From the NCBI GenBank assembly GCA_963700155.1, contig OY969472.1:936690-1000689 (forward strand): DNA of 64,000 bases, given 5' to 3'. The stretch is from an uncultured bacterium (lineage in GTDB: Bacteria; Patescibacteriota; Dojkabacteria; J137). Shown here piece by piece: positions 1 to 64,000 of the stretch. A program made the translations under genes and the position numbers. Numbering within the stretch: position 1 is the stretch's first letter; each line of letters begins with the position of its first letter. Below the pieces are notes generated by a model. The model searched no databases. It worked only from the letters and a program-made list of their open reading frames with translations, and was not told where the DNA came from.

Positions 1-44
1 ATTCAAGTGGTCCAGTTAGTGGGTCAAATCATTCAGTTGGAGGT

Positions 45-920
45 TTGGTTGGATTTAACGAATATAATATTTTCGATTCTTACACAGTAAGTCCAGTTTC
101 AGGAGATGCTGAAGAAATTGGCGGATTTACAGGTTATAATGATGACACTATTGAGTATTCTTTTTGGAATACACAGACTGCCCTACAATCTGATGCTTGT
201 GGAAATGAAGATTGTTCATCAGATGCAGTAGGAAAAACTTCTTCACAAATGAAATCTGAAGCAACATTTACTACAAGTCTCGGCGCAAATTCATGGGATT
301 TTGATAATACTTGGGCTATTAGTGGTGGAGTTAATAATGGTTATCCTTTCTTACAATGGAAATATGCTGATGATGGTGATTATGATGGAAATCCTGATTC
401 GGTTGAAAATGCTGGACCAAATAGTGGTGATGCAAATAACGATGGGATTTTGGATAGTCTTCAATCTAATGTTACAAGTTTTGTAAATACAATTACAAAT
501 ACATATTCAGTTTTAGAGTCAAATTGCAGTTCAAATTCTGGTGTTGATATTATGGAAGAACCTAATGATTATTTAGATAGTGGATTTGAATATCCAGCGG
601 GACTTATGGATTTTACATTACATTGTGCTGTTGGAGGTACAGCAACAGTTACTCAATATTATTATGGTGACTTGAGTGCAGATCAAATAGTTCCAAGAAA
701 GTATAATTCTACAACACATGTTTATACTACGATTCCAAATGCCGTTGTTACTGACGTTATGATCGGTGGTGAAAATGCTATAAAGGTTGTATATGAAATT
801 ACAGATGGTGGAGATTTAGATCAAGATGGAACTGCAAATGGAGCTATAGTTGACCCCTCAGGACCTTCTATAAATACAGCAGGAGTACCTGACACGGGAC
901 TAGGAAAACTCGGTGTATAA
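45..920 (+). CDS. Secreted acidic protein with thrombospondin-type-3-like Ca-binding D-x-D-x-D-G repeats (DGDYDGNPD, NNDGILD). Likely 5'-partial: the frame stays open to the window start and the annotated start is TTG.
   Basis: ORF track. Asp/Gly-rich calcium-binding-like repeats. Ends VPDTGLGKLGV immediately upstream of a sortase gene. Confidence 0.4.
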   Translation: MVGFNEYNIFDSYTVSPVSGDAEEIGGFTGYNDDTIEYSFWNTQTALQSDACGNEDCSSDAVGKTSSQMKSEATFTTSLGANSWDFDNTWAISGGVNNGYPFLQWKYADDGDYDGNPDSVENAGPNSGDANNDGILDSLQSNVTSFVNTITNTYSVLESNCSSNSGVDIMEEPNDYLDSGFEYPAGLMDFTLHCAVGGTATVTQYYYGDLSADQIVPRKYNSTTHVYTTIPNAVVTDVMIGGENAIKVVYEITDGGDLDQDGTANGAIVDPSGPSINTAGVPDTGLGKLGV

Positions 921-931
921 TTGGTTTAAGT

Positions 932-1696
932 ATGAAAAATAAATCTATTAAATTAAACCAGAGTAAAAAAGTTTTTCAATTAAAGGGCTTTGGCCAAAAG
1001 GCCAAAGCCCTTTATTATGCAAAAACTTTATCAGTATATAAATTAGTTAGAAAAACTACAAAGTATGAAAATTACAAAGCATTGATTTCAATTTCTTTAA
1101 CGGTTTTAATACTTGTTGTAGGTATCTCAATCTATAAATTTCCTACTTTGGTTGAACCTAAAGTTCTTCCGATTAATACTATAAAAGCTACTATCCTAAC
1201 ATATTCAACTGATCACCCGAGCGAGGATCAAGTAAGTGATTATCATGTTTCAGATAAAAATCCCCGCTTAATAAATTTCCCTTCTCTAGGAATTAAAGGT
1301 TTTATAGAACAAGTTGGTGTTGATCAAAATAATGCAATTGCTGTTCCGGATAATATTAATATGGCAGGTTGGTATGTAAATAGTGTAAAACCTGGTGAAT
1401 CTGGGTTAAGTATAATAGATGGACATGTCGATGGATTGTATAGCGATGGTGTGTTCAATAAAATACAATTCCTTCAAAAAGATGATACATTTGAAGTTGA
1501 ATATGGTGATGGACACGTTGTGAATTTCAAGGTTGTTGATATACAAACTCCACTAAATGCTGGCGCTGCTAAAGTTTTATATTCTAAACATTCTGATATA
1601 AAAAGTCAGTTAAACTTAATTACTTGTGGGGGAACGTATTCAAAAGATAAAAAAACATATGATCACAGAGTTATAGTTGTATCCGAACAGATTTAA
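932..1696 (+). CDS. Sortase family transpeptidase with an N-terminal TM anchor.
   Basis: His motif IIDGHVDG, Cys motif LNLITCGG (TLxTC-like) and a downstream Arg (DHRVIV). Overall sortase beta-barrel pattern IPSLGI...PGE.G. Confidence 0.55.
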   Translation: MKNKSIKLNQSKKVFQLKGFGQKAKALYYAKTLSVYKLVRKTTKYENYKALISISLTVLILVVGISIYKFPTLVEPKVLPINTIKATILTYSTDHPSEDQVSDYHVSDKNPRLINFPSLGIKGFIEQVGVDQNNAIAVPDNINMAGWYVNSVKPGESGLSIIDGHVDGLYSDGVFNKIQFLQKDDTFEVEYGDGHVVNFKVVDIQTPLNAGAAKVLYSKHSDIKSQLNLITCGGTYSKDKKTYDHRVIVVSEQI

Positions 1697-1884
1697 TAGT
1701 TATTCATTTTTTAAACAGTGGTACAAAAATGTTGAAATAATCATTTACACTTGAATAGACTTTTGTAACATACCAAATACAAGGAGTATTCAATATAGGG
1801 AAAGTTGCTGGACCAGTCCTGAAACGTCAGATTGAACTAAAAGTAAATATATCTTCAATGAATTTTCTGTTGTAAGATGATGAT

Positions 1885-2589
1885 ATGTTAAAAGTATTCA
1901 CACAAAATTGTTTTGGAACAAATATCTTTACATCAAACTTAAGACTTAAGTTTATCAGGGATTTTATTGAGGTTGAACAACCTGATTTTGTTTTCTTGCA
2001 AGAAATAATTTTCAAATTTCAAGTAGATACGATTACTCCAAATAATTATTCAGCTATATTTGTCTCAAATGGATATCTTGTTGATGGAGGTTTACTAACT
2101 TTAGTAAGAAATGATTATCAAGTTTTAAAATCTTACTTTAAAAGGTATTCAAAACAAGGAAAGATTTTAAGTAGTCAAATTTCTGATAGGATTTTAAGGA
2201 AAGGGTTTTTAGATGTTGAAGTAGATACAGATTTTCATTTAATAAACACACATTTGCTTGCAACTTACTCTAAGGAATTTATTTATGATAAAAACCAAGA
2301 GTCACAATTAATAGAATTATATAAATATTTGAAACAATTCAAAAATTTTATACTTGCTGGAGATTTTAATTTTGATGAAGATTCAATATTTTATAAAAAA
2401 CTATTAAAAGAATTGGATTTGAATGATTTAACTTATAAAATGGGGAATACTTCATTAACTAGCGCTAGAAAATTAGACATTATATTTCATTCTAAACCCT
2501 ATAAAGAAATTGAAAGAAATTTTGTAGATTATAAAGCAAAAAAGTATCCCTCTGATCACAAGGGCATTATTGTTGAATTTGGAGAATAA
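1885..2589 (+). CDS. Endonuclease/exonuclease/phosphatase (EEP) family protein.
   Basis: Motifs DFVFLQEI, GDFNFDE and SDHKGI are typical of the EEP / DNase I-like fold. Confidence 0.55.
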   Translation: MLKVFTQNCFGTNIFTSNLRLKFIRDFIEVEQPDFVFLQEIIFKFQVDTITPNNYSAIFVSNGYLVDGGLLTLVRNDYQVLKSYFKRYSKQGKILSSQISDRILRKGFLDVEVDTDFHLINTHLLATYSKEFIYDKNQESQLIELYKYLKQFKNFILAGDFNFDEDSIFYKKLLKELDLNDLTYKMGNTSLTSARKLDIIFHSKPYKEIERNFVDYKAKKYPSDHKGIIVEFGE

Positions 2590-2595
2590 ACTAAC

Positions 2596-2640
2596 ATGGG
2601 GTAGAACATGGTGTTCAGTCAGAGAACTATTTATACAGAG
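2596..2640. repeat. 45-nt direct repeat copy 1 (atggggtagaacatggtgt...), about 39/45 identical to the copy at 4426..4470.
   Basis: Seen directly. The two copies flank the arsR/trx/arsP-like cassette. Confidence 0.6.
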
Positions 2641-2662
2641 CCTAATAACTCTCTAACTGAAC

Positions 2663-3640
2663 TTACAAAATAATATTAAATAAATACCCTGTGAAAATTA
2701 TCCCTAAAGTCAGTATTGTTATATAAATTGCTAATAACTTTGGCTTTAAAACCTTTCTTAGAATTATCATTTCAGGTAAAGATAGTGCTGTAACTGACAT
2801 CATAAAAGAAAGTGATGTACCAATCGGCAGTCCTTTTTCTATCAAAGATTTTACTATAGGAATAGTACCAGCAGCATTTGAATAAAGTGGAACACCAATC
2901 AAAACAGCTATCGGAACTGCTAACCAATTATCTTTACCTGCAATTTGGGCCAAAAAGTTTTCTGGAGCATAACCATGTACTAAAGCTCCAATTCCCACAC
3001 CAATTAAAACATAAGGAAAGACTTTCTTAATAAGGTCTTTTGTGTATTCAAATGAGTCTTTCATCCTCTCTTTAAAGGTTAATTTGACTAATCCTATAAC
3101 ATTTTTTATAGCAATCTTCCAAACATAGTCTTCGACTAAATGCTCAAGCTTTAATCTTCCAAGAATAAACCCTGCAACTGTTGCAATAATAAGCCCAGAA
3201 ACAACATACAATAGCGCAACACTTGGTCCGAACATACCTAGAAGCAAAATAGCTGCAACTTCATTAATCATTGGAGCTGAAATTAAAAAGGAGAAAGTTA
3301 CTCCAAGCGGAACACCTGACTCAACTAGTCCAATAAAAAGAGGGACTGCTGAGCACGAACAAAATGGCGTTATTATGCCTATCAATGAAGCTAATAAATT
3401 TCCAACAATCTCGAACCTTGTGGATAAAAACTTCTTAGTTTTTTCAGGCGGTAGATATGACCTTATTATTGAAACAGCATAGATTATTACACATAAAAGA
3501 ATAAATATTTTTATGCTGTCATAAATAAAAAAGTTTAGAGAACCAGCTATTATGCTTGTTTTATCAAGATTTAGTAAAGAGTAAGTGAGCCAATCAGCGA
3601 GTATTTGTATTGGGTAAAAAATATCCATATTTATTTGCAA
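2663..3640 (-). CDS. DUF318/ArsP-like permease. The TPFCSCS motif suggests an organoarsenical or metal efflux permease.
   Basis: Polytopic membrane protein with the TPFCSCSAVP motif. Forms an operon with an ArsR-family regulator and a thioredoxin-like protein. Confidence 0.5.
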   Translation of the reverse strand: MQINMDIFYPIQILADWLTYSLLNLDKTSIIAGSLNFFIYDSIKIFILLCVIIYAVSIIRSYLPPEKTKKFLSTRFEIVGNLLASLIGIITPFCSCSAVPLFIGLVESGVPLGVTFSFLISAPMINEVAAILLLGMFGPSVALLYVVSGLIIATVAGFILGRLKLEHLVEDYVWKIAIKNVIGLVKLTFKERMKDSFEYTKDLIKKVFPYVLIGVGIGALVHGYAPENFLAQIAGKDNWLAVPIAVLIGVPLYSNAAGTIPIVKSLIEKGLPIGTSLSFMMSVTALSLPEMIILRKVLKPKLLAIYITILTLGIIFTGYLFNIIL

Positions 3641-3921
3641 TTACAATCAGTATTATTGCAATCGCAGCCTCCGCTAGTCATTTCTTTTCCATTCTGGATT
3701 AAATCTTTAAGCTTAGTAATATCATTAGAAAACCCAACCATTACAGGCTTGCCATTAACAGCTAGTACAGGCGATGACATAATTCCCATTTCGACAATCT
3801 TAGTTATGTCGGTGATATATTCTACTTCAGTGTCAATCTCTAAATCTTTAACTGCTTTCTGAGTAATCTCATAAAGTTTTTTACATGTTGGACAACCTGA
3901 ACCAAGCACTTGAATGGTCAT
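3631..3921 (-). CDS. Thioredoxin-fold redox-active disulfide protein (GSGCPTC) with an unusual Cys-rich C-terminal tail (GGCDCNNTDCNCK).
   Basis: N-terminal CxxC motif typical of the small 'redox-active disulfide protein 2' family. Overlaps the permease gene by 10 nt. Confidence 0.5.
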   Translation of the reverse strand: MTIQVLGSGCPTCKKLYEITQKAVKDLEIDTEVEYITDITKIVEMGIMSSPVLAVNGKPVMVGFSNDITKLKDLIQNGKEMTSGGCDCNNTDCNCK

Positions 3922-3938
3922 AATTTTGTAAATAATAA

Positions 3939-4268
3939 TTAGTTAATATCAATGAACTTAAATAGTTTTGCAATTTTGTCTTTCATCGATGACTTAATGA
4001 AGTAAAAAAGCTGATTACCTTTTCTTTCCTTATCGAGCACTCCACCTTCTTGCATAACTTTCAGATGGTGTGAAACTAGATTTTGAGGAAGTTCAATTTT
4101 CTCAGCCAAATCACAGACGCAAATCTCTTCATTATTCAAAATGCAAAGAATTTTTATTCTATTCGGCTCAGATATAATCTTTAAGAGGTCTGCTGAAGAA
4201 TCAATTTGGTTGAATCTGCTAGTATTTTCATCACAACATTTTGCTTTTGTCATAGTTTTGTATATCAA
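3939..4268 (-). CDS. ArsR/SmtB-family metalloregulator (wHTH).
   Basis: HTH segment ICVCDLAEKIELPQNLVSHHLKVMQEGGVL. First gene of the three-gene minus-strand operon. Confidence 0.6.
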   Translation of the reverse strand: MIYKTMTKAKCCDENTSRFNQIDSSADLLKIISEPNRIKILCILNNEEICVCDLAEKIELPQNLVSHHLKVMQEGGVLDKERKGNQLFYFIKSSMKDKIAKLFKFIDIN

Positions 4269-4425
4269 TAGGTATTGATATAGTAGCCCGACGTTGAAAC
4301 TATGTCAATAGATATTGATATAGTTTTGAGAATATTTAATTAAGAAAATTCTACTAATGTTATATATTAGTTCTGATGAAAGATGTTAGAACTTAATTTT
4401 TGCAGACAGATAAATGTTATAGACA

Positions 4426-4470
4426 ATGGGGTAGAACATGGTGTAGAGTTAGAGAATTATTCATACAAAG
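4426..4470. repeat. 45-nt direct repeat copy 2 (see 2596..2640).
   Basis: Seen directly. Confidence 0.6.
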
Positions 4471-4495
4471 TTTATTGAACTATTCTTTATAAAAT

Positions 4496-5239
4496 TTATT
4501 CTGTAAAAGTCCAGCCTAAATCAGCCTTCGGATATTCACATATCAAAATGCCTGCCTGATGCCTTTTTAATGAGGTAATGGTTCCATCAGGACACACAAA
4601 TGATGAAGGCATTCTAGAGTAGCGAGATGAAGAATTACTTCCAGAAATATACATTAAGCTATCAGTTGACCTAGTAATGAACTGCGCTCTCATTAACTCA
4701 TCCATACTATTTTTTGGTTTGGAACTGTTAGCGTTATAGAAAGATATAAACAACACCTCTACACCTGCATTTTTATAATCTTGAAAAAAACTAGGAAAGT
4801 TTGAATCGTAGCAAATTAAAAAACCGCACTTCACACCTTTTATATCATAGACAAGGCTATTTTCTTTGTTTTCAAACTTCTCTTTTTCCTTCCCATACAA
4901 ACGAGATTTGATGTAGTGACCTGCTATCTTGCCTTTATCCGTAATCAAGCAAGTAGCATTAAATGGGTTTCTATTTCCTGAGCTAGGTTGATGTACACCA
5001 ATTACGATATTTATATCAGACTCAGCAGCAATTGTTTTCAAATCTTCCATAGATTTATCCAACAAATTCCAATCAATTTCGGCTATCTCAGTCTGGTATC
5101 CTGATAGTGCTAATTCTGGAAAATGAATTACCTCCACTTTGGATTTTGCAGCTTCTTTAATTTGCCTGGAAATATAACGCATATTTTGTGCGATGTTGGT
5201 CGACACTGGGAATTGGCTTACAGCAATTTTAAGTTTCAT
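4496..5239 (-). CDS. Carbon-nitrogen hydrolase (nitrilase superfamily).
   Basis: E-K-C triad context: FPELALSGY, KSRLYGKE, LICYD. Overlaps the upstream gene by 11 nt. Confidence 0.65.
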   Translation of the reverse strand: MKLKIAVSQFPVSTNIAQNMRYISRQIKEAAKSKVEVIHFPELALSGYQTEIAEIDWNLLDKSMEDLKTIAAESDINIVIGVHQPSSGNRNPFNATCLITDKGKIAGHYIKSRLYGKEKEKFENKENSLVYDIKGVKCGFLICYDSNFPSFFQDYKNAGVEVLFISFYNANSSKPKNSMDELMRAQFITRSTDSLMYISGSNSSSRYSRMPSSFVCPDGTITSLKRHQAGILICEYPKADLGWTFTE

Positions 5240-6023
5240 TGTCTATCTGATAAAACTTATAAAATTCTTCAATACCGCACTTAGGAATTAGAAGTTTCAT
5301 TGGAAAAGTCTGCAATAATTCATCAATGTTTTTGGCTTCTTTGATTTTACTTAAAAATTTGATTTTTACTTGTTCATCTACTTCCTTTTCACTATTTATA
5401 AATTGCCCCCATATTCCACTGCTTCTTGGGAATGGAATTTCTTGAGTTCCGATTCCATTCATAAATGTTGAAGGAAATAATCTTCGATACGCTTCATAAT
5501 TGTATAGCCATGAACCTCCAGCAACATATTTTGCTGATGGAAAATTAGCTTTGATATATTTAAACATTTCCGCCAGCTCCTTCAAACGCTGTTCAATTCT
5601 TTGGTGAGAAAGTGGACCGAGTCCGCTTTTATCTTGATTGGAAAAATGTAGAGTTATTGTTTCCTTTGGTTGTTCATATTCGAATCTAAAACATCCAAAT
5701 CGTATTTTATCTGGAGACTTAATATTTCGTCTTTGTTTTTCATTTTCTAAGAAAAGATTATATGCAGTCTCAGCATAATTACCAACAGCTCTTGCAGATT
5801 GTAGGAAGTTTTGCCATATAGGATTATCACTATTAAACTGCCAATCCTTGACCCCTATCCGTTTGTAAAAAGCAGTATATTCCATCAAGCACTCCTCTAA
5901 AGTCTTTCCTGTAAGCTCCATAGCTTTTAATGCAAACTGGTACTGTAAATCAAAGTGTTCTCTAGGTATATCAGGTTTAAATGCTTCTTCTACTTGCTCA
6001 TCTAGATTCATATTGCTTGGCAT
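5229..6023 (-). CDS. Hypothetical protein, translationally coupled between the SAM methyltransferase and the C-N hydrolase.
   Basis: ORF with overlaps at both ends. No recognisable motif. Confidence 0.4.
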   Translation of the reverse strand: MPSNMNLDEQVEEAFKPDIPREHFDLQYQFALKAMELTGKTLEECLMEYTAFYKRIGVKDWQFNSDNPIWQNFLQSARAVGNYAETAYNLFLENEKQRRNIKSPDKIRFGCFRFEYEQPKETITLHFSNQDKSGLGPLSHQRIEQRLKELAEMFKYIKANFPSAKYVAGGSWLYNYEAYRRLFPSTFMNGIGTQEIPFPRSSGIWGQFINSEKEVDEQVKIKFLSKIKEAKNIDELLQTFPMKLLIPKCGIEEFYKFYQIDNET

Positions 6024-6769
6024 TTAAAAATAATTGTTGGAGTTACAAGATTTGCCCTGAATTTTGAATAATATCTTGAGGGATTATCAGATTGTCTTTC
6101 GCTGTAAATTTCTGGATTTGGTTCATAAACTTCAGAGATTTTGAAACCACTTTCATTTAATAAGTTAATCCAGGTGGAAATTTTTCTATGCTGTATATAT
6201 GCCCCACTACTGCCTACCCAGTCTGCTACAAATCTTGCCCCTTCATCTAGATAAGATTTATCCATGACTAATTTGTTATTTTCAACATTAAATCTTGAGT
6301 AAAATGGATGTTCCCAACTCCAAGTAAAATATCCCCCTTTATTTAAATAACTTCTGATATTTTTTAATGTCTTTTTCGGTGAAGTAGTCCAACCAATAGC
6401 ATAAACGGAAAATACAAAATCAACTTTCTCAGATAATTGAAGGTTTTCTTCCATAGAATTAAGATAAAGCACAACTTTGCCTTCTTCTATAGCCTTTTTA
6501 TTCAAATCTGAAGCTAATTCTTTTTGTTTTTCGGATATGTCCAACCCATAAATTTTCTTAGCACCTTTTTCAATAAGGTAGTGAATAGAATGTCCACTTC
6601 CAAAGCCTATTTCCATAATAGTTTTGCCTTTTATCTCACCTAGTAAGTCTATCTTTCTAAATTCGCCAAATGGTCCCCATGAAGGTAAATATAGACCGCC
6701 CGAAAATTTTTCAGCTACCTGCTCCCATGCTGCTTTATTTGTTTTAAGTATCTTATTAGGAACTACCAT
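6008..6769 (-). CDS. Class I SAM-dependent methyltransferase (Methyltransf_11-like).
   Basis: Motif I IMEIGFGSGHS and motif II-like KIYGLDIS. Confidence 0.65.
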   Translation of the reverse strand: MVVPNKILKTNKAAWEQVAEKFSGGLYLPSWGPFGEFRKIDLLGEIKGKTIMEIGFGSGHSIHYLIEKGAKKIYGLDISEKQKELASDLNKKAIEEGKVVLYLNSMEENLQLSEKVDFVFSVYAIGWTTSPKKTLKNIRSYLNKGGYFTWSWEHPFYSRFNVENNKLVMDKSYLDEGARFVADWVGSSGAYIQHRKISTWINLLNESGFKISEVYEPNPEIYSERQSDNPSRYYSKFRANLVTPTIIFKCQAI

Positions 6770-6814
6770 ATAGGTCTTTTCAGATTAATATCAAATATTT
6801 GTTAAGTTATCTTT

Positions 6815-7051
6815 CTAATCTATATTACTATTTTTTAAAGTATCATCCTGAGCTAATTCTTCAAGTAATGAACTATCAATGAGTATTTGTGAGAATGTTT
6901 CAAGTTCTCCTATTAGTTTTCTAATCTGTTCATCTGTATATTTCTGTCCTTCCTTTTCCAAAATTTTTCTTGCTTCTTCAACATTCATGATTATTATTTC
7001 TGTATTGAACTTCATTGAATAGCTTTTAATAAAGATTGAGTTACATGCCAC
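6815..7051 (-). CDS. Small helical hypothetical protein. The true start may be the internal Met (MNVEEARKILEK).
   Basis: ORF overlapping the 3' end of the C5-MTase gene. No motif. Confidence 0.3.
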   Translation of the reverse strand: MACNSIFIKSYSMKFNTEIIIMNVEEARKILEKEGQKYTDEQIRKLIGELETFSQILIDSSLLEELAQDDTLKNSNID

Positions 7052-7995
7052 ATCATAACTGGGGGTACTGCATTTCCTAATACCTTGTATGACTTGGTTT
7101 TTGATTCATGAAGTTTAAAAGTATCTGGGAAAGATTGTATTCTAGCAACTTCTTTTGGTGTGAACATTCGGTATCTTCCATTTATTTTTAAAACTGGGTC
7201 GGTACTATTTAAACTTACCTTAGCAAGGTGTGCACCAACAGTATTAGAAGGTAAGTTAATATCCTGTGCCCTGCCCTTATTCATTTTCTTGTTAGAGTTT
7301 AGCAGTCCTTGTACAGCCCTATCACTAAAATAATAATGACTTTCTATTGTATCCTCATTCTCAATAATTGTTTTTAATGCGACTTTATTTTCTACATGAG
7401 TTGGAATTGGGAACTCAAATTTTTCAAAAGCATCTTTGTCTCTAAATCCAACTATAAAAACTCTTTCTCTCCTCTGAGGCACTCCATAATCGGAGGCATT
7501 AAGAAGTTTATATTTTATAAAATAACCAGCTTTAGTAAATGTCTCAATAATCAAAGGAAAGGCTTGTTTCTGATTTGCAGATAATAGACCTTTTACATTT
7601 TCAGCAATGAAATATTTCGGTTTTTTATTTTCAAGAATCTTATACATTTCAAAGAATAATTTCCCATTTTCATTTTTATATCCTAATCTTGGGGGATTCT
7701 GAGCTACTATTGAAAAAGACTGGCAAGGAAACCCACCAATTAATAAGTCGTGTTCAGGTACTTCCGAAATATCGAGTTGTCTAATATCATTACAAATAAT
7801 TGGGTGTTCAAAGTTATCGTTATAGACACCACAGGCGATAGGGTCATTATCAATTGCATAGTTAATTTCAAATGGATTCTTGGCGTAAAGATTGTCTAGA
7901 AAATTAAATCCTCCGACTAATCCTAAATCCATTCCTCCACAGCCCGAGAAGAGAGATGCAACTCTTATTTTATTTCTACTAGTAATTTTTCCCAT
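7012..7995 (-). CDS. DNA (cytosine-5)-methyltransferase.
   Basis: Motif I FSGCGGMDLG, motif IV GGFPCQSFS, motif VI ENVKGL, motif X LGNAVPP. Confidence 0.85.
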   Translation of the reverse strand: MGKITSRNKIRVASLFSGCGGMDLGLVGGFNFLDNLYAKNPFEINYAIDNDPIACGVYNDNFEHPIICNDIRQLDISEVPEHDLLIGGFPCQSFSIVAQNPPRLGYKNENGKLFFEMYKILENKKPKYFIAENVKGLLSANQKQAFPLIIETFTKAGYFIKYKLLNASDYGVPQRRERVFIVGFRDKDAFEKFEFPIPTHVENKVALKTIIENEDTIESHYYFSDRAVQGLLNSNKKMNKGRAQDINLPSNTVGAHLAKVSLNSTDPVLKINGRYRMFTPKEVARIQSFPDTFKLHESKTKSYKVLGNAVPPVMMWHVTQSLLKAIQ

Positions 7996-9386
7996 TGTCC
8001 TGACTTTTCATTATATATAATTTCTGCACCATTTCTTGGAAGCATTTGAAGTAGATTTGACTTATATTTCCCCACAGGGTCTTGAATTACAAATAAATCT
8101 AAATCTTCCTTAGATATTAGTAACCTGTAGACAAAATACCTATTGTTATGTCCTTCTGCTGAAGTCCATTCACTTGGAGTCATGTGGAATCTATTTACAC
8201 TTAATCTTCCCTTACTTATTGTAGTTTTTACCTCAATATATCTCCTTGTACCATCAAATTCAGCCGATTGAATATCATAACCAACTGCATACTGGCTAGG
8301 TATCTTTTGTACATATGGAAGGAATTGTTCACCTCCAATATTAATTAGCCTTTGTTTTTCATGCCTATAAATAATAGCTTCCCCAGTATCACCAATCTTT
8401 TTAGTTCTCAGTTCATTTTCTTCAAAAATATCTTTCAAAACTTCGGCAAGTAATGCGTGAACAGGCTGAACCTCACTATCCACTCCTTCGAGGTAGGTAG
8501 TCAAATCAGTTGAGAATAAATCCGTAGATAGTTTAGTATTGACGTATTTGAACCAGTTAAAACTAGCCTGATTTATTATTGTATAGTCTTTTTCTTCAAT
8601 ATTTAAATTATTGTAAAGAGAGTTATATCCATCAAAATAATTACTGCTCTTAATAAATGCCTGAATTACTTCATAGTTTGATTTATTTAAATAATATTTA
8701 TTATTGGGTTGAAGAATCAACAAATCAGCCAAAACTAAATAGTCTAGTATATCTCCTGCATATCTAATAACATCACCCTCCCAGTCATAAGTTAACTTCT
8801 TTTTTTTATTTTCTTCAATTAGTTTGAATACATCTTCTGTTTGATATTCTCCAGTTGTAACTCTTAAATCATTAAATATGCAATGTGTCGCTTCTGCTTT
8901 ATCAATACCAAATCTTTTTGAAGTAGTTATCTCACCATAATCTAAAAGAGCAAGTATAAATTTTGCAGGTTTAAACTTTATTTTAGAATTTATTAACCCT
9001 GCAATCTCTTGTGGTTTTAAATGTCCACCTGGATATTGAAAGTAATATAAAAAATATCTAAAAAATTCAATTAAATCTTGGTTCTCAGCTAACAGTTTTG
9101 CCATTGGTGATGGAGACATTGTTCCATCTGCGTTGTTGCTTATTAGTCCGAATAACGCAGATATTTCTGTTCTCCAATTGTTAATAGTCTTTTCAGTTTT
9201 ATCTAAGTTGCTAGGGAATAGTTTAATTGCAGAGTTTACTTTCTCTATAAAATTAGCCTTTGGTAGAGTTGGAATTTGAGACAACTCATTAGACATATAG
9301 AACAAAACGTTTTCTACATCATTTTTAAATCGTGGTCTTACGTGATGTAATCTAAAAAAATGTTCCTCAGGTATGATATATTTCAT
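7965..9386 (-). CDS. Putative restriction endonuclease with a C-terminal PD-(D/E)xK nuclease domain of DUF3883-like type.
   Basis: C-terminal GYDIQS...IEVKTT...FHMTPSEW...YFVYRL pattern (D...EVK core). Gene is sandwiched between two C5-MTases and overlaps both. Confidence 0.45.
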   Translation of the reverse strand: MKYIIPEEHFFRLHHVRPRFKNDVENVLFYMSNELSQIPTLPKANFIEKVNSAIKLFPSNLDKTEKTINNWRTEISALFGLISNNADGTMSPSPMAKLLAENQDLIEFFRYFLYYFQYPGGHLKPQEIAGLINSKIKFKPAKFILALLDYGEITTSKRFGIDKAEATHCIFNDLRVTTGEYQTEDVFKLIEENKKKKLTYDWEGDVIRYAGDILDYLVLADLLILQPNNKYYLNKSNYEVIQAFIKSSNYFDGYNSLYNNLNIEEKDYTIINQASFNWFKYVNTKLSTDLFSTDLTTYLEGVDSEVQPVHALLAEVLKDIFEENELRTKKIGDTGEAIIYRHEKQRLINIGGEQFLPYVQKIPSQYAVGYDIQSAEFDGTRRYIEVKTTISKGRLSVNRFHMTPSEWTSAEGHNNRYFVYRLLISKEDLDLFVIQDPVGKYKSNLLQMLPRNGAEIIYNEKSGQWEKLLVEIK

Positions 9387-10420
9387 AGGTATTGTTTTAA
9401 TTTTTCGGCAATAGCTTTAGCCATTAATGGGGGAACTGCGTTTCCCACCTGTCGATATTGACTAGTTTTAGAGCCTTTAAAAATAAATTTATCTGAAAAA
9501 GATTGAATCCTTGCGCTTTCCCTCACTGTCGGTACACGATTCCATTTATAATGAAAATGGTGTCTATGTCCTGTATCTATTGTAAAACTTGGCATACTAC
9601 TATTCAAACGTGTCCAAGCAATATGCATCTTCCTAGTTCCTCTTAAATTCTCTGGCAAATCTTTGTAATTACCGCCATCAGGTACTAAGTTTATTATTTC
9701 AATTGTCTTATCATTATGTACTGTAATTTGATGATTATAAATACCTTTAGAACCAGCCCTAATTTCTTCCTGATACTTATTTTGTGGCTCAAATATATAA
9801 GGAGTCCCATCATCAAGGCTTCCTTCTGGTAAGTCGCTCAATGCCTCGAAAGAGGTCACATGAATTGTAGTTCTTTTCTCTGGGAAAACAAAACTATCTG
9901 ATAATAATCCTATAAAGACTAATCGCTTTCTTTTTTGTGGAACACCATAATCTGAAGAAACTAAAATAGAAGAGCTAACTTTATATCCTAATTGTGAAAA
10001 ATCTTCAATAATTTGTTTTTTAACTTCACCTTTGGCAATAGAACCCAAGTTCGGAACGTTTTCCATTAGAAAGGCTCTAGGTTTTATCTCTGAAACAATT
10101 TTTACAAAATATTTGTAAAGGGAATTTCTTGGGTCTTCAATCATCCTTTTTCCAGCGATTGAAAAGCCCTGACAAGGTGGTCCACCAACAATAATATCTA
10201 TCTCTGAATTTACCTTATTTAATATTTCTTCTGACGTAATATCTTCTATATTTGCTAGGATTGCTTTAGCTCCCACATGATTAAATTTAAATGACTCTAT
10301 TGAATCTTTATCATTATCAATACCAAGTAAAGGAATAAATCCTGCTTGTTCAAATCCATTTGATAATCCCCCACATCCAGAGAATAAATCTATAAATTTT
10401 ATTTCTTTTTTAGTTTTCAT
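9383..10420 (-). CDS. DNA (cytosine-5)-methyltransferase (second copy).
   Basis: FSGCGGLSNGF, GGPPCQGFSIAG, ENVPNL, VGNAVPPLMA. Confidence 0.85.
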   Translation of the reverse strand: MKTKKEIKFIDLFSGCGGLSNGFEQAGFIPLLGIDNDKDSIESFKFNHVGAKAILANIEDITSEEILNKVNSEIDIIVGGPPCQGFSIAGKRMIEDPRNSLYKYFVKIVSEIKPRAFLMENVPNLGSIAKGEVKKQIIEDFSQLGYKVSSSILVSSDYGVPQKRKRLVFIGLLSDSFVFPEKRTTIHVTSFEALSDLPEGSLDDGTPYIFEPQNKYQEEIRAGSKGIYNHQITVHNDKTIEIINLVPDGGNYKDLPENLRGTRKMHIAWTRLNSSMPSFTIDTGHRHHFHYKWNRVPTVRESARIQSFSDKFIFKGSKTSQYRQVGNAVPPLMAKAIAEKLKQYL

Positions 10421-10488
10421 GTCGTATTTAATTCAAGTATGTACATGCGATTATTAATTATACATCATCAAATTTCTGATGAGATATT

Positions 10489-11256
10489 TTAATTAAACTT
10501 TGCCCAATCGAAGCTCTGGTCTCCTTTCCTATTCAATATAATGTTTAACTTATTTGCTCTTACGTCGTAAATTGGTTTTAAAAACTCAAGCATTATTTGT
10601 TGATTTTCTAATCCAATAAAGAAAGGACACTCATATCCATCCGAATATGCTATGTGCCATTCAGCTGGCCACTGGTCTAAATTCTTTGTTCTATAGGTTA
10701 ATATTGCTATGTCATGATATTTTAAGGGAAAGGTAAGAAAGCTAGGTAGCTCAAAGTTATCTAATTCATCTATGTCAAATGATGAATTAATTCGAATACT
10801 CATAGGAGGGTTCATCATGGGTATCGCAAAAACCAATAAAAACTGTGGTTTTATTTCGGTTTTAGAAAGAATAAGATAATCACTCTTTCTGTTAAAAACT
10901 GGTGATTTTTCTGGAGAATAGGATGGTTCTTTAATAAAAGCTGAAAATAGATGTCTAACCCCACCACTATTTAGTTGTGCATTTAGTAATGTATTTCCTT
11001 TAACTATCATTTGAGAGTCTTTTTCACCGTAAGCTTTATAATGCGCTCTTCCAGAGGCGTGTATAGAGAGTTTTCCCTCTTTTTCACCCAATTGAGTAAT
11101 TAACCTATTGTTTTTAAAATCTTGGTTAAGCCATATTGTAGAACTAAATTCAGGCCAATTTACATATATTGAACCATCATTTTCCTGTGTAAATGAGAAA
11201 ATCTGATAATCTTTATCATTTTTCTTGAGAAAAACTCTTCTCTTATTAACTATCAT
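10489..11256 (-). CDS. Hypothetical protein, first gene of the co-directional R-M-containing cluster.
   Basis: ORF only. Same strand, 68 nt upstream of the MTase. Confidence 0.4.
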   Translation of the reverse strand: MIVNKRRVFLKKNDKDYQIFSFTQENDGSIYVNWPEFSSTIWLNQDFKNNRLITQLGEKEGKLSIHASGRAHYKAYGEKDSQMIVKGNTLLNAQLNSGGVRHLFSAFIKEPSYSPEKSPVFNRKSDYLILSKTEIKPQFLLVFAIPMMNPPMSIRINSSFDIDELDNFELPSFLTFPLKYHDIAILTYRTKNLDQWPAEWHIAYSDGYECPFFIGLENQQIMLEFLKPIYDVRANKLNIILNRKGDQSFDWAKFN

Positions 11257-11327
11257 TGGCTTAAAATCTTTTCAGATATTTTTTAAGGGGTATATTATTT
11301 TTAGATATTATCATAAACTAAAATTAT

Positions 11328-12050
11328 ATGGAGATTAATTTAACCCCACAAAAGGCTTTTGAAGGAATTGGCTATTGTATTCTCAATGCAAAAAATAAAT
11401 TTGAAGATGCGGAAGTTCTATTTAAAGAGAAAAAATATTCAAGTGCTTTTTCTCTATATGCTATAGCTTTGCAGGAATGTGGCAAAATTAAAATTATAGC
11501 TGAAATTTCAAAGTTGAATAAAAATCAAAACATCATGTTAAAAGATTTGTGGAAAAAGTTCCGCGACCATAAGATAAAAGATTTTATGGGAGATTTTTTT
11601 CAAGTTTCTGGTGAAGGAGGTCCAAAAGTAGTTATGAATGAATATCAGAGGCTACTAAGGGAAAATATGGCTTTTAGCCCTGAAGATAGTAGATTAGATT
11701 CACTTTATGTAGATTTTAATTCGAAAGCTGAAGCTTGGAAATACCCTCAAAACTCTTTAGAAAAAACTTCAGCTATAAGGAGTAAAGTTATAGAAACATT
11801 AAATCGAATCAAAAGATTAGAACTAATAGGTTTCTACTCAGAGGGATATTTAAGAAAATATAAGAAATTTTATCAAGAGAACTTCTCACCTGTATTTGAT
11901 AAACTTTTAAATAACCCTGTGGCATTTGCAGAGGAGGCAGATAGACAATACTGGAAGGATTTAAATTTGAAATTTATAACTGATTTGATAACACAAGGTA
12001 TTTTGAAAAAGACACCGTATAAGAAGAGACCTCAAAACGAGGCCTCTTAA
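11328..12050 (+). CDS. Possible HEPN/AbiV-like abortive-infection protein.
   Basis: N-terminal helix with SSAFSLYAIALQECGK resembles the AbiV/HEPN family. Located in the defence neighbourhood. Assignment is weak. Confidence 0.3.
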   Translation: MEINLTPQKAFEGIGYCILNAKNKFEDAEVLFKEKKYSSAFSLYAIALQECGKIKIIAEISKLNKNQNIMLKDLWKKFRDHKIKDFMGDFFQVSGEGGPKVVMNEYQRLLRENMAFSPEDSRLDSLYVDFNSKAEAWKYPQNSLEKTSAIRSKVIETLNRIKRLELIGFYSEGYLRKYKKFYQENFSPVFDKLLNNPVAFAEEADRQYWKDLNLKFITDLITQGILKKTPYKKRPQNEAS

Positions 12051-12065
12051 CTTATTCGAGACACA

Positions 12066-12596
12066 CTATTCTTGTGTGATTGTTACAGTCCAACTAACTC
12101 CAGAAATAACATGCACATAATATGTACCTTCAGTTAACCCTCTAATGGTTGTGTCACCGTGTCCATCTTCTGCGCCATCAGTAGAGATATTTAAATCTTC
12201 GCCAGTCAATCCATTAAGAAAAGTATTCTCTCCTTCCTTTTGAAGGGTAATTGATGAATACGTCCCATATGAGCCACCTGTTGTAGTAGCTGTCATTTTG
12301 GCAGTTCCATCATGTACAGTGAAGCTCTCAGTATCTTTATTTCCTTTTCCAGAATAAGTTACATTTACTGGTTCAACTGGAGCTTTTGTATTTGTATCGG
12401 GTTGTTGACTATTGTTAGTAGTGTTTGTTGTTGAGTTTGAATTATTACCATTTGAAGAAGTTAAAAGTGCAACTCCTCCGCAACAAAGTAATAAAACTAC
12501 TATTAAACCCACTACTACGCCTAGAGTTCCCGTTATCCCTCCAAAAAAGGACTTTGTTGCTGAACTAGCCGATGATGCAGCTATATTTTGAGCCAT
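12066..12596 (-). CDS. Membrane-anchored Ser/Thr/Asn-rich small protein.
   Basis: N-terminal TM segment and a low-complexity S/T/N stretch. Confidence 0.4.
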   Translation of the reverse strand: MAQNIAASSASSATKSFFGGITGTLGVVVGLIVVLLLCCGGVALLTSSNGNNSNSTTNTTNNSQQPDTNTKAPVEPVNVTYSGKGNKDTESFTVHDGTAKMTATTTGGSYGTYSSITLQKEGENTFLNGLTGEDLNISTDGAEDGHGDTTIRGLTEGTYYVHVISGVSWTVTITQE

Positions 12597-12689
12597 AAAT
12601 ATAAAATATAAAAAATAAAATAATAAACTAAAAGTTTATTTCATCTTTAATACTGTTCTGGGAATTAACTGAGGCTATAGATAGCAAAA

Positions 12690-12809
12690 ATGGCCTCCCA
12701 GACCAGCGGCTACACCCTTTCGGGCTGCCCTATAAGAGTTTCCCCTTATAGACGTACAGAACGATGCTGACTGGAAAGCCATTCAAACGTTCTGTACGAT
12801 TTTTATTTT
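12690..12809 (+). ncRNA. Candidate structured small RNA or leader. GC-rich segment ending in an intrinsic-terminator-like hairpin (12754..12763 / 12788..12797) plus a T-tract.
   Basis: Local GC about 50% against a 30% background. Stems ctataag/cttatag and gtacagaacg/cgttctgtac are followed by gatttttatttt. No coding ORF on the + strand here. Confidence 0.2.
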
Positions 12810-12945
12810 GATACCATGCCTATATTTGCATATCGGTTTAGGTCTCAGATATTGAATTATAATATAAAGGTGAAATTAACAAAAGTTTTTGGACGATATT
12901 AATAAAGAAGAAGTATAATTCTTAAAATTAAATATAAGCATTAAT

Positions 12946-13953
12946 ATGAAGAAGAAAAACAGTAATCCTACAAAAAGGAATAAAGAAGCTCACATTGATT
13001 TAGATTTGGATAATCCTCAACTTAAGTATGAACTTAATCACCTTAAAGAAGAAAATGAATTGTTTAAAATAGCTGCTTTTGAAGAACTTAAGCGTTTCCA
13101 AGCACAATTTCAATCTATGGCGTTACTGCCAACATATGCAATTACTGAGGCAATCAAGCCGTTGATTGATTTTCAAAATGTCTATTTAAACCAAATTAAG
13201 GAGATGACAGAGCTAGTTCAAAAATCTGTATACAATTCTGGAATTATGCAAATTGTTAGTTCTATTCAAAAATTACAAGTAGGTGCTTTCGCAGGTTTGA
13301 TTATAAACTCCGAAATTGAGAACCAAGTCATCTCATCTAAAAATGGACTTTTTACCACTTCCACCATTAGAAAAGCTAAGCTCACAGCCAGAAGTGAAGT
13401 GGGTATCAATATTGAAAAAAATACTACTACAGAAGTATCTAGTGGTATTTCATATAGAAAATTAGAGACAATTGAAACCAAACTTGAAATTCTAGATGAA
13501 AATATGAAAAGCCTCAGTAGTAAAGATGATTTAAGAATGATTAAGGAAAAGCTAAGTAAACATGATAATTTTTTTGATATGATTCAAGATAATCCATTCC
13601 AATTTTTTAAAATAAAAAAAGTGGATTTTGTTAAAGGATATAGTTATTTTCTAATTAATGGCAATATAAAAGTGATTATTCCTTCAAAAACATTACAGCA
13701 CTATATTTGTGAAGTCTTATTCTCGGGCAAAAAAGATAATATCACTGATGAATGGTTCACAGATGAAATTATTCATGAGTTGAAGTCATTTCTTGGAGTT
13801 GCTGAAATAAAAAGATTAACATGGTCAAAATTAAAAGAGGCAATAATTAATATTAATGAAAAAATAGCCATACAAACTACAAAGCAAGATGTGATAACAA
13901 TACCCAGAGCAGAAATAGCTCAATTAAATTACGAATATTTTTCTCCTAAGTAA
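12946..13953 (+). CDS. Hypothetical coiled-coil protein.
   Basis: ORF only. Confidence 0.4.
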   Translation: MKKKNSNPTKRNKEAHIDLDLDNPQLKYELNHLKEENELFKIAAFEELKRFQAQFQSMALLPTYAITEAIKPLIDFQNVYLNQIKEMTELVQKSVYNSGIMQIVSSIQKLQVGAFAGLIINSEIENQVISSKNGLFTTSTIRKAKLTARSEVGINIEKNTTTEVSSGISYRKLETIETKLEILDENMKSLSSKDDLRMIKEKLSKHDNFFDMIQDNPFQFFKIKKVDFVKGYSYFLINGNIKVIIPSKTLQHYICEVLFSGKKDNITDEWFTDEIIHELKSFLGVAEIKRLTWSKLKEAIININEKIAIQTTKQDVITIPRAEIAQLNYEYFSPK

Positions 13954-13980
13954 GTAAATTCCAGCTAAGCACTTCTACTC

Positions 13981-14007
13981 CAGCCGAACTCGGCTGACCT
14001 TTCTTTC
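13981..14007 (+). terminator. Hairpin cagccgaactcggctg followed by a T-rich run.
   Basis: Perfect 7-bp stem 28 nt after the stop of the 12946..13953 gene. Confidence 0.4.
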
Positions 14008-14041
14008 ATAAAATTTCCTCATAACTTTTAAAAATATAAGT

Positions 14042-14290
14042 ATGAAGAAAGAAGCCCAACATTTTAACACATTCGACCTAAATCTTGCTGCGGTTCTCCT
14101 TGCTAAAGGTTACATTCTTGAACAAGTTCAAAGAAATTCTAATGGCAAATCTCTATTTGTTTTTGATGAGTCAGATGCCTTGAAAAAACTAATAGAAAAG
14201 TACTGGAAAGGGAATCTTAAAATGAATCCCCAAGATGTATTCACAAGCCTAAAGGTCATTAAGAATAGGCTTTACAGCAGTTATTCATAA
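14042..14290 (+). CDS. Small hypothetical protein.
   Basis: ORF only. Confidence 0.35.
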   Translation: MKKEAQHFNTFDLNLAAVLLAKGYILEQVQRNSNGKSLFVFDESDALKKLIEKYWKGNLKMNPQDVFTSLKVIKNRLYSSYS

Positions 14291-14448
14291 ACCTATGGAA
14301 AAGGAGAGTCTTGATAAATTTAAAATTATTTTCAAGAAGGTTTATGGGATAGACCTGAGTGAAGCTCAAGCCCTCGATTTAGCAACTAATTTGCTCAATT
14401 TATATCGGGCAGTCTACAAAGAAAATCTAAATATTAATATTAAAAAAT

Positions 14449-14919
14449 ATGAAAAGGAAATACAATCTACGAAAAATCAAGACTAAAAGGTCTTATACTT
14501 CCGAAGAGCTTGCAGAAACTTTAAAAGTCCATGTTCAAACTGTTCATGACTGGAAAAGAAATGGATTACTACCCCTTGAAGAAAAAACTTCGCCGCATCT
14601 GTTTCTTGGAACTGAAGTTAAAAGTTTTCTTACAAAATTTGTATCTAAGCATAAGGTCTCTCTGAAAGAAGGAGAATTTTATTGTTTATCTTGTAAAAAT
14701 GCAGTGAAACCAACAAGTTTTGAATCAATCAGAAGAGGAATTACCATCGGGAACTCCAGAGAATCGCTCATACTTAAAGCGACTTGTCCAATATGTTCAA
14801 AAGTCGTGCATAGATTTAGTAGTGCTCCATTAATTGCTGAAGCGGAAAAGCACTTAGTTCCTAAACAAATCCGAAAAACAACAGATTTAGAAAAGGATTC
14901 AATTATGCTATTTGACTAA
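14449..14919 (+). CDS. Excisionase/MerR-like HTH (HTH_17-type) protein with a C-terminal Cys4 zinc ribbon.
   Basis: YTSEELAETLKVHVQTVHDWKRNGLLP matches the Xis/AlpA-type HTH. CLSCKN...CPICSK. Lies upstream of a tyrosine integrase. Confidence 0.4.
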   Translation: MKRKYNLRKIKTKRSYTSEELAETLKVHVQTVHDWKRNGLLPLEEKTSPHLFLGTEVKSFLTKFVSKHKVSLKEGEFYCLSCKNAVKPTSFESIRRGITIGNSRESLILKATCPICSKVVHRFSSAPLIAEAEKHLVPKQIRKTTDLEKDSIMLFD

Positions 14920-14951
14920 TAGAAAGTTAATTTATTTTTTATATAAAGTTT

Positions 14952-15386
14952 ATGAGAGCATCAAATTTATTTCAAATTTTGGATTTATCCAAAGACGTAG
15001 TAGCTGAAGTTAATATCTCTGATTTAATTAAATCGGGATTAGTATTGAATGAGGATTATGAGATTAAAAAGGATTTTTTATATAGCCAACCCGTTAAAAA
15101 TGATGGTGTGTTTTCTTTAGATATAACGAGAAGTAACGGTTGGTTTGGAAATATTGAAATACATTTCGCCTTTTTTATTGATACTAGTGAGAGCGATGAA
15201 AATATCCATATATCGCAGGAAGTGAGAATTGTGAAGAATAAAAATGGAAAATTGCAATTTGTTTGTCCAATTTTAGGTGGTGAAAATTTATGCTCAACTC
15301 TCTATTTGAGAAACGATTTTCCACTCTTTGGCTCAGATGAGGGTCTAAATGTGGGTTGGTGGCTAAAAAGTGCTCGAAGAGATTAA
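14952..15386 (+). CDS. Hypothetical protein.
   Basis: ORF only. Confidence 0.35.
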   Translation: MRASNLFQILDLSKDVVAEVNISDLIKSGLVLNEDYEIKKDFLYSQPVKNDGVFSLDITRSNGWFGNIEIHFAFFIDTSESDENIHISQEVRIVKNKNGKLQFVCPILGGENLCSTLYLRNDFPLFGSDEGLNVGWWLKSARRD

Positions 15387-15448
15387 CTAGGTTTTACAAA
15401 GTCCGTTATAACACTCGATTATGAACATTATCTTTTATTACAAATTAT

Positions 15449-16555
15449 ATGGCCAAGAACAAAGCAAAAAACGAAAAAATCAAACGAAAATATTTTGATT
15501 GGTTGCGAGGTGCTGAAGGTTTTTCAGATTTAACAATTGATGCAGTTGAAAAAGCAATCTGGAAATATGAAGAATTTACGAAAGAAGCCGATTATGGTGA
15601 ATTTAATGATAAAGTCGCAACGCAATTCAAAAAATGGCTTTCAACTGCAAAGAATCCAAGAACAGGGAATACTTTATCATTAACATCTCAGTACCATATT
15701 TTAAGGCATTTAAACTCACTTTTTGTGTGGCTTTCTGGGCAGGTCGGGTATAAATCAAAAGTCTCAACTTCTGATATTAGATACTTGAGATTGAGCAAAG
15801 AAGATTCAAGAAAAGCAACAAGTCCTAAACTTCCAAAATACCCTAGTCTTAGCTACATAAAGAAACTTTGCAGTTTTGAAGTTAATGATGAGATGGATAG
15901 AAGAGATAGAGCCTTAATTGCTTTTACAGCACTTTCAGGAATGAGAGATAGAGCAATCATTACTCTACCGATTTGCTGTTTTGATGTTCAAAAATTAGTT
16001 GTTTATCAAGACCCGACCAAAGGAGTTCATACTAAATTTTCAAAATCTATAATTACAACAATATTTAGATTTGATAAAGAACTTTTGGAGTATATTCTTG
16101 ACTGGCAAACGTATTTAACTGAGGAGAAAATGTTTACAGGTGAGAATCCGCTTTTCCCAAGCACACTAATAGAACTTGAGAGTGAAGTTAATCATTCTTT
16201 TGTCGCAAAAGGAGTGGAACCAATCTTCTGGAAAAATGCAGGAGCAATGAGAAAGATATTTCAAAACAGAGCAAAAGAAACTGGGCTGGATTATTTTTCG
16301 CCCCACAAATTTAGGCATTTTGCAATTAACGAAGCCCAGAAGTATGTAAACAATGCCGAAGAATTAAAAGCCGTCAGTCAAAATGTAGGACATGAGAATT
16401 TAACAACAACATTTTTCGGGTATGGAGGAATAGATGACTTCAGGGTTACAGAGATTATCGGTAATATGAACTTTGAGAAAAATAAGTCAAAAAGGAAACT
16501 AGATAAAGACACCATTGAAAAGCTGAAAGATTTATTGAACGAACAAGATGAGTGA
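15449..16555 (+). CDS. Tyrosine site-specific recombinase (phage-integrase family).
   Basis: R-containing box I (SGMRDRAII), HKFRHF (HxxR) and GHENLTTTFFGYGG with the catalytic Tyr. Confidence 0.7.
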   Translation: MAKNKAKNEKIKRKYFDWLRGAEGFSDLTIDAVEKAIWKYEEFTKEADYGEFNDKVATQFKKWLSTAKNPRTGNTLSLTSQYHILRHLNSLFVWLSGQVGYKSKVSTSDIRYLRLSKEDSRKATSPKLPKYPSLSYIKKLCSFEVNDEMDRRDRALIAFTALSGMRDRAIITLPICCFDVQKLVVYQDPTKGVHTKFSKSIITTIFRFDKELLEYILDWQTYLTEEKMFTGENPLFPSTLIELESEVNHSFVAKGVEPIFWKNAGAMRKIFQNRAKETGLDYFSPHKFRHFAINEAQKYVNNAEELKAVSQNVGHENLTTTFFGYGGIDDFRVTEIIGNMNFEKNKSKRKLDKDTIEKLKDLLNEQDE

Positions 16556-16621
16556 TATAAGGTTTATTTATAGAAACTATTGATTTAAAATGTACACATA
16601 TTTAACTCTTAATATAAAGCT

Positions 16622-17365
16622 ATGGAATTGAAAGACAAAGTTGTTTTGATAACAGGCTCTTCGAGCGGAATTGGGAAAGCCATTGCTATTAGATTAGCAA
16701 GTGAGGGAGCGAAGATTGTTATTAACTATAATTCTAACAAGGAAGGTGGGGAATCTACATTAAGTGAGATTCAAAGTTTAGGTAATGAAGGTCTGGTGGT
16801 TCAAGCAGATATTAGTGATGAATCTCAGGCGGAAAATCTAGTAAAAACAGTTATAGATAAGTTTGGAACAATCGATATTCTTGTTAATAATGCAGGGGGT
16901 TATATCGATGGTGATGATTGGAATGGTGAGAGCGAAGCATGGCTTAAAACTTTTCAAAAAAATATTCTTTCTGTAATGAATGTTTCTAAATATGTTCTCA
17001 GAGAATTTATTGAAGCTAAAAAAGGAAATATTGTTAGCATTGCAACAAGATATTCACTTTCAGGTCAATATGATTCACCAGCCTACTCTGCTTCAAAAGC
17101 AGGTATTGTAAATCTAACTCAAGGTTATGCAAAACTACTTTCACCGTTTGGAAGAGCAAATTGCATATCACCTGGAGCTGTAGAAGCTGGTTACTGGCTA
17201 AGAGCACCAAAAGAAGAGCTTGATGAAACTTTGGAAACAATTCCATTTAAAAGATTGATAAGTAAAGAGGAAGTTGCAGAAATGGTTTTTTACCTATCCT
17301 CTGAGCATTCTAAATCTATTACAGGTCAAAATTTTTTAATTGATGGAGGATTTAATTTAAAATAA
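16622..17365 (+). CDS. Short-chain dehydrogenase/reductase (SDR, FabG-like).
   Basis: TGSSSGIGKAIA, NNAG, YSASKAG. Confidence 0.8.
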   Translation: MELKDKVVLITGSSSGIGKAIAIRLASEGAKIVINYNSNKEGGESTLSEIQSLGNEGLVVQADISDESQAENLVKTVIDKFGTIDILVNNAGGYIDGDDWNGESEAWLKTFQKNILSVMNVSKYVLREFIEAKKGNIVSIATRYSLSGQYDSPAYSASKAGIVNLTQGYAKLLSPFGRANCISPGAVEAGYWLRAPKEELDETLETIPFKRLISKEEVAEMVFYLSSEHSKSITGQNFLIDGGFNLK

Positions 17366-17386
17366 TTTAATTTTTAAATAATAGAA

Positions 17387-17872
17387 ATGAATGCAGAGCC
17401 AAATCCAGAACACTTGAGAGAAATTCAAAGAGAGATTGTTTCAGGGCTTATTTTCTCAAAAGATGGGAAACTACTTGTTGGCAAAAAAGACCCGAATAAA
17501 GGTGGTGTATACGCTGATTGTTGGCATATTCCAGGAGGTGGAGTTGATGAAGGAGAAGATAAAATGACCACTTTAAAAAGAGAAATTAGAGAGGAAACAA
17601 ATTTAGATGTTGAGGGAGCTGAGCTTGAATTAGTTGATGATACTGGTCGTGGTTCAACAGAAAAGACATTGAAAGATACAGGTGAAAAAGTATGGTGCAA
17701 TATGAATTTTAATGTGTACAGGGTAAGGTTAAATAGAAATGCTTCTGAGATTGAATTAAATCCATCTGATGATTTAGTTGAATTAAAGTGGGTAGATATT
17801 TCTGAACTTAAGGAGCTTAAGCTAACACCACCAAGTATTGAATTGTTTAAAAGACTTGGATATATAGATTAG
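17387..17872 (+). CDS. NUDIX hydrolase.
   Basis: Nudix box GGGVDEGEDKMTTLKREIREETNL. Confidence 0.75.
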   Translation: MNAEPNPEHLREIQREIVSGLIFSKDGKLLVGKKDPNKGGVYADCWHIPGGGVDEGEDKMTTLKREIREETNLDVEGAELELVDDTGRGSTEKTLKDTGEKVWCNMNFNVYRVRLNRNASEIELNPSDDLVELKWVDISELKELKLTPPSIELFKRLGYID

Positions 17873-17901
17873 AGAATAAAATTTAAAATATAAGTATAAA
17901 T

Positions 17902-19557
17902 ATGCTTCAGGAAAAAGATTTTACAAAAAATAGATATATCCTTTATGCAAGGAAGTCTTCTGAATCTGAAGATAGACAGGTTGCTTCAATAGCATCACAG
18001 ATTGATGCTATGCAAGAGATTGCAAAGGAGTTGAAAATAAAAATTGTTGAAGTGATGAGCGAATCGAGTTCTGGTTTCCATGTAGGTAGGAATGTCTTTA
18101 ATTCAATGGTTGAAAAGATACATAAAGGCGAGGCAGACGGAATCATTGTCTGGAAACTTTCAAGACTATCAAGGAATCCTGATGATGCTGGAAGAATAAT
18201 GGGTATGTTACAACGGGAAGAAATTAAGCATATAAGGACTGTTGATAGAAACTGGTTTCCTGAAGACAATGTAATGATGATGTATGTTGAGTTCGGCGTA
18301 ACAAATCAGTTCAGCCGAGATTTAAGTGTTGATACAAGTAGAGGTTTATTAAAGAAAGCTCAAAGAGGCTGGTCGCCAATCTCTACTCTTCCTCTTGGTT
18401 ATATGCACAGCCCGTATAAGAAGCTAGGCGATGAAGAAATTATCCCTGACCCTGAAAGATTCGAAATTGTAAAAGAAGGTTTAAAACAAGTTGCTTCAAA
18501 TAGACTTACTCCAATGCAGTCCTTAGATTTTGTTTTAGAAAAAGGTTTAAAAACCAGAAAAGGAAAGCCGATAGGTGAAAGTGTGTGGTATCGAATACTC
18601 ATAAATCCTTTCTTTTATGGAACTTTTGAATTTCCGCAGAAAAGTGGAAGATTTTATGAAGGCAAACATACTCAAGCTATAACTCAAGAAGAATATAATC
18701 AAATTCAACATCAACTCGGCAGGAAGGACAGTCCTAGACCTAAAAAATGGTATTTCCCATACACTGGAATGATGAAATGTGGAGTTTGCGGTTGTTCAAT
18801 AATTGCAGACCCTAAATTTAAACATCAAAAGAATGGGAATGAACATGACTATGTTTATTATAGATGTACTAAAAAACGAGGTAATTGCGACCAGAGAAGC
18901 CTCGAAGTTGATGACTTGGAAATACAGTTCACAGATATAATTTCAAATATACGAGTACCTGATGGCTTCCATGAATGGGCAATGGAAGAGCTTCAAAAAG
19001 ACCATCAAAAGGAAATTGTAGAAAGAGGTGAATCTTATGAGAGAGCAAAGGCAAAATACGAGGAAGTTGTTAAAAAGATTGATGATTTAGTTGAGGGCTA
19101 TTTAGGAAAGAAAATTCCAGAAGAAACTTACGATAGAAAGTTGCCTGAATATCAAAAAGAACAGAATATCTTAAAAGGTATTCTTGATAGCTCAGATTTA
19201 AGAATAAAAGAATGGATTAACAAAGCTGATGAAGTTCTTGATTTTGCAACTAAAGCAAAATATGAATTTGAACATGGCGATGATAAAAAGAGAAAAGAGA
19301 TAGTTTCGTTTCTCGGCTCGAACCTCATTTTAAAAGACAGGATACTTAGCCTAGACTTAAAAAAGCCTCTGGAAGTTATTCAATCTGTTTCTGGGGAATT
19401 AAATGTCATTGCTGAAAAGTTCGAACCTCTCAATAGCTCAAATAGCAAAGAAGAATTTAAAGAATTTCTATCTACAAATGTCACATGGGGTGGAATCTGG
19501 GACGAATTTAAGAACTATTTAATTAATACTACTAGCAATTTTGTCATGAGTACCTAA
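17902..19557 (+). CDS. Large serine recombinase (resolvase/invertase domain, recombinase domain, zinc ribbon).
   Basis: YARKSSESEDRQ...SIASQ (catalytic Ser), LSRLSRN, CGVCGCS...YYRC. Confidence 0.8.
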   Translation: MLQEKDFTKNRYILYARKSSESEDRQVASIASQIDAMQEIAKELKIKIVEVMSESSSGFHVGRNVFNSMVEKIHKGEADGIIVWKLSRLSRNPDDAGRIMGMLQREEIKHIRTVDRNWFPEDNVMMMYVEFGVTNQFSRDLSVDTSRGLLKKAQRGWSPISTLPLGYMHSPYKKLGDEEIIPDPERFEIVKEGLKQVASNRLTPMQSLDFVLEKGLKTRKGKPIGESVWYRILINPFFYGTFEFPQKSGRFYEGKHTQAITQEEYNQIQHQLGRKDSPRPKKWYFPYTGMMKCGVCGCSIIADPKFKHQKNGNEHDYVYYRCTKKRGNCDQRSLEVDDLEIQFTDIISNIRVPDGFHEWAMEELQKDHQKEIVERGESYERAKAKYEEVVKKIDDLVEGYLGKKIPEETYDRKLPEYQKEQNILKGILDSSDLRIKEWINKADEVLDFATKAKYEFEHGDDKKRKEIVSFLGSNLILKDRILSLDLKKPLEVIQSVSGELNVIAEKFEPLNSSNSKEEFKEFLSTNVTWGGIWDEFKNYLINTTSNFVMST

Positions 19558-20292
19558 TATCAAATCTACTTGTTTAATCATCTCACTTGGCTGTAAGGAC
19601 ATGTCTTCAACTATTGAAGCAATGTTCTCAATTTCGTTTTCACAATTAAGAACCTTGAGCGATTCCCTAACGGGGACAGTGTTAAGTATTATGTAAGATT
19701 TCTTAATAGAATCTGTCACCTCCATTTGCAATTTGTTATAATTTTTATATAGTTCTCTTAACTCACAATTACTACAAAGACAGTAATCTATAATACAATC
19801 CCTATATCTTTTTTCCTTAAAACATATTACCCCCATTGCTAGGTATGCCTTACCCATCATATACCAATCTGAAGTTCTCATGCCATCTGAGAGCTGTTTA
19901 TTAAGAAGCCCCCACTCAACATCACTATCACTTGCAGGAGAACCAAATCTTTTAGATAATATGTTTTTAATAGACTGGAATTCTTCTCGGTGCTTTATTA
20001 ACTCATCATATGTACCATTGATTTTTGCCCATTCTAATTCCACTTCATCAGTCTGTAACTTGGTTAATGAAAGTTTCTCTTTTGTGTAAGGATGAGTTCT
20101 ACTATATATGTATTTCCCACAATTAGGACATTTTGTTTTAGCTTTAACTACTTTAACTAAAATTGAAGAACAATAAGGACAGATTTTTTGAGAAGATCTA
20201 ATATAATTATCCCCAAACTCACAAGTATTGGATTTATTGACTTTTTTTGTGGTTGAAAAGATTGTATTGACTATCCTCTTTATAATCGCCAT
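19519..20292 (-). CDS. Hypothetical zinc-ribbon protein (CPYCSS...CPNCGK).
   Basis: ORF with Cys4 motif. Confidence 0.4.
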   Translation of the reverse strand: MAIIKRIVNTIFSTTKKVNKSNTCEFGDNYIRSSQKICPYCSSILVKVVKAKTKCPNCGKYIYSRTHPYTKEKLSLTKLQTDEVELEWAKINGTYDELIKHREEFQSIKNILSKRFGSPASDSDVEWGLLNKQLSDGMRTSDWYMMGKAYLAMGVICFKEKRYRDCIIDYCLCSNCELRELYKNYNKLQMEVTDSIKKSYIILNTVPVRESLKVLNCENEIENIASIVEDMSLQPSEMIKQVDLILGTHDKIASSIN

Positions 20293-20306
20293 TAAACTAT
20301 TATGAA

Positions 20307-20573
20307 TTAATTGATTTTTTTAGAGCACCCTTTTTTAATCTCATCATCAGTAAACCCAAACTTTTTTATTTGTTGAATTATCATTTTAACGTAAAATGGA
20401 CCAACATTAGTTGAAATTATTATAAATGGTGGTTGATTTGAATCTTTTTCAGGAGATTTATTCGGATGAATGAATTTGTAGTTATGTTTACCAGCTCCAA
20501 CATCATTAAACCCCAGATTATATAGTAATGATATTAAATTCTTAAAATTTTTTGGAGGGAACTCTGATTTCAC
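20307..20573 (-). CDS. HicA-like mRNA-interferase toxin (YcfA/HicA family), divergent form.
   Basis: NLISLLYNLGF...GKHNYKFIHPNK parallels the HicA LLE..GW...R..GSHH.F.HP pattern. Confidence 0.4.
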   Translation of the reverse strand: MKSEFPPKNFKNLISLLYNLGFNDVGAGKHNYKFIHPNKSPEKDSNQPPFIIISTNVGPFYVKMIIQQIKKFGFTDDEIKKGCSKKIN

Positions 20574-20968
20574 TTTCCAATATATCTAACCTTCTCCTCA
20601 GTCTTAAATATTTTATTACCTAATCCCTCACTGCCAACAGATACAACATCTCCATTCTTATCTTGGACTACAAAGTCTTTAGCAGAGATTCGCTTATTAT
20701 AATAATGTGGAACATCAAAATACACAAAAAGTGCATCTTTTATCCTGTCAGCTATAGATTGACTGTCCGGAGAAAAAACCATAAAGCCAGGTAATGAATC
20801 AGCAATGAGAGTATAACCTGACTCATCTGAATGTACTTTTAAATCCAAATCTACAGGAATTTTTTTTAAGTTTTCCAAATTTAATTCTGGAGGTCTACTA
20901 CGAATATCGTAGTTGACAATTTCATTTAAATCCCTAATGAGTTTTTTGAGGATGAATTTGTAGTACAT
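20570..20968 (-). CDS. HicB-like antitoxin (UPF0150 / RNase H-like fold).
   Basis: ESGYTLIADSLPGFMVFSPDSQSIADRIKDAL matches the HicB GY.A..P.LPGC...G.T.EEA pattern. Overlaps the HicA-like gene by 4 nt. Confidence 0.4.
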   Translation of the reverse strand: MYYKFILKKLIRDLNEIVNYDIRSRPPELNLENLKKIPVDLDLKVHSDESGYTLIADSLPGFMVFSPDSQSIADRIKDALFVYFDVPHYYNKRISAKDFVVQDKNGDVVSVGSEGLGNKIFKTEEKVRYIGK

Positions 20969-21350
20969 GATATATTTAAATTAAGTTATAGATTATATTA
21001 TTATATTGTTTATATGTCCATCTATTAACGATATTATGTTAGAAGAAGAAATGACCATACTTATAGTATATATTATTTTTGATAAAGTTATAAGAATTTC
21101 AGTTTAATCTTTCAAATTTGATGGTAGGTGATCTATTATTATTTGAGTTTTTTCACATATTTGTTATCTAATTTGGGATTCAAAGGCAAATCTTTTTTAA
21201 GTTGATTGGGAGGCACTTTTTAGCTTAAGAATATCGATTTTACGCTTATTTCGTCAAGAAGTTTAAGTATCGTGTATCTTAACTATACGGTACCTTTTAT
21301 AATTTAGCTATACCCCACTTGTGGATATCCCCTATGATTAAACTAGAATA

Positions 21351-21800
21351 TTAATAAAATATGCTATAAGGTAACCCGATATCCCAAGTCCGACTTTCAT
21401 TATCTTGAGCCTCACAAATGAATCTACTATCACCAGTATTCCCATAAATTGTATCTTCAAAGCAGGTGATGTATCCTAAACTAACATAACCTCCATTGGG
21501 AAAATAAATTTCTGTAAATCTGTCACCGTTACTGGCTACCTCAAGAGTGTAACAGTAATTATCTGGGTCATCATGAGGGTAATAGCAAGCCTTCATGGAT
21601 TTTGATCCAGTAAACTTCATTATTTTACTGGGATACTCGGCACCTATTCCAATAAATCCACCCACAGATTGTGAGTATTCATCGTTGGGATTTTTAAACC
21701 CATTTAATGCGTAGATTATGAAAGCAATTATAACTATAAGTACTATTAGATTGATACAACCACCACCGCTTCTCTGCTGTTCAAATTCATTTTCATTCAT
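21351..21800 (-). CDS. Small membrane/secreted hypothetical protein.
   Basis: ORF with an N-terminal TM segment. Confidence 0.35.
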   Translation of the reverse strand: MNENEFEQQRSGGGCINLIVLIVIIAFIIYALNGFKNPNDEYSQSVGGFIGIGAEYPSKIMKFTGSKSMKACYYPHDDPDNYCYTLEVASNGDRFTEIYFPNGGYVSLGYITCFEDTIYGNTGDSRFICEAQDNESRTWDIGLPYSIFY

Positions 21801-21807
21801 AGATTAC

Positions 21808-22410
21808 TCACTTATATAATTCATAACATTTATTTTCTGCTGAAGTTTTACGGTTATCTAATACACTTGCCTCACTTGTTGAAAGTTTGCAATTCCAACC
21901 ATCCGTTTTTTCATATCCATGAGAATCACAATTAGCACTCCAATCATTTTTATAATCTGTATATGCTTTGTCTAAACAATTGTTCAATGCTAATTTATTA
22001 TTATTTACAACATCATGGGTTGTAGTTGTAGGGTAGTAATCTTTTACTCTATTTATAGCCAAAACAACTGTCAAAGCAATTAGAAAGAAAGCAACAAATG
22101 CAATAATCTTTGTGGAATTAGTATTTGAAGATTTTAAAACTAACCATGCAATTAAACCTGCAATACCTCCAGCAATTGTTCCACTCAGAATATCAAGGTG
22201 ACTTATTTGTGATACCAAAGCTATACAACCAATTACAAATATCCAGGAGAAGAATTTCACTACAGAAGATGTTGTATTATTTACTTCCTTATACTTTTGG
22301 TGGTGATCATTTATATTCTCATTCAAAAATTCTCCACAGAATCTGCACTTTATCGCTGACTCTTTAATTTCCTCACCACAATATGGACAAGATTTATATC
22401 CTAGCTTCAT
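21808..22410 (-). CDS. Zinc-ribbon (CPYCGEEI...CRFCGE) membrane protein.
   Basis: ORF with an N-terminal Cys4 and 2-3 TM segments. Confidence 0.4.
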   Translation of the reverse strand: MKLGYKSCPYCGEEIKESAIKCRFCGEFLNENINDHHQKYKEVNNTTSSVVKFFSWIFVIGCIALVSQISHLDILSGTIAGGIAGLIAWLVLKSSNTNSTKIIAFVAFFLIALTVVLAINRVKDYYPTTTTHDVVNNNKLALNNCLDKAYTDYKNDWSANCDSHGYEKTDGWNCKLSTSEASVLDNRKTSAENKCYELYK

Positions 22411-22464
22411 AATATTGTATTAATATATTGGGATTTTACTACTTTGGAATCCAAATATAAAATA

Positions 22465-22890
22465 TTATTTTTCTCGATTTTTGTCTAAGTCTTTATAACT
22501 TATAGTATTAAGTATAAATTGAGTCCCATCTTCACCAGTTACCTCTTTTCTTTGACTATATAAAGACTTTTGTCGTCGTTCTAAGTATTTCCAAGAATCT
22601 TCTACTGAATTTGAATCTATAACTGCTCTCGCAATATTCTTTTTTGAAGCGATGGCAATGAATTGTTTTGCTCTTTCCATACTCTCTGTAAATTCGTCGG
22701 ATTGTTTCTCCCACTCATAATACGTATCTTTACTTATTCCTGAGTATAGACAAGCCTCTTCGACTGTAAAATCATTTCTAAATGCTTCGGTTAAATCCGA
22801 CATTACCCTTTCAGTTAATTTATATGTTGATTGCATTAGTTCTTTTAAAGTTTTGTTTGGTATTCCGTTCATAATATTAGTTGATAACAA
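22465..22890 (-). CDS. HTH-containing small protein, possibly a phage-type regulator or small terminase-like.
   Basis: TVEEACLYSGISKDTYYEW is HTH-like. Weak. Confidence 0.3.
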   Translation of the reverse strand: MLSTNIMNGIPNKTLKELMQSTYKLTERVMSDLTEAFRNDFTVEEACLYSGISKDTYYEWEKQSDEFTESMERAKQFIAIASKKNIARAVIDSNSVEDSWKYLERRQKSLYSQRKEVTGEDGTQFILNTISYKDLDKNREK

Positions 22891-23000
22891 ATACGTATCA
22901 GATGTATTATATCAACAAATTTTAAACTTGCTAAAACTTAAAACAGAAAATATAATTCATTAATAATTAACACTACAATTCCCTGCTTTCTTTTTAAGTA

Positions 23001-23951
23001 GTGTTAGAAGAAGGCGGGGATTTTTATATGAATATTGAAGTTAAGCACGATGATAATTCATTGTTATTAGAAGATTTGACTGACATTACTAAACTTCTAT
23101 ATCAAGACTTTGGAAACAATAAACTCCCAATCTTTTTTGTAGATGACAGTTACTTAATGAACGAAAAAGAGGAAACAAAAGTACTAACTAAAGAAGAATT
23201 AAAGTTCATTAATATTAACTTGCAAAATAATGAAAAATTTAAAGTTTATAATCTAAAATCTCATTATTCACTCTATTATCTAGTGGATTTTGAAATCATA
23301 ACTAGTTATCAGTCGATTAGGAATTACTTAAACCCTCATGATGATTTTTCATTGAGAACTTTACACGAATTCGGAGGCATTTGCTATTACGTCCAGCCGA
23401 ATATAGTTTTATTAAACTGGGCTAATGGCAATTTAATTAATATACTAACTGCGATATCGAAAATAAAGGGAATAGTTAATGAAATAAAATCTGATAGACA
23501 GTTAAAATACACATATGCAATACCTGATATCCTAGGTAGACATAAGTTTCAGATAATAATTGATAAAAATTCTAATAAAATTCTCTTAAAAGGATTGAGT
23601 GAAAGAATATATGACACAAAACTCATATGCGAAGATCAAAATGGTTTAACAACAAAAAATTGCAGATTACTAGAATATCTACGCTTAAATGTGGGAACAA
23701 CAGATACTTTGATCAAAAGAAAAATTATTGATGAGTTAAAAAAGTACAACGAATTTAAAAAAGATATAAAGACTCTCAGGTTCTACTTTAAGGAAATCCG
23801 TGACGCAATTAAAACAATTTTCCAGTTATCCAATGAGGATTATGCTGAATACTTCTTTGATACAAGCGATAAATTCGACTTAATATTAAAATGCGACATA
23901 ATTTATATTGAAAAACTTATTACACCCACTTACACACCCACTCAGAAATAG
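23001..23951 (+). CDS. Hypothetical protein.
   Basis: ORF only. Confidence 0.4.
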   Translation: MLEEGGDFYMNIEVKHDDNSLLLEDLTDITKLLYQDFGNNKLPIFFVDDSYLMNEKEETKVLTKEELKFININLQNNEKFKVYNLKSHYSLYYLVDFEIITSYQSIRNYLNPHDDFSLRTLHEFGGICYYVQPNIVLLNWANGNLINILTAISKIKGIVNEIKSDRQLKYTYAIPDILGRHKFQIIIDKNSNKILLKGLSERIYDTKLICEDQNGLTTKNCRLLEYLRLNVGTTDTLIKRKIIDELKKYNEFKKDIKTLRFYFKEIRDAIKTIFQLSNEDYAEYFFDTSDKFDLILKCDIIYIEKLITPTYTPTQK

Positions 23952-24055
23952 GCTATAACCTCCTGCAGACTTAATAAAATAGTCGTTCACCCACACTTCC
24001 ACCCACTCATCATTTAAAGATATTATCTACACAATTAATTTATCAAGATTTTACT

Positions 24056-24643
24056 GTGCCTGAATATCTAATTGAACTTGAAAATGAACATAAAAGAAGC
24101 TTATTACTTTTGAATAATATGCTATTCATCAACAAGGCTTTCCCTGAAGGTTCAGAAATACTTCGCAGAAATAAAAGAATCTATGAGCAGGAGATAATTC
24201 AATATAAAAATGATTTGGAAAGATCTGTTCTACAAGCAATTATAGATGAGCTCCCACCCGTACAGGTTAAATTGATTCTCTTGTTCAAATATTTAAATCA
24301 ACGATTTAGAGAACTTAGAAATTGTTTACATTTTATTAATTCACAAATGCCACAAACAAAAAATCTGAATAAAACTAAAACAGATTATATTTCAATAAAA
24401 ATTCAGAGGTCTAAGGAAATAGATATAAGAAAGGTTGTTGAATATTTAGGTTTAGAAGTTAAGTCAAATGATATTTTGAGATGTCCTTTCCACCAAGATA
24501 AAACTCCCTCCTTAAAGTTATATAGAAAAGAAAATCGCTTTAAATGTTATGGATGTAATGCATCAGGTGACTCAATAACTTTTGTTAGAAAATTCCAAAA
24601 CGTTGGATTTTTAGAAGCAATAGATTTTATTAATAAATTATGA
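24056..24643 (+). CDS. DNA primase CHC2-type zinc-finger protein (zinc-binding domain only).
   Basis: CPFHQDKTPSLKLYRKENRFKCYGCNASGDSITFV matches the DnaG/phage-primase CHC2 finger. Confidence 0.6.
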   Translation: MPEYLIELENEHKRSLLLLNNMLFINKAFPEGSEILRRNKRIYEQEIIQYKNDLERSVLQAIIDELPPVQVKLILLFKYLNQRFRELRNCLHFINSQMPQTKNLNKTKTDYISIKIQRSKEIDIRKVVEYLGLEVKSNDILRCPFHQDKTPSLKLYRKENRFKCYGCNASGDSITFVRKFQNVGFLEAIDFINKL

Positions 24644-25692
24644 ATGAGGATAGTTACTTTAAAGAAATCCTAGACGAAATCGGAGAATCAACTGAATTGA
24701 AAACCATTGAGTTAGAAGATGTTACAGAAGAAAACGTTAGTTTCTTAGTTAATCCTTATATAGTGAAAAACGGGATCAATCTGATTACTGCACCACAAAA
24801 AAGTTTGAAAAGCATGATCATTCTTTACTTATGCATATGTACTTTAAAAGGAGATCAGTTTTTAGATCATTTCCCAACCGAAAAGATTAATAAGGTGTTA
24901 TTAATTGATCAAGAAAATAGGAAATCTGCAGTTAAAAACAGAACTATAAGATTAGGTTATGAACCTCAAAATATTACCTTAATAGACCAGTATATTTATT
25001 TCGACAAAGATGAAGAAATTACAAATAAACTTATCTCATTAATTAAGGAGAAAGAAATTGACCTAGTAGTTATAGATACACTAAGAAGAACGAATTCTAA
25101 TCTTGATGAAAATTCAAGCAGGGATGTTAATAAATTTTTTGCAAGAATTCAACCCTTAAAAGATTACGCAACAGTAATAATAATTCATCATGAGACTAAA
25201 CCAACACCAATGAATAAAAATACCTATTACAGAGGTTCTGGAGATATCGTTGGTGCTGTAGATAGTCATATCTCATTGAAGAAAGGTGATACAAACAATG
25301 ATTCAGTAAATCTCACTTTGAAGCATGAAAATGCTAGATATTCTCAAGAGAATGAGCCTATAGAAATTAAATTTAACTTTACTGATAAAAGATTTTCTTT
25401 TACTTATAACGGAGATTCTAAAGAAAACTTCATACAAAAATTAGAAGCAGAGAAACAAGAAAGATTAGAAAATTTGCTTCAATTTATTCAAGATTCTGAA
25501 ACTGAAGGCAGAAACATCAAGGAAATAGAGGAATTTTGTAAAAAGAACTTTAATAAAGGAGAACATACAGCAAAGGAATATCGAGATACTTTATTATTAG
25601 GAGGAGCGATTCAAGAACATACAAAACCTTCAGATAAAAAAACATACTTTATTTATACAGATTTTGCACCTCAGCAGAGCAATATACTATAG
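24640..25692 (+). CDS. RecA-like AAA_25/RepA-type ATPase, a mobile-element replicative helicase-like protein.
   Basis: P-loop-like TAPQKSLKS and a Walker B-like DLVVIDTLRR. Translationally coupled to the primase zinc-finger gene. Confidence 0.45.
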   Translation: MNEDSYFKEILDEIGESTELKTIELEDVTEENVSFLVNPYIVKNGINLITAPQKSLKSMIILYLCICTLKGDQFLDHFPTEKINKVLLIDQENRKSAVKNRTIRLGYEPQNITLIDQYIYFDKDEEITNKLISLIKEKEIDLVVIDTLRRTNSNLDENSSRDVNKFFARIQPLKDYATVIIIHHETKPTPMNKNTYYRGSGDIVGAVDSHISLKKGDTNNDSVNLTLKHENARYSQENEPIEIKFNFTDKRFSFTYNGDSKENFIQKLEAEKQERLENLLQFIQDSETEGRNIKEIEEFCKKNFNKGEHTAKEYRDTLLLGGAIQEHTKPSDKKTYFIYTDFAPQQSNIL

Positions 25693-25842
25693 ATGTGAGG
25701 TGCTGAGGAGAAGAAATATATGTCTGAAGAATCTAAAAAGGAAATAATAGAATTCTTAAAATTATTATCTGATATACTTGCTGATCAAATTAAAAGAGGT
25801 GTTTATGTTTAACTTCTTACTAATTTTATATATAATCTTATT

Positions 25843-25940
25843 GCTATAACAAGTTAATGACGAATTTATTAAACGGGTATCCAGATACATGAGTTCGTCT
25901 CTTGTTATAGCACTGGATGCCCGTTTATTTTTTACTTTTA
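25843..25940 (+). terminator. Interleaved inverted repeats forming a terminator-like hairpin (25871..25884 / 25913..25926 plus T-tract). A second 11-bp inverted repeat (25843..25853 / 25901..25911) overlaps it in A-C-A'-C' order.
   Basis: Seen directly. Lies immediately upstream of the second serine recombinase. Confidence 0.4.
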
Positions 25941-25944
25941 GTTC

Positions 25945-27444
25945 ATGTATAACAATTCATACTTCTTATATTGTCGAAAATCTAGTGAGGATAGTAGACA
26001 GGCTTTATCAATACCTGCTCAACTTAGAGAACTCAAAGAATTTGCAGTTAAAAATGATTTAAGAATCATTAAAACCTTTCAAGAAGAGAAATCAGCACGA
26101 ATACCTAACAAAAGAAAAGAATTTAATGAAATGCTTTATCAAATTAAACAAGGCAAGGCAACTAAAATTTTGTGTTGGCATACAAATAGGCTAAGTAGAA
26201 ACCCTCAGGAATCTGGTGTACTTCAGCAAATGATAACTGATGAAACTATTGAGGAGATAAGAACTCCATTTGAAACAATCACCAAAGACACAAATGATGT
26301 TATGCTCGGTGTGTCTTTCGGTGGCAATTCACAATACTCAAAAGAGTTAAGTTACAACACTAAACGTGGAATGAGAGAAAAAGCCTATCGTGGTGAATGG
26401 TTAACTGGTGCTCCACCCTTTTATATTAACTTTGGAGATAAAAAAGGTTCAAAGAATATAAAACCAGATCCAGAGACTTCAAAATTTTATCTCCCATGGA
26501 TTCGTAGAATTATAAAAGAACGTTTAACCACTCGAGAAGCAACAAGGGTACTTAGGGAACTTGGTGTTCGTGCAAAATCAAATAAATTCTACTCAAGCTC
26601 AATGGTGCAAAGATTATTAAGGAATCCAATGTATTATGGTCTTCTACAATATGGAGATATAGAGAAGATTGGAACTTGGGAACCATTAATTGATAAATGT
26701 ACTTGGGACGATCTTCAAATGGTATTAGACAATAGGACAAAACCATATTTCACAAAGCATAATCATGCATATAGTAAATTAATAAAATGTAGTGATTGTG
26801 GTGGCTTTTTGATCGGTGTTACTAAAACTAAGAAGAGCGGGAAATCTTATACTTATTATTCGGTTAATAAATCAAATCATCCTGAATGTAAATGTCTGCC
26901 AATCAAAGAAATGGATCTTGATGAACTTTTTTGTAATGACATTGAAAAGCTTGAGATGTCAGAAAGTCAGGCTGAAACTATTCGTGAATATACAATCAAA
27001 AGATTAGAAGGAGATAAAACAAGTAATTCATTTGTAAAAATACAATATGACAAAGAAATTGCCGAAGTAAATGAAAATTTAGATGGATTATTAAAATTAA
27101 GACTGGCTGAGGAAATAACAAAAGAAGATTACAAATTAAATAAATCTAAGAATGAAATGAGGCTCTCTGAGCTTGAAGAACTTATCAGAGATTTAAACTT
27201 AAATCGGAGTGAGTTCAGAAATGAGGTGGAACTAATTCTAGAAGATTGTCTGATCGTTAAAAAAGTATTTGAACATGGTAATAATGAAGAAAAACGAAGA
27301 ATTGTACTTCAAATTACACAAGATATTTCATTTGATGGAAATTCGATTCGGTGGAACTTCAAAAAGCCTTATCAGACAATGGTAAAATTCAAAAATGAAC
27401 CTAAAAGTGAAAACTGGGGTGGTCGGTGGGGCTCGAACATTTAG
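25945..27444 (+). CDS. Large serine recombinase (second copy). The last 8 codons are encoded by a tRNA-His-derived 3' fragment.
   Basis: LYCRKSSEDSRQ...IPAQ, HTNRLSRN. The 3' end overlaps tRNA-like sequence ggtggtcggtggggctcgaac. Confidence 0.8.
   Translation: MYNNSYFLYCRKSSEDSRQALSIPAQLRELKEFAVKNDLRIIKTFQEEKSARIPNKRKEFNEMLYQIKQGKATKILCWHTNRLSRNPQESGVLQQMITDETIEEIRTPFETITKDTNDVMLGVSFGGNSQYSKELSYNTKRGMREKAYRGEWLTGAPPFYINFGDKKGSKNIKPDPETSKFYLPWIRRIIKERLTTREATRVLRELGVRAKSNKFYSSSMVQRLLRNPMYYGLLQYGDIEKIGTWEPLIDKCTWDDLQMVLDNRTKPYFTKHNHAYSKLIKCSDCGGFLIGVTKTKKSGKSYTYYSVNKSNHPECKCLPIKEMDLDELFCNDIEKLEMSESQAETIREYTIKRLEGDKTSNSFVKIQYDKEIAEVNENLDGLLKLRLAEEITKEDYKLNKSKNEMRLSELEELIRDLNLNRSEFRNEVELILEDCLIVKKVFEHGNNEEKRRIVLQITQDISFDGNSIRWNFKKPYQTMVKFKNEPKSENWGGRWGSNI
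27417..27438 (-). pseudogene. 3' fragment of a tRNA-His paralog: T-loop TTCGAGC, T-stem CCCAC, acceptor 3' strand CGACCAC, discriminator C, CC.
   Basis: The acceptor 3' strand is exactly complementary to the 5' fragment at 27573..27623. It lies within the recombinase C-terminus. Confidence 0.5.
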
Positions 27445-27462
27445 AGATGGCATATCCTGTTA

Positions 27463-27538
27463 GGGGTGGACAGTGGGGCTCGAACCCACGACAACTCGCT
27501 CCACAGGCGAGCGCTCTACCAACTGAGCTATGTCCACC
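27463..27538 (-). tRNA. tRNA-His (anticodon GTG) with a genomically encoded G-1 and no encoded CCA.
   Basis: Manual fold: G-1, acceptor GTGGACA/TGTCCAC, D arm GCTC-AGTTGGTA-GAGC, anticodon loop CTGTGGA, T arm GTGGG-TTCGAGC-CCCAC, discriminator C. Confidence 0.85.
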
Positions 27539-27572
27539 CCTAACAGGACATTAAGTACTAATAACTTTTATT

Positions 27573-27623
27573 CACGACAATCCCGATTAATCGGGACGCT
27601 CTACCAACTGAGCTACGACCACC
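27573..27623 (-). pseudogene. 5' fragment of a tRNA-His paralog: G-1, acceptor, D arm, an anticodon arm replaced by the perfect palindrome TCCCGATTAATCGGGA, variable region. The T arm is missing.
   Basis: About 85% identical to the intact tRNA-His 5' two-thirds. Ends at TTGTCGTG, then unrelated sequence. Confidence 0.5.
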
Positions 27624-27730
27624 ATCAATTTAGCTCTGTAATTATATCATCTAATATCCCCATAAATAAACCATTATAGGAGCTAAATAACTTACAAAAT
27701 GTTAGAATACATCATCATTATTAAACATTT

Positions 27731-28675
27731 ATGTTCAGAGATAAAGTAAAACTAAAATTTAAAGCAGGAAAAGGCGGAAATGGTATAGTCGCATATAATA
27801 AAGGTCGAATCCCGTATGGAGGTAGTGGTGGTGACGGAGGTGATGTTTATTTAGAAGGTTCTTCTAAGATATATGACTTGAGTTTTATTAATCAAGACTC
27901 AACCATTTCCGCCGAAGATGGGGCACCAGGTGGAATAAAAAATCTTCAAGGTAAAGATGGAAAAGATTTAATATTTAAATTGCCTTTAATAACACATGTC
28001 ATGGATTCCAATGGAAGATTAATCATGACATTAGATAAAGATGGTGAAAAAAAACTTTTGGAAAAAGGTGGCAAAGGAGGTCAAGGTAATTTTATGTTTA
28101 GACATGGTGTAGAGAATCATTCTAAGTCTACTCCTGGAATGTCCGGACAAGAATTAGATATTTCATTAAATCTGGAACTTTATAGTGATATTATTTTTAT
28201 TGGATTCCCTAATGCAGGCAAATCCTCTATCTTGAATGCCATTACTAACGCAAATTCAAAAGTTGCTTCTTATGCTTTTACGACTCTCGATCCTATTTTA
28301 GGGAGACTAAAAGGCATTACTTTGATGGATTTGCCAGGATTAATTGAAGGAACAAGCGAAGGTAAAGGACTTGGAACTAAGTTTGTTAAACATACAAAAG
28401 CTTCAAAGTTAGTGGCTCATGTAATTAGCTTAGAATCAGAAGATGTTAAGGTTGAATATACAAAAATGCGAGAAGAATTAAAAAGGATAGATCAATCTCT
28501 TTATGATAAGCCGGAAATAATAATTCTATCTAAATCAGATTTAGTTGATCCTGACAAAGTAAAGTCTTCAGTTAAAGCTTTAAAAAGTCTTAAAAAAGAA
28601 ACTCTTGTCTGCTCTGTGTATGATTATGACTCTTTAGAGCTTCTAAAAAAACTACTAGAAACACAGCTTTCCTAA
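27731..28675 (+). CDS. obg: Obg-family GTPase (short form).
   Basis: Gly-rich Obg fold KGGNGIVAYNKGRIPYGGSGGDGGDVY. G1 GFPNAGKSS, G3 DLPG, NK.D-like SKSD. Confidence 0.75.
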   Translation: MFRDKVKLKFKAGKGGNGIVAYNKGRIPYGGSGGDGGDVYLEGSSKIYDLSFINQDSTISAEDGAPGGIKNLQGKDGKDLIFKLPLITHVMDSNGRLIMTLDKDGEKKLLEKGGKGGQGNFMFRHGVENHSKSTPGMSGQELDISLNLELYSDIIFIGFPNAGKSSILNAITNANSKVASYAFTTLDPILGRLKGITLMDLPGLIEGTSEGKGLGTKFVKHTKASKLVAHVISLESEDVKVEYTKMREELKRIDQSLYDKPEIIILSKSDLVDPDKVKSSVKALKSLKKETLVCSVYDYDSLELLKKLLETQLS

Positions 28676-28750
28676 TCTTTTTTGTAACAGTTTTTCAATC
28701 ACAACGTATACATATTAGTAACAAACATTTTAGTTTTTATAATTTACAAG

Positions 28751-29452
28751 ATGAAAGTTCAATATGTCCTTATCGCATTAATTTTAATTATAGTTTTAAC
28801 TGGAAGTATTGGAACAGTAGCTGTTTCAGCTTCAACTGTTTCAAATCCTGGAGATTATTTGTATGGACTTGGTAAAACGATAGAGAATTTTCAAAGAAGT
28901 AATATTACTGATCCATTCCAAAAAGTACAGTTTGAAAACGAAATAATGAGAGAACGTCTTTCAGAATTAGATACTCTTCAACAATATAACAGCAACAATT
29001 TAAATTTAGGATTACAAGAAGTTGCAGGACAATATCAAAGATTGCAGCAATCAATAAAAGATTGTCCAAACTGTCAACCTGAACTTAAACAATCTTGTTT
29101 AGATTTAATTAAAACTTCAGCTTCAGCTACTGGTCAGATTATGAATCAAGCAAGGATAGGCAAAAATTCTGTCTTAGAAAATACTGCAATAGATCTTGAA
29201 ACAAAACTGCAAGATTACATAGCAACTGCTTTACCAAAAGCAAAAGTTCAACAAAAAAATCGTAATATTGAGCAACAAGCTGAAAATCAACAACCTACTG
29301 CAACTAACTATGTTCCTGCAGCTCCACAACCTATACAGCAAGTTCAGCAACCAGTTCAACAAGTTGTAAATGTACAACAAAGTTCAACTCAACCTCAGCC
29401 TAAGTATTATGAAGATGAATACTATGAAGCAGAAACAGAAAATAACGATTAA
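28751..29452 (+). CDS. Secreted/membrane-anchored protein, paralog of the extracytoplasmic domain of 31279..32184.
   Basis: Shared blocks GDYLYGLGKTIENFQRSNITDP / ENEIMRERLSELD / DCPNCQP with the anti-sigma-like protein. Confidence 0.45.
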   Translation: MKVQYVLIALILIIVLTGSIGTVAVSASTVSNPGDYLYGLGKTIENFQRSNITDPFQKVQFENEIMRERLSELDTLQQYNSNNLNLGLQEVAGQYQRLQQSIKDCPNCQPELKQSCLDLIKTSASATGQIMNQARIGKNSVLENTAIDLETKLQDYIATALPKAKVQQKNRNIEQQAENQQPTATNYVPAAPQPIQQVQQPVQQVVNVQQSSTQPQPKYYEDEYYEAETENND

Positions 29453-29532
29453 ATCCATATTCAATTCATATTGATTTCATTTAATCAAAATATAATCAAT
29501 TTTATTAATTAAAAATTGTTAGTTAGAAGTAT

Positions 29533-29928
29533 ATGAAACGAGAATCAGTAAAATTATCAATACCATTACTTATAGGAGGATTTATACTTGTAATCGCAAT
29601 GGGAGCCGGTGGAATAGCCTTGTCAGTTATTTCATCTGCTTTTGAAGGTAGAAATACATTTGCATCTACAGCCATTACATCTAACAATACCACAGACACA
29701 TCAGCACAAACCTCTGTTGTAAACCAAGATTCAACAACTAGTCCAGCCCCTAAAACTAATCAGAATAATACTTCACAGCCAGCTGTAACAACATCTCCAG
29801 TTGTGGCACAGCCGGCACCACAGCCAGCTCCTGCACCTGCACCACAACCTGCTCCTACACCGGCACCTACAATTGTAGGGACACCGATTATAACTTATCC
29901 TCCATCAAGAAGAAGTGGGGCATCATAA
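29533..29928 (+). CDS. Membrane-anchored Thr/Pro/Ala-rich protein with a PAPQPAPAPAP repeat tail.
   Basis: N-terminal TM segment and low-complexity P/A/T repeats at 29790..29880. Confidence 0.4.
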   Translation: MKRESVKLSIPLLIGGFILVIAMGAGGIALSVISSAFEGRNTFASTAITSNNTTDTSAQTSVVNQDSTTSPAPKTNQNNTSQPAVTTSPVVAQPAPQPAPAPAPQPAPTPAPTIVGTPIITYPPSRRSGAS

Positions 29929-29940
29929 AATTTAAACACT

Positions 29941-31266
29941 TTGAATATGAAAATTAGAAAAGATTACCTATTGTACTCGATAATAATAGCTTCTTTGCTT
30001 TTAGTTTTTATTCCTTCAACTAATTTTGTTCTTCAAGGAGGATTTACTTTACAAGATTCATTTTGGATTATCGGGTCAGTCACAGGATTGTTCGCGTTTG
30101 TATTATTCTTTTGGGAGTATGTTTTAAGTATAAGATCTGTTGTAAGTTATTTTACACAAGATGTTATCTCAGTCATAAATCTTCATAGATGGATTGGAAT
30201 TAATTCATTATTATTTATACTACTTCACCCTATAACTTTAATTTTAGATTCGATAATTAATCGAAATGAACTTTTAATAAAGATTATTCCTGTAAGTAAT
30301 TATGATGTTCAAGTTATTTATGGAGAAATAGTTTTTATTTTATTTTTTGTTATTTGGATTTCCAGCTATTTATCAAGAAAAAATCTTTCATTTAGATTTT
30401 GGAAGTTAGTGCATTATCTGACATATATTGTACTTCCCTTAACATTTATTCATGCTAATCAAATTGGTACTTTACTACAAAGTTCTTTTATAAGAGATTA
30501 CATAATATTCATGATGATTGTGTTTGTTCTTATTGTGATTTGGAGAGCTCTAGAATTTATTGGAGTTATGAGTGCTAAGTATACTATTAAATCTATCGAA
30601 TACGTAGGAAAAGATGTTATTCAGCTTGGCTTATCACCAATTGGAGATTATATAGAACCAAACAAAGGACAGTTTATCGATTTAAAACTTAGAAGATTTG
30701 GTGAAATTCATCCTTTCAGTGTTTTTTATTTTGACGAAGAGTCCAAAGATATATATCTAGCTATAAAAAAGGCTGGATCATTCACCTCAAGACTTGATAA
30801 TATGAAAATAGGTGATAGAGTTTTTGTTAAAGGTCCATATGGAATATTTACAAGAGAAGCTTATTTTCCTACTTCAAGAAAAGTTGTTTTGATTGCAGGG
30901 GGAATTGGAATAACTCCTTTTATAAGATTTATTGATCATATTAAAAAACATTACAGCAAATTTGATGAAGTTTATTTATTTTATGGGACAAAAACATTAG
31001 AAGAAATTTCATTTAGAAAGTATTTGGAATCACTTTCTCTTCCAAATTTAGAAGTAGTATTTTGTATGAGCAGAGAAAACGTAAAGTCTCCTTATGAAAA
31101 TGGGAGAATAAATATAAAGTTGATTAAGAAATATTTAAAGAATCAGTTATATAGATATCAGTATTTCATTTGTGGACCGCAACCGATGATGGATAGTGTA
31201 AACGCCGAACTCCTCTTTAATGGTGTAGACAATGATAATATCTACAAAGAGGAGTTCGGCTGGTAA
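29941..31266 (+). CDS. Ferric-reductase/NOX-like flavocytochrome (heme-binding TM domain plus FAD and NAD(P)H domains).
   Basis: Paired His in TM helices (HRWIGINSLLFILLH, HYLTYIVLPLTFIH). FAD motif HPFSV, GPYG, NAD motif IAGGIGITP. Confidence 0.65.
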   Translation: MNMKIRKDYLLYSIIIASLLLVFIPSTNFVLQGGFTLQDSFWIIGSVTGLFAFVLFFWEYVLSIRSVVSYFTQDVISVINLHRWIGINSLLFILLHPITLILDSIINRNELLIKIIPVSNYDVQVIYGEIVFILFFVIWISSYLSRKNLSFRFWKLVHYLTYIVLPLTFIHANQIGTLLQSSFIRDYIIFMMIVFVLIVIWRALEFIGVMSAKYTIKSIEYVGKDVIQLGLSPIGDYIEPNKGQFIDLKLRRFGEIHPFSVFYFDEESKDIYLAIKKAGSFTSRLDNMKIGDRVFVKGPYGIFTREAYFPTSRKVVLIAGGIGITPFIRFIDHIKKHYSKFDEVYLFYGTKTLEEISFRKYLESLSLPNLEVVFCMSRENVKSPYENGRINIKLIKKYLKNQLYRYQYFICGPQPMMDSVNAELLFNGVDNDNIYKEEFGW

Positions 31267-31278
31267 GTTTTTAAGAAT

Positions 31279-32184
31279 TTAATCTTCTTTATGCTCCTGA
31301 TCTTGTTCCTTTTGCTGTTCCTGCTCTTGAGTTTTCTTCTTTTCTTCTTGTTGTTGTTCAAGCTGCTGTTTCTGTTGCTCTTGTTGCTGTTCTAGTTGCT
31401 GCTTTTGTTGTTCCTGTTGCAATTCCAGTTGCTGTTTCTCAGATTCAGATAGATTATTCTGTTCTGCAGCATTTTTCTGTTGCTCCTGTTGTTGCTCTAA
31501 TTGTTGTTTTTGCTGCTCTTGTTCTAGTTCAAGATTTCTTTTTTGAATTTGAAGAACATGTTCTTGTGCCTTGTTTTCAAGGCTTAGTGCCTCACTTTCT
31601 AATTCTGAATCATTGTTTTCTTGTGCTCTTGTTCTAATTTGATTTGCAGTATTACCAACATAGTTTATTAAATCTTCACTCTCTTGTTCTAAATGAGGAT
31701 CACAGTTTGTACAATCCTGTAGTCTTGTTGTTAATCTATCTTGTTGTTCAGAAACTTCTTTTACACCAAGTGTTAAATTTGAACTATTATTTTGTTGAAG
31801 GTAATCTAATTCTGAAAGACGTTCTCTCATTACCTCATTTTCATAGCTTACTAATTGAATAGGATCATTAATATTGCTTCTTTCAATACTCTCAATTGAT
31901 TTGTCTAATCCAAATAAAGGATCACCTGCATTGGAATTCTTTGCTGCTTGAACTGTTATTGCTCCTAAACTACTTAGTATCACTAGTGCTGATATAATGG
32001 ATGCTAAAACTAATTTACCTTTCATAAAAATCTGACTTAAAAAATTAAATTGCTTTGGATTTTCATCCATAGCGTTCATCTTAGAAATTATTTGATTGCG
32101 AGTATTATTAACCCAGTGCGCATCTGGAGTAACATTGATACCCGTTAAGATGTCTTTTAGTTGTTTTTCATTAATTTGTTTCAT
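31279..32184 (-). CDS. Anti-sigma-factor-like membrane protein with a Gln/Glu-rich repeat tail. Cytoplasmic N-terminal domain, TM, extracytoplasmic domain.
   Basis: Overlaps the 3' end of the ECF sigma gene by 14 nt on the same strand. Topology is typical of anti-sigma factors. QQEQQKQQLEQQQ repeats at 31300..31540. Confidence 0.45.
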   Translation of the reverse strand: MKQINEKQLKDILTGINVTPDAHWVNNTRNQIISKMNAMDENPKQFNFLSQIFMKGKLVLASIISALVILSSLGAITVQAAKNSNAGDPLFGLDKSIESIERSNINDPIQLVSYENEVMRERLSELDYLQQNNSSNLTLGVKEVSEQQDRLTTRLQDCTNCDPHLEQESEDLINYVGNTANQIRTRAQENNDSELESEALSLENKAQEHVLQIQKRNLELEQEQQKQQLEQQQEQQKNAAEQNNLSESEKQQLELQQEQQKQQLEQQQEQQKQQLEQQQEEKKKTQEQEQQKEQDQEHKED

Positions 32185-32665
32185 TTACTAATTTTTTTAA
32201 TTTATTTAAAGTTCGATGAATAAATACTCTTACTGCTATGTAATTTTTTTGAATTATATTCGCAATTTCTTTATCAGAAAATTCATAAACATATTTATAT
32301 ATAATAATTTCTTTTTCTTTTTCTTTTAATAATTCCATTTTCATTAAAATGAATTCAGTTAATTCTTTATTTTCTGGTTCTATCCCAATCTCTTCAATTT
32401 GATCAATATTATAAATTCTTTGTTTATTAATCCTGTAAAAATCAATAATCTGATTATGGGCAATTCTAAAGAGCCATGTTTTTATACTTGCTTTTTTATT
32501 ATCAAAATCTTTAAATTTCTTTAGTGCTTTATAAAAAACTTCTTGCGTTAAGTCTTCTGCTGTTTCCTTTACAAAACCGGTTCTTAAATATATGTATTTG
32601 TAAATCAACGCGTTATGTTTATTGAACACATCCAGAAAATTCAAATCTTCATTTTTTGGATTCAT
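32171..32665 (-). CDS. ECF-type sigma-70 family RNA polymerase sigma factor.
   Basis: Region 2 DLTQEVFYKALKKF..WLFRIAHNQIIDFYR. Region 4 HTH SDKEIANIIQKNYIAVRVFIHRTLNKLKK. Confidence 0.7.
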   Translation of the reverse strand: MNPKNEDLNFLDVFNKHNALIYKYIYLRTGFVKETAEDLTQEVFYKALKKFKDFDNKKASIKTWLFRIAHNQIIDFYRINKQRIYNIDQIEEIGIEPENKELTEFILMKMELLKEKEKEIIIYKYVYEFSDKEIANIIQKNYIAVRVFIHRTLNKLKKLVNETN

Positions 32666-32748
32666 AAATTTTATTTATCTAACTATATATACGTATTTAC
32701 AATATAAATGTTACAGGAATATTAAAATTTTCTAAAGAAGTAAATATG

Positions 32749-34215
32749 TTATTGTAGTTTTTCTAGAGAATCATCTGGAAGCTGTCGGTAATACCCTGCA
32801 CCATCTGGACCTGTAGAGCTCCAAGAATTGAGGGGTACATCATATTTATCTCCAGTGCTTGGAGATTCGACAGTTTCAAAGCCAAGCATTGCATCTTCCC
32901 AATACTGACTGGATTCATCACTAACAGAATCAGCATAGCTGGTATCTGATGTTATTGAAGTTCCGGAACTTTCAAGGGGTCTGTTTGGTGGTAATAAAGT
33001 ATTACTTCTGGTAGCACCGATGTTTGTTATCTGTACTGAATCTTGCATAATTTGTAAAGTACTTTTAGCGCCATCCCATTCTGAAGGAGTTGCAACTTCA
33101 ATACCCCAGAATGCTGATGAATAATGAGGACCTATCCCAACATAAGGAGTATTATAAATTCCAACTGTTACTTTACCTTTGACATCAATATACCCATTTA
33201 ATAACCCAGTGAAGTCAAACTCTTGAATATCTTGGCCATCAATGGGAGATGTTATATTTTTTGCACTTCCTAGACTAAGATTTTGAATTTTAGCGAATTC
33301 TGGGAGAGCTTTTTCAGCCCATGACTTTGGAGTGTAACTTCCATTCATTCCAGTAACATAAGCATAACTGAACCCAGCGTTTCCATCTGATCTAGTTAAA
33401 TCTATTCCACTGTCAGTTTCAGCATTAACAGTAAAGTTTGAAGGTTTAGACAATTTAAAATATTTCCCATTATAAACTTCGAACCCTGTTGCTGTTTTCT
33501 CTGAAGTAACACCTGTACTGGATTTTGTTTCTGCAGCTTTTAGTACTTCAGGTGTTAGAATTTTAGTTCTACCAAAACAATCTACAATTTGTGTCAAAGT
33601 TGTTTCTTTTTTAGAATAGTCTGCGACAGGAGCCCAGTAAGATTTTAGGATTACGAATCCTTCACTCTTTTCTACTTTCATAACCCCTTTCATAGAGTCA
33701 CTACCGATTGTCGCAGATATATCCCCAGATGCAGTTGTATCATCTGAAATAATATTTTCTATATTAAATGTACCTTTCACATCAGTTATGGTTTTGTTAA
33801 ATATTGTACTAAATTTATCCAAAAAATCTTTAGGACTTAGATCCTGTTCCAATTTAGCAGTATAAAGAAATGCTGCTGTTGTATTGCTTGAATCCTGCAT
33901 TATTGAGACTGTCCCATTATCTACTTCATAAATCCAGCCGTTTGGAACTCCGATCGAAAATGCACTTGCATCAAAATTTACAACTGGTAACGTGCATGTA
34001 GGATTATCATTTTTTACAGTAGTATCTACTACTCGTGATTGAGATGAATTTTGGGAAGTATTCAATATACTTGAACCAGTATTAAGCAATGCATAAGCAA
34101 CGACTAAAAATATGACACAGAGTAAAAGTATAACGATAATTGCAGCTATTTTAAAAAAAGGCTTATGCCATAGTGACTTTAAATTAACACCAGAAGTGTT
34201 GTTTTCTTTTTCCAA
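32749..34215 (-). CDS. Secreted hypothetical protein with an N-terminal signal anchor.
   Basis: ORF with an N-terminal TM segment. No motif. Confidence 0.45.
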   Translation of the reverse strand: MEKENNTSGVNLKSLWHKPFFKIAAIIVILLLCVIFLVVAYALLNTGSSILNTSQNSSQSRVVDTTVKNDNPTCTLPVVNFDASAFSIGVPNGWIYEVDNGTVSIMQDSSNTTAAFLYTAKLEQDLSPKDFLDKFSTIFNKTITDVKGTFNIENIISDDTTASGDISATIGSDSMKGVMKVEKSEGFVILKSYWAPVADYSKKETTLTQIVDCFGRTKILTPEVLKAAETKSSTGVTSEKTATGFEVYNGKYFKLSKPSNFTVNAETDSGIDLTRSDGNAGFSYAYVTGMNGSYTPKSWAEKALPEFAKIQNLSLGSAKNITSPIDGQDIQEFDFTGLLNGYIDVKGKVTVGIYNTPYVGIGPHYSSAFWGIEVATPSEWDGAKSTLQIMQDSVQITNIGATRSNTLLPPNRPLESSGTSITSDTSYADSVSDESSQYWEDAMLGFETVESPSTGDKYDVPLNSWSSTGPDGAGYYRQLPDDSLEKLQ

Positions 34216-34333
34216 TCTTGGTTCTTGAAATTTATTAACTATTTATTCTATTCTTTTCATTTGCTGAATTCAATAATTTTTTAAGTTTGTAAAATTATGT
34301 ATACTTCTAATAATTAATTTTATTTTTTTAATT

Positions 34334-34774
34334 ATGAATACATTAATTTATTTTATTTTTATTATTATTGCGGCTTTATTTTTAGCTCTTGCCGAAATTC
34401 AGATTGAAGGTGAATTTGGTTGGGCAAAAAAACTACCAACATGGAGAAAAAAAATTGCGTTTGGACCAATAAAATTTGAATTGACTGGATATCATCTTTT
34501 CTTTTTTAGCTTTATTATTTTTATTCTTCATTTTAGATTCGCTTTTCAGGTATGGACATTAAAAGATGAATTATATACTTTGGCAGCCTATCTTTTTATT
34601 GTGATTTTGGAGGACTTTTTCTGGTTTGTATTCAATCCGCACTATGGGTTAAAGAAATATAATAAAAAATATGTTTATTGGTTTAAAAGCTGGTTTTTAG
34701 GATTTCCCTCATTTTATTTTATGGTTCTTCCAATTGGGATTATTCTTTTGCTTGTAGCACAAGGCATTTCGTAA
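34334..34774 (+). CDS. Small polytopic membrane protein, paralog of 46502..46963.
   Basis: Shared motif EIQIEG(E/K)FGWA(K/A)KLPTWR. Confidence 0.45.
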   Translation: MNTLIYFIFIIIAALFLALAEIQIEGEFGWAKKLPTWRKKIAFGPIKFELTGYHLFFFSFIIFILHFRFAFQVWTLKDELYTLAAYLFIVILEDFFWFVFNPHYGLKKYNKKYVYWFKSWFLGFPSFYFMVLPIGIILLLVAQGIS

Positions 34775-34783
34775 TGCTATAAT

Positions 34784-35104
34784 TTGTCGTTGCTAAATGG
34801 AGGCGAAATAATGTTCTTTAAATCGTTGTTTGCAGGAGTGGGAAATTTCCTGCACGAGCTGTTAGACCTCCTTGATACTCCTGTAGAGGAGTTAGAGGAT
34901 ATGCATGTGTCTTTGGGTCAGTTTGTTCCAGAGATACATACAGATATCAACGGAAAGGAGCTTCCGCTTGGGGTAACCCGAGGGATGCTCATCGATGGCA
35001 TTTGGAACGGTCATGGTCATGACTGTCCATGTCACGATTGCTTTATCAAATATCGTTTTGAAGGTAATTGGCTCGTCGGTGTTAAGGATCATCGCTCCCT
35101 ATAG
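34784..35104 (+). CDS. Hypothetical ORF inside high-GC islet 1.
   Basis: About 45-50% GC against a 30% background. Ends ...GHGHDCPCHDCF... Coding status is uncertain. Confidence 0.25.
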   Translation: MSLLNGGEIMFFKSLFAGVGNFLHELLDLLDTPVEELEDMHVSLGQFVPEIHTDINGKELPLGVTRGMLIDGIWNGHGHDCPCHDCFIKYRFEGNWLVGVKDHRSL

Positions 35105-35143
35105 CATTGCGGGGCGCTCCATCTGTTAAGATCTATTATTTAG

Positions 35144-35174
35144 TCTTTGCAGAAAAACGGAGGCCCTGCAAAGA
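35144..35174. terminator. Hairpin tctttgcag-N13-ctgcaaaga, 4 nt beyond the 3' end of the minus-strand P-type ATPase gene.
   Basis: 9-bp perfect stem. No clear U-tract. Confidence 0.3.
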
Positions 35175-35178
35175 CCAT

Positions 35179-37524
35179 TTACTCTCTATAAAACTTTATC
35201 TTCGCAACCTCCCCAATCTGCATCCAGAAGAATGACCAAACCCAAACAAATATTATTAAATCTATGTTTATTCGTCCCGGCATTAAAAAGCCTGTGAATG
35301 CTAATAAAGAAGCGAATAACTGAGTCCCTAATGTAGCAAATATAACAATTTTACTTGGAAGATATTTGTACCATCTTTCTTTGGTTCTCGCGATGTAAAT
35401 TAATAAATGTCCAGAAACTGTTAATTTTAAAAAGAACATTGTCTGAACAATCGCCCAATCTAAATTGAAGAGATATTTTGCAAGAATAAATAGTCCCATG
35501 CTATTTACTACTCCAACTAATCCCCATATTGAACTCATTGCAAATCTTTTTTTTAAATGTAAATGAGAAGGCTTATTTACAGCCCTTACTCTGTCAAACG
35601 CAAGCGAAATTATCGGGATGTCATTTAATAATGCTAATAGAATGATTTGTAAAGGTGTCAAAGGATAATCTCCTACAAGAATTCCTAACAATAAAATTGT
35701 AAGAATAAGTCTAAAACTTTCTGAAATTCTATATTGTGCGTAGGCAGAAAGTCTTGCAAAGATCTTTCTGCTTTCAATAATTGCATCTTTAATAACTGCT
35801 ATTCCATCTGATAACAAGACAATATCAGCAGCTGACTTTAAAGAACTGACAGCTGAGGCGACGGCGATTCCAACGTTTGAAGCGAGAATCGCAGGAATAT
35901 CATTTACGCCGTCGCCATTTGCAGAAACTACATAATATTGCTCAGCATTTTTTACTAATTTATATTTATCATCTGGAAGGACCTCAGCGAACGCTGAGGT
36001 CCCTTCATAATCTTTTTTTTCTAACTTCATATTTTCTTCCAGTTCACTTTTCTTTAAAACATTACCTTCCATTCCAAGTTGTCTTGAAATTTCCTTTGCA
36101 ATCAATACGTTATCTCCTGTTACCATAACTGTTTTAATTTGATTTTCACCTAAAAATTTCAATACGTCTGCAGCATCTTCTCTCAAAGTATCTGAGAGCG
36201 CCATTACACCTGCCATCTTAAGTTCACTTTCATCTTTTACATTTTCACCAATAGCTACTGCAAGCGCTCTGTATCCTTTTTCTGCAAATTCTTCTACATC
36301 CTTATCAAAATTAGTTTTTTCATAACTTTCCTTTTTAATTAAATTTTTAATAATTTGTGGTGCACCGATAGCTACTGTGATTTGATATTTATCAGCTTTA
36401 ATTATTAATGAACTATGTTTTCTTTCAGAATCTGCTGGAATAAAATTCACCACCTCTGCTTTGAGTTCTTTTAAAGCACTACTTCGAAAATTATGAATAA
36501 TGGCTCTATTAATTGGATTATCAGCATCTTTAGAAGCAGAGATAAATGATAATTGTAAAATATCTATATTACTAAAGTCATTATAAGTTTTAAGATCATA
36601 GATGTTTATCTCGTTTTTAGTTAATGTACCGGTTTTATCTGTTAGTAATAAATCTACATTAGATAATTCCTCTAAAGCTGATAATCTTCTTACAATAACT
36701 TTTTTCTTATATAAATTAATTGCTCCAAACTCAATTATTAAAGTCATAACAGTCGTTAAGCTAATAGGAATCCCAGCAATTACGATACTTAAATCTAGTG
36801 TTAGAAGTTCAACAAGCGGTTTTTCTTTAATTAAAAAATATAAATTGAGTAATACAACAGAAACAAGGCTAATAATTGTTAAATACTTTGCAATATTTAA
36901 AATATCTTTTTCTAAAATACTTTTTTTTGTAATTTCATTAACTTTTTTTACAGATTGAGCGAGATAAGTATTTAATCCAGTTTCTGTAACTTTGATTGTA
37001 CATTGTCCTGTAGTCAAAAATGAACCCGAGAATAATTTATCATCAACTTTTTTATCTACAGGTAAAGATTCACCTGTTAAAGTTGATTCGTTAATACTAA
37101 GATTTGATTCTTTTAATACCTTCGCATCTGCGGGAACAACGTCACCTATATTTAATTCAACGATATCATCAGGAACTAATTCTTTAGAATCAATTTTATC
37201 CCATTTCCCATCTCTTATGACTTCCACATAACTAATAATTTCTTTGTTTAATTCTTTGACTGCATTATCCGCCTTATTTTCCTGCCATAAGGTTATGGCA
37301 ATATTAAGCATCATTAAAATTATGATAAAAGTGAAGTCAAAAATTTTATTTGAATATAGAGATAATAAAGCTGCTGCTAAAAGCATTAAGGTTATTGGAG
37401 AAACGATTTGTTTAACTATTTTACGTATAAATTTATTATTTTTTTCAGGAATCTCATTTAAACCGAACTTTTTCTTTCGTTCTATAACTTCCTGCTGCTT
37501 TAATCCAGTTTCTTGAATATCCAT
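35179..37524 (-). CDS. Cation-transporting P-type ATPase (P2/P3-type).
   Basis: DKTGTLT phosphorylation motif. TGDN, GDGVNDIPAIL hinge, 8-10 TM segments. Confidence 0.85.
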   Translation of the reverse strand: MDIQETGLKQQEVIERKKKFGLNEIPEKNNKFIRKIVKQIVSPITLMLLAAALLSLYSNKIFDFTFIIILMMLNIAITLWQENKADNAVKELNKEIISYVEVIRDGKWDKIDSKELVPDDIVELNIGDVVPADAKVLKESNLSINESTLTGESLPVDKKVDDKLFSGSFLTTGQCTIKVTETGLNTYLAQSVKKVNEITKKSILEKDILNIAKYLTIISLVSVVLLNLYFLIKEKPLVELLTLDLSIVIAGIPISLTTVMTLIIEFGAINLYKKKVIVRRLSALEELSNVDLLLTDKTGTLTKNEINIYDLKTYNDFSNIDILQLSFISASKDADNPINRAIIHNFRSSALKELKAEVVNFIPADSERKHSSLIIKADKYQITVAIGAPQIIKNLIKKESYEKTNFDKDVEEFAEKGYRALAVAIGENVKDESELKMAGVMALSDTLREDAADVLKFLGENQIKTVMVTGDNVLIAKEISRQLGMEGNVLKKSELEENMKLEKKDYEGTSAFAEVLPDDKYKLVKNAEQYYVVSANGDGVNDIPAILASNVGIAVASAVSSLKSAADIVLLSDGIAVIKDAIIESRKIFARLSAYAQYRISESFRLILTILLLGILVGDYPLTPLQIILLALLNDIPIISLAFDRVRAVNKPSHLHLKKRFAMSSIWGLVGVVNSMGLFILAKYLFNLDWAIVQTMFFLKLTVSGHLLIYIARTKERWYKYLPSKIVIFATLGTQLFASLLAFTGFLMPGRINIDLIIFVWVWSFFWMQIGEVAKIKFYRE

Positions 37525-37630
37525 AAAGTTTTTTTAAGTTATGATTTATTCTAAATTTAATTGATTAATCTTTCAAGCTAGGAGTTTTTGTTATGTTATT
37601 ATTTAATTAAATAACTGTTATTAAAATACT

Positions 37631-38188
37631 ATGGATAATTTCGATAATGGATTAATTAAAAATCAGTTTATAGATAAGTTATATTATTCGATTTTTATGA
37701 AGATAGGACAAAGTAAGGGAGATACTAATATTGTATTAGCATTAGAAGAATTAGCAAATCTTGATGCTGAAAATAGGGTATCTACTGAAGAACTTCCTTC
37801 TTTACTAACTGCATTTAATGAAGTAAATTTATGGTTCTTATTTAATGGTGATGTTCTTTCTAACGAAGAAAAAATATTTCTAGAAAATTTGCTAGATAGA
37901 GTTGATAAAAAGATTCCGTATGTATATTCATCAGTAATTAACAAAATAGGGGAAAATTATGAAAATAGAGAGATTTCAAGATCATTTAGAGTTTTGTTGT
38001 ATTTAAGTTCAAGGTCTGATCTTATTGGTATTGAGCCAATTGATTTAGTTGAAGCATTTAGAAATTTTGATTATTGGTTTACTCTTAATAGCTATTTATT
38101 TAATAGAGATGAAATAAAGTCTATAAATGAATTGATAGAGGCTATACATCGCAAAATTCCTAGGAATGGTAATGGTCATTTGAATTAA
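37631..38188 (+). CDS. Hypothetical protein.
   Basis: ORF only. Confidence 0.4.
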   Translation: MDNFDNGLIKNQFIDKLYYSIFMKIGQSKGDTNIVLALEELANLDAENRVSTEELPSLLTAFNEVNLWFLFNGDVLSNEEKIFLENLLDRVDKKIPYVYSSVINKIGENYENREISRSFRVLLYLSSRSDLIGIEPIDLVEAFRNFDYWFTLNSYLFNRDEIKSINELIEAIHRKIPRNGNGHLN

Positions 38189-38212
38189 AGTTTGGAAGTT
38201 TTTGTTGTCGAG

Positions 38213-38238
38213 GGGCGGACCTTTCGGTCCGCCCTTTC
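38213..38238 (+). terminator. GC-rich perfect hairpin gggcggacc-tttc-ggtccgccc followed by TTTC, at the left edge of high-GC islet 2.
   Basis: Seen directly. Could terminate the 37631..38188 gene or be an element end. Confidence 0.4.
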
Positions 38239-38254
38239 AACAACTGGAAATGAA

Positions 38255-39214
38255 CTACTGCGCGAGCGGGTCGCTGACTTCGGCACAGACGCCTGGCTGC
38301 ACAACTTCGAAGAAGCGCAGCTCATTGAGCTGATTGCCGACCACCCGATAGGTCCCCTGGTAGGGGTATTCACTCGGGTTGGCGAACAACGCGATTTCGT
38401 AAACCGAGTGCTGATCATCGCCTTTGAACGTCTGGCTAACCCATCCGTCCCAGGGTGCCCATTCGGAGCCTTCCAGAACCTGCGGGTACATCGGTGGATT
38501 GATAGGCTCGACGACGTCTAGCATACACACGAATCCGCCACTCGGTGTCATACCGAGGCTGAACGGAACGACCGGCTCTTCAGGTTCGCCGGGCTGCGGT
38601 AATCCAAAAGTGAAAACGTAGCAGCCGAAAGTCATGCTTTCGATCACGCCGTCTCCGTGGACACCTGAACCCAACGAATATCCCACCGCGATAACTTGTG
38701 CGTTCGGGAACGCAACTGCCCATTCGGGCAGCGTTCCGAACCAGTTGCTACCGTTGCCGCCGCCGGTGTGCGGGGCGCCGGACTTGACGAATGCGGCGGC
38801 GCTGTTGGAGAGCCACCAATTATCGCCGTAAACTGCCTCCCCGACGAGAATCCCGTCGGGAGTGCCGTTGTTGTCGAAGTCCACTACGAGCTGTAAGCCC
38901 GGGGTGATGCCGAACGAGGCGACGTAGTCAATGTTGCCGGACGTGATGTTTGACAGCAGGACCGCGAACGGATAGTAGCCGGCTGCTTTATCGAGCGACG
39001 TGTTCGACTCGGTCCAGATATGCAAGCCATCGGCTTGCAGCTCGTTGTGACCTTGAGCACGTGTTTCGCTCAGATCCCAGTTTCCAAGGTTCGTCGTGTG
39101 GATGTTTCCACATGCCTGGACCTGGTTCGGCGAGGCGGCTAAAGGTGCGAACGTGGCGAATGCCAGAACGAAAACAATAGCCAGCGCGATCAATGTGAAA
39201 ACTTTCTTACTCAT
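38255..39214 (-). CDS. Secreted protein (signal peptide) encoded in a 55-60% GC islet, likely horizontally acquired.
   Basis: Long ORF with a signal peptide MSKKVFTLIALAIVFVLAFATFA. GC and codon usage contrast strongly with the flanks. Overlapping +-strand ORFs are artefacts of high GC. Confidence 0.5.
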   Translation of the reverse strand: MSKKVFTLIALAIVFVLAFATFAPLAASPNQVQACGNIHTTNLGNWDLSETRAQGHNELQADGLHIWTESNTSLDKAAGYYPFAVLLSNITSGNIDYVASFGITPGLQLVVDFDNNGTPDGILVGEAVYGDNWWLSNSAAAFVKSGAPHTGGGNGSNWFGTLPEWAVAFPNAQVIAVGYSLGSGVHGDGVIESMTFGCYVFTFGLPQPGEPEEPVVPFSLGMTPSGGFVCMLDVVEPINPPMYPQVLEGSEWAPWDGWVSQTFKGDDQHSVYEIALFANPSEYPYQGTYRVVGNQLNELRFFEVVQPGVCAEVSDPLAQ

Positions 39215-39267
39215 GGTTCTGTTACTCCTATAGAATATGAATTTGAATTCGAAATTTGCCGTTGCTA

Positions 39268-39327
39268 GATGCTTCGGCGGTTCAAAAGACTAAATTTAAT
39301 TTTAATCTCCAAAACCGCCGAAGCATC
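39268..39327. repeat. 15-bp perfect inverted repeat gatgcttcggcggtt / aaccgccgaagcatc with a 30-nt loop, at the right edge of high-GC islet 2.
   Basis: Seen directly. Followed by tttattgtagtttta. Confidence 0.45.
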
Positions 39328-39531
39328 TTTATTGTAGTTTTAATTTCCAGTTGTTAAAGAACATGTTCAGGGAATTTAATCCACTGATTATATTTATATT
39401 AATTCAGAAACAAATGTTATCTGTACTATATAAATTCAGATGGATTATATAACAAATATATACAAAAATCAAGAGTTGCTAAATATATAAAAGTCGCTAA
39501 CAAATCAAGATGGAAGAGTGTTTAATAGAAA

Positions 39532-39603
39532 TATGCCAGAGAGGATTCGAACCTCTGACCTGCCGCTTAGAAGGCGGCTGCTCTATCCACTGAGCTACTG
39601 GCA
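39532..39603 (-). tRNA. tRNA-Arg (anticodon TCT).
   Basis: Manual fold: acceptor GTGCCAG/CTGGCAT (G1-U72), D arm GCTC-AGTGGATA-GAGC, anticodon loop CTTCTAA, T arm AGAGG-TTCGAAT-CCTCT. Confidence 0.8.
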
Positions 39604-39670
39604 CACATTAACAGCAGGCATATTTTAACATTTAATTAAAAAATACTGAATACTTAAGAAGATGAATTAA

Positions 39671-40093
39671 TTACATTGCAGTTTCTGCAAGAATAACTCC
39701 AATTGAAGCTATAGTGGCAAAAGTTAAAAATCCAATAAAAGCTATTCTTAAGCTTTTTAAATCTTTAATATTATTGCTCTTCATCATTTTAAATTCTCTA
39801 TTGCTTACAATTCCAACAGTTAATCCGACTATAAATATGAGGAACATTTTTATCCAGAACAATGGATTAGATCCAAAATTCTCCCATTCAGAAAAAGCAA
39901 GGTAAAGTCCAGTTAAAATTTGAATTAATAATATTGGTCCAGTAACTTTCCAGATGAAACCCAATATATTTATCTGTTCATTTGTTCTATTAAACTTAAA
40001 TTGAATTATTAATGAAATAAAAGCTGTTCCTACTAAAATAGTAGCTCCTAAAACATGCAGGATAAGAATTATCAAATGAAGAGTATCAGACAT
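39671..40093 (-). CDS. Small 4-TM membrane protein.
   Basis: ORF. Hydrophobic. Confidence 0.4.
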   Translation of the reverse strand: MSDTLHLIILILHVLGATILVGTAFISLIIQFKFNRTNEQINILGFIWKVTGPILLIQILTGLYLAFSEWENFGSNPLFWIKMFLIFIVGLTVGIVSNREFKMMKSNNIKDLKSLRIAFIGFLTFATIASIGVILAETAM

Positions 40094-40148
40094 AAAAAAA
40101 TTTAATATATGTAATTTTAATAAATCTTGAAGTTAAAAACAATAAAAA

Positions 40149-40220
40149 TGAGCTGACCGGGACTCGAACCCGGAACCAATCGCTTAAGAGGCGACTGCTC
40201 TACCATTGAGCTATCAGCCC
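40149..40220 (-). tRNA. tRNA-Lys (anticodon CTT).
   Basis: Manual fold: acceptor GGGCTGA/TCAGCTC, D arm GCTC-AATGGTA-GAGC, anticodon loop CTCTTAA, T arm CCGGG-TTCGAGT-CCCGG. Confidence 0.85.
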
Positions 40221-40642
40221 ATCTCATTTCTAGCTCGATATTATAACATTATAGGTGTTGTTATTGAAGATACAGATATATTAAAATCTGCCAAACACTT
40301 AAAACTTTCTATATCTTCACTACATAATTTTAAAAAATTTGTTATATTCTATATATGAATAAATCTGGTCAAAATAATTGTTTTCAAACCAAGGAGAATC
40401 ATTCAGAAGAATTAAAAGTTATTCTAGAACTCTGGAACGATTTCGGCTCACATTTTGAAAAAGTTCATGATTCAAAAACTGCATGATATTTTTGGGGTGA
40501 GACAAATCTTTTAATTTCAAAATTAATCGAAGAAGATCTAATAAATGCTACCGAGATTGGAATAAGATTTTCTACATTTCCTAGAACAGATGGTGAAGAT
40601 AATTCTAATGAATATTTAAGAGGAACAGGGCTTACTATCTTA

Positions 40643-41020
40643 ATGGATGGAAGAATAATACCTCAAATTATTGGTTTAATTAGTTCTGAAGCTTATGAAG
40701 CTCAAAGAATTAGTTATATTCTAGCTTCAAGTTTAAGAGATTTTATAACTAATGATAAGATTAAAGATATGGATAAAGAAACTGCTTTCACTACTCCAAG
40801 TTTTTATTCATTTATAACAGCACTCCTTGTAATAGAAGAATTGGAAGACTCTGTGAAAACATATCCAATTGAAGATATGGATTATATAAATTATTTAGAA
40901 TTTCTGGTTGAATATGCAAGGAAGCTATTAAACGATCCAGCTATTGTAGAAAGAATAAAATGGTATTTAAAAATACCGGATACTGAGAATTTAGCTAGAA
41001 AATTACTTGCATTTATTTAG
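40643..41020 (+). CDS. Hypothetical protein.
   Basis: ORF only. Confidence 0.35.
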   Translation: MDGRIIPQIIGLISSEAYEAQRISYILASSLRDFITNDKIKDMDKETAFTTPSFYSFITALLVIEELEDSVKTYPIEDMDYINYLEFLVEYARKLLNDPAIVERIKWYLKIPDTENLARKLLAFI

Positions 41021-41317
41021 AAGAACTTTTAAATATATAAATCATATTCACTAATCTACTCTCCCTAAAATTAAATACTTTCTTTTTTCAATATACTTAC
41101 TATATGGAATAGTATGTTATATTTATAACACTTGCATGTTTACTATTTGCGTTTTGTTTATCTAAAATTTAGACAACAGAAAGTTGCTTGTCTTTTTAAT
41201 TTCTTAATTAAGGACATTATATGTCTATCTATCCAAAGTGCAATTACCTTCTAATCCAATACTTGCTTTTTAAAGTTTGGCAGGGGTAATTGCACATTGA
41301 CAATTTAAGAAGAAAGG

Positions 41318-41677
41318 GTGAAAAAGATGCTACGGCTAGTCGTTTTGTTCGTGTTCTGTCTATTGGGCGCTGGAAGTTTTACACTCTATAGTATCGTATT
41401 CGGGCAGGTCGGTTCACCAAGGATTAGTACGGATTATATTGTGTCCTTGGTGTTAAATCCACTGTTTCTTTTTGCATTGGGACTTTCCCTTTTCGGAGCT
41501 GTATTGCGTATGTTCATATTCAAGGAGTTCGGAATTTCGCGTTCAGCTGTATTATCCGAACTGACGTTTTTGTTTACTCTCAGCGGTGGTCTTCTTGTAT
41601 CACATGAGAAAGTTGATCTTAAGCTTGTTGTCGGTGCTTTACTAATGTTCATGGCTTTATTCGTTCTGGAGAGTTGA
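41318..41677 (+). CDS. Small 4-TM membrane protein (GtrA/SMR-like size class) preceding a glycosyltransferase.
   Basis: ORF. Hydrophobic. GC higher than the genome background. Confidence 0.35.
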   Translation: MKKMLRLVVLFVFCLLGAGSFTLYSIVFGQVGSPRISTDYIVSLVLNPLFLFALGLSLFGAVLRMFIFKEFGISRSAVLSELTFLFTLSGGLLVSHEKVDLKLVVGALLMFMALFVLES

Positions 41678-41683
41678 TTAATC

Positions 41684-42838
41684 ATGATTAGACTGACACT
41701 AGTATCTAATCTAACTCCAACACTTCCAGTTAGCGAATATGGATTATATCTCGCGACTGCATTGAGTGAAGTGATGGATGTAATAGTTCTGACGGATAAA
41801 AATGCGCCAGAAATCGAACATGGATGTCTTGATCTTCATCGCATCTATAATTACGGATCTCACTTAACCCCTATTAGGTTAATGAGTGAGATAAAAAGAA
41901 GCCAACCAGACTGCGTGATGTACAATGTCACACTTGGAGCATTTGGAAGCTCTACGGCAAACTTTGCTTCAATGATGACTCTACCTGTATTGCGGATGTT
42001 GGGGGTTCCAACGATCGTTTTGCTTCATAATATGGTTGAGGAATTCAATGGCAATGTTGCAACAATTCTTAGACTCGGTGCACAGGCAGCAACTTGGATT
42101 ATAACTCGATCAGGGGAGGTTTGTGTTTTAAGGCAAGAGTATTCAGACTTGCTGCGGTCCAAATACCATGCGCAATATGTACACCTGGTTCCGCATGGGA
42201 TGTTAGGAAATCCAAAGGCAAAAAGTTTGCCAGGTACAAAGGAAATCCTATCATTCGGCATTTATGGAACGCATAAACGTCTGGAAAATCTCTTGGAAGC
42301 AATGACGATACTCTTGCCAATCGATCCTGTTATTAAGCTGAAGATTGTGGGTGGCTCTAACTCACACAATCCACGCTATTATCATGAAGTTCATGACAAG
42401 TATGGTCACCTTCCAAATGTTGACTGGTTTGGGTATGTCCCGGAAGATATGGTTCAGAAAGTATTCACCGAAAGTGAAGTTGTCATCCTAACAAATTGCA
42501 CTAATGGTGGAGAATCTGGTGTTCTGATTCAGGCAGGGATGTACGCAAGACCTGTAATTGCATCGGATATTCCTCTCTTTAGAAATAAAATGAGTGAGGG
42601 ATATAGGTTGAAACTGGTTGATATTTCTAATCCCTCATGTATTGCTGAGGCGATATTCTGCCTCTTGCATGATGAGGAGGAAAAGTTAGCTCAATCAGTT
42701 CAGAATTTTGAAGCATCAATTAAGTATAGTATGGGCGACGTTGCCAAAATCTACCTCGGAATAATCGAGCATCTCGTGGAGGAAAGGAATGCGAATAAAC
42801 AAACTGCTCCTAGCCATAGGAGTCGTAGTCTTTCTTAA
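41684..42838 (+). CDS. Glycosyltransferase, GT4-like (GT-B fold).
   Basis: C-terminal ESGVLIQAGMYARPVIASDIPLFRN matches the E..G...EA.a.G.PVIas motif of GT1/GT4 enzymes. Confidence 0.55.
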   Translation: MIRLTLVSNLTPTLPVSEYGLYLATALSEVMDVIVLTDKNAPEIEHGCLDLHRIYNYGSHLTPIRLMSEIKRSQPDCVMYNVTLGAFGSSTANFASMMTLPVLRMLGVPTIVLLHNMVEEFNGNVATILRLGAQAATWIITRSGEVCVLRQEYSDLLRSKYHAQYVHLVPHGMLGNPKAKSLPGTKEILSFGIYGTHKRLENLLEAMTILLPIDPVIKLKIVGGSNSHNPRYYHEVHDKYGHLPNVDWFGYVPEDMVQKVFTESEVVILTNCTNGGESGVLIQAGMYARPVIASDIPLFRNKMSEGYRLKLVDISNPSCIAEAIFCLLHDEEEKLAQSVQNFEASIKYSMGDVAKIYLGIIEHLVEERNANKQTAPSHRSRSLS

Positions 42839-44495
42839 CTTGGGACCACTTGTGAGTCCATTTACAACACTAAATTGGGATAGTGAGACGCATATGTTTT
42901 TTGCGGATCACTTTCAACGTTCATGGTTTAATCCATGGGAACCTAGGTGGTATGGAGGGTTCTATGTATATGCAAGTGCACCTTTAACATATCAGCTGGT
43001 AGCTATTGCTGGTATTGGTGATCTTGAACGTGGCTATCGTATAGTTCAGTTGGTCGCATTGGTGTTACTTCCTGCTTCTATTTACTTCTTCACCAAAGAA
43101 GTTTTCGGTAAGAAGTATGCAGGATGGGCTTCCTTGTTGGTTGTCGGGGTGTCGGGTACTTATGTTGTCCTATACACATTTGGACAATTACCGACTTTTG
43201 TTGCTTTTGTTCTCGCGATTATGGCTGCTGGAATGTATTCACGCTTCCTGAGAACAGGTAACTGGACAAATTTAATCGGGTGGTTTGCATTGGCCGGCGG
43301 GGCAGTTTCAAGCAACCATTATACAGTAATATTGTGTCTTCCACTGGTAGTTGTTGCAGTTACAATTTCCTACTGGTTGAGGACCGCATTTTCTATTCGA
43401 GCGTGGATTCTGAAACCGTTAGTTGCTTCGATTGTACTTTTAGGAGCAGTGGTTTTAGTCATTGCGCCATTCTGGTGGTGGTACTTCAGAATTAGCTTGC
43501 CTCAAACTACTATTCCTCATCCAACTCGGTCGCCATTCTTACAGAATCCCGATGATGCAGAAATGTATTTTTGGGATATGTATGGCGGAGCGTTACTCTT
43601 CATCCCTTTAGGTATTCTTGCTTTGAGGAAAGTCTGGAAAGCTTTCCCCCTGGTTCTAGTTGTTCTTTTCCTTGTATTGATGGGACTTGGTGGAAACACA
43701 GATATCCCTACAAAGATACTTGGCGGACTGGCTGATGTTTTCACCTTTGATAGGTTTTCATTCTGGGCAGCAATGCTCACATCAGTATTGGGAGCACTAT
43801 TTGTTGCTAATTTGAGTTTGGATTGGCGAAAGTATGTGCTCATAGCCCTTTCAGTAGTTTTACTCTTTGGAATTGGGAGTGCAATTCAATTTCCCAACAC
43901 TACAGAGTTACTGAAAAAACCATTGTTAGCATGGGAGGAAGATGAGGTTGTTAAATTCCTCGATGATCATACGGATTGGAACTATTTGACTTTAGGATTA
44001 GGAGAACCTGAAGTCGCAAAGCTTTCGCGGTTGACAAACGCAACATCTATTGATGGATTCTACAACCAGGCGCGATCTAACTACTGGTTGAGGATTTCCG
44101 GAGTCGGAACTTTAGATTCAACTCCTCTACTTCAACCATCAAGCCCAGGATTACTTGAAGGAATACTATCTCATCCACAGGACTGGAGTCTCCGATGGGT
44201 AATTTGTGATATACCCTGGGCCGAAGAATGGTTGCGTCAAGATGGATGGCAACTTCTTCATCCAATCGGATCCTCTATAGGTTGGAAATTGGGGGATGCC
44301 AATTACAGCGACATCACTGTGTGGGAAGCACCCATTGATGCTGTCGCCGAAATGACGAAAGCTACCCAAATACCACCAAAAATTGGAGATATCCCTCGAA
44401 TTGTTTTCCCAATCTGGTGGGGTGTTGTACCCTTATCTTCTTTAGTTGTCGGGCTCCTTACTTTGTTATATATCTTATACAGGAGGAGCGACTGA
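42789..44495 (+). CDS. Large polytopic membrane protein, possibly a GT-C-type glycosyltransferase or YfhO-like.
   Basis: 12 or more TM helices. Overlaps the GT4 gene by 50 nt. Confidence 0.35.
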   Translation: MRINKLLLAIGVVVFLNLGPLVSPFTTLNWDSETHMFFADHFQRSWFNPWEPRWYGGFYVYASAPLTYQLVAIAGIGDLERGYRIVQLVALVLLPASIYFFTKEVFGKKYAGWASLLVVGVSGTYVVLYTFGQLPTFVAFVLAIMAAGMYSRFLRTGNWTNLIGWFALAGGAVSSNHYTVILCLPLVVVAVTISYWLRTAFSIRAWILKPLVASIVLLGAVVLVIAPFWWWYFRISLPQTTIPHPTRSPFLQNPDDAEMYFWDMYGGALLFIPLGILALRKVWKAFPLVLVVLFLVLMGLGGNTDIPTKILGGLADVFTFDRFSFWAAMLTSVLGALFVANLSLDWRKYVLIALSVVLLFGIGSAIQFPNTTELLKKPLLAWEEDEVVKFLDDHTDWNYLTLGLGEPEVAKLSRLTNATSIDGFYNQARSNYWLRISGVGTLDSTPLLQPSSPGLLEGILSHPQDWSLRWVICDIPWAEEWLRQDGWQLLHPIGSSIGWKLGDANYSDITVWEAPIDAVAEMTKATQIPPKIGDIPRIVFPIWWGVVPLSSLVVGLLTLLYILYRRSD

Positions 44496-44513
44496 TGTTA
44501 TCAGTATGTGCAA

Positions 44514-44550
44514 GATACCGGGCGGGACCTTAAAAGGCCCGCCCGGTATC
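44514..44550 (+). terminator. Strong GC-rich hairpin gataccgggcggg-N11-cccgcccggtatc after the stop of the glycosylation operon.
   Basis: 13-bp perfect stem 19 nt after the stop codon. Confidence 0.5.
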
Positions 44551-44610
44551 AGGTACTATTCTTCTATTACATTTATTTTTGAAAAATTGTGTTATAAGTT
44601 CTTAAAGATG

Positions 44611-44682
44611 TGAGCTGACCGGGACTCGAACCCGGAACCAACTGCTTAAAAGGCAGCTGCTCTACCATTGAGCTATCAGCCC
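44611..44682 (-). tRNA. tRNA-Lys (anticodon TTT).
   Basis: Same scaffold as tRNA-Lys(CTT), with anticodon loop CTTTTAA. Confidence 0.85.
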
Positions 44683-44762
44683 TGCAATAATCAGTTTAAT
44701 CGAAGGCGCATAATTATAAGACACATTAAAGATAATTTCCATATATGTATAACCAAATAATT

Positions 44763-46556
44763 CTAGAGCTTTGCTTCTAAAATTTTAGCTTCTTTAATTT
44801 CTCTCTTTCTAAAATTCCTTATTTTTCTTGTTAAAGAATACTTATCTTCACTAATTAAACTTTCTAATTTATTTATTATTCTAATGGCTGCTTCAAATTC
44901 TGGCTCAACAATACTGGATATATTTTCAGAATCTGTAAGAGTATTACTAGTTCTCAATACAATTTCAATCTTTGAATTAATTTTCTTTAATTCTTTTACA
45001 AAATTTGATAATTCAAGCGTATTAGTTTCAGGAAGTGCCACGACAATAGCTTTCGCATCTTTTATTCCTGCTTTTATAAGTATATCCAAATTTGTTGCAT
45101 CTCCAAAAATAATATTTTGATGCTCTAGTGCTGCTTTCTGTACCAAGTTGCTGTCCATTTCTATAATTACATATTCTTCTTTTGAAAGATTAACTGCCTT
45201 AGCAACATATCTTCCAACTTTTCCAAATCCACAGATAATAATATGATTCGTTAATTCAGGCTGAACTTCTTGAGATAAATGCTTTAAGAAGAATTTCCTG
45301 TACAAATTTGGGAAATAAGTTCTAACTCTTCCTTGTACAAAATTATAAACATCATCGGAATACGAGTACAAAAATGGAGTTGCAGTCATTGTAACGATTG
45401 TAGCAATTAATACTATTGAATAGACTTGTTCATTTATCCATCCACTTGAAAACCCAATACTTATTGCCAAAAAAGCAAATTCACCTATTTGAGATAAACC
45501 TAAGCCTACCTTAATTGCATTTTTAGGATGAATATTAAAGAGAATATTTATTACTATGATCACAACTATCTTAAATAAAACAAGAAGAAAAATTATTCCC
45601 AGCAAAGAAGGAATATCACTCAACAAAGTGTTTATTTGAAATAAAGTTCCAATAGACACAAAAAAGATCATTGAAAACAAATCTCTTAAAGGTTTAATCT
45701 CTGTAAAAATTTCATGTCTTAAGAAAGTATCAGATAAAGCAATCCCAGTTAAAAATGCACCAAGAGTATAAGAAATCCCTAATAATTCTGTGAGTAAAGC
45801 AAACCCAACACTTAATGCTACTACCGATATTAATAGTATTTCCTGTGATCTAGTTTCTGCAATTTTCTCAAATATTTTCGGGACAATAAATCTTCCTACA
45901 AAGAAAGTTACAACTATTAAGATTACAGCCTTTATTATTGGTTCTATTATATTAACAGCACCATTTCCTTCATTAGGTGCATAAGTTTTTAAAAGCAAAA
46001 ATAATGCAATTATTAAAATATCCTGCATAACAAGCCACCCAACCATAATATTGCTTGCTCGTGCAGACAGTTCTTCATTCTGTTCTAACATTTTAAGAAC
46101 AAATGCTGTAGAGCTTGTTGCACCAACAACTCCGATAAAGAAGGCTTCATATTGAGAAAGTCCAAAAACCTGCATAACTAATGCTCCAAAAATTATTACA
46201 AGAACTGTCTGCACGAGCACTCCAATTACAACAAGATTCCTAATTTTAGTTATGTTGTTTACTGAAAATTCAATTCCAGCTGCAAAAAGTAAGAAAGCGA
46301 TTCCAAGCTGAGCTGCCTGAGTTATAAATTCTGAATTGAAACTATAGTGAACACCTAGAATAGATATGACTATACTTATTATAAGTCCTGCAAGTATATA
46401 TCCAACAATTGAAGGCAATTTTGATTTAACAGCAATGTATCCACCAATACTTCCAGCGAGGATAATTATTGCTAAATCGGCTAATGATGAAAATGAATTA
46501 CTCATAATATTGTTGCTACTACGTATAATATAATTCCTAATGGAATTAAAATCCAA
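44763..46556 (-). CDS. CPA2-family cation/proton antiporter with a C-terminal RCK/TrkA-N domain.
   Basis: 12-TM Na_H exchanger-like N-terminus. Rossmann motif IIICGFGKVGRYVAKA. Confidence 0.7.
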   Translation of the reverse strand: MDFNSIRNYIIRSSNNIMSNSFSSLADLAIIILAGSIGGYIAVKSKLPSIVGYILAGLIISIVISILGVHYSFNSEFITQAAQLGIAFLLFAAGIEFSVNNITKIRNLVVIGVLVQTVLVIIFGALVMQVFGLSQYEAFFIGVVGATSSTAFVLKMLEQNEELSARASNIMVGWLVMQDILIIALFLLLKTYAPNEGNGAVNIIEPIIKAVILIVVTFFVGRFIVPKIFEKIAETRSQEILLISVVALSVGFALLTELLGISYTLGAFLTGIALSDTFLRHEIFTEIKPLRDLFSMIFFVSIGTLFQINTLLSDIPSLLGIIFLLVLFKIVVIIVINILFNIHPKNAIKVGLGLSQIGEFAFLAISIGFSSGWINEQVYSIVLIATIVTMTATPFLYSYSDDVYNFVQGRVRTYFPNLYRKFFLKHLSQEVQPELTNHIIICGFGKVGRYVAKAVNLSKEEYVIIEMDSNLVQKAALEHQNIIFGDATNLDILIKAGIKDAKAIVVALPETNTLELSNFVKELKKINSKIEIVLRTSNTLTDSENISSIVEPEFEAAIRIINKLESLISEDKYSLTRKIRNFRKREIKEAKILEAKL

Positions 46557-46963
46557 TAATCAATTGGTAAATATAAAAACCAGTAATTATGCCATTTGAT
46601 ATGTTCTTTATTAAACTTTCTTAATCCATATCCAGGATTAAATATAAACCATAAAAAATCTTCGAGTGGATTTAAGAGTATATAGAAAGAAAGTATAAAA
46701 AATTCAGCTCTTAAGCTCCAAGGAATAAATAGAAATGCAAAATGTGGTAATAATAAAATTAATGCAAAAATAAAGGTATGATAACCGGTTATTTCACGAT
46801 TAAAAAAGAAAAATGTTGATTTTATTTTAAACCGCCAGGTGGGCAGCTTCGCTGCCCACCCAAATTTCCCTTCTATCTGAATTTCTGTCATGGCAAACAA
46901 GAAAGCTGCTAGAATTAAAAATCCAAAGAAAAAAATCACATCTTCCATAAATTCAAAATACAA
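46502..46963 (-). CDS. Small polytopic membrane protein, paralog of 34334..34774.
   Basis: Shared EIQIEGKFGWAAKLPTWR motif. Confidence 0.45.
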   Translation of the reverse strand: MYFEFMEDVIFFFGFLILAAFLFAMTEIQIEGKFGWAAKLPTWRFKIKSTFFFFNREITGYHTFIFALILLLPHFAFLFIPWSLRAEFFILSFYILLNPLEDFLWFIFNPGYGLRKFNKEHIKWHNYWFLYLPIDYWILIPLGIILYVVATIL

Positions 46964-46985
46964 AGTTATGTTAACTATATCATTA

Positions 46986-47645
46986 TTATCTTAAACTGAA
47001 CAAATCACCCATACCTAAGTTCTTAGATAGATCATTTATTTTGTCCATAATTGATTTGATTTTATCTCCCCAATTTTGACAACCCGGTTCACTTCCACAA
47101 AAAGTATTTTCCATAAGGCTTGGGTCAATCATATAGTCAGGGCCATATTGTTTTGCAAGGACTTCAGTTACCTTGTCAATTCCTGCTTCAAAACTTGGAA
47201 ATGTAACTCTGTATTCCGCTGGACCACCAAATCCCCAGCAATTATGCATTCCTGCGGAATTATTATAATTACATAAATGCGTCTCATTCATTGCTATAGC
47301 AACTACTGTTGTACAATCTCTTGGTGCATTATATTTTGTACATGAATCAACAAACATTTTTGCTGTACCGTAAAGTGGAGATTTATTTTGTAGAAAGTAT
47401 TGGTCTAATACATAAATTCTTTTATCAAAATCTCTTACTGTAGCAGTAAAATTTACATAATTATAATTTTTAAAATTGTTTGTATGATCAACAATGTTAG
47501 GAGCTGTATATTGGATATTTGAATTTTCTTCTGCATAAACTTCTTGAGAGTCTAAAATTTTGACATTCCTACTTACAATAAGTATTAATAAGCTTACAAA
47601 TATAAGTATTATGAGATTTTTGATAGAAAAAGTATTTATCTTCAC
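46986..47645 (-). CDS. Secreted hypothetical protein.
   Basis: N-terminal signal anchor. Confidence 0.4.
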   Translation of the reverse strand: MKINTFSIKNLIILIFVSLLILIVSRNVKILDSQEVYAEENSNIQYTAPNIVDHTNNFKNYNYVNFTATVRDFDKRIYVLDQYFLQNKSPLYGTAKMFVDSCTKYNAPRDCTTVVAIAMNETHLCNYNNSAGMHNCWGFGGPAEYRVTFPSFEAGIDKVTEVLAKQYGPDYMIDPSLMENTFCGSEPGCQNWGDKIKSIMDKINDLSKNLGMGDLFSLR

Positions 47646-47726
47646 TTAAGTATTTTAACTGTAATTCTTGTACAGTTTACATTACTAAGCTTAAAGAATC
47701 CAGAAATCAAAATTTGGATAGTTTAC

Positions 47727-48071
47727 TTAACTTTCTAAATCTTTAAATGAACTTGCCGAATCTATGAGTATCTGCTCATCAGTTAAAATCAGTAAAGCTG
47801 CAGCAAACCTGTCTTCCCCTTCTTTTGTGAAATATAGTCGCCAAAAGGGATTTTCTTGATTGAGTATCTCTTCGGATTCAACTACTCTTCCAAGAAGAAT
47901 AGATAATCCTTCTGCAATATTACCAGCATCTAATAGTGGTGTAACTACTCTCTCTATATCATCAATAGATGGATTATTTCCAAGGTTGTGTTTTGAATAT
48001 AATTTAAGGATATATTGATCTGTAATGACTCTATTTGTCCAGTATATTTCTTCAGTGTTTTTATTATCCAT
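47727..48071 (-). CDS. Hypothetical protein.
   Basis: ORF only. Confidence 0.35.
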   Translation of the reverse strand: MDNKNTEEIYWTNRVITDQYILKLYSKHNLGNNPSIDDIERVVTPLLDAGNIAEGLSILLGRVVESEEILNQENPFWRLYFTKEGEDRFAAALLILTDEQILIDSASSFKDLES

Positions 48072-48088
48072 ATAATTTTAATAAGAAT

Positions 48089-48865
48089 TTAAATGATTGT
48101 TTTTACAGCAAGGATAACGATTCTGTTTTTACCATCGTTTGTAACGATTTGCAGATAATTCTCATCATTATTTATTTTGTATATAAAATCTGATGAAAAG
48201 TTGAAAGTGTTTGTGCCGATTATCTTGTATGTTGAAGTACTTCCATTTGAATTATCTAAAATAATTTCATCATTAATACTCAACTTGTTTAAGTACCAAC
48301 AACTTCTTGGGTCCGTTGATTTAAACTGTGATCTATAGCATAAAAGTATAATCTCACCTTTATTAATAAGATTAGAACCTGGATAAATAAAGAATCCATT
48401 TTGAAGTATAAATTGCGCATCACTTCCATGCATTGCTGGCGAATCTAAGCCTATGCTTGGGATTTCAACTCTAAATTTTATTTGAGTTAAATTATTCCCT
48501 GTCTGAATTCTTGATGCCAAAGCTTCTTTTAAGATTGGCTCCTTACTAATGTTAACTGAAGTACTTCCTAATACCTGAGCATTTTTATATGGCATTTCAT
48601 ATTTTATAGCATTTGTTTGTTCAGAGTCATTTTGATTTTGGTTAGCTTGAGGAGTTTCAATAGCTGAGACTGCTGGAACCTGAAAGTTATAATCAACAGG
48701 CTGCTGAATCCTAAAAAAGTTCCCTACACTGTTTATTCCATCATTAATTGGCTGAGCAATAATTCCCCAAATTAAGTTAAAAATAATAATAACTGTAACA
48801 ATACAGACAACCAAGATTGCTGCCACTAACAAAAATGTATTTTGATCTTCTTTTGAAAAATTCAT
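48089..48865 (-). CDS. Membrane-anchored sortase-fold paralog with substituted active-site residues (His position reads LLCYRS, TLxTC position reads IVTNDG).
   Basis: VEIPSIGLDSP...PGSNLINKGEI parallels the sortase at 932..1696. Catalytic His and Cys are not conserved. Confidence 0.3.
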   Translation of the reverse strand: MNFSKEDQNTFLLVAAILVVCIVTVIIIFNLIWGIIAQPINDGINSVGNFFRIQQPVDYNFQVPAVSAIETPQANQNQNDSEQTNAIKYEMPYKNAQVLGSTSVNISKEPILKEALASRIQTGNNLTQIKFRVEIPSIGLDSPAMHGSDAQFILQNGFFIYPGSNLINKGEIILLCYRSQFKSTDPRSCWYLNKLSINDEIILDNSNGSTSTYKIIGTNTFNFSSDFIYKINNDENYLQIVTNDGKNRIVILAVKTII

Positions 48866-48954
48866 TATAAATATAATTATTTTATTTAAATAATTATAAC
48901 ATTTTAGTGGTATTTTGAGCTATATTCGTTATATCTTTAAGCTCGGAAGTGATT

Positions 48955-51162
48955 TCAGAATAAATCTTTAATTAATCTCCCTCTTCCTCGCTTTTGAGGT
49001 TTTAAATTTTCAATATTATTTTCTTCAGTTTCGTGCATAAGTGTATTGAAAATATCATCAGGACGATCTCTTAAAATAATGCCTGTAATCTTTAATGACA
49101 AAAGATTTTCAATAACATTTTTTCTAAATTCATTATTTGTAATCTTTACCCAGATTTCTATATTTGAATTACTAGTTATATCTTTTATTACACCAATTTG
49201 ATTCAACATCATTTCATGATCAGAATCATGTAAAACTGACTTTGAAGTACTATTTGTGAAAAGTTTTTCGTAATCAATGATTATCCCATCAATATCCTCT
49301 GATTCAATTTTTTTAAGTTCAAAAACGAATGAAGGGAATAGGACTTCAGTATATATTTTTAAGCTGGTGGATCTTCTCAGACCTAACGATGCAATAAGTT
49401 TCTTGATTTTTATTAAATTATCATAACTTTTTACCGATGGAATTGATAAGTCAATATTTTTGAATCTAAGTTGGTTTCTGCATTTTTTTAATGCAAGAAT
49501 TTCTGCAGTGATGCTATCAGGGTTATTTATAAATCTTTCATCATTAAAATCTTTATGTTTTGAAAGGTCTACTCCTAAAAGTTTTAGTTTATCAATATCT
49601 ATATTTGAGAATTGGTAAATTAATTTATTATTTTCGATTATTCTTACTGCAGTTGAGATATCTAGTGTAAAAGTGTCAACAACTTGATTTAAGCTTCCTT
49701 CTTTTTGAATTACTTCTTCCGGAAGCGCATTATTATTTAAAATAATTTCAGTCCCATCAATAAATGCACCGTTTAAATTTTTAGCAGTTGAAAGCGCTTC
49801 CGTACTCATCTTTGACACATCAAGAATAACTGGTGTTAAAAAGTTATAATCTTGATTGTCTTCATGAATTTCATTAACTTGGGTAACCAAATCTTCTTTA
49901 TCTTTTTCTTTTTGAATTTCAGGAGCGTTTACACTTCTTTCTAAATCAAGGTTCAAAAGTGGAGTTTTTTGTTGGGCGATTTGTTGAACTTCTTTAACAA
50001 GTTTATGTATATTCGCTTGTGATTTATCAACTACAACCTTTTCAAATGCACCTAATTTTTCATCTGGTATTTTTTCAGAAAGCTGGGTATTAAGACTTGA
50101 TGTTTTTTTTATATCATTCGATTTTATTTCAGTATTTAAATTATTTTGAACTGTTGCTTCAGAAGTTAAATTTGTACTAAATGACCCAGCTTTCTGAACT
50201 TCATCAATATTCAGGATCGTAAAATCGCCCAACTCCAAACTCCACATAATTTCAATTGGATTCTTAAAATAACCTTCAAGTTTTTTTGAAATTTTTGTCA
50301 AATCTACGATTTTTTTATCATCAAGTTTTTGGACTTTTCTCCAATGGTTTGAAATATCAATTTTGACATTGGGATTTTCTCCTGGAGTATAATTTCCTTT
50401 CCTTACAACCATTTTATCTTGCTGGATTATATTTTTCTCTTCAATCTTTAATGTATTTTTATCAATTTTATACACATCGTAACCATTTTCGTTTAGATCT
50501 TTTGGATCTTCAAAACCATATAATGCATGAATCTCGGTCGTATTAGTATTGTTATTTATTTGCGAGATAGAATAAATTTTTCCAGAAATTTCTGATTGTG
50601 GCATCCTTTTTACAAGAATAGCAATCGATAATATTCCATTATAATTTTTATTTGTTTTCCATTCTATTGCTTCGGTTGAGAATAATGAAATCCAGATTTC
50701 TTTTATTTTATAAATTAGTTCTTTGTTGCCTTTTATATTAATATCTCTCGAATTATTAACATTATGTGGTAGAAATCTAGGATCTATAATATTTGAAGGT
50801 GTAATGAATAAATATGGACTTCCATGATCACCAAGATTTCTATAAGCTTCAGAAAGTGGTCTCTCTATTATGGAAGGAATATTTGCATTCAATATTAAGG
50901 ATGAGATTTCTTCAGAAGCTTTTTTCGCTAAGATTTTTGAATATGGTTTTACGTTTTGTAAACTTTGAGAGATAGGATCTACTAAATTATTTGCAGTAAT
51001 AAAATCATCAAAAGTTCTAGTGGTTATAACAAATCCATCAGTAGTTCTGACGTTTGCGTCATAAAGACAGGAATTATCAATTGCAGTTTTCCCAATAAGC
51101 TCAAAATCATCAGCTTCTATATTTTTAAGGTTGAGCACATAAGGCATCGGCCTTCCCAGCAT
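48955..51162 (-). CDS. Protein with a PEP-synthase / pyruvate-phosphate-dikinase N-terminal (ATP-grasp-like) domain.
   Basis: N-terminal IGKTAIDNSCLYDANVRTTDGFVITTRTFDDFI resembles the PPDK_N GGK.A.L.EM...G..VP.GF.IT..AF..F block. Confidence 0.35.
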   Translation of the reverse strand: MLGRPMPYVLNLKNIEADDFELIGKTAIDNSCLYDANVRTTDGFVITTRTFDDFITANNLVDPISQSLQNVKPYSKILAKKASEEISSLILNANIPSIIERPLSEAYRNLGDHGSPYLFITPSNIIDPRFLPHNVNNSRDINIKGNKELIYKIKEIWISLFSTEAIEWKTNKNYNGILSIAILVKRMPQSEISGKIYSISQINNNTNTTEIHALYGFEDPKDLNENGYDVYKIDKNTLKIEEKNIIQQDKMVVRKGNYTPGENPNVKIDISNHWRKVQKLDDKKIVDLTKISKKLEGYFKNPIEIMWSLELGDFTILNIDEVQKAGSFSTNLTSEATVQNNLNTEIKSNDIKKTSSLNTQLSEKIPDEKLGAFEKVVVDKSQANIHKLVKEVQQIAQQKTPLLNLDLERSVNAPEIQKEKDKEDLVTQVNEIHEDNQDYNFLTPVILDVSKMSTEALSTAKNLNGAFIDGTEIILNNNALPEEVIQKEGSLNQVVDTFTLDISTAVRIIENNKLIYQFSNIDIDKLKLLGVDLSKHKDFNDERFINNPDSITAEILALKKCRNQLRFKNIDLSIPSVKSYDNLIKIKKLIASLGLRRSTSLKIYTEVLFPSFVFELKKIESEDIDGIIIDYEKLFTNSTSKSVLHDSDHEMMLNQIGVIKDITSNSNIEIWVKITNNEFRKNVIENLLSLKITGIILRDRPDDIFNTLMHETEENNIENLKPQKRGRGRLIKDLF

Positions 51163-51217
51163 CTTTTCTAATTAAAAATTAACAATGAGCAAATAATAAT
51201 ATTTCTCTAGATTTATT

Positions 51218-52369
51218 ATGATGAGAATGCGAAGTGATGTCAATCAATTCAAAATTTCTGATTTTAAATTTTTAGTGATAAAATCAAAAAAATTTTTAAA
51301 CAGTATGGCAGGACAAATAGATTTGTACAAACCAAAAGAAAATATTGAAAGAGTAAGGAAAACCCATCTTTCTCAATTTCTTAATGAGATTTCGAAATAT
51401 ATCGAAATTATTAATAATGATGATATTGATGATTTAGAAAAACTTAATTCTTTAGAAAAAGTAATAGAGGCTATTACATCTTTATTTATTTTGTATAGGA
51501 ATGAAATAAATAGTTCATTAGAGATATTACTTGATAATCCAAACGCTCTAAATAAAAATGACACTGAATACTTTCTCAGAAAGGAACTTCATGATTTCGA
51601 ATCATATTTTATTGAAGAAATATCATTAGAGTTAAAACTTAACTTTGAAGAATATGAGCTTATATGTGGATTAATTTTATCAGAATTTGATTCATTAATT
51701 TTGGACAAAGTCAGTTCATTAGATTATGTAGAAAAGTGGAAAAGAAGAGATGATTCTGAAGAGGAAGATGTATTTGGTTTTCTAAGCGCAGAAATTCCAG
51801 ATAATGAAAGAAAAAAGGCTATAAGTGTGTATAAAAATTTAATAAAAGATAGGGATATTCTTGGACAAATACTTGACGATACAGTATTCAATGGACTTGT
51901 AGAACTAGCCAGATCGGATTCATTTTTAGCTGATAAATATTTAATGAATTTATTAAAGATGTTAATAGATAAAAAGTTAGAATTCACTTATCGTCTACCC
52001 GGATACGTTGATTTAGATACAACAATTACGGGTATTATCTTTTTTATGCTTTTCCTTTTGGGAATAGGTGCATTTAGTCTTTGGGATTCTGATCCTGAAG
52101 TAATCGCTGCTTCCTTTATTATTCTTGATGTAATTTCCTGGATTGTATTTATTAATATTTTAAGGAAGAATCATAACTTTAAGCTTAAATATAATAAAAT
52201 AATTAAAAAAGGTATTGAGAATATTCCAGAGATGATTGAGGGAAGATTAAACGAGCCAAAAGTTAAAAATGACGATCTCGAACTTGATACTGGTGAATCT
52301 GAAGGAATTGATGAGGAAGATGACAGTGACAATATGTCACTGGATAATTTATTATATACTGAAGGATAA
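51218..52369 (+). CDS. Hypothetical protein with a C-terminal TM segment and an acidic tail.
   Basis: ORF only. Confidence 0.35.
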   Translation: MMRMRSDVNQFKISDFKFLVIKSKKFLNSMAGQIDLYKPKENIERVRKTHLSQFLNEISKYIEIINNDDIDDLEKLNSLEKVIEAITSLFILYRNEINSSLEILLDNPNALNKNDTEYFLRKELHDFESYFIEEISLELKLNFEEYELICGLILSEFDSLILDKVSSLDYVEKWKRRDDSEEEDVFGFLSAEIPDNERKKAISVYKNLIKDRDILGQILDDTVFNGLVELARSDSFLADKYLMNLLKMLIDKKLEFTYRLPGYVDLDTTITGIIFFMLFLLGIGAFSLWDSDPEVIAASFIILDVISWIVFINILRKNHNFKLKYNKIIKKGIENIPEMIEGRLNEPKVKNDDLELDTGESEGIDEEDDSDNMSLDNLLYTEG

Positions 52370-52376
52370 TTCTTGA

Positions 52377-53030
52377 ATGCTTCAAGTAAAAAAACTATTT
52401 TCAGAAATAAATGAACTTCACTTAAAGCATGGTGATTCGGATTTTACAGCTATATATGGTGCTGGTGAAATAAATCAACCTAAAATGTGTTTTATCTTTA
52501 TGAATCCGACAGGAAGAAATGTATCTTCAGTTAAAGATTGGACGGGGTTGCGTGCACCTTGGCTTGGAACAAAAAATGTTTGGAGGATGTTTTATAAACT
52601 TGGAATTTTAGAAGAGAACTACTGGGAAAAGATAAATAAACTTAAACCAAATGAGTGGGATGTTGAGTTTTCAGAAGATCTTTATAGTTATTTAGGCAGA
52701 AAATCCATTTATATTACTAATATTGCCAAGTGTACAAAGGTAAATGCTAAACATCTTCCAGACAGTGTCTATAAGGATTTTCTGCCATCTCTTCTAAAAG
52801 AGTTGAAAATTATCCGACCTCAAATAACTTTTGCTTTCGGAAATCAAGTGAGCTCTATTTTGCTAGGAAAGAATATTTCAGTTTCTAACTATCAAAATGA
52901 TGAATTTGAAATTCTTAACTTAGGAGATGGCATAAAACTTAAGATCTTTCCAACATATTATCCAGTTGGCCAGGGAACTCCCAATATGCCTAAAGCGATG
53001 AAGAGAATACAGGCAGTACTGAAAAGTTAA
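52377..53030 (+). CDS. Uracil-DNA glycosylase superfamily protein (family 4/5-like, variant motif).
   Basis: FMNPTGRN (compare NRTGR/GEAPG), IYITNIAKCT, FAFGNQVS. Confidence 0.45.
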   Translation: MLQVKKLFSEINELHLKHGDSDFTAIYGAGEINQPKMCFIFMNPTGRNVSSVKDWTGLRAPWLGTKNVWRMFYKLGILEENYWEKINKLKPNEWDVEFSEDLYSYLGRKSIYITNIAKCTKVNAKHLPDSVYKDFLPSLLKELKIIRPQITFAFGNQVSSILLGKNISVSNYQNDEFEILNLGDGIKLKIFPTYYPVGQGTPNMPKAMKRIQAVLKS

Positions 53031-53088
53031 TTAAAAATTTAATTTTATATTTTTATGCTAAAATCCAGAAGATATTATTAAGAATAGT

Positions 53089-54201
53089 ATGTCTGATCAA
53101 TTGAATCAATCAAATAACTTAGATAATGTTAATGCTCAAATTGATGATGTCGTTAATAAGAAGTTAGCTTCACTTGAAGCAGATATAATTCAGTTTACCT
53201 CACTGGTAGATCTTGATGGAGAAAACGAATTTTACAATAGGAGGTATATTGATCCATATGCCTTGCAACAAGCAGCAGATAAAATGAATCTTTATTATGA
53301 AGATCTATTAAAATCACTTATTTCATTTATGAATACCATAAATTTTTCTAGAGATAATGTTTTGGATAGAGAAGGTATTATTGATCATATTAACTTAAAA
53401 TTAGCAGAGCTCTCATATCGTATATATAGTACATTATCGGATACTGCTATTATTGATATGGTTTTATATAAAGAGATTTTAGATATTATTTTTTTTGATT
53501 TAGATTCTCAAGTTGATGAGAAAAATTTAAGAATTCAAGGTTTGATAAAAAATAAATTAAGTGTTCCAATAGGTGAAGATGAAAGTAGGGACATTACTTT
53601 CCTTTCTGCAGAAACTTCAGGTAAAGAAAGGACTAAATTAAGACAGCAAATTGCTGAAATTGAAAAGATGAAAGCAACAGCAGAAAAAATTTTATATGAG
53701 AATTTAGGATTTTCTTCTAACCGAAAGATTTTAAGTAGTGATTCTCAGAGGAGGTTAGTTAAGTTAATATCAGGTCACATGAAATTAGACATGGAGTGGG
53801 GTGATTTAGGCTTGTCTAGAAAAGATAGAATATATTTCATTTTTCTTTTTCCTTTAATTATTGCAGGAGTTAATTTAGGAATGTCAGCAGATGATTTTGC
53901 TAAACATAATTATGCTTCAATTGATGCTCTTGGTTATATTTATCTATATGTAGCAATTATATTTTTTATTGTTACAGTTATCGGATTTTCTTACCCAACA
54001 ATCTATATAAAATATAGAGAAAGAAAGTATAAGAATTTATTAAATTCAGGGTTAGAAAATCTGAAACTACCTCCTGATAGAGTTAAGAAAAAATTTACAA
54101 AAGAAATGTTACGAGATCTAGACGATGGTCAATTTCCCGAAGATTTTGATATGAATCCAGATTCTGCAAGTTTAGCAGATCTTAATATTAGTGAGGGGTA
54201 A
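53089..54201 (+). CDS. Hypothetical protein with 2 TM segments.
   Basis: ORF only. Confidence 0.35.
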   Translation: MSDQLNQSNNLDNVNAQIDDVVNKKLASLEADIIQFTSLVDLDGENEFYNRRYIDPYALQQAADKMNLYYEDLLKSLISFMNTINFSRDNVLDREGIIDHINLKLAELSYRIYSTLSDTAIIDMVLYKEILDIIFFDLDSQVDEKNLRIQGLIKNKLSVPIGEDESRDITFLSAETSGKERTKLRQQIAEIEKMKATAEKILYENLGFSSNRKILSSDSQRRLVKLISGHMKLDMEWGDLGLSRKDRIYFIFLFPLIIAGVNLGMSADDFAKHNYASIDALGYIYLYVAIIFFIVTVIGFSYPTIYIKYRERKYKNLLNSGLENLKLPPDRVKKKFTKEMLRDLDDGQFPEDFDMNPDSASLADLNISEG

Positions 54202-54279
54202 GACTTGCTAAAAACAATTTTAGTTGAATCTCTCATATCCATAAGTTAAATTCTCATTATAATTTATTATTTATTCAAG

Positions 54280-54987
54280 ATGAAAAATCCTGAAGTTTCA
54301 GTTCATTATTTACAAAATGAGATTATAAGAAGACTTAGTCTTAGACCGAAACTCAGATTTAACGAATTAATAATAGAGGGTCTCGAGAGTGAGCATATGA
54401 ATTATCATCTTAAGAAATTATTAGATTTGAAATTTGTAGGAAAAGATAAAGAATATTATCAATTGACTGATTTAGGCAAAGATTACAGTAATTCTATGGA
54501 TGATGAGAATAAATATATTGAGAAGCAGCCAAAAACTTCTATTTTAATAAGGGGTTTAAGAAAAAATAAGAAAGGTGAAGTTGATCATTTATTATCTAAA
54601 AGGTTAAAACAGCCATATTATGGAAAAATAGGGAGATTGAGCGGAAAAGTTAAATTCGGTGAAACCTTGGTAAAGGCTGCACAAAGGGAGCTTTATGAAG
54701 AGACTGGATTAAAAGCAGAGTTTATTCAGTTAGAAGAGATTTATCATAAATTAAGGTTTAAAAATGAAGATAATTTTGTGCAAGATGTTGTATTTTATGT
54801 TTTCTTTATGACAGGTTTTAAAGGGAAATTTATAAAAAAGACTTCGTATCAGGAAAATCTATGGATTTCGAAAAGTGAAGTTAAAAAACAAAAATTAGAT
54901 TTATTTGAAAATTTAGTACTTAATAATAGGTATAAACCAAAAAGATTAAAATTGATCGAGGATATATCTGTAGCAGATGGATATTAA
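54280..54987 (+). CDS. NUDIX hydrolase with an N-terminal winged-helix domain.
   Basis: Nudix box GKVKFGETLVKAAQRELYEETGL. N-terminal wHTH-like segment. Confidence 0.6.
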   Translation: MKNPEVSVHYLQNEIIRRLSLRPKLRFNELIIEGLESEHMNYHLKKLLDLKFVGKDKEYYQLTDLGKDYSNSMDDENKYIEKQPKTSILIRGLRKNKKGEVDHLLSKRLKQPYYGKIGRLSGKVKFGETLVKAAQRELYEETGLKAEFIQLEEIYHKLRFKNEDNFVQDVVFYVFFMTGFKGKFIKKTSYQENLWISKSEVKKQKLDLFENLVLNNRYKPKRLKLIEDISVADGY

Positions 54988-55050
54988 TAACTTCTTGACT
55001 TCTTTTTTAGAATAATTTAATCTTTTATATACTTATAATATAGAGTAAAT

Positions 55051-55761
55051 ATGGATCCTTTCTTAGATAATATTAGAACTGGTAGAACTAATATAGTAGA
55101 TGTTTACTTTGATGATGTTACAACTCCTTCAGAATATGATCAAAGAAAAATTGAATTCCATGAAGATGTGATTGATAGAATAGTTGAAAAACTCTTTCAA
55201 CCTAATCCTTCAATTAAGACATCTGAAGATGAGGAGACCTTATCTACTTTTAATCGGCTAGATAATAAAAGATTTGTAATAACTCGTTTGGATTCAAAAT
55301 TGTTAGAGTTTTATAAAAATGGTGATGAAGCAGGAATTTTAGACTTACAAGCTGCAGTGACAGACACTAAAAAATTTTTGTTTGCTGCTGAGTTAACTGA
55401 TTGGGATTCAAGGTATGATATGAAAGAAATCATAGATATAAGTAATGATAAAAAATTTATAAAAGATATAATGATAAGGGCATTATTATTACTTTTGCTT
55501 TTAGGAACTACTTCAAATTTAGCTGATAATAAGTTTATTGAAACAATAAATTCTCTGAGTAAAAGCAATAAAGTAACTGTAGTAGAGTTTTTTGAAATTA
55601 TTGGAGATTTAATTGATAAAATGAATGAGCATATCGCTATTTTACATAGAAATACTAACAGAGTAGATATAGCTGTACTTTATTCTTACTTTCAATTTCG
55701 TAGAAAATATGTAAGAGATATTGTTGGAGATATAGTAAGAGTTGTGGGCAAGGAACCTTAA
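55051..55761 (+). CDS. Hypothetical protein.
   Basis: ORF only. Confidence 0.35.
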   Translation: MDPFLDNIRTGRTNIVDVYFDDVTTPSEYDQRKIEFHEDVIDRIVEKLFQPNPSIKTSEDEETLSTFNRLDNKRFVITRLDSKLLEFYKNGDEAGILDLQAAVTDTKKFLFAAELTDWDSRYDMKEIIDISNDKKFIKDIMIRALLLLLLLGTTSNLADNKFIETINSLSKSNKVTVVEFFEIIGDLIDKMNEHIAILHRNTNRVDIAVLYSYFQFRRKYVRDIVGDIVRVVGKEP

Positions 55762-55764
55762 TCC

Positions 55765-58245
55765 CTAAATTTTTTCTACTTCAAACTTCCCATTCTTAAA
55801 CTCAACTTTAATTTTATCTCCTTTAGTAATTTTGTCTTCTAGCATCATATTTGAAAGAAGATTATCTACTTCCCTTTGAACGGCTCTGCGAATTGGTCTT
55901 GCTCCAAACTGAGGGTCATAACTTTCTTTTGCCAACTGTTGAATTGCTGATTTCTCAAATTCAATATCAATTTCTTGTGCTTTCATTAAGTCTTTAGTGT
56001 TTTTTAATACAAGAGTAACTATCTTTTCAACTTCAGGTTCGCTTAATGCTTTGAACATTATGATTTCATCAAGCCTATTTAAAAATTCCGGTTTAAAATA
56101 TTTCTTTAAAATTTCAAATATTTCATTTTTAAGTTCGTTCCAATTTGGAATCATATCAGTAGCTTTTTTTAGTTTAACAAGGCTTTTTTCTGATTCTTGT
56201 GGTTTAATATCTTCTATCATTTCTGTAACTTCTTTAGCTCCGAGTGCTGCAAGAATTAAATCCGAACCAATATTACTTGTTGCAATAATAATTGTATTCT
56301 TGAAATCGATAACTCTTCCTTTCCCATCAGTAAGTTTCCCATCATCAAGAACTTGAAGAAGAATATTAAAGACATCCGGATGCGCTTTTTCAATCTCATC
56401 TAATAATATTACTGAATAAGGTTTTCTTCGAACTTTTTCTGTAAGTTGCCCTCCTTCTTCATAACCAACATATCCTGGTGGAGCTCCAATGAGTCTTGAA
56501 ACTGCAAATTTTTCCATATACTCACTCATATCAATTCTTATAATTGCGTCTTCATTCCCAAATACTAATTCGGCTAAAGCTTTAGCCAACTCTGTCTTAC
56601 CAACACCAGTTGGACCTAAGAACATAAAGGAAGCGATTGGTCTTTTTGGATCTTTCAACCCTGTTCTTGATCTTCTTATTGCTTGTGCAACAAGATGTAC
56701 AGCTTCATCCTGACCAATAATTCTTTCGTGAAGTTTTTCCTCCAAAGTAATTAAACTTTGCTTCTCTTCTTTATTAAGTTCTGTTATTGGCACTCCAGTC
56801 ATTCTTGAAATAACTTCATGAATATCAGCTACTGTTACTTCTGGAGTTCCTGTTCCTCTTTTTCTCATCCATTCGTTTTCTATTGGTTTTAATTCTTCTT
56901 TTAGTTGTTCAATTTTAACCTTAATTTCAGCAGCTTCTTTATGTTGACCTGCTCTTGTTAAAGATTCTCTCTCCATTTCCATTTTTTGAATTTGGTTTTT
57001 CAAGTTTCTTAAATTATCCGGTTCGCTAGTAAATCTAAGTCTTACTCTGCTGGCTGCTTCATCTATAACATCAATTGCCTTATCGGGTAGGAATCTGTTT
57101 TTTATATATCTATTGGAAAGATGAGCAGCAGCTTTTAAAGCTTCATCAGTGATTTTTAATTTGTGATGAGCTTCATATCGTTCTTTTATTCCTTCTAGAA
57201 TTTGAATTGATTCTTCAACAGAAGGTTCTTCAACTAGAACTGGCTGGAATCTTCTTTCCAAAGCTGCATCTTTCTCAATATATTTTTGATATTCATTTAA
57301 AGTTGTTGCTCCGATAACCTGCAGCTCACCACGGGCAAGTGCCGGTTTTATCATATTAGAAAAATCTAATTCACCTTGCTGTGCACCACTTCCTACAATT
57401 GTATGTAGTTCGTCTATAAATAGAATTATGTTTCTTTCAGCTTTTTCTAAATCTTGAATTAATTTTTTTGAACGCTCTTCAAACTCACCTCTGAATTTAG
57501 AACCTGCAACCATACTAGCAAGGTCGAGTGATTTAACTTTTTTGTCTTTTAAAATATCAGGCACTTGCCCGCTTACAATTCTTTGGGCAAGACCTTCTGC
57601 GATTGCAGTTTTCCCTACTCCTGGTTCTCCAATTAAAACAGGATTATTCTTTTTTCTTCGAGATAATATTTCTACAACTCTGGTTATTTCTTCATCCCTA
57701 CCAATTACGGGATCGATCTTATCTTCTTTAGCTAATTCAGTCAGATCTTTGGTAAATGCATCAAGAGTTGGAGTTTCACTTTTCTTTTCAATGTGAGAAC
57801 CTTCTTTATCACCTTCTCCGACAACTTTAACTACAGCTTGTCTTGCTTGAGAATGTGATATTGAATACTTTTTTAGAATTTGTGCAGCCAACCCTTCACT
57901 CTCTACAATTAATCCTAAGAATAAATGTTCAGTTCCAATGTAGTTATGCCCTAGTTCTAAGGCTTCTTGGTATGCAAGTTGGATTACCTGACTCGCTCTT
58001 GGAGTGAAGGTTGGCTGCATTCCTGAATAATTTCCATCGGCTATCTGTACTTCTAATAAGTCTTTAAGTTCTTCAGGATTAATACCTAATTCTTTGAATA
58101 CACGTTTCATTACAACCTCATCTTGGCAAAGTCCATAAAGCAGATGTTCAGTATCAATCGATCTTTGATGCTTTTTTATTGCAAATTCTGCAGCTGATTG
58201 AATTGCTTCATTAGTTCTGTTCGAAAAAAGTGCTGAAATATCCAT
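55765..58245 (-). CDS. clpC: ClpA/B-family AAA+ chaperone, ClpC-like (two NBDs, short middle domain, Clp_N repeats).
   Basis: Walker [14 protein letters not shown] and [15 protein letters not shown]. Clp_N repeats. About 60-aa linker between the NBDs. Confidence 0.8.
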
Positions 58246-58336
58246 TGAATTATTATTAAGAAATATCAGTAATATGAATTCATGTGTAATTCATATAAGT
58301 TCATTATATTTTTTTTAGAATTTTAATAAAATAATT

Positions 58337-58363
58337 TTAGCAGATAGTTGATTAAACTGCTAA
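58337..58363. promoter_or_regulatory. CIRCE-like inverted repeat TTAGCAG-N13-CTGCTAA (27 nt overall, same span as the HrcA operator), about 92 nt upstream of the clpC start.
   Basis: Seen directly. Matches CIRCE TTAGCACTC-N9-GAGTGCTAA at the outer TTAGCA/TGCTAA positions. Confidence 0.3.
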
Positions 58364-58447
58364 TTTTATTGAAAAACGACTGTTTTAAACATAGAATAAG
58401 TAAGTTCATATAAATTTATTGAATGAGCATTCCAGACTTTTGACTTA

Positions 58448-61400
58448 ATGAATTTTGTAATAAAAAAACACTCTAAAATCTCGAAATTGTTTAATCCAAT
58501 TGTGATTGTTTTTGCCCTTATATTGATTGCTTCAACTTATTCACTGTTAAGGGATTTGAGTACATCCGGATTAAGACCTTTTGGTGTTATTAATGATATT
58601 TTTGCACAAGTTACGGGAACGGCAACTATAAATCAAACCACCACAGCTGCTCTCTCAGGTGATTACCAAATAATTGACAGCTGGGGAAGATGTCTTGTTG
58701 ATAATCCTAATGCGAAAAAGAAGATTCAGACTGTCGCTGAAAGTGGTTATTCTACTGGACTTGATATAACTTCAAAAGCTGGATTGAATCAAGGATTGCC
58801 TTTAAGTAGTTCTGATTGGGGGACTGAAATGGATTTTATGAAGGCTGCGAATATAAATATGAGTTATATTGAAATGTTAGCTATTAGTCCTGGTGATAGC
58901 GGAATTGCTTCAACATTTGTACAGGAAGCTAATGCTGAGGGGAAATTCCCAGTGATTAGGCTTTGCTATGTTGGTGGTTGTAAATTTTCAGGTGGAGCTA
59001 ATGATATTGTTAAATTTTATACCGATCTAGAGAATGAATTAGCTGGTAAAGATGTAGTTTATGTTGGTGTTGTTGGCCCAAATGAACCAAATACAGGGAC
59101 TCCTACAGAAATGTCTGGATTCGGACTAGCGGATAATGATTATGCAGCAGCAGTAGATATGTCTAATAACGCAGCAAAAAGACTTCAATTTGCACGAGCT
59201 GAAAATGGAGGTCATATGTATATTGCGCCGGTAATCTTCAATATGCCCAATGGGGTAGATATCCCTGAATATTTATTCTCAACAACCCATGCAACTATCA
59301 ATCCTGAGTTATATGATTTTCTTATGGGTAATACTTACAACATAGCTGATGGTTCTGCAGTTAATTGGTATGAAACATATGGGATGAAAAAGTATGTTGA
59401 AGATCATTCAGAATTGCTTACTTTAATTAGTGAATTTGGTTATTCAGCAGGAACTTTAGCTCAATTTAAACAGTCATATCAAACATTATGTAATGATGAT
59501 ACAGTTGACGGGATATTATTCTATAGACCAGATAATCCAGAGCTTCCAGCTGGCGAACCTGGAAATAGACAAGATCCACCGATTAATTCAAAAGTTCTTA
59601 ACCAAATTATTAGCACTTGTAGTAAAGAACCTCAAAAATTAAAGAGTAAAAATTCAGCGTGGTTGAATTGTAATTTTGATTCATGTATCTCAAAAGATTA
59701 TACTTATTCATCAAGGAGTATTGCACATCCGGTCACACCTGTTATTGTAACTTCTAGCGGAGCACCAAATAGTAAAGCACCGGCAAGCTGTAATCCAAAT
59801 GCTTATTCTGTTTATAATTCACAAAACGTTTTAAATATAGGTGCATCAAATAAAGATCAATCTAAAATAATTTTAATTGGAGATAGTGAAACCTTTAATG
59901 ATCCTTTACCAAATTCAATAAATATTGGAGCACCCGGAGCAAGCACGTATTGGTTTTTAGGCAATGATCCAATTGATCCTAACAATTCGAGCAAGACTAA
60001 AGCTAAGAAAGATTTTGAAAACTCTTTAAATTTAAATGCTTTTGCAGCAATAATAATGCTAGGAACAAACGATTGTGGAGGGGTAGATATTACAAAATTT
60101 AAAGAGAATCTAACTTCAATCGCCAAACAATATGCACAAGCAGGTATTATTCCGATTTTAAGTACTTTCCCTGAAAGAGATGTCGGAACTGCAACTGCCC
60201 ATAAACTTCCTGGGTGTGAAAATACAACTGATACGTTTAACTCTGCAATAAAAAGTATTGCTTCTACTAACGGCTGGCCTTTAAGAGATGGGACCCAAAT
60301 GGTTGAAATCTCGGATTTAGGAGACGATGGATTGCATATAAGTGATTATTCCTGTTTAGACTCAGGTACAAACGAATTATTAAATAAATTAAGAGCAATC
60401 TTAGGTGGAGCTCCTTTTAAAGATGGAAGTTATGAAGCTGACTATACCTCTGCTCCATCGCAAGATTCAAATCAAAAAGCTTGGCTGACTATAAAATGTT
60501 CCGGTGACGGTTGTACTGCTAAACAGATAAATACAATTCAAACTTGGCTTCCAATAAAAAGCCTCGGCAGTACAACCGCCACCAATTCAACTAAATACAG
60601 ATCTGACACTCCATCTTGTGTTGAACTTGCAACTCAAGTTCATTCTGACCAGTATGACTTGTTAAATCAATTCGCTGGAAAGTTAAGTTCAGGAAGTAGC
60701 ACTTATCCTATGCCTTGGCTCGGCTCATTAATAAATTGTCTTTCTGAAATGGCGGATTATACTCAGGATTTTGCTGGTCAACCTCAAGTTCAGCAGGATT
60801 TTAATCCACATCCATTTTCAAAAAAATCAGAAGCAGATATTGAAACTAAATCTGATATTGCAAGGGGACTTGCAAAATCTCCTATTAATTCTGAATCAGT
60901 AGATAAAATTTATGCTGAGTTAGAAAATACAACAATCGAAATTCCTGATGAAAGAAGTATTTGTCTGAAAGATAATAAGACAGGTGTTGAGAATTGTTAT
61001 GATTCATCTTCAGCTGAAGTTTTGAAGCTTTTTAAAGCATATGACGCTTTTTCAGTACCGGCTAATTATTACGACTTGGATTACAAGAACTCATTAGGAA
61101 CACTGTCGAATATGATTTATCTACAAAATAAAGATGATATGCTTCCTGGTCCCGAAATTAATGTTGGAAGTGATTCTACAAATTTCTCTGCGGGAGATTT
61201 GTGTAGAAGATATGGGATAAGAAAAATTGATGATGAAACGAAGAATAATTATAGATTTACTGAAAATTTAAATTGTACATTAAATCCGCAAGCATTGTTT
61301 GATTCAAATCAGATAATTTACTGTTCCAGTGTATTATCAAATTTTACCCTTCAAAGCGATGCTTTTAAAAATGGTGAGTTATCATATTTTACTGATTCAA

Positions 61401-63466
61401 GATATGCAAATTGTCTGACATACAATCCATCAAGTAAAGATAGAATTGAATATGCTACACAAAATTACGCTAATGCTCCAAGTTATAATATAGAAGGAGC
61501 ATATGATGCCCTTTATAAGCTTTACCTTCGACTCGAAAATGAAATGTCAGCAGGTAATAAGAAAGTTGTTTTTCAAAAAGATATCGGATGGACAGCAGAA
61601 GTTGATTCAATTATTCGGGACGGCAATCAGCCTGTAGATCTTGGAGACTATTTATATAAAGGAGAATATAATACAAGTCAGTGTGTTAGTGTAGATTTTT
61701 TTGATAATAAAACTGCAAAAGCTAGAGGCGGTTCAGTCAAAAAAAGTACTTCCTACTATGAGGAGCTAGGAGCTTTAGAGCCTATGCAGGAATGGATTGA
61801 TGTATATACCAAAGGAACAAGTGTGCCGGATGTTCAAGAAGGTTTTGTGACATCTGTATCTAGTGCAATTACGACAGACCAGCAGCTGAGTCAAGGTGTA
61901 ACTAATCCGTTTTATGATCCAGCAGATGTCACAAAACCTAATAATGACAAAAAATCAATTCTAGTTTCAGGGCTTGCAAGTCAGTTTTTAAATTTTCCGT
62001 TATTAACTTGTGACCAGGTAAGAGTTGGTGAAAATTATTCTAACGAAGAATTATTTAATGCTTTAAGATCGATGGATAGATATAAGAGTCTGTCTGATGA
62101 TCAAGTCCAGCAACTAGCAGATCAAGTTTGGCCTTTAAAAAATAAAGTTGAAAAAGGAAGCATTCCAGCATGCATCGCGTTAAGTAATGATAATGAAATT
62201 CAAGACACTATGGCACAATTTTTGTGTAATCAAGGATATTCGATACCAGGAGTTTGTAATGCAAATAGTGAACTTAATAAGTGTATTTATAAAGATGATG
62301 AAATTACTTCAAGTCAGTATACATGTCCAGTTACATCTAATGGTAATACTGCGATTTGTATAGAAGGACCACTTGTTGGTACTCATGCATCATCTCATTT
62401 GAATGCTTTAGATTTAGCAGGCGATACTTTAGTTGCTCCATTTGATGGTGTTGTAGCAAAAGCTGTTACAGCATACCCATATTGTATAGGTGGGGGAACA
62501 GCTGGTGGAGCTGTATTTTATACTGGTATGTTCCAAGGCCAAAAAACTACGTTGTTCTTTTATCATATAAAAGTTACATCCGGATTGCAGGGAAAAACAT
62601 TTAAGAAGGGTGAGGTGATTGCAAATACAGTAACTGCATCAGATCCAAGCGTTACAAGTACTTCATGTTTGGGAAGTCCACAGCATTCTCACATAGAAAT
62701 CTCAAATGATAAATTTCAGACAAACCAACCAGGTGACATAAGGTCTATTATTTATGGAATGGGTTGTAAACAGGGAAGTGCCTCTTCATGTCAATTGCAA
62801 AGTGACTCAACTTTACAATGTGATTCTGAGCAGCTTCCTCCAAATATAATTCCTGGTGGAAAATGTAATGAGTTTAACTGCGGCTTAGGAACAAATAACG
62901 ATTTTGCGTCTTCACTTCAATGCATAACCAGTTTAGGATATTTAAGAGGAGATACTGATAAAGCTGTAGATATTTATGGCCCATTTTGTGACAATGAAAC
63001 TTATAAATCTGGAGTGTTACCTTTTGGACATAATTTAATGCAGTTTTATGATTCTTATCTAAAGCCGGGAACTACCGGTGGTAGAGTATGTAGTGAACTT
63101 CCACCTGATCAAGCAAGGCCTGAAGACATAGGAATGGCTTGCCCTACATTTAGCATAAGATATGGAACTGAGGCATATAATTATTATCGAGGAGCTTTAA
63201 TAAGATGTCCAATCCCTGAAGATCAGCGCGGGTGGACCTCAGCTAATAGTTTTGGAAGAGATCCTGTTGACCTTGCAGATTATCTAATGAATACTTTAAA
63301 TGTTAATTATAATGGTTTATATTTAAAAAATACTCCAAAATCTAAGGTGGTTGCAGTATTAACTCAAGCTAAACAACAAAATATTAATCCATTTATTATA
63401 TTAGGAATATGGGGCACAGAATCATGGTTCGGACAATTCAGTGCTCAATGTAACTCTACATCTTAA
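58448..63466 (+). CDS. Giant (1672 aa) secreted multidomain protein: N-terminal TM anchor, SGNH/GDSL hydrolase-like domain, Cys-rich regions, C-terminal M23 (LytM) peptidase-like domain. Putative cell-wall-active hydrolase.
   Basis: SGNH block I LIGDSETF and block III-like GTNDCGG (about 59870..60080). M23-like HLNALDLAG...PFDGVV and HSHIEIS (about 62390..62700). Confidence 0.55.
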   Translation: MNFVIKKHSKISKLFNPIVIVFALILIASTYSLLRDLSTSGLRPFGVINDIFAQVTGTATINQTTTAALSGDYQIIDSWGRCLVDNPNAKKKIQTVAESGYSTGLDITSKAGLNQGLPLSSSDWGTEMDFMKAANINMSYIEMLAISPGDSGIASTFVQEANAEGKFPVIRLCYVGGCKFSGGANDIVKFYTDLENELAGKDVVYVGVVGPNEPNTGTPTEMSGFGLADNDYAAAVDMSNNAAKRLQFARAENGGHMYIAPVIFNMPNGVDIPEYLFSTTHATINPELYDFLMGNTYNIADGSAVNWYETYGMKKYVEDHSELLTLISEFGYSAGTLAQFKQSYQTLCNDDTVDGILFYRPDNPELPAGEPGNRQDPPINSKVLNQIISTCSKEPQKLKSKNSAWLNCNFDSCISKDYTYSSRSIAHPVTPVIVTSSGAPNSKAPASCNPNAYSVYNSQNVLNIGASNKDQSKIILIGDSETFNDPLPNSINIGAPGASTYWFLGNDPIDPNNSSKTKAKKDFENSLNLNAFAAIIMLGTNDCGGVDITKFKENLTSIAKQYAQAGIIPILSTFPERDVGTATAHKLPGCENTTDTFNSAIKSIASTNGWPLRDGTQMVEISDLGDDGLHISDYSCLDSGTNELLNKLRAILGGAPFKDGSYEADYTSAPSQDSNQKAWLTIKCSGDGCTAKQINTIQTWLPIKSLGSTTATNSTKYRSDTPSCVELATQVHSDQYDLLNQFAGKLSSGSSTYPMPWLGSLINCLSEMADYTQDFAGQPQVQQDFNPHPFSKKSEADIETKSDIARGLAKSPINSESVDKIYAELENTTIEIPDERSICLKDNKTGVENCYDSSSAEVLKLFKAYDAFSVPANYYDLDYKNSLGTLSNMIYLQNKDDMLPGPEINVGSDSTNFSAGDLCRRYGIRKIDDETKNNYRFTENLNCTLNPQALFDSNQIIYCSSVLSNFTLQSDAFKNGELSYFTDSRYANCLTYNPSSKDRIEYATQNYANAPSYNIEGAYDALYKLYLRLENEMSAGNKKVVFQKDIGWTAEVDSIIRDGNQPVDLGDYLYKGEYNTSQCVSVDFFDNKTAKARGGSVKKSTSYYEELGALEPMQEWIDVYTKGTSVPDVQEGFVTSVSSAITTDQQLSQGVTNPFYDPADVTKPNNDKKSILVSGLASQFLNFPLLTCDQVRVGENYSNEELFNALRSMDRYKSLSDDQVQQLADQVWPLKNKVEKGSIPACIALSNDNEIQDTMAQFLCNQGYSIPGVCNANSELNKCIYKDDEITSSQYTCPVTSNGNTAICIEGPLVGTHASSHLNALDLAGDTLVAPFDGVVAKAVTAYPYCIGGGTAGGAVFYTGMFQGQKTTLFFYHIKVTSGLQGKTFKKGEVIANTVTASDPSVTSTSCLGSPQHSHIEISNDKFQTNQPGDIRSIIYGMGCKQGSASSCQLQSDSTLQCDSEQLPPNIIPGGKCNEFNCGLGTNNDFASSLQCITSLGYLRGDTDKAVDIYGPFCDNETYKSGVLPFGHNLMQFYDSYLKPGTTGGRVCSELPPDQARPEDIGMACPTFSIRYGTEAYNYYRGALIRCPIPEDQRGWTSANSFGRDPVDLADYLMNTLNVNYNGLYLKNTPKSKVVAVLTQAKQQNINPFIILGIWGTESWFGQFSAQCNSTS

Positions 63467-63475
63467 AATTTATTA

Positions 63476-63880
63476 ATGAAAAAATTAAAATTACCAAAAA
63501 TTGATTTAAAAAATATTAATTTTAACACAGTTATTCCTTTCCTTATTGGTTTAGTTATTCTTTTTGGGATAATTTATGTGATTTTTTTAAGGCCGATTCT
63601 CTCCCCTTCAGAAACACCAGTAAGTTCTCCGGCAACTTTACAAGAAGAACAGCAGCAATATCATCAAGATTTAACAAGCGAGCTCTTCCCAATTCTTCCA
63701 TATGCCAGTGATGATTATTTAATCACATTGGAAACTATTGACGGAACAAAATATATTGTAATATATTCAGACAAAGAGGTGAAAAATTCTTTACAAAAAG
63801 CTTATTTATTCCTTCAGCAATATGGCATTCTTCCTGGTGATCCAAGATTGAAATTAAAAGATTTAGTGCATGGGTTATAA
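63476..63880 (+). CDS. Small membrane-anchored hypothetical protein.
   Basis: ORF with an N-terminal TM segment. Confidence 0.4.
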   Translation: MKKLKLPKIDLKNINFNTVIPFLIGLVILFGIIYVIFLRPILSPSETPVSSPATLQEEQQQYHQDLTSELFPILPYASDDYLITLETIDGTKYIVIYSDKEVKNSLQKAYLFLQQYGILPGDPRLKLKDLVHGL

Positions 63881-64000
63881 TGACAAAATCTCCATTTCAG
63901 GTTAGAATTGTTTGCTGCAAATTAAAGTTATTTTTATAAATTTATTATGTTCAAATTAGGAAAATTTAAATCTTTTTTAGACCTCAACCAAAATCAAGTA

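Follow-up and report, generated by a model that had tools for sequence, protein, structure and literature searches.

Why does a gene with a GC content of 0.576 (57.6%) lie in a chromosome whose surrounding sequence is far poorer in GC? The question is raised by the second of two GC-rich islets in a 64,000-nt stretch of contig OY969472.1, hereafter the window. Our analysis indicated that islet 2 probably entered this low-GC chromosome, which is of Dojkabacteria type (CPR/Patescibacteria), by lateral transfer as a self-contained gene cassette. In what follows, loci from other assemblies are referred to by L numbers.

Composition of islet 2 and its gene product

The GC content of islet 2, calculated in 200-nt windows over 38200-39199, was 0.545-0.635 compared with 0.324 for the whole window, and the GC3 of its 319-aa coding sequence (CDS, 38255-39214, minus strand) was 0.697. 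The GC3 of 45 other ORFs in the window had a mean of 0.22 (sd 0.039) and a maximum of 0.319, and G+C at four-fold sites was 0.69 in the islet 2 CDS against 0.17 in native genes. These values bear out the statement in a preliminary description that the GC content of islet 2 is far above that of its surroundings. The high-GC composition is kept by the coding part and the flanks are AT-rich. For the neighbouring P-type ATPase the best relatives were Patescibacteria, with at most 56% identity.

The protein has the signal peptide that had been proposed for it, with a basic n-region, a hydrophobic helix (residues 3-21) and an AxA-like site, and it is predicted to be Sec-secreted and to fold into two β-sandwich domains (AF2, pLDDT 81.8). 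No relative was found in Pfam, NCBIfam, PHROG or PDB; homologs were obtained down to E 1e-113. The N-terminal domain matches proteins of the Microbacterium phages Megan (by fold) and Gina (by sequence) and is common in Actinobacteria; the actinobacterial-type contigs in which it occurs have 66-77% GC.

Layout of the cassette

Islet 2 was predicted to form a stand-alone transcription unit of ~1.3 kb, and the cassette occupies the entire gap from a tRNA-Arg to a 185-aa gene. The following features were assigned:

39531-39605, minus strand: tRNA-Arg(UCU), directly 5' of the cassette (ARAGORN and Rfam)
38202-39533 (approximate), minus strand: whole cassette, probably foreign, with promoter, leader, CDS and terminator (composition; architecture as in L082/L120, L083 and L084)
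39444-39472, minus strand: putative σ70-like promoter (consensus scan, 10/12 matches)
39334-39358, minus strand: 5' arm of a long-range inverted repeat, UUUAACAACUGGAAAUUAAAACUAC (inverted-repeat search, duplex energy, MFE fold)
39268-39327, minus strand: conserved 5'-UTR hairpin (folding energy, covariation, covariance model)
39253-39272, minus strand: islet-2 copy of a 20-nt motif, sense GCATCTAGCAACGGCAAATT (cassette alignments)
39225-39229, minus strand: Shine-Dalgarno AGGAG, 10 nt 5' of the ATG (read from sequence)
38255-39214, minus strand: CDS of the 319-aa secreted protein (ORF, homologs)
38236-38258, minus strand: 3' arm of the long-range inverted repeat, GUAGUUCAUUUCCAGUUGUUGAA, overlapping the stop codon (38255-38257)
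38202-38245, minus strand: GC-rich terminator-type hairpin (folding energy; counterparts in other cassettes)

The limits of the cassette were inferred, since no significant direct repeat was found around it. The putative promoter consists of a -35 box TTGATT (39472-39467), a 17-nt spacer and a -10 box TATAAT (39449-39444), which would place the start of transcription at ~39437 and give a predicted, structured leader of ~220 nt. A TATAAT is likewise present ~200-240 nt 5' of the ATG in L082, L083 and L084, and the Shine-Dalgarno is kept as AGGAG or GGAGG in the cassette alignment. The tRNA-Arg had been overlooked in the preliminary description; its 3' end is overlapped by TATTTCTATTAA (39533-39522), which bears a weak resemblance to the direct repeat flanking the L082 insert.

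Insertion of related cassettes

In L123, from a species related to those of L082 and L120, a tRNA-Lys is followed after ~105 nt by NAGPA and the cassette is absent, and at this same tRNA-Lys/NAGPA site L082 and L120 carry an insert between copies of ATTTCTTTA(AGT)ACC. The sister cassette, which belongs to a second Dojkabacteria genome, is an insertion of 1.24 kb flanked by short direct repeats of 9-16 nt, and the 9-mer flanking the L082 insert has just two occurrences in L082. In L084 imperfect direct repeats of ~40 nt stand on either side of the cassette (0/300 shuffles as high). Since no core sequence is shared by the direct repeats of L082, L083 and L084, they give no support to a single site-specific mechanism. 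For the window genome no close relative was found, and hence no empty site for its cassette, whose insertion we infer by analogy with the sister cassette. Comparison of L082 with L120 gave a dS of 0.13 for the cassette and 0.10-0.20 for its neighbours, a cassette dN/dS of 0.21, and a divergence of 2.1% in the leader and 5.0% in the CDS, which indicates that the cassette is functional and inherited once in place.

The HUH transposases that had been suggested as the agents of transfer were searched for in the window, and no HUH or IS200 transposase, TnpA and TnpB included, was found in the ORFs of at least 110 aa, all of which were scanned except two antisense ORFs within longer genes. Recombinase genes are located 12-24 kb from the cassette, one of the tyrosine type and two of the large serine type.

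Relatives and origin

Full-length homologs were found in contigs of 58-65% GC, where the composition matches that of the gene; in L113, an Anaerolineae MAG, the flanks have a GC content of 0.65 and the gene 0.64, and L114, L118, L119 and L124 are alike. The homolog search that had been recommended for the 319-aa protein placed the family in Anaerolineae and further contigs of high GC, and its composition is native to GC-rich Chloroflexota and Actinobacteria. These compositionally matched homologs, together with the empty sister site, are in agreement with the earlier suggestion that islet 2 came from a GC-richer lineage. None of the copies at the five high-GC loci carries the leader, and no leader-bearing GC-rich donor was found among these loci.

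The leader-bearing copies stand out as islets of high GC in contigs of low or intermediate GC. The gene/flank GC of such cassettes was 0.60/0.35 in L082, 0.53/0.31 in L084, 0.59/0.37 in L085 and 0.59/0.45 in L083, and the best named RarA matches of L120 were Candidatus Dojkabacteria. Mutual amino acid identity among the leader-bearing copies was 45-61%, no closer than to the high-GC copies. Four-fold sites were near-randomised between copies (observed identity 0.28-0.44, expected 0.24-0.32), and four-fold G+C of the leader-bearing copies stays at ~0.47-0.74. Should these copies have diverged within genomes of low GC, a simple model of recent transfer plus amelioration fails to explain their composition.

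The gene might be a long-standing resident of low-GC CPR genomes; its GC content would in that case be upheld either by a GC-biased process of local reach or by selection, acting for instance on the stability of the mRNA or towards slow translation. This we consider unlikely, although it would account for several observations: the leader-bearing copies stand apart from the high-GC copies in the tree, they have the leader (lacking at all five high-GC loci), the inverted repeat and the terminator in common, their synonymous sites are saturated and yet have ~0.65-0.7 G+C against 0.17 in native genes, and the 5' hairpin, end-pairing and strong terminator fit a stable-mRNA design. Long residence is difficult to reconcile with the patchy distribution of the cassette, which is missing from the syntenic site in L123 and occurs in differing genomic contexts, and the other ~1.1-Mb genomes seen gave no match among the best 120 homologs. 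The L084 copy moreover looks partly ameliorated (GC3 0.53, T being the commonest four-fold base). As for the proposed selection, S/W states at four-fold sites were uncorrelated in 14/15 copy pairs, so there is no site-specific constraint, and the CDS shows no unusual degree of structure (z -0.5 to -2.2).

Hairpins and predicted end-pairing of the mRNA

Three hairpins had been reported at the edges of the islets, and all three are real by folding energy. The 5'-UTR hairpin (-40.6 kcal/mol, z -10.2) is built of a 15-bp outer stem, a 2x2 internal loop and a 7-bp inner helix with G·U pairs. In its alignment 93% of cells are paired and seven pairs have both sides changed (0/500 shuffles match), and an invariant G·U can be formed on the sense strand only. 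A covariance model (R1) scored 88 bits on the sense strand versus 40 on the antisense strand and matched solely cassette leaders in the 876 kb searched; no Rfam family reached the gathering score. The terminator-type hairpin has a core at 38213-38234 (nine G-C pairs and a GAAA loop) and an extension to 38202-38245 formed by GUUGUUGA / UCGACAAC (-31.3 kcal/mol, z -7.2); a GC hairpin is present 10-35 nt 3' of the stop codon in L082, L083, L084 and L085. The terminator-type hairpin of the window may also serve the convergent 185-aa gene.

An inverted repeat that brackets the CDS had been overlooked in the preliminary description. Its segments 38236-38254 and 39340-39358 are complementary at 17/19 positions, extending to 22 predicted pairs, with a duplex energy of -31.0 kcal/mol compared with -10.9±2.9 for shuffles (0/500 as low). 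Across cassettes the 5'/3' duplexes reach -21 to -33 kcal/mol, against -11 to -13 for shuffles. When the entire transcript of 1190 nt was folded, the MFE structure paired 39334-39358 with 38236-38258, and the long-range helix was predicted in whole-transcript MFE folds at 4/4 loci (window, L082, L083 and L084). The GUUGUUGA / UCGACAAC extension is a rival of the 5' arm for pairing with the 3' arm. Given this conserved 18-22-bp complementarity, the mRNA is predicted to close on itself, with its 5' UTR paired with its own stop-codon region.

The same repeats could in principle be invertase sites of a phase-variable segment, in which inversion would turn leader and CDS around while the promoter and terminator outside them stay fixed. 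The repeats do bracket exactly leader and CDS, with promoter and terminator outside, their sequence varies by locus while being matched within the window, L083 and L084, as recombining repeats would be, and the recombinase genes mentioned above lie within 24 kb. We nevertheless regard inversion as quite improbable: the orientation to promoter and terminator was identical in 5/5 independent assemblies, Logan contigs pass both repeats unbroken, no recombinase gene adjoins them and the helix was predicted at all loci folded.

Islet 1 and the shared motif

The preliminary description had suggested that both islets may have come on hairpin-ended, IS200/IS605-like or other non-autonomous elements sharing a 20-nt end or target motif. 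Islet 1 has the following features:

34775-34800, plus strand: candidate promoter-like sequence with an extended -10, TGcTATAAT (34775-34783), which overlaps the motif copy at 34781-34800 (read from sequence)
34811-35104, plus strand: orphan ORF of 97 aa with Shine-Dalgarno GGAGG at 34799-34803 (ORF, codon-position GC)
35143-35175, no strand assigned: 10-bp terminator-like hairpin between the convergent islet-1 ORF and P-type ATPase gene

The 55-60% GC claimed for islet 1 was an overstatement, as the peak in 200-nt windows was 0.465 and the ORF has a GC content of 0.45 and a GC3 of 0.46 (0.60/0.31/0.46 by codon position). The hairpin folds with -13.9 kcal/mol (z -3.5) on one strand and -17.4 kcal/mol (z -4.1) on the other, and a terminator-like site was predicted there on the minus strand. 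Plus-strand RNA folding of islet 1 gave z -5.3 and -7.0, compared with ~-1 in neighbouring windows; AF2 was uninformative for the ORF (pLDDT 47.7). Searches among 5.8e9 and 1.84e9 proteins returned the self-match only, and no similarity to the cassette was found past a ~20-30-nt patch containing the motif. The proposed link between the islets was therefore not upheld, and islet 1 stands apart as an orphan gene or RNA.

The motif match itself was confirmed: 34781-34800 and 39253-39272 agree at 18/20 positions and are the sole pair in the window within three mismatches, where 0.04 would be expected by chance. This match, the strong hairpins on either side of the islet 2 CDS and the lack of a recombinase in the cassette favour passenger elements of the kind proposed, which we nonetheless judge even less probable than inversion. 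The islet-2 motif copy lies inside the leader, where it comprises the last bases of the hairpin 3' arm followed by a conserved GGCAAA box; GGCAAA is invariant in 4/4 cassettes, whereas the TAGCAAC part is found in this window's cassette only, and the orientation of the motif relative to the gene is opposite in the two islets. Nor is islet 2 bounded by its hairpins: in homologous cassettes the conservation, and here the 5' repeat arm and promoter, run past the 5' hairpin. The right hairpin is a 5'-UTR structure with RNA-type covariation, the left one occupies the terminator place of every homologous cassette, and both are internal to a conserved transcription unit. The "bounding hairpins" are thus a predicted terminator and a conserved 5'-UTR stem-loop, not element ends. 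A covariance-model search of the window gave no further hairpin copies. Direct repeats surround the sister insert, and IS200/IS605 insertions are not known to make any.

Finally, the sharp composition step at the CDS boundaries could suggest an assembly chimera, in which GC-rich reads from a different organism became part of a low-GC contig. This has a negligible probability, and the preliminary description too had called it less likely. Logan contig L001, an independent assembly of run ERR11571143, agrees with the window (36115-39586) without mismatch over 3,472 bp and across both islet 2 junctions, so that islet 2 is not an assembly artefact. The GC-rich gene in low-GC surroundings was also found in five other samples, and cassette and flanks have co-diverged in L082/L120.

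Proposed route of acquisition

Under lateral acquisition, the cassette would have moved as a block, judging from the insertion of the sister cassette, from a high-GC source lineage into a tiny low-GC Dojkabacteria-type bacterium, bringing its own σ70-like promoter, structured leader, gene for a Sec-secreted protein and GC-rich terminator hairpin. Because the cassette encodes no recombinase, insertion would have relied on recombinases provided in trans or on illegitimate recombination. By analogy with 5'-3' UTR pairing of the icaR type, pairing of the mRNA ends might govern the stability, processing or translation of the transcript.

Comparison with known systems

With PATEs (IS200/IS605-derived) and MITE/MIC elements the cassette shares the lack of a transposase and the hairpins or inverted repeats near a gene. 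It differs in that these are internal to the unit, that the window has one copy and no Y1 transposase was found, and that the sister insert has direct repeats of 9-16 nt. Integron gene cassettes are similar as single-ORF mobile units with a long imperfect hairpin and a recombinase in trans, but here the hairpin is upstream of the ORF instead of downstream, there are no RYYYAAC/GTTRRRY cores, no array and no adjoining intI, and the unit has its own promoter.

Cis-mobilizable elements and integrase-less integrative cassettes have att-like flanking repeats and no recombinase of their own. The cassette resembles them in its flanking direct repeats, found at other loci, and the recombinase genes elsewhere in the genome, but the repeats of L082, L083 and L084 lack a common core, the unit is small (~1.3 kb) and no parent element whose att sites match was found.

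End-pairing occurs in hok mRNA. In the icaR mRNA of Staphylococcus aureus the 5' UTR base-pairs with the 3' UTR (PMC3868564). The predicted 18-22 bp duplex of the cassette would be long enough as an RNase III substrate, as in icaR-type pairing, and the cassette mRNA resembles both in its conserved, predicted complementarity between 5' UTR and 3' end. In the cassette, by contrast, the 5' arm is ~105 nt upstream of the Shine-Dalgarno, which is left uncovered, and the 3' arm of the modelled pairing overlaps the stop codon.

Phage-type "morons" and small acquired islets consist of one gene, equipped with a promoter and a terminator of its own, between conserved neighbours. The cassette is like them in this predicted layout, in its composition, which is sharply unlike that of the host, and in its variable presence among relatives. 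It is set apart by its location outside any recognisable prophage in a CPR bacterium, by direct repeats at two or more loci, and by a long, conserved, structured leader combined with 5'-3' complementarity.

A GC-rich cassette in an AT-rich genome

Islet 2 is probably a laterally acquired, moron-like cassette in a CPR genome, with an undescribed leader RNA and a predicted pairing of the mRNA ends. The following features were placed in and beside it.

39531-39605, tRNA-Arg
39472-39444 (-), promoter TTGATT-17-TATAAT predicted in silico (-35 at 39472-39467, -10 at 39449-39444)
39334-39358 (-), 5' arm of the predicted end-pairing
39340-39358 and 38236-38254, inverted repeat around the CDS
39268-39327 (-), 5' leader hairpin
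39225-39229 (-), Shine-Dalgarno sequence
38255-39214 (-), CDS of the 319-aa protein
38202-38245 (-), terminator-type hairpin

The inverted repeat and the tRNA-Arg had escaped the preliminary description, which was upheld in part: islet 2 was as described and islet 1 was weaker, with a peak of 0.465 GC. The window as a whole had 32.4% GC and islet 2 had 0.545-0.635 GC (200-nt windows, 38200 to 39199). The ORF of the 319-aa protein had a GC content of 0.576 and a GC3 of 0.697, compared with a GC3 of 0.22±0.039 (maximum 0.319) for 45 other ORFs in the window, and G+C at four-fold degenerate sites was 0.69 versus 0.17 in six large native genes. Codon usage and composition of this gene deviated strongly from those of the host genome, so the GC contrast and the signal-peptide protein with high-GC codon usage stood as reported. 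A chimeric assembly had been regarded as the less likely explanation, and it is made very unlikely by a contig from Logan (independent assemblies of sequencing runs) for run ERR11571143, which was identical to window 36115-39586 over 3,472 bp, crossed both junctions and encoded the exact 319-aa protein. The P-type ATPase between the islets was of native composition (GC3 0.21), and its best relatives, none above 56% identity, were from Patescibacteria. In the search for an empty counterpart of the window locus, loci of GTDB genomes anchored on the ATPase likewise reached at most 56% identity and had no synteny to the window, and the 90% clusters of the window proteins had no members besides the proteins themselves.

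The encoded protein

The 319-aa protein started with a Sec-type signal sequence and was modelled by AF2 as two β-sandwich domains (pLDDT 81.8). Family searches found no relative in Pfam, NCBIfam or PHROG, a Foldseek comparison with PDB gave generic Ig-like matches only (E > 0.02), and a profile search of PDB sequences returned nothing. Full-length homologs were 47-61% identical. The N-terminal domain was widespread among actinobacterial proteins, as Ig-like fusions or under LPXTG, PEP-CTERM or cutinase annotations, and was present in the Microbacterium phages Gina and Megan. The protein may have an extracellular binding or adhesion role.

The family alignment contained four invariant cysteines (C35, C198, C230 and C310) and, in nearly all full-length members, a conserved E-[VI]-S-D-P-L-A tail before the stop codon (residues 312-318 of the 319-aa protein), a tail that may represent a sorting or processing signal. 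An Anaerolineae MAG (JAEURB010000199; locus L113, 3192-7948) carried two tandem paralogs, with a P-type ATPase gene directly 5' of them. The window also has such an ATPase gene, at a distance of two genes from the cassette, in a different order and probably of a different ATPase class, and the shared neighbourhood is likely a coincidence. At the locus of the closest homolog (L117, 60% identity) two copies of one REP-like hairpin, GGGCGAAC...GTTCGCCC, were located about 75 nt apart 3' of the gene (955-1100); the GC content of this host appeared intermediate.

Distribution of homologs

Full-length homologs were compositionally at home in loci of 58-65% GC, among them the Anaerolineae MAG, which supports the suggested lateral acquisition from a GC-richer lineage for islet 2 only.

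Table. Composition and leader at loci carrying homologs
L113, L114, L118, L119, L124 (high-GC contigs, 0.58-0.65 GC): gene matches surroundings, GC3 0.71-0.88; leader absent
L082: gene GC 0.60, flank GC 0.35; high-GC islet; leader present
L083: gene GC 0.59, flank GC 0.45; high-GC islet; leader present
L084: gene GC 0.53, flank GC 0.31; high-GC islet; leader present
L085: gene GC 0.59, flank GC 0.37; high-GC islet; 5' end missing

A further locus, L120, was from a strain of L082 (about 96% identical), and both belong to Dojkabacteria; the best named matches of L120 (RarA) were to Candidatus Dojkabacteria (WS6). The non-coding flanks of the low-GC copies were conserved with the window cassette in the order TATAAT promoter element, ..GAAC.TTAACAAYTGRAA.. 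block, long hairpin, GGCAAA box, Shine-Dalgarno sequence and ATG, and the stop codon was followed by TTTCCAGYTGT and then a GC-rich hairpin. The GGCAAA box is the reverse complement of the core of a 20-nt motif shared by the edges of the two islets.

Leader RNA and putative terminator

All three hairpins reported at the islet edges were genuine and folded far better than shuffled sequences. In a four-sequence alignment of the 5' hairpin 93% of the cells were paired, with changes on both sides in seven pairs, and the observed values were reached by 0/500 shuffles; when the partner columns were slid, pairing fell to 36-52%. One invariant G·U pair could be formed by the sense-strand RNA only, and a covariance model of the hairpin scored 72-88 bits on the sense strand versus 26-40 bits on the antisense strand. 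Over 876 kb the cassette leaders were the sole matches to this model, and a search of Rfam 15 with the leader and islet 1 gave nothing at or above the gathering score, with sub-threshold matches to miRNA hairpins only.

The position of the predicted promoter places the 5' arm of the inverted repeat inside the transcript, and in silico the cassette had both a promoter and a terminator of its own. The GC hairpin 3' of the stop codon was positionally conserved in the window and in L082, L083, L084 and L085 and had a sequence of its own at every locus, which makes it terminator-like. Judged from sequence, the cassette hairpins are RNA features, one a 5' leader hairpin and the other a terminator-type hairpin.

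Predicted pairing of the mRNA ends

A 5' block was complementary to a post-stop block in every one of four loci.

Table. Energy of the duplex between the 5' and post-stop blocks
Window: -31.0 kcal/mol
L082: -22.3 kcal/mol
L083: -32.6 kcal/mol
L084: -20.9 kcal/mol

Shuffled controls gave -10.6 to -13.4 kcal/mol, and the observed energy was reached by 0-1 of 500 shuffles per locus. The block sequences varied between loci yet were matched within the window, L083 and L084. Minimum free energy folding of the whole predicted transcripts (1,157-1,247 nt) contained a long-range helix of 18-22 bp in 4/4 loci, which is predicted to close the CDS and covered the stop codon in 3/4 loci. In the window and L083 the 3' arm could alternatively extend the terminator stem, and in these models such alternative pairing would allow a structural switch.

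Insertion and inheritance

An empty-site polymorphism was seen for a sister cassette when L082 and L120 were compared with L123, a cassette-free locus of a related species (RarA 86% identical to that of L120). L123 had the gene order of L120 (RarA...142-aa ORF, tRNA-Lys(UUU), NAGPA, FolD, HtrA, RsmA, Bax1, Mfd), with only about 105 nt between tRNA-Lys and NAGPA, no cassette and no match to the covariance model; at this empty position L082 and L120 had a 1.24-kb insert. The insert was flanked by ATTTCTTTA(AGT)ACC (left ATTTCTTTAAGTACC, right ATTTCTT-TACC), which was single-copy at the empty site. A 9-mer of the flanking repeat occurred exactly twice in L082, and in the window its frequency was about one per 16 kb of strand. 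Between tRNA-Lys and the cassette, L120 (8930-9070) had about 100 extra nt compared with L082 26-60, which resemble a local duplication (..gacgat..ttgacgatttttt).

The L084 cassette was found between imperfect direct repeats of about 40 nt, the score of which was reached by 0/300 shuffles; the repeats flanking L083 were marginal (16/300 shuffles), and no significant direct repeat was found in the flanks of the window cassette. Given that the flanking repeats of the loci had no common core and no recombinase was encoded in the cassette, insertion may have occurred either through trans-acting recombinases or through illegitimate recombination. The cassette probably moves as a block of leader, CDS and terminator. 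The window had three recombinase genes at 15-27 kb, one for a tyrosine recombinase and two for large serine recombinases. A shared att site at a tRNA 3' end was rejected since the tRNA was upstream and co-oriented in the window and divergent, about 190-300 nt away, in L082/L120.

Between L082 and L120 the cassette had a dS of 0.13, compared with 0.10-0.20 for its neighbours, and a dN/dS of 0.21, and divergence was 2.1% in the leader and 5.0% in the CDS. By these substitution patterns the cassette is inherited and constrained after insertion.

Recent transfer or maintained GC content

A rough NJ tree separated the leader-bearing copies, which were 45-61% identical to each other, from the high-GC copies. 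Four-fold sites between them were effectively randomised (identity 0.28-0.44 observed, 0.24-0.32 expected), and S/W states at these sites were uncorrelated in 14/15 pairs; nevertheless, the four-fold sites had 0.47-0.74 G+C. The compositional puzzle is that synonymous divergence is saturated and the GC content unchanged. Recent transfer was ranked first: a GC-rich reservoir that bears the leader and is as yet unsampled would have been the place of divergence, and from it the copies would have entered low-GC genomes recently and independently. Such entry is favoured by the existence of an empty site, by a patchy distribution, by contexts that differ between copies and by the partial amelioration of the L084 copy.

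Alternatively, the GC content of the cassette CDS may be actively maintained within AT-rich genomes. The CDS was not unusually structured (folding z only -0.5 to -2.2), so that folding of the CDS RNA is not the cause of the high GC content, and a GC-rich CDS as an exceptionally structured RNA was rejected. We consider it unlikely that the cassettes form, all in one, an undescribed family of integrase-less mobile units in CPR (Dojkabacteria-type) and other low-GC genomes, with a new cis-acting leader RNA, 5'-3' mRNA closure and a CDS GC content that is kept by selection or a biased process and is not the fading trace of a transfer. If this were true, the cassette would exemplify a stable departure from compositional equilibrium, a rare situation for a bacterial gene. 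Should selection keep the GC content, this would have consequences for the pace of amelioration and for GC-based dating of transfers.

Islet 1 and the shared edge motif

Islet 1 differs in kind from islet 2, and its features were as follows.

34775-34783 (+), extended -10 element TGcTATAAT
34811-35104 (+), ORF of 97 aa with a good Shine-Dalgarno sequence, frame set by tblastn
34750-35140 (+), folded region

The GC content of the ORF by codon position was 0.60/0.31/0.46, and its three-base periodicity was clear (chi-square about 17, 2 degrees of freedom). No relative of the 97-aa protein was found among 5.8e9 or 1.84e9 proteins or in plasmids or phages, a 29-mer had no match in viral contigs, and a single-sequence AF2 model was uninformative. 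On the + strand a 350-nt segment gave z values of -5.3 and -7.0 against dinucleotide shuffles, compared with -3.9 on the - strand and about -1 in neighbouring windows; it contained a GUAA-looped hairpin, an end-joining helix and G·U pairs that can be formed on the + strand only. Islet 1 may be an orphan small protein, a structured RNA or both. A decayed copy of the cassette was rejected: comparisons with the family and with every locus by blastx, blastn and tblastn were empty, as was the search with the covariance model.

The match between the 20-nt edge motifs (AATTTGYCGTTGCTARATG) was real, with 18/20 positions identical in the sole such pair in the window (0.04 expected). The link between the islets consisted of this patch of about 20-30 nt alone (18/20 plus CGCC..CAT with a 2-nt gap), which was inverted relative to the islet-1 ORF and matched the window-specific, not the family-conserved, part of the leader. 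Chance is an unlikely source of this match, which may stem from a small duplication within the genome or be a scar left by recombination. The reading of the two motif copies as borders of a 4.5-kb composite island was rejected because the right copy is located within the conserved leader of the cassette; the ATPase and a 185-aa gene were native in composition. On the - strand (T/C)TAGCAAC was present at 39475-39482 (upstream of the cassette -35), 39258-39268 (leader) and 34789-34796 (edge of islet 1). Enrichment of TTAGCAAC as a site was not significant (5 copies versus 2.4 expected).

Other features of the window

A third block of raised GC content (41318-44495; 0.42 GC, GC3 0.37-0.42 versus 0.22) encoded a 119-aa membrane protein, a GT1/GT4 glycosyltransferase and a PMT_2-like membrane glycosyltransferase and adjoined a tRNA-Lys(UUU) at 44610-44682. 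This block is probably another acquired islet, either older or of mid-GC origin. A dense mobile and defence region (7012-27537) ended at a tRNA-His (27463-27537) and contained the following.

7012-10420, BpuJI-like restriction enzyme and two C5 DNA methylases
11328-12050, AbiV
12708-12844, LOOT RNA (Rfam, 53.8 bits)
15449-16555, tyrosine integrase
17902-19557 and 25945-27444, two large serine recombinases
24056-25692, primase-like zinc-ribbon protein and AAA_25 protein

A strong folding signal (z -4.6) was seen at 31000-31349 (-), at the convergent junction of a ferric-reductase-like gene and the gene of a 301-aa protein that has Q/E-rich repeats and is encoded beside an ECF-type sigma factor (32171-32665). 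A giant ORF of 1,672 aa (58448-63466) had a weak GDSL-lipase-like match as its sole Pfam hit, and is characteristic of the large surface proteins encoded by CPR genomes.

Significance

CPR bacteria, whose genomes are tiny, presumably live attached to other cells, and to our knowledge little is known of what they take up from other lineages and how. The cassette is probably a traceable acquisition, by a Dojkabacteria-type genome, of a gene for a surface or secreted protein such as occurs in Chloroflexota and Actinobacteria of high GC content and in their phages, and this clean acquisition makes the 319-aa protein a plausible host-interaction factor. With a conserved leader RNA that has no Rfam family and a predicted mRNA end-pairing, it is a complete expression module and offers a compact system for the study of post-transcriptional control in as yet uncultivable organisms. 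The GC islets of AT-rich genomes should be sorted into two classes, structured RNAs and foreign coding cassettes, and hairpins at islet flanks are more commonly terminators or leaders than transposon ends.

Comparison with known systems

The suggestion of a hairpin-ended passenger of the IS200/IS605 type was not supported, since the 5' hairpin was internal to the conserved unit and no HUH transposase was found in the scanned window ORFs: no Pfam match to Y1 (HUH) TnpA or to TnpB was obtained among the ORFs of at least 110 aa scanned, which comprised all but two antisense ORFs inside longer genes. Hairpins of IS200/IS605 elements are subterminal, whereas the conserved 5' arm and promoter of the cassette reached 30-200 nt past the 5' hairpin and the L082 insert started about 165 nt upstream of its own hairpin. 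These elements are also not known to make a target-site duplication, in contrast to the repeat flanking the L082/L120 insert.

An integron cassette has attC 3' of a promoterless ORF, whereas the long hairpin of islet 2 was 5' of the ORF and a promoter was present. In place of RYYYAAC ... GTTRRRY cores, the arms of the 5' hairpin began with GATGC and ended with GCATC, and the 3' hairpin (GTTGT...ACAAC) had the reverse order. Unlike an integron array with its adjacent integrase, the cassette was a single unit, and the only tyrosine recombinase was 23 kb away. An inverton, which would be present in a population in both orientations, is unlikely, as one orientation only was seen across five independent assemblies.

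The closest documented analogue is the pairing of the 5' and 3' UTRs of icaR (PMC3868564). The cassette differs from icaR in that its 5' arm leaves the Shine-Dalgarno sequence uncovered and is located about 105 nt upstream of it, and it resembles icaR and hok in having an mRNA with conserved complementarity between 5' UTR and 3' end (4/4 loci). By analogy with these systems, the end-pairing may act on stability, RNase III processing or translation.
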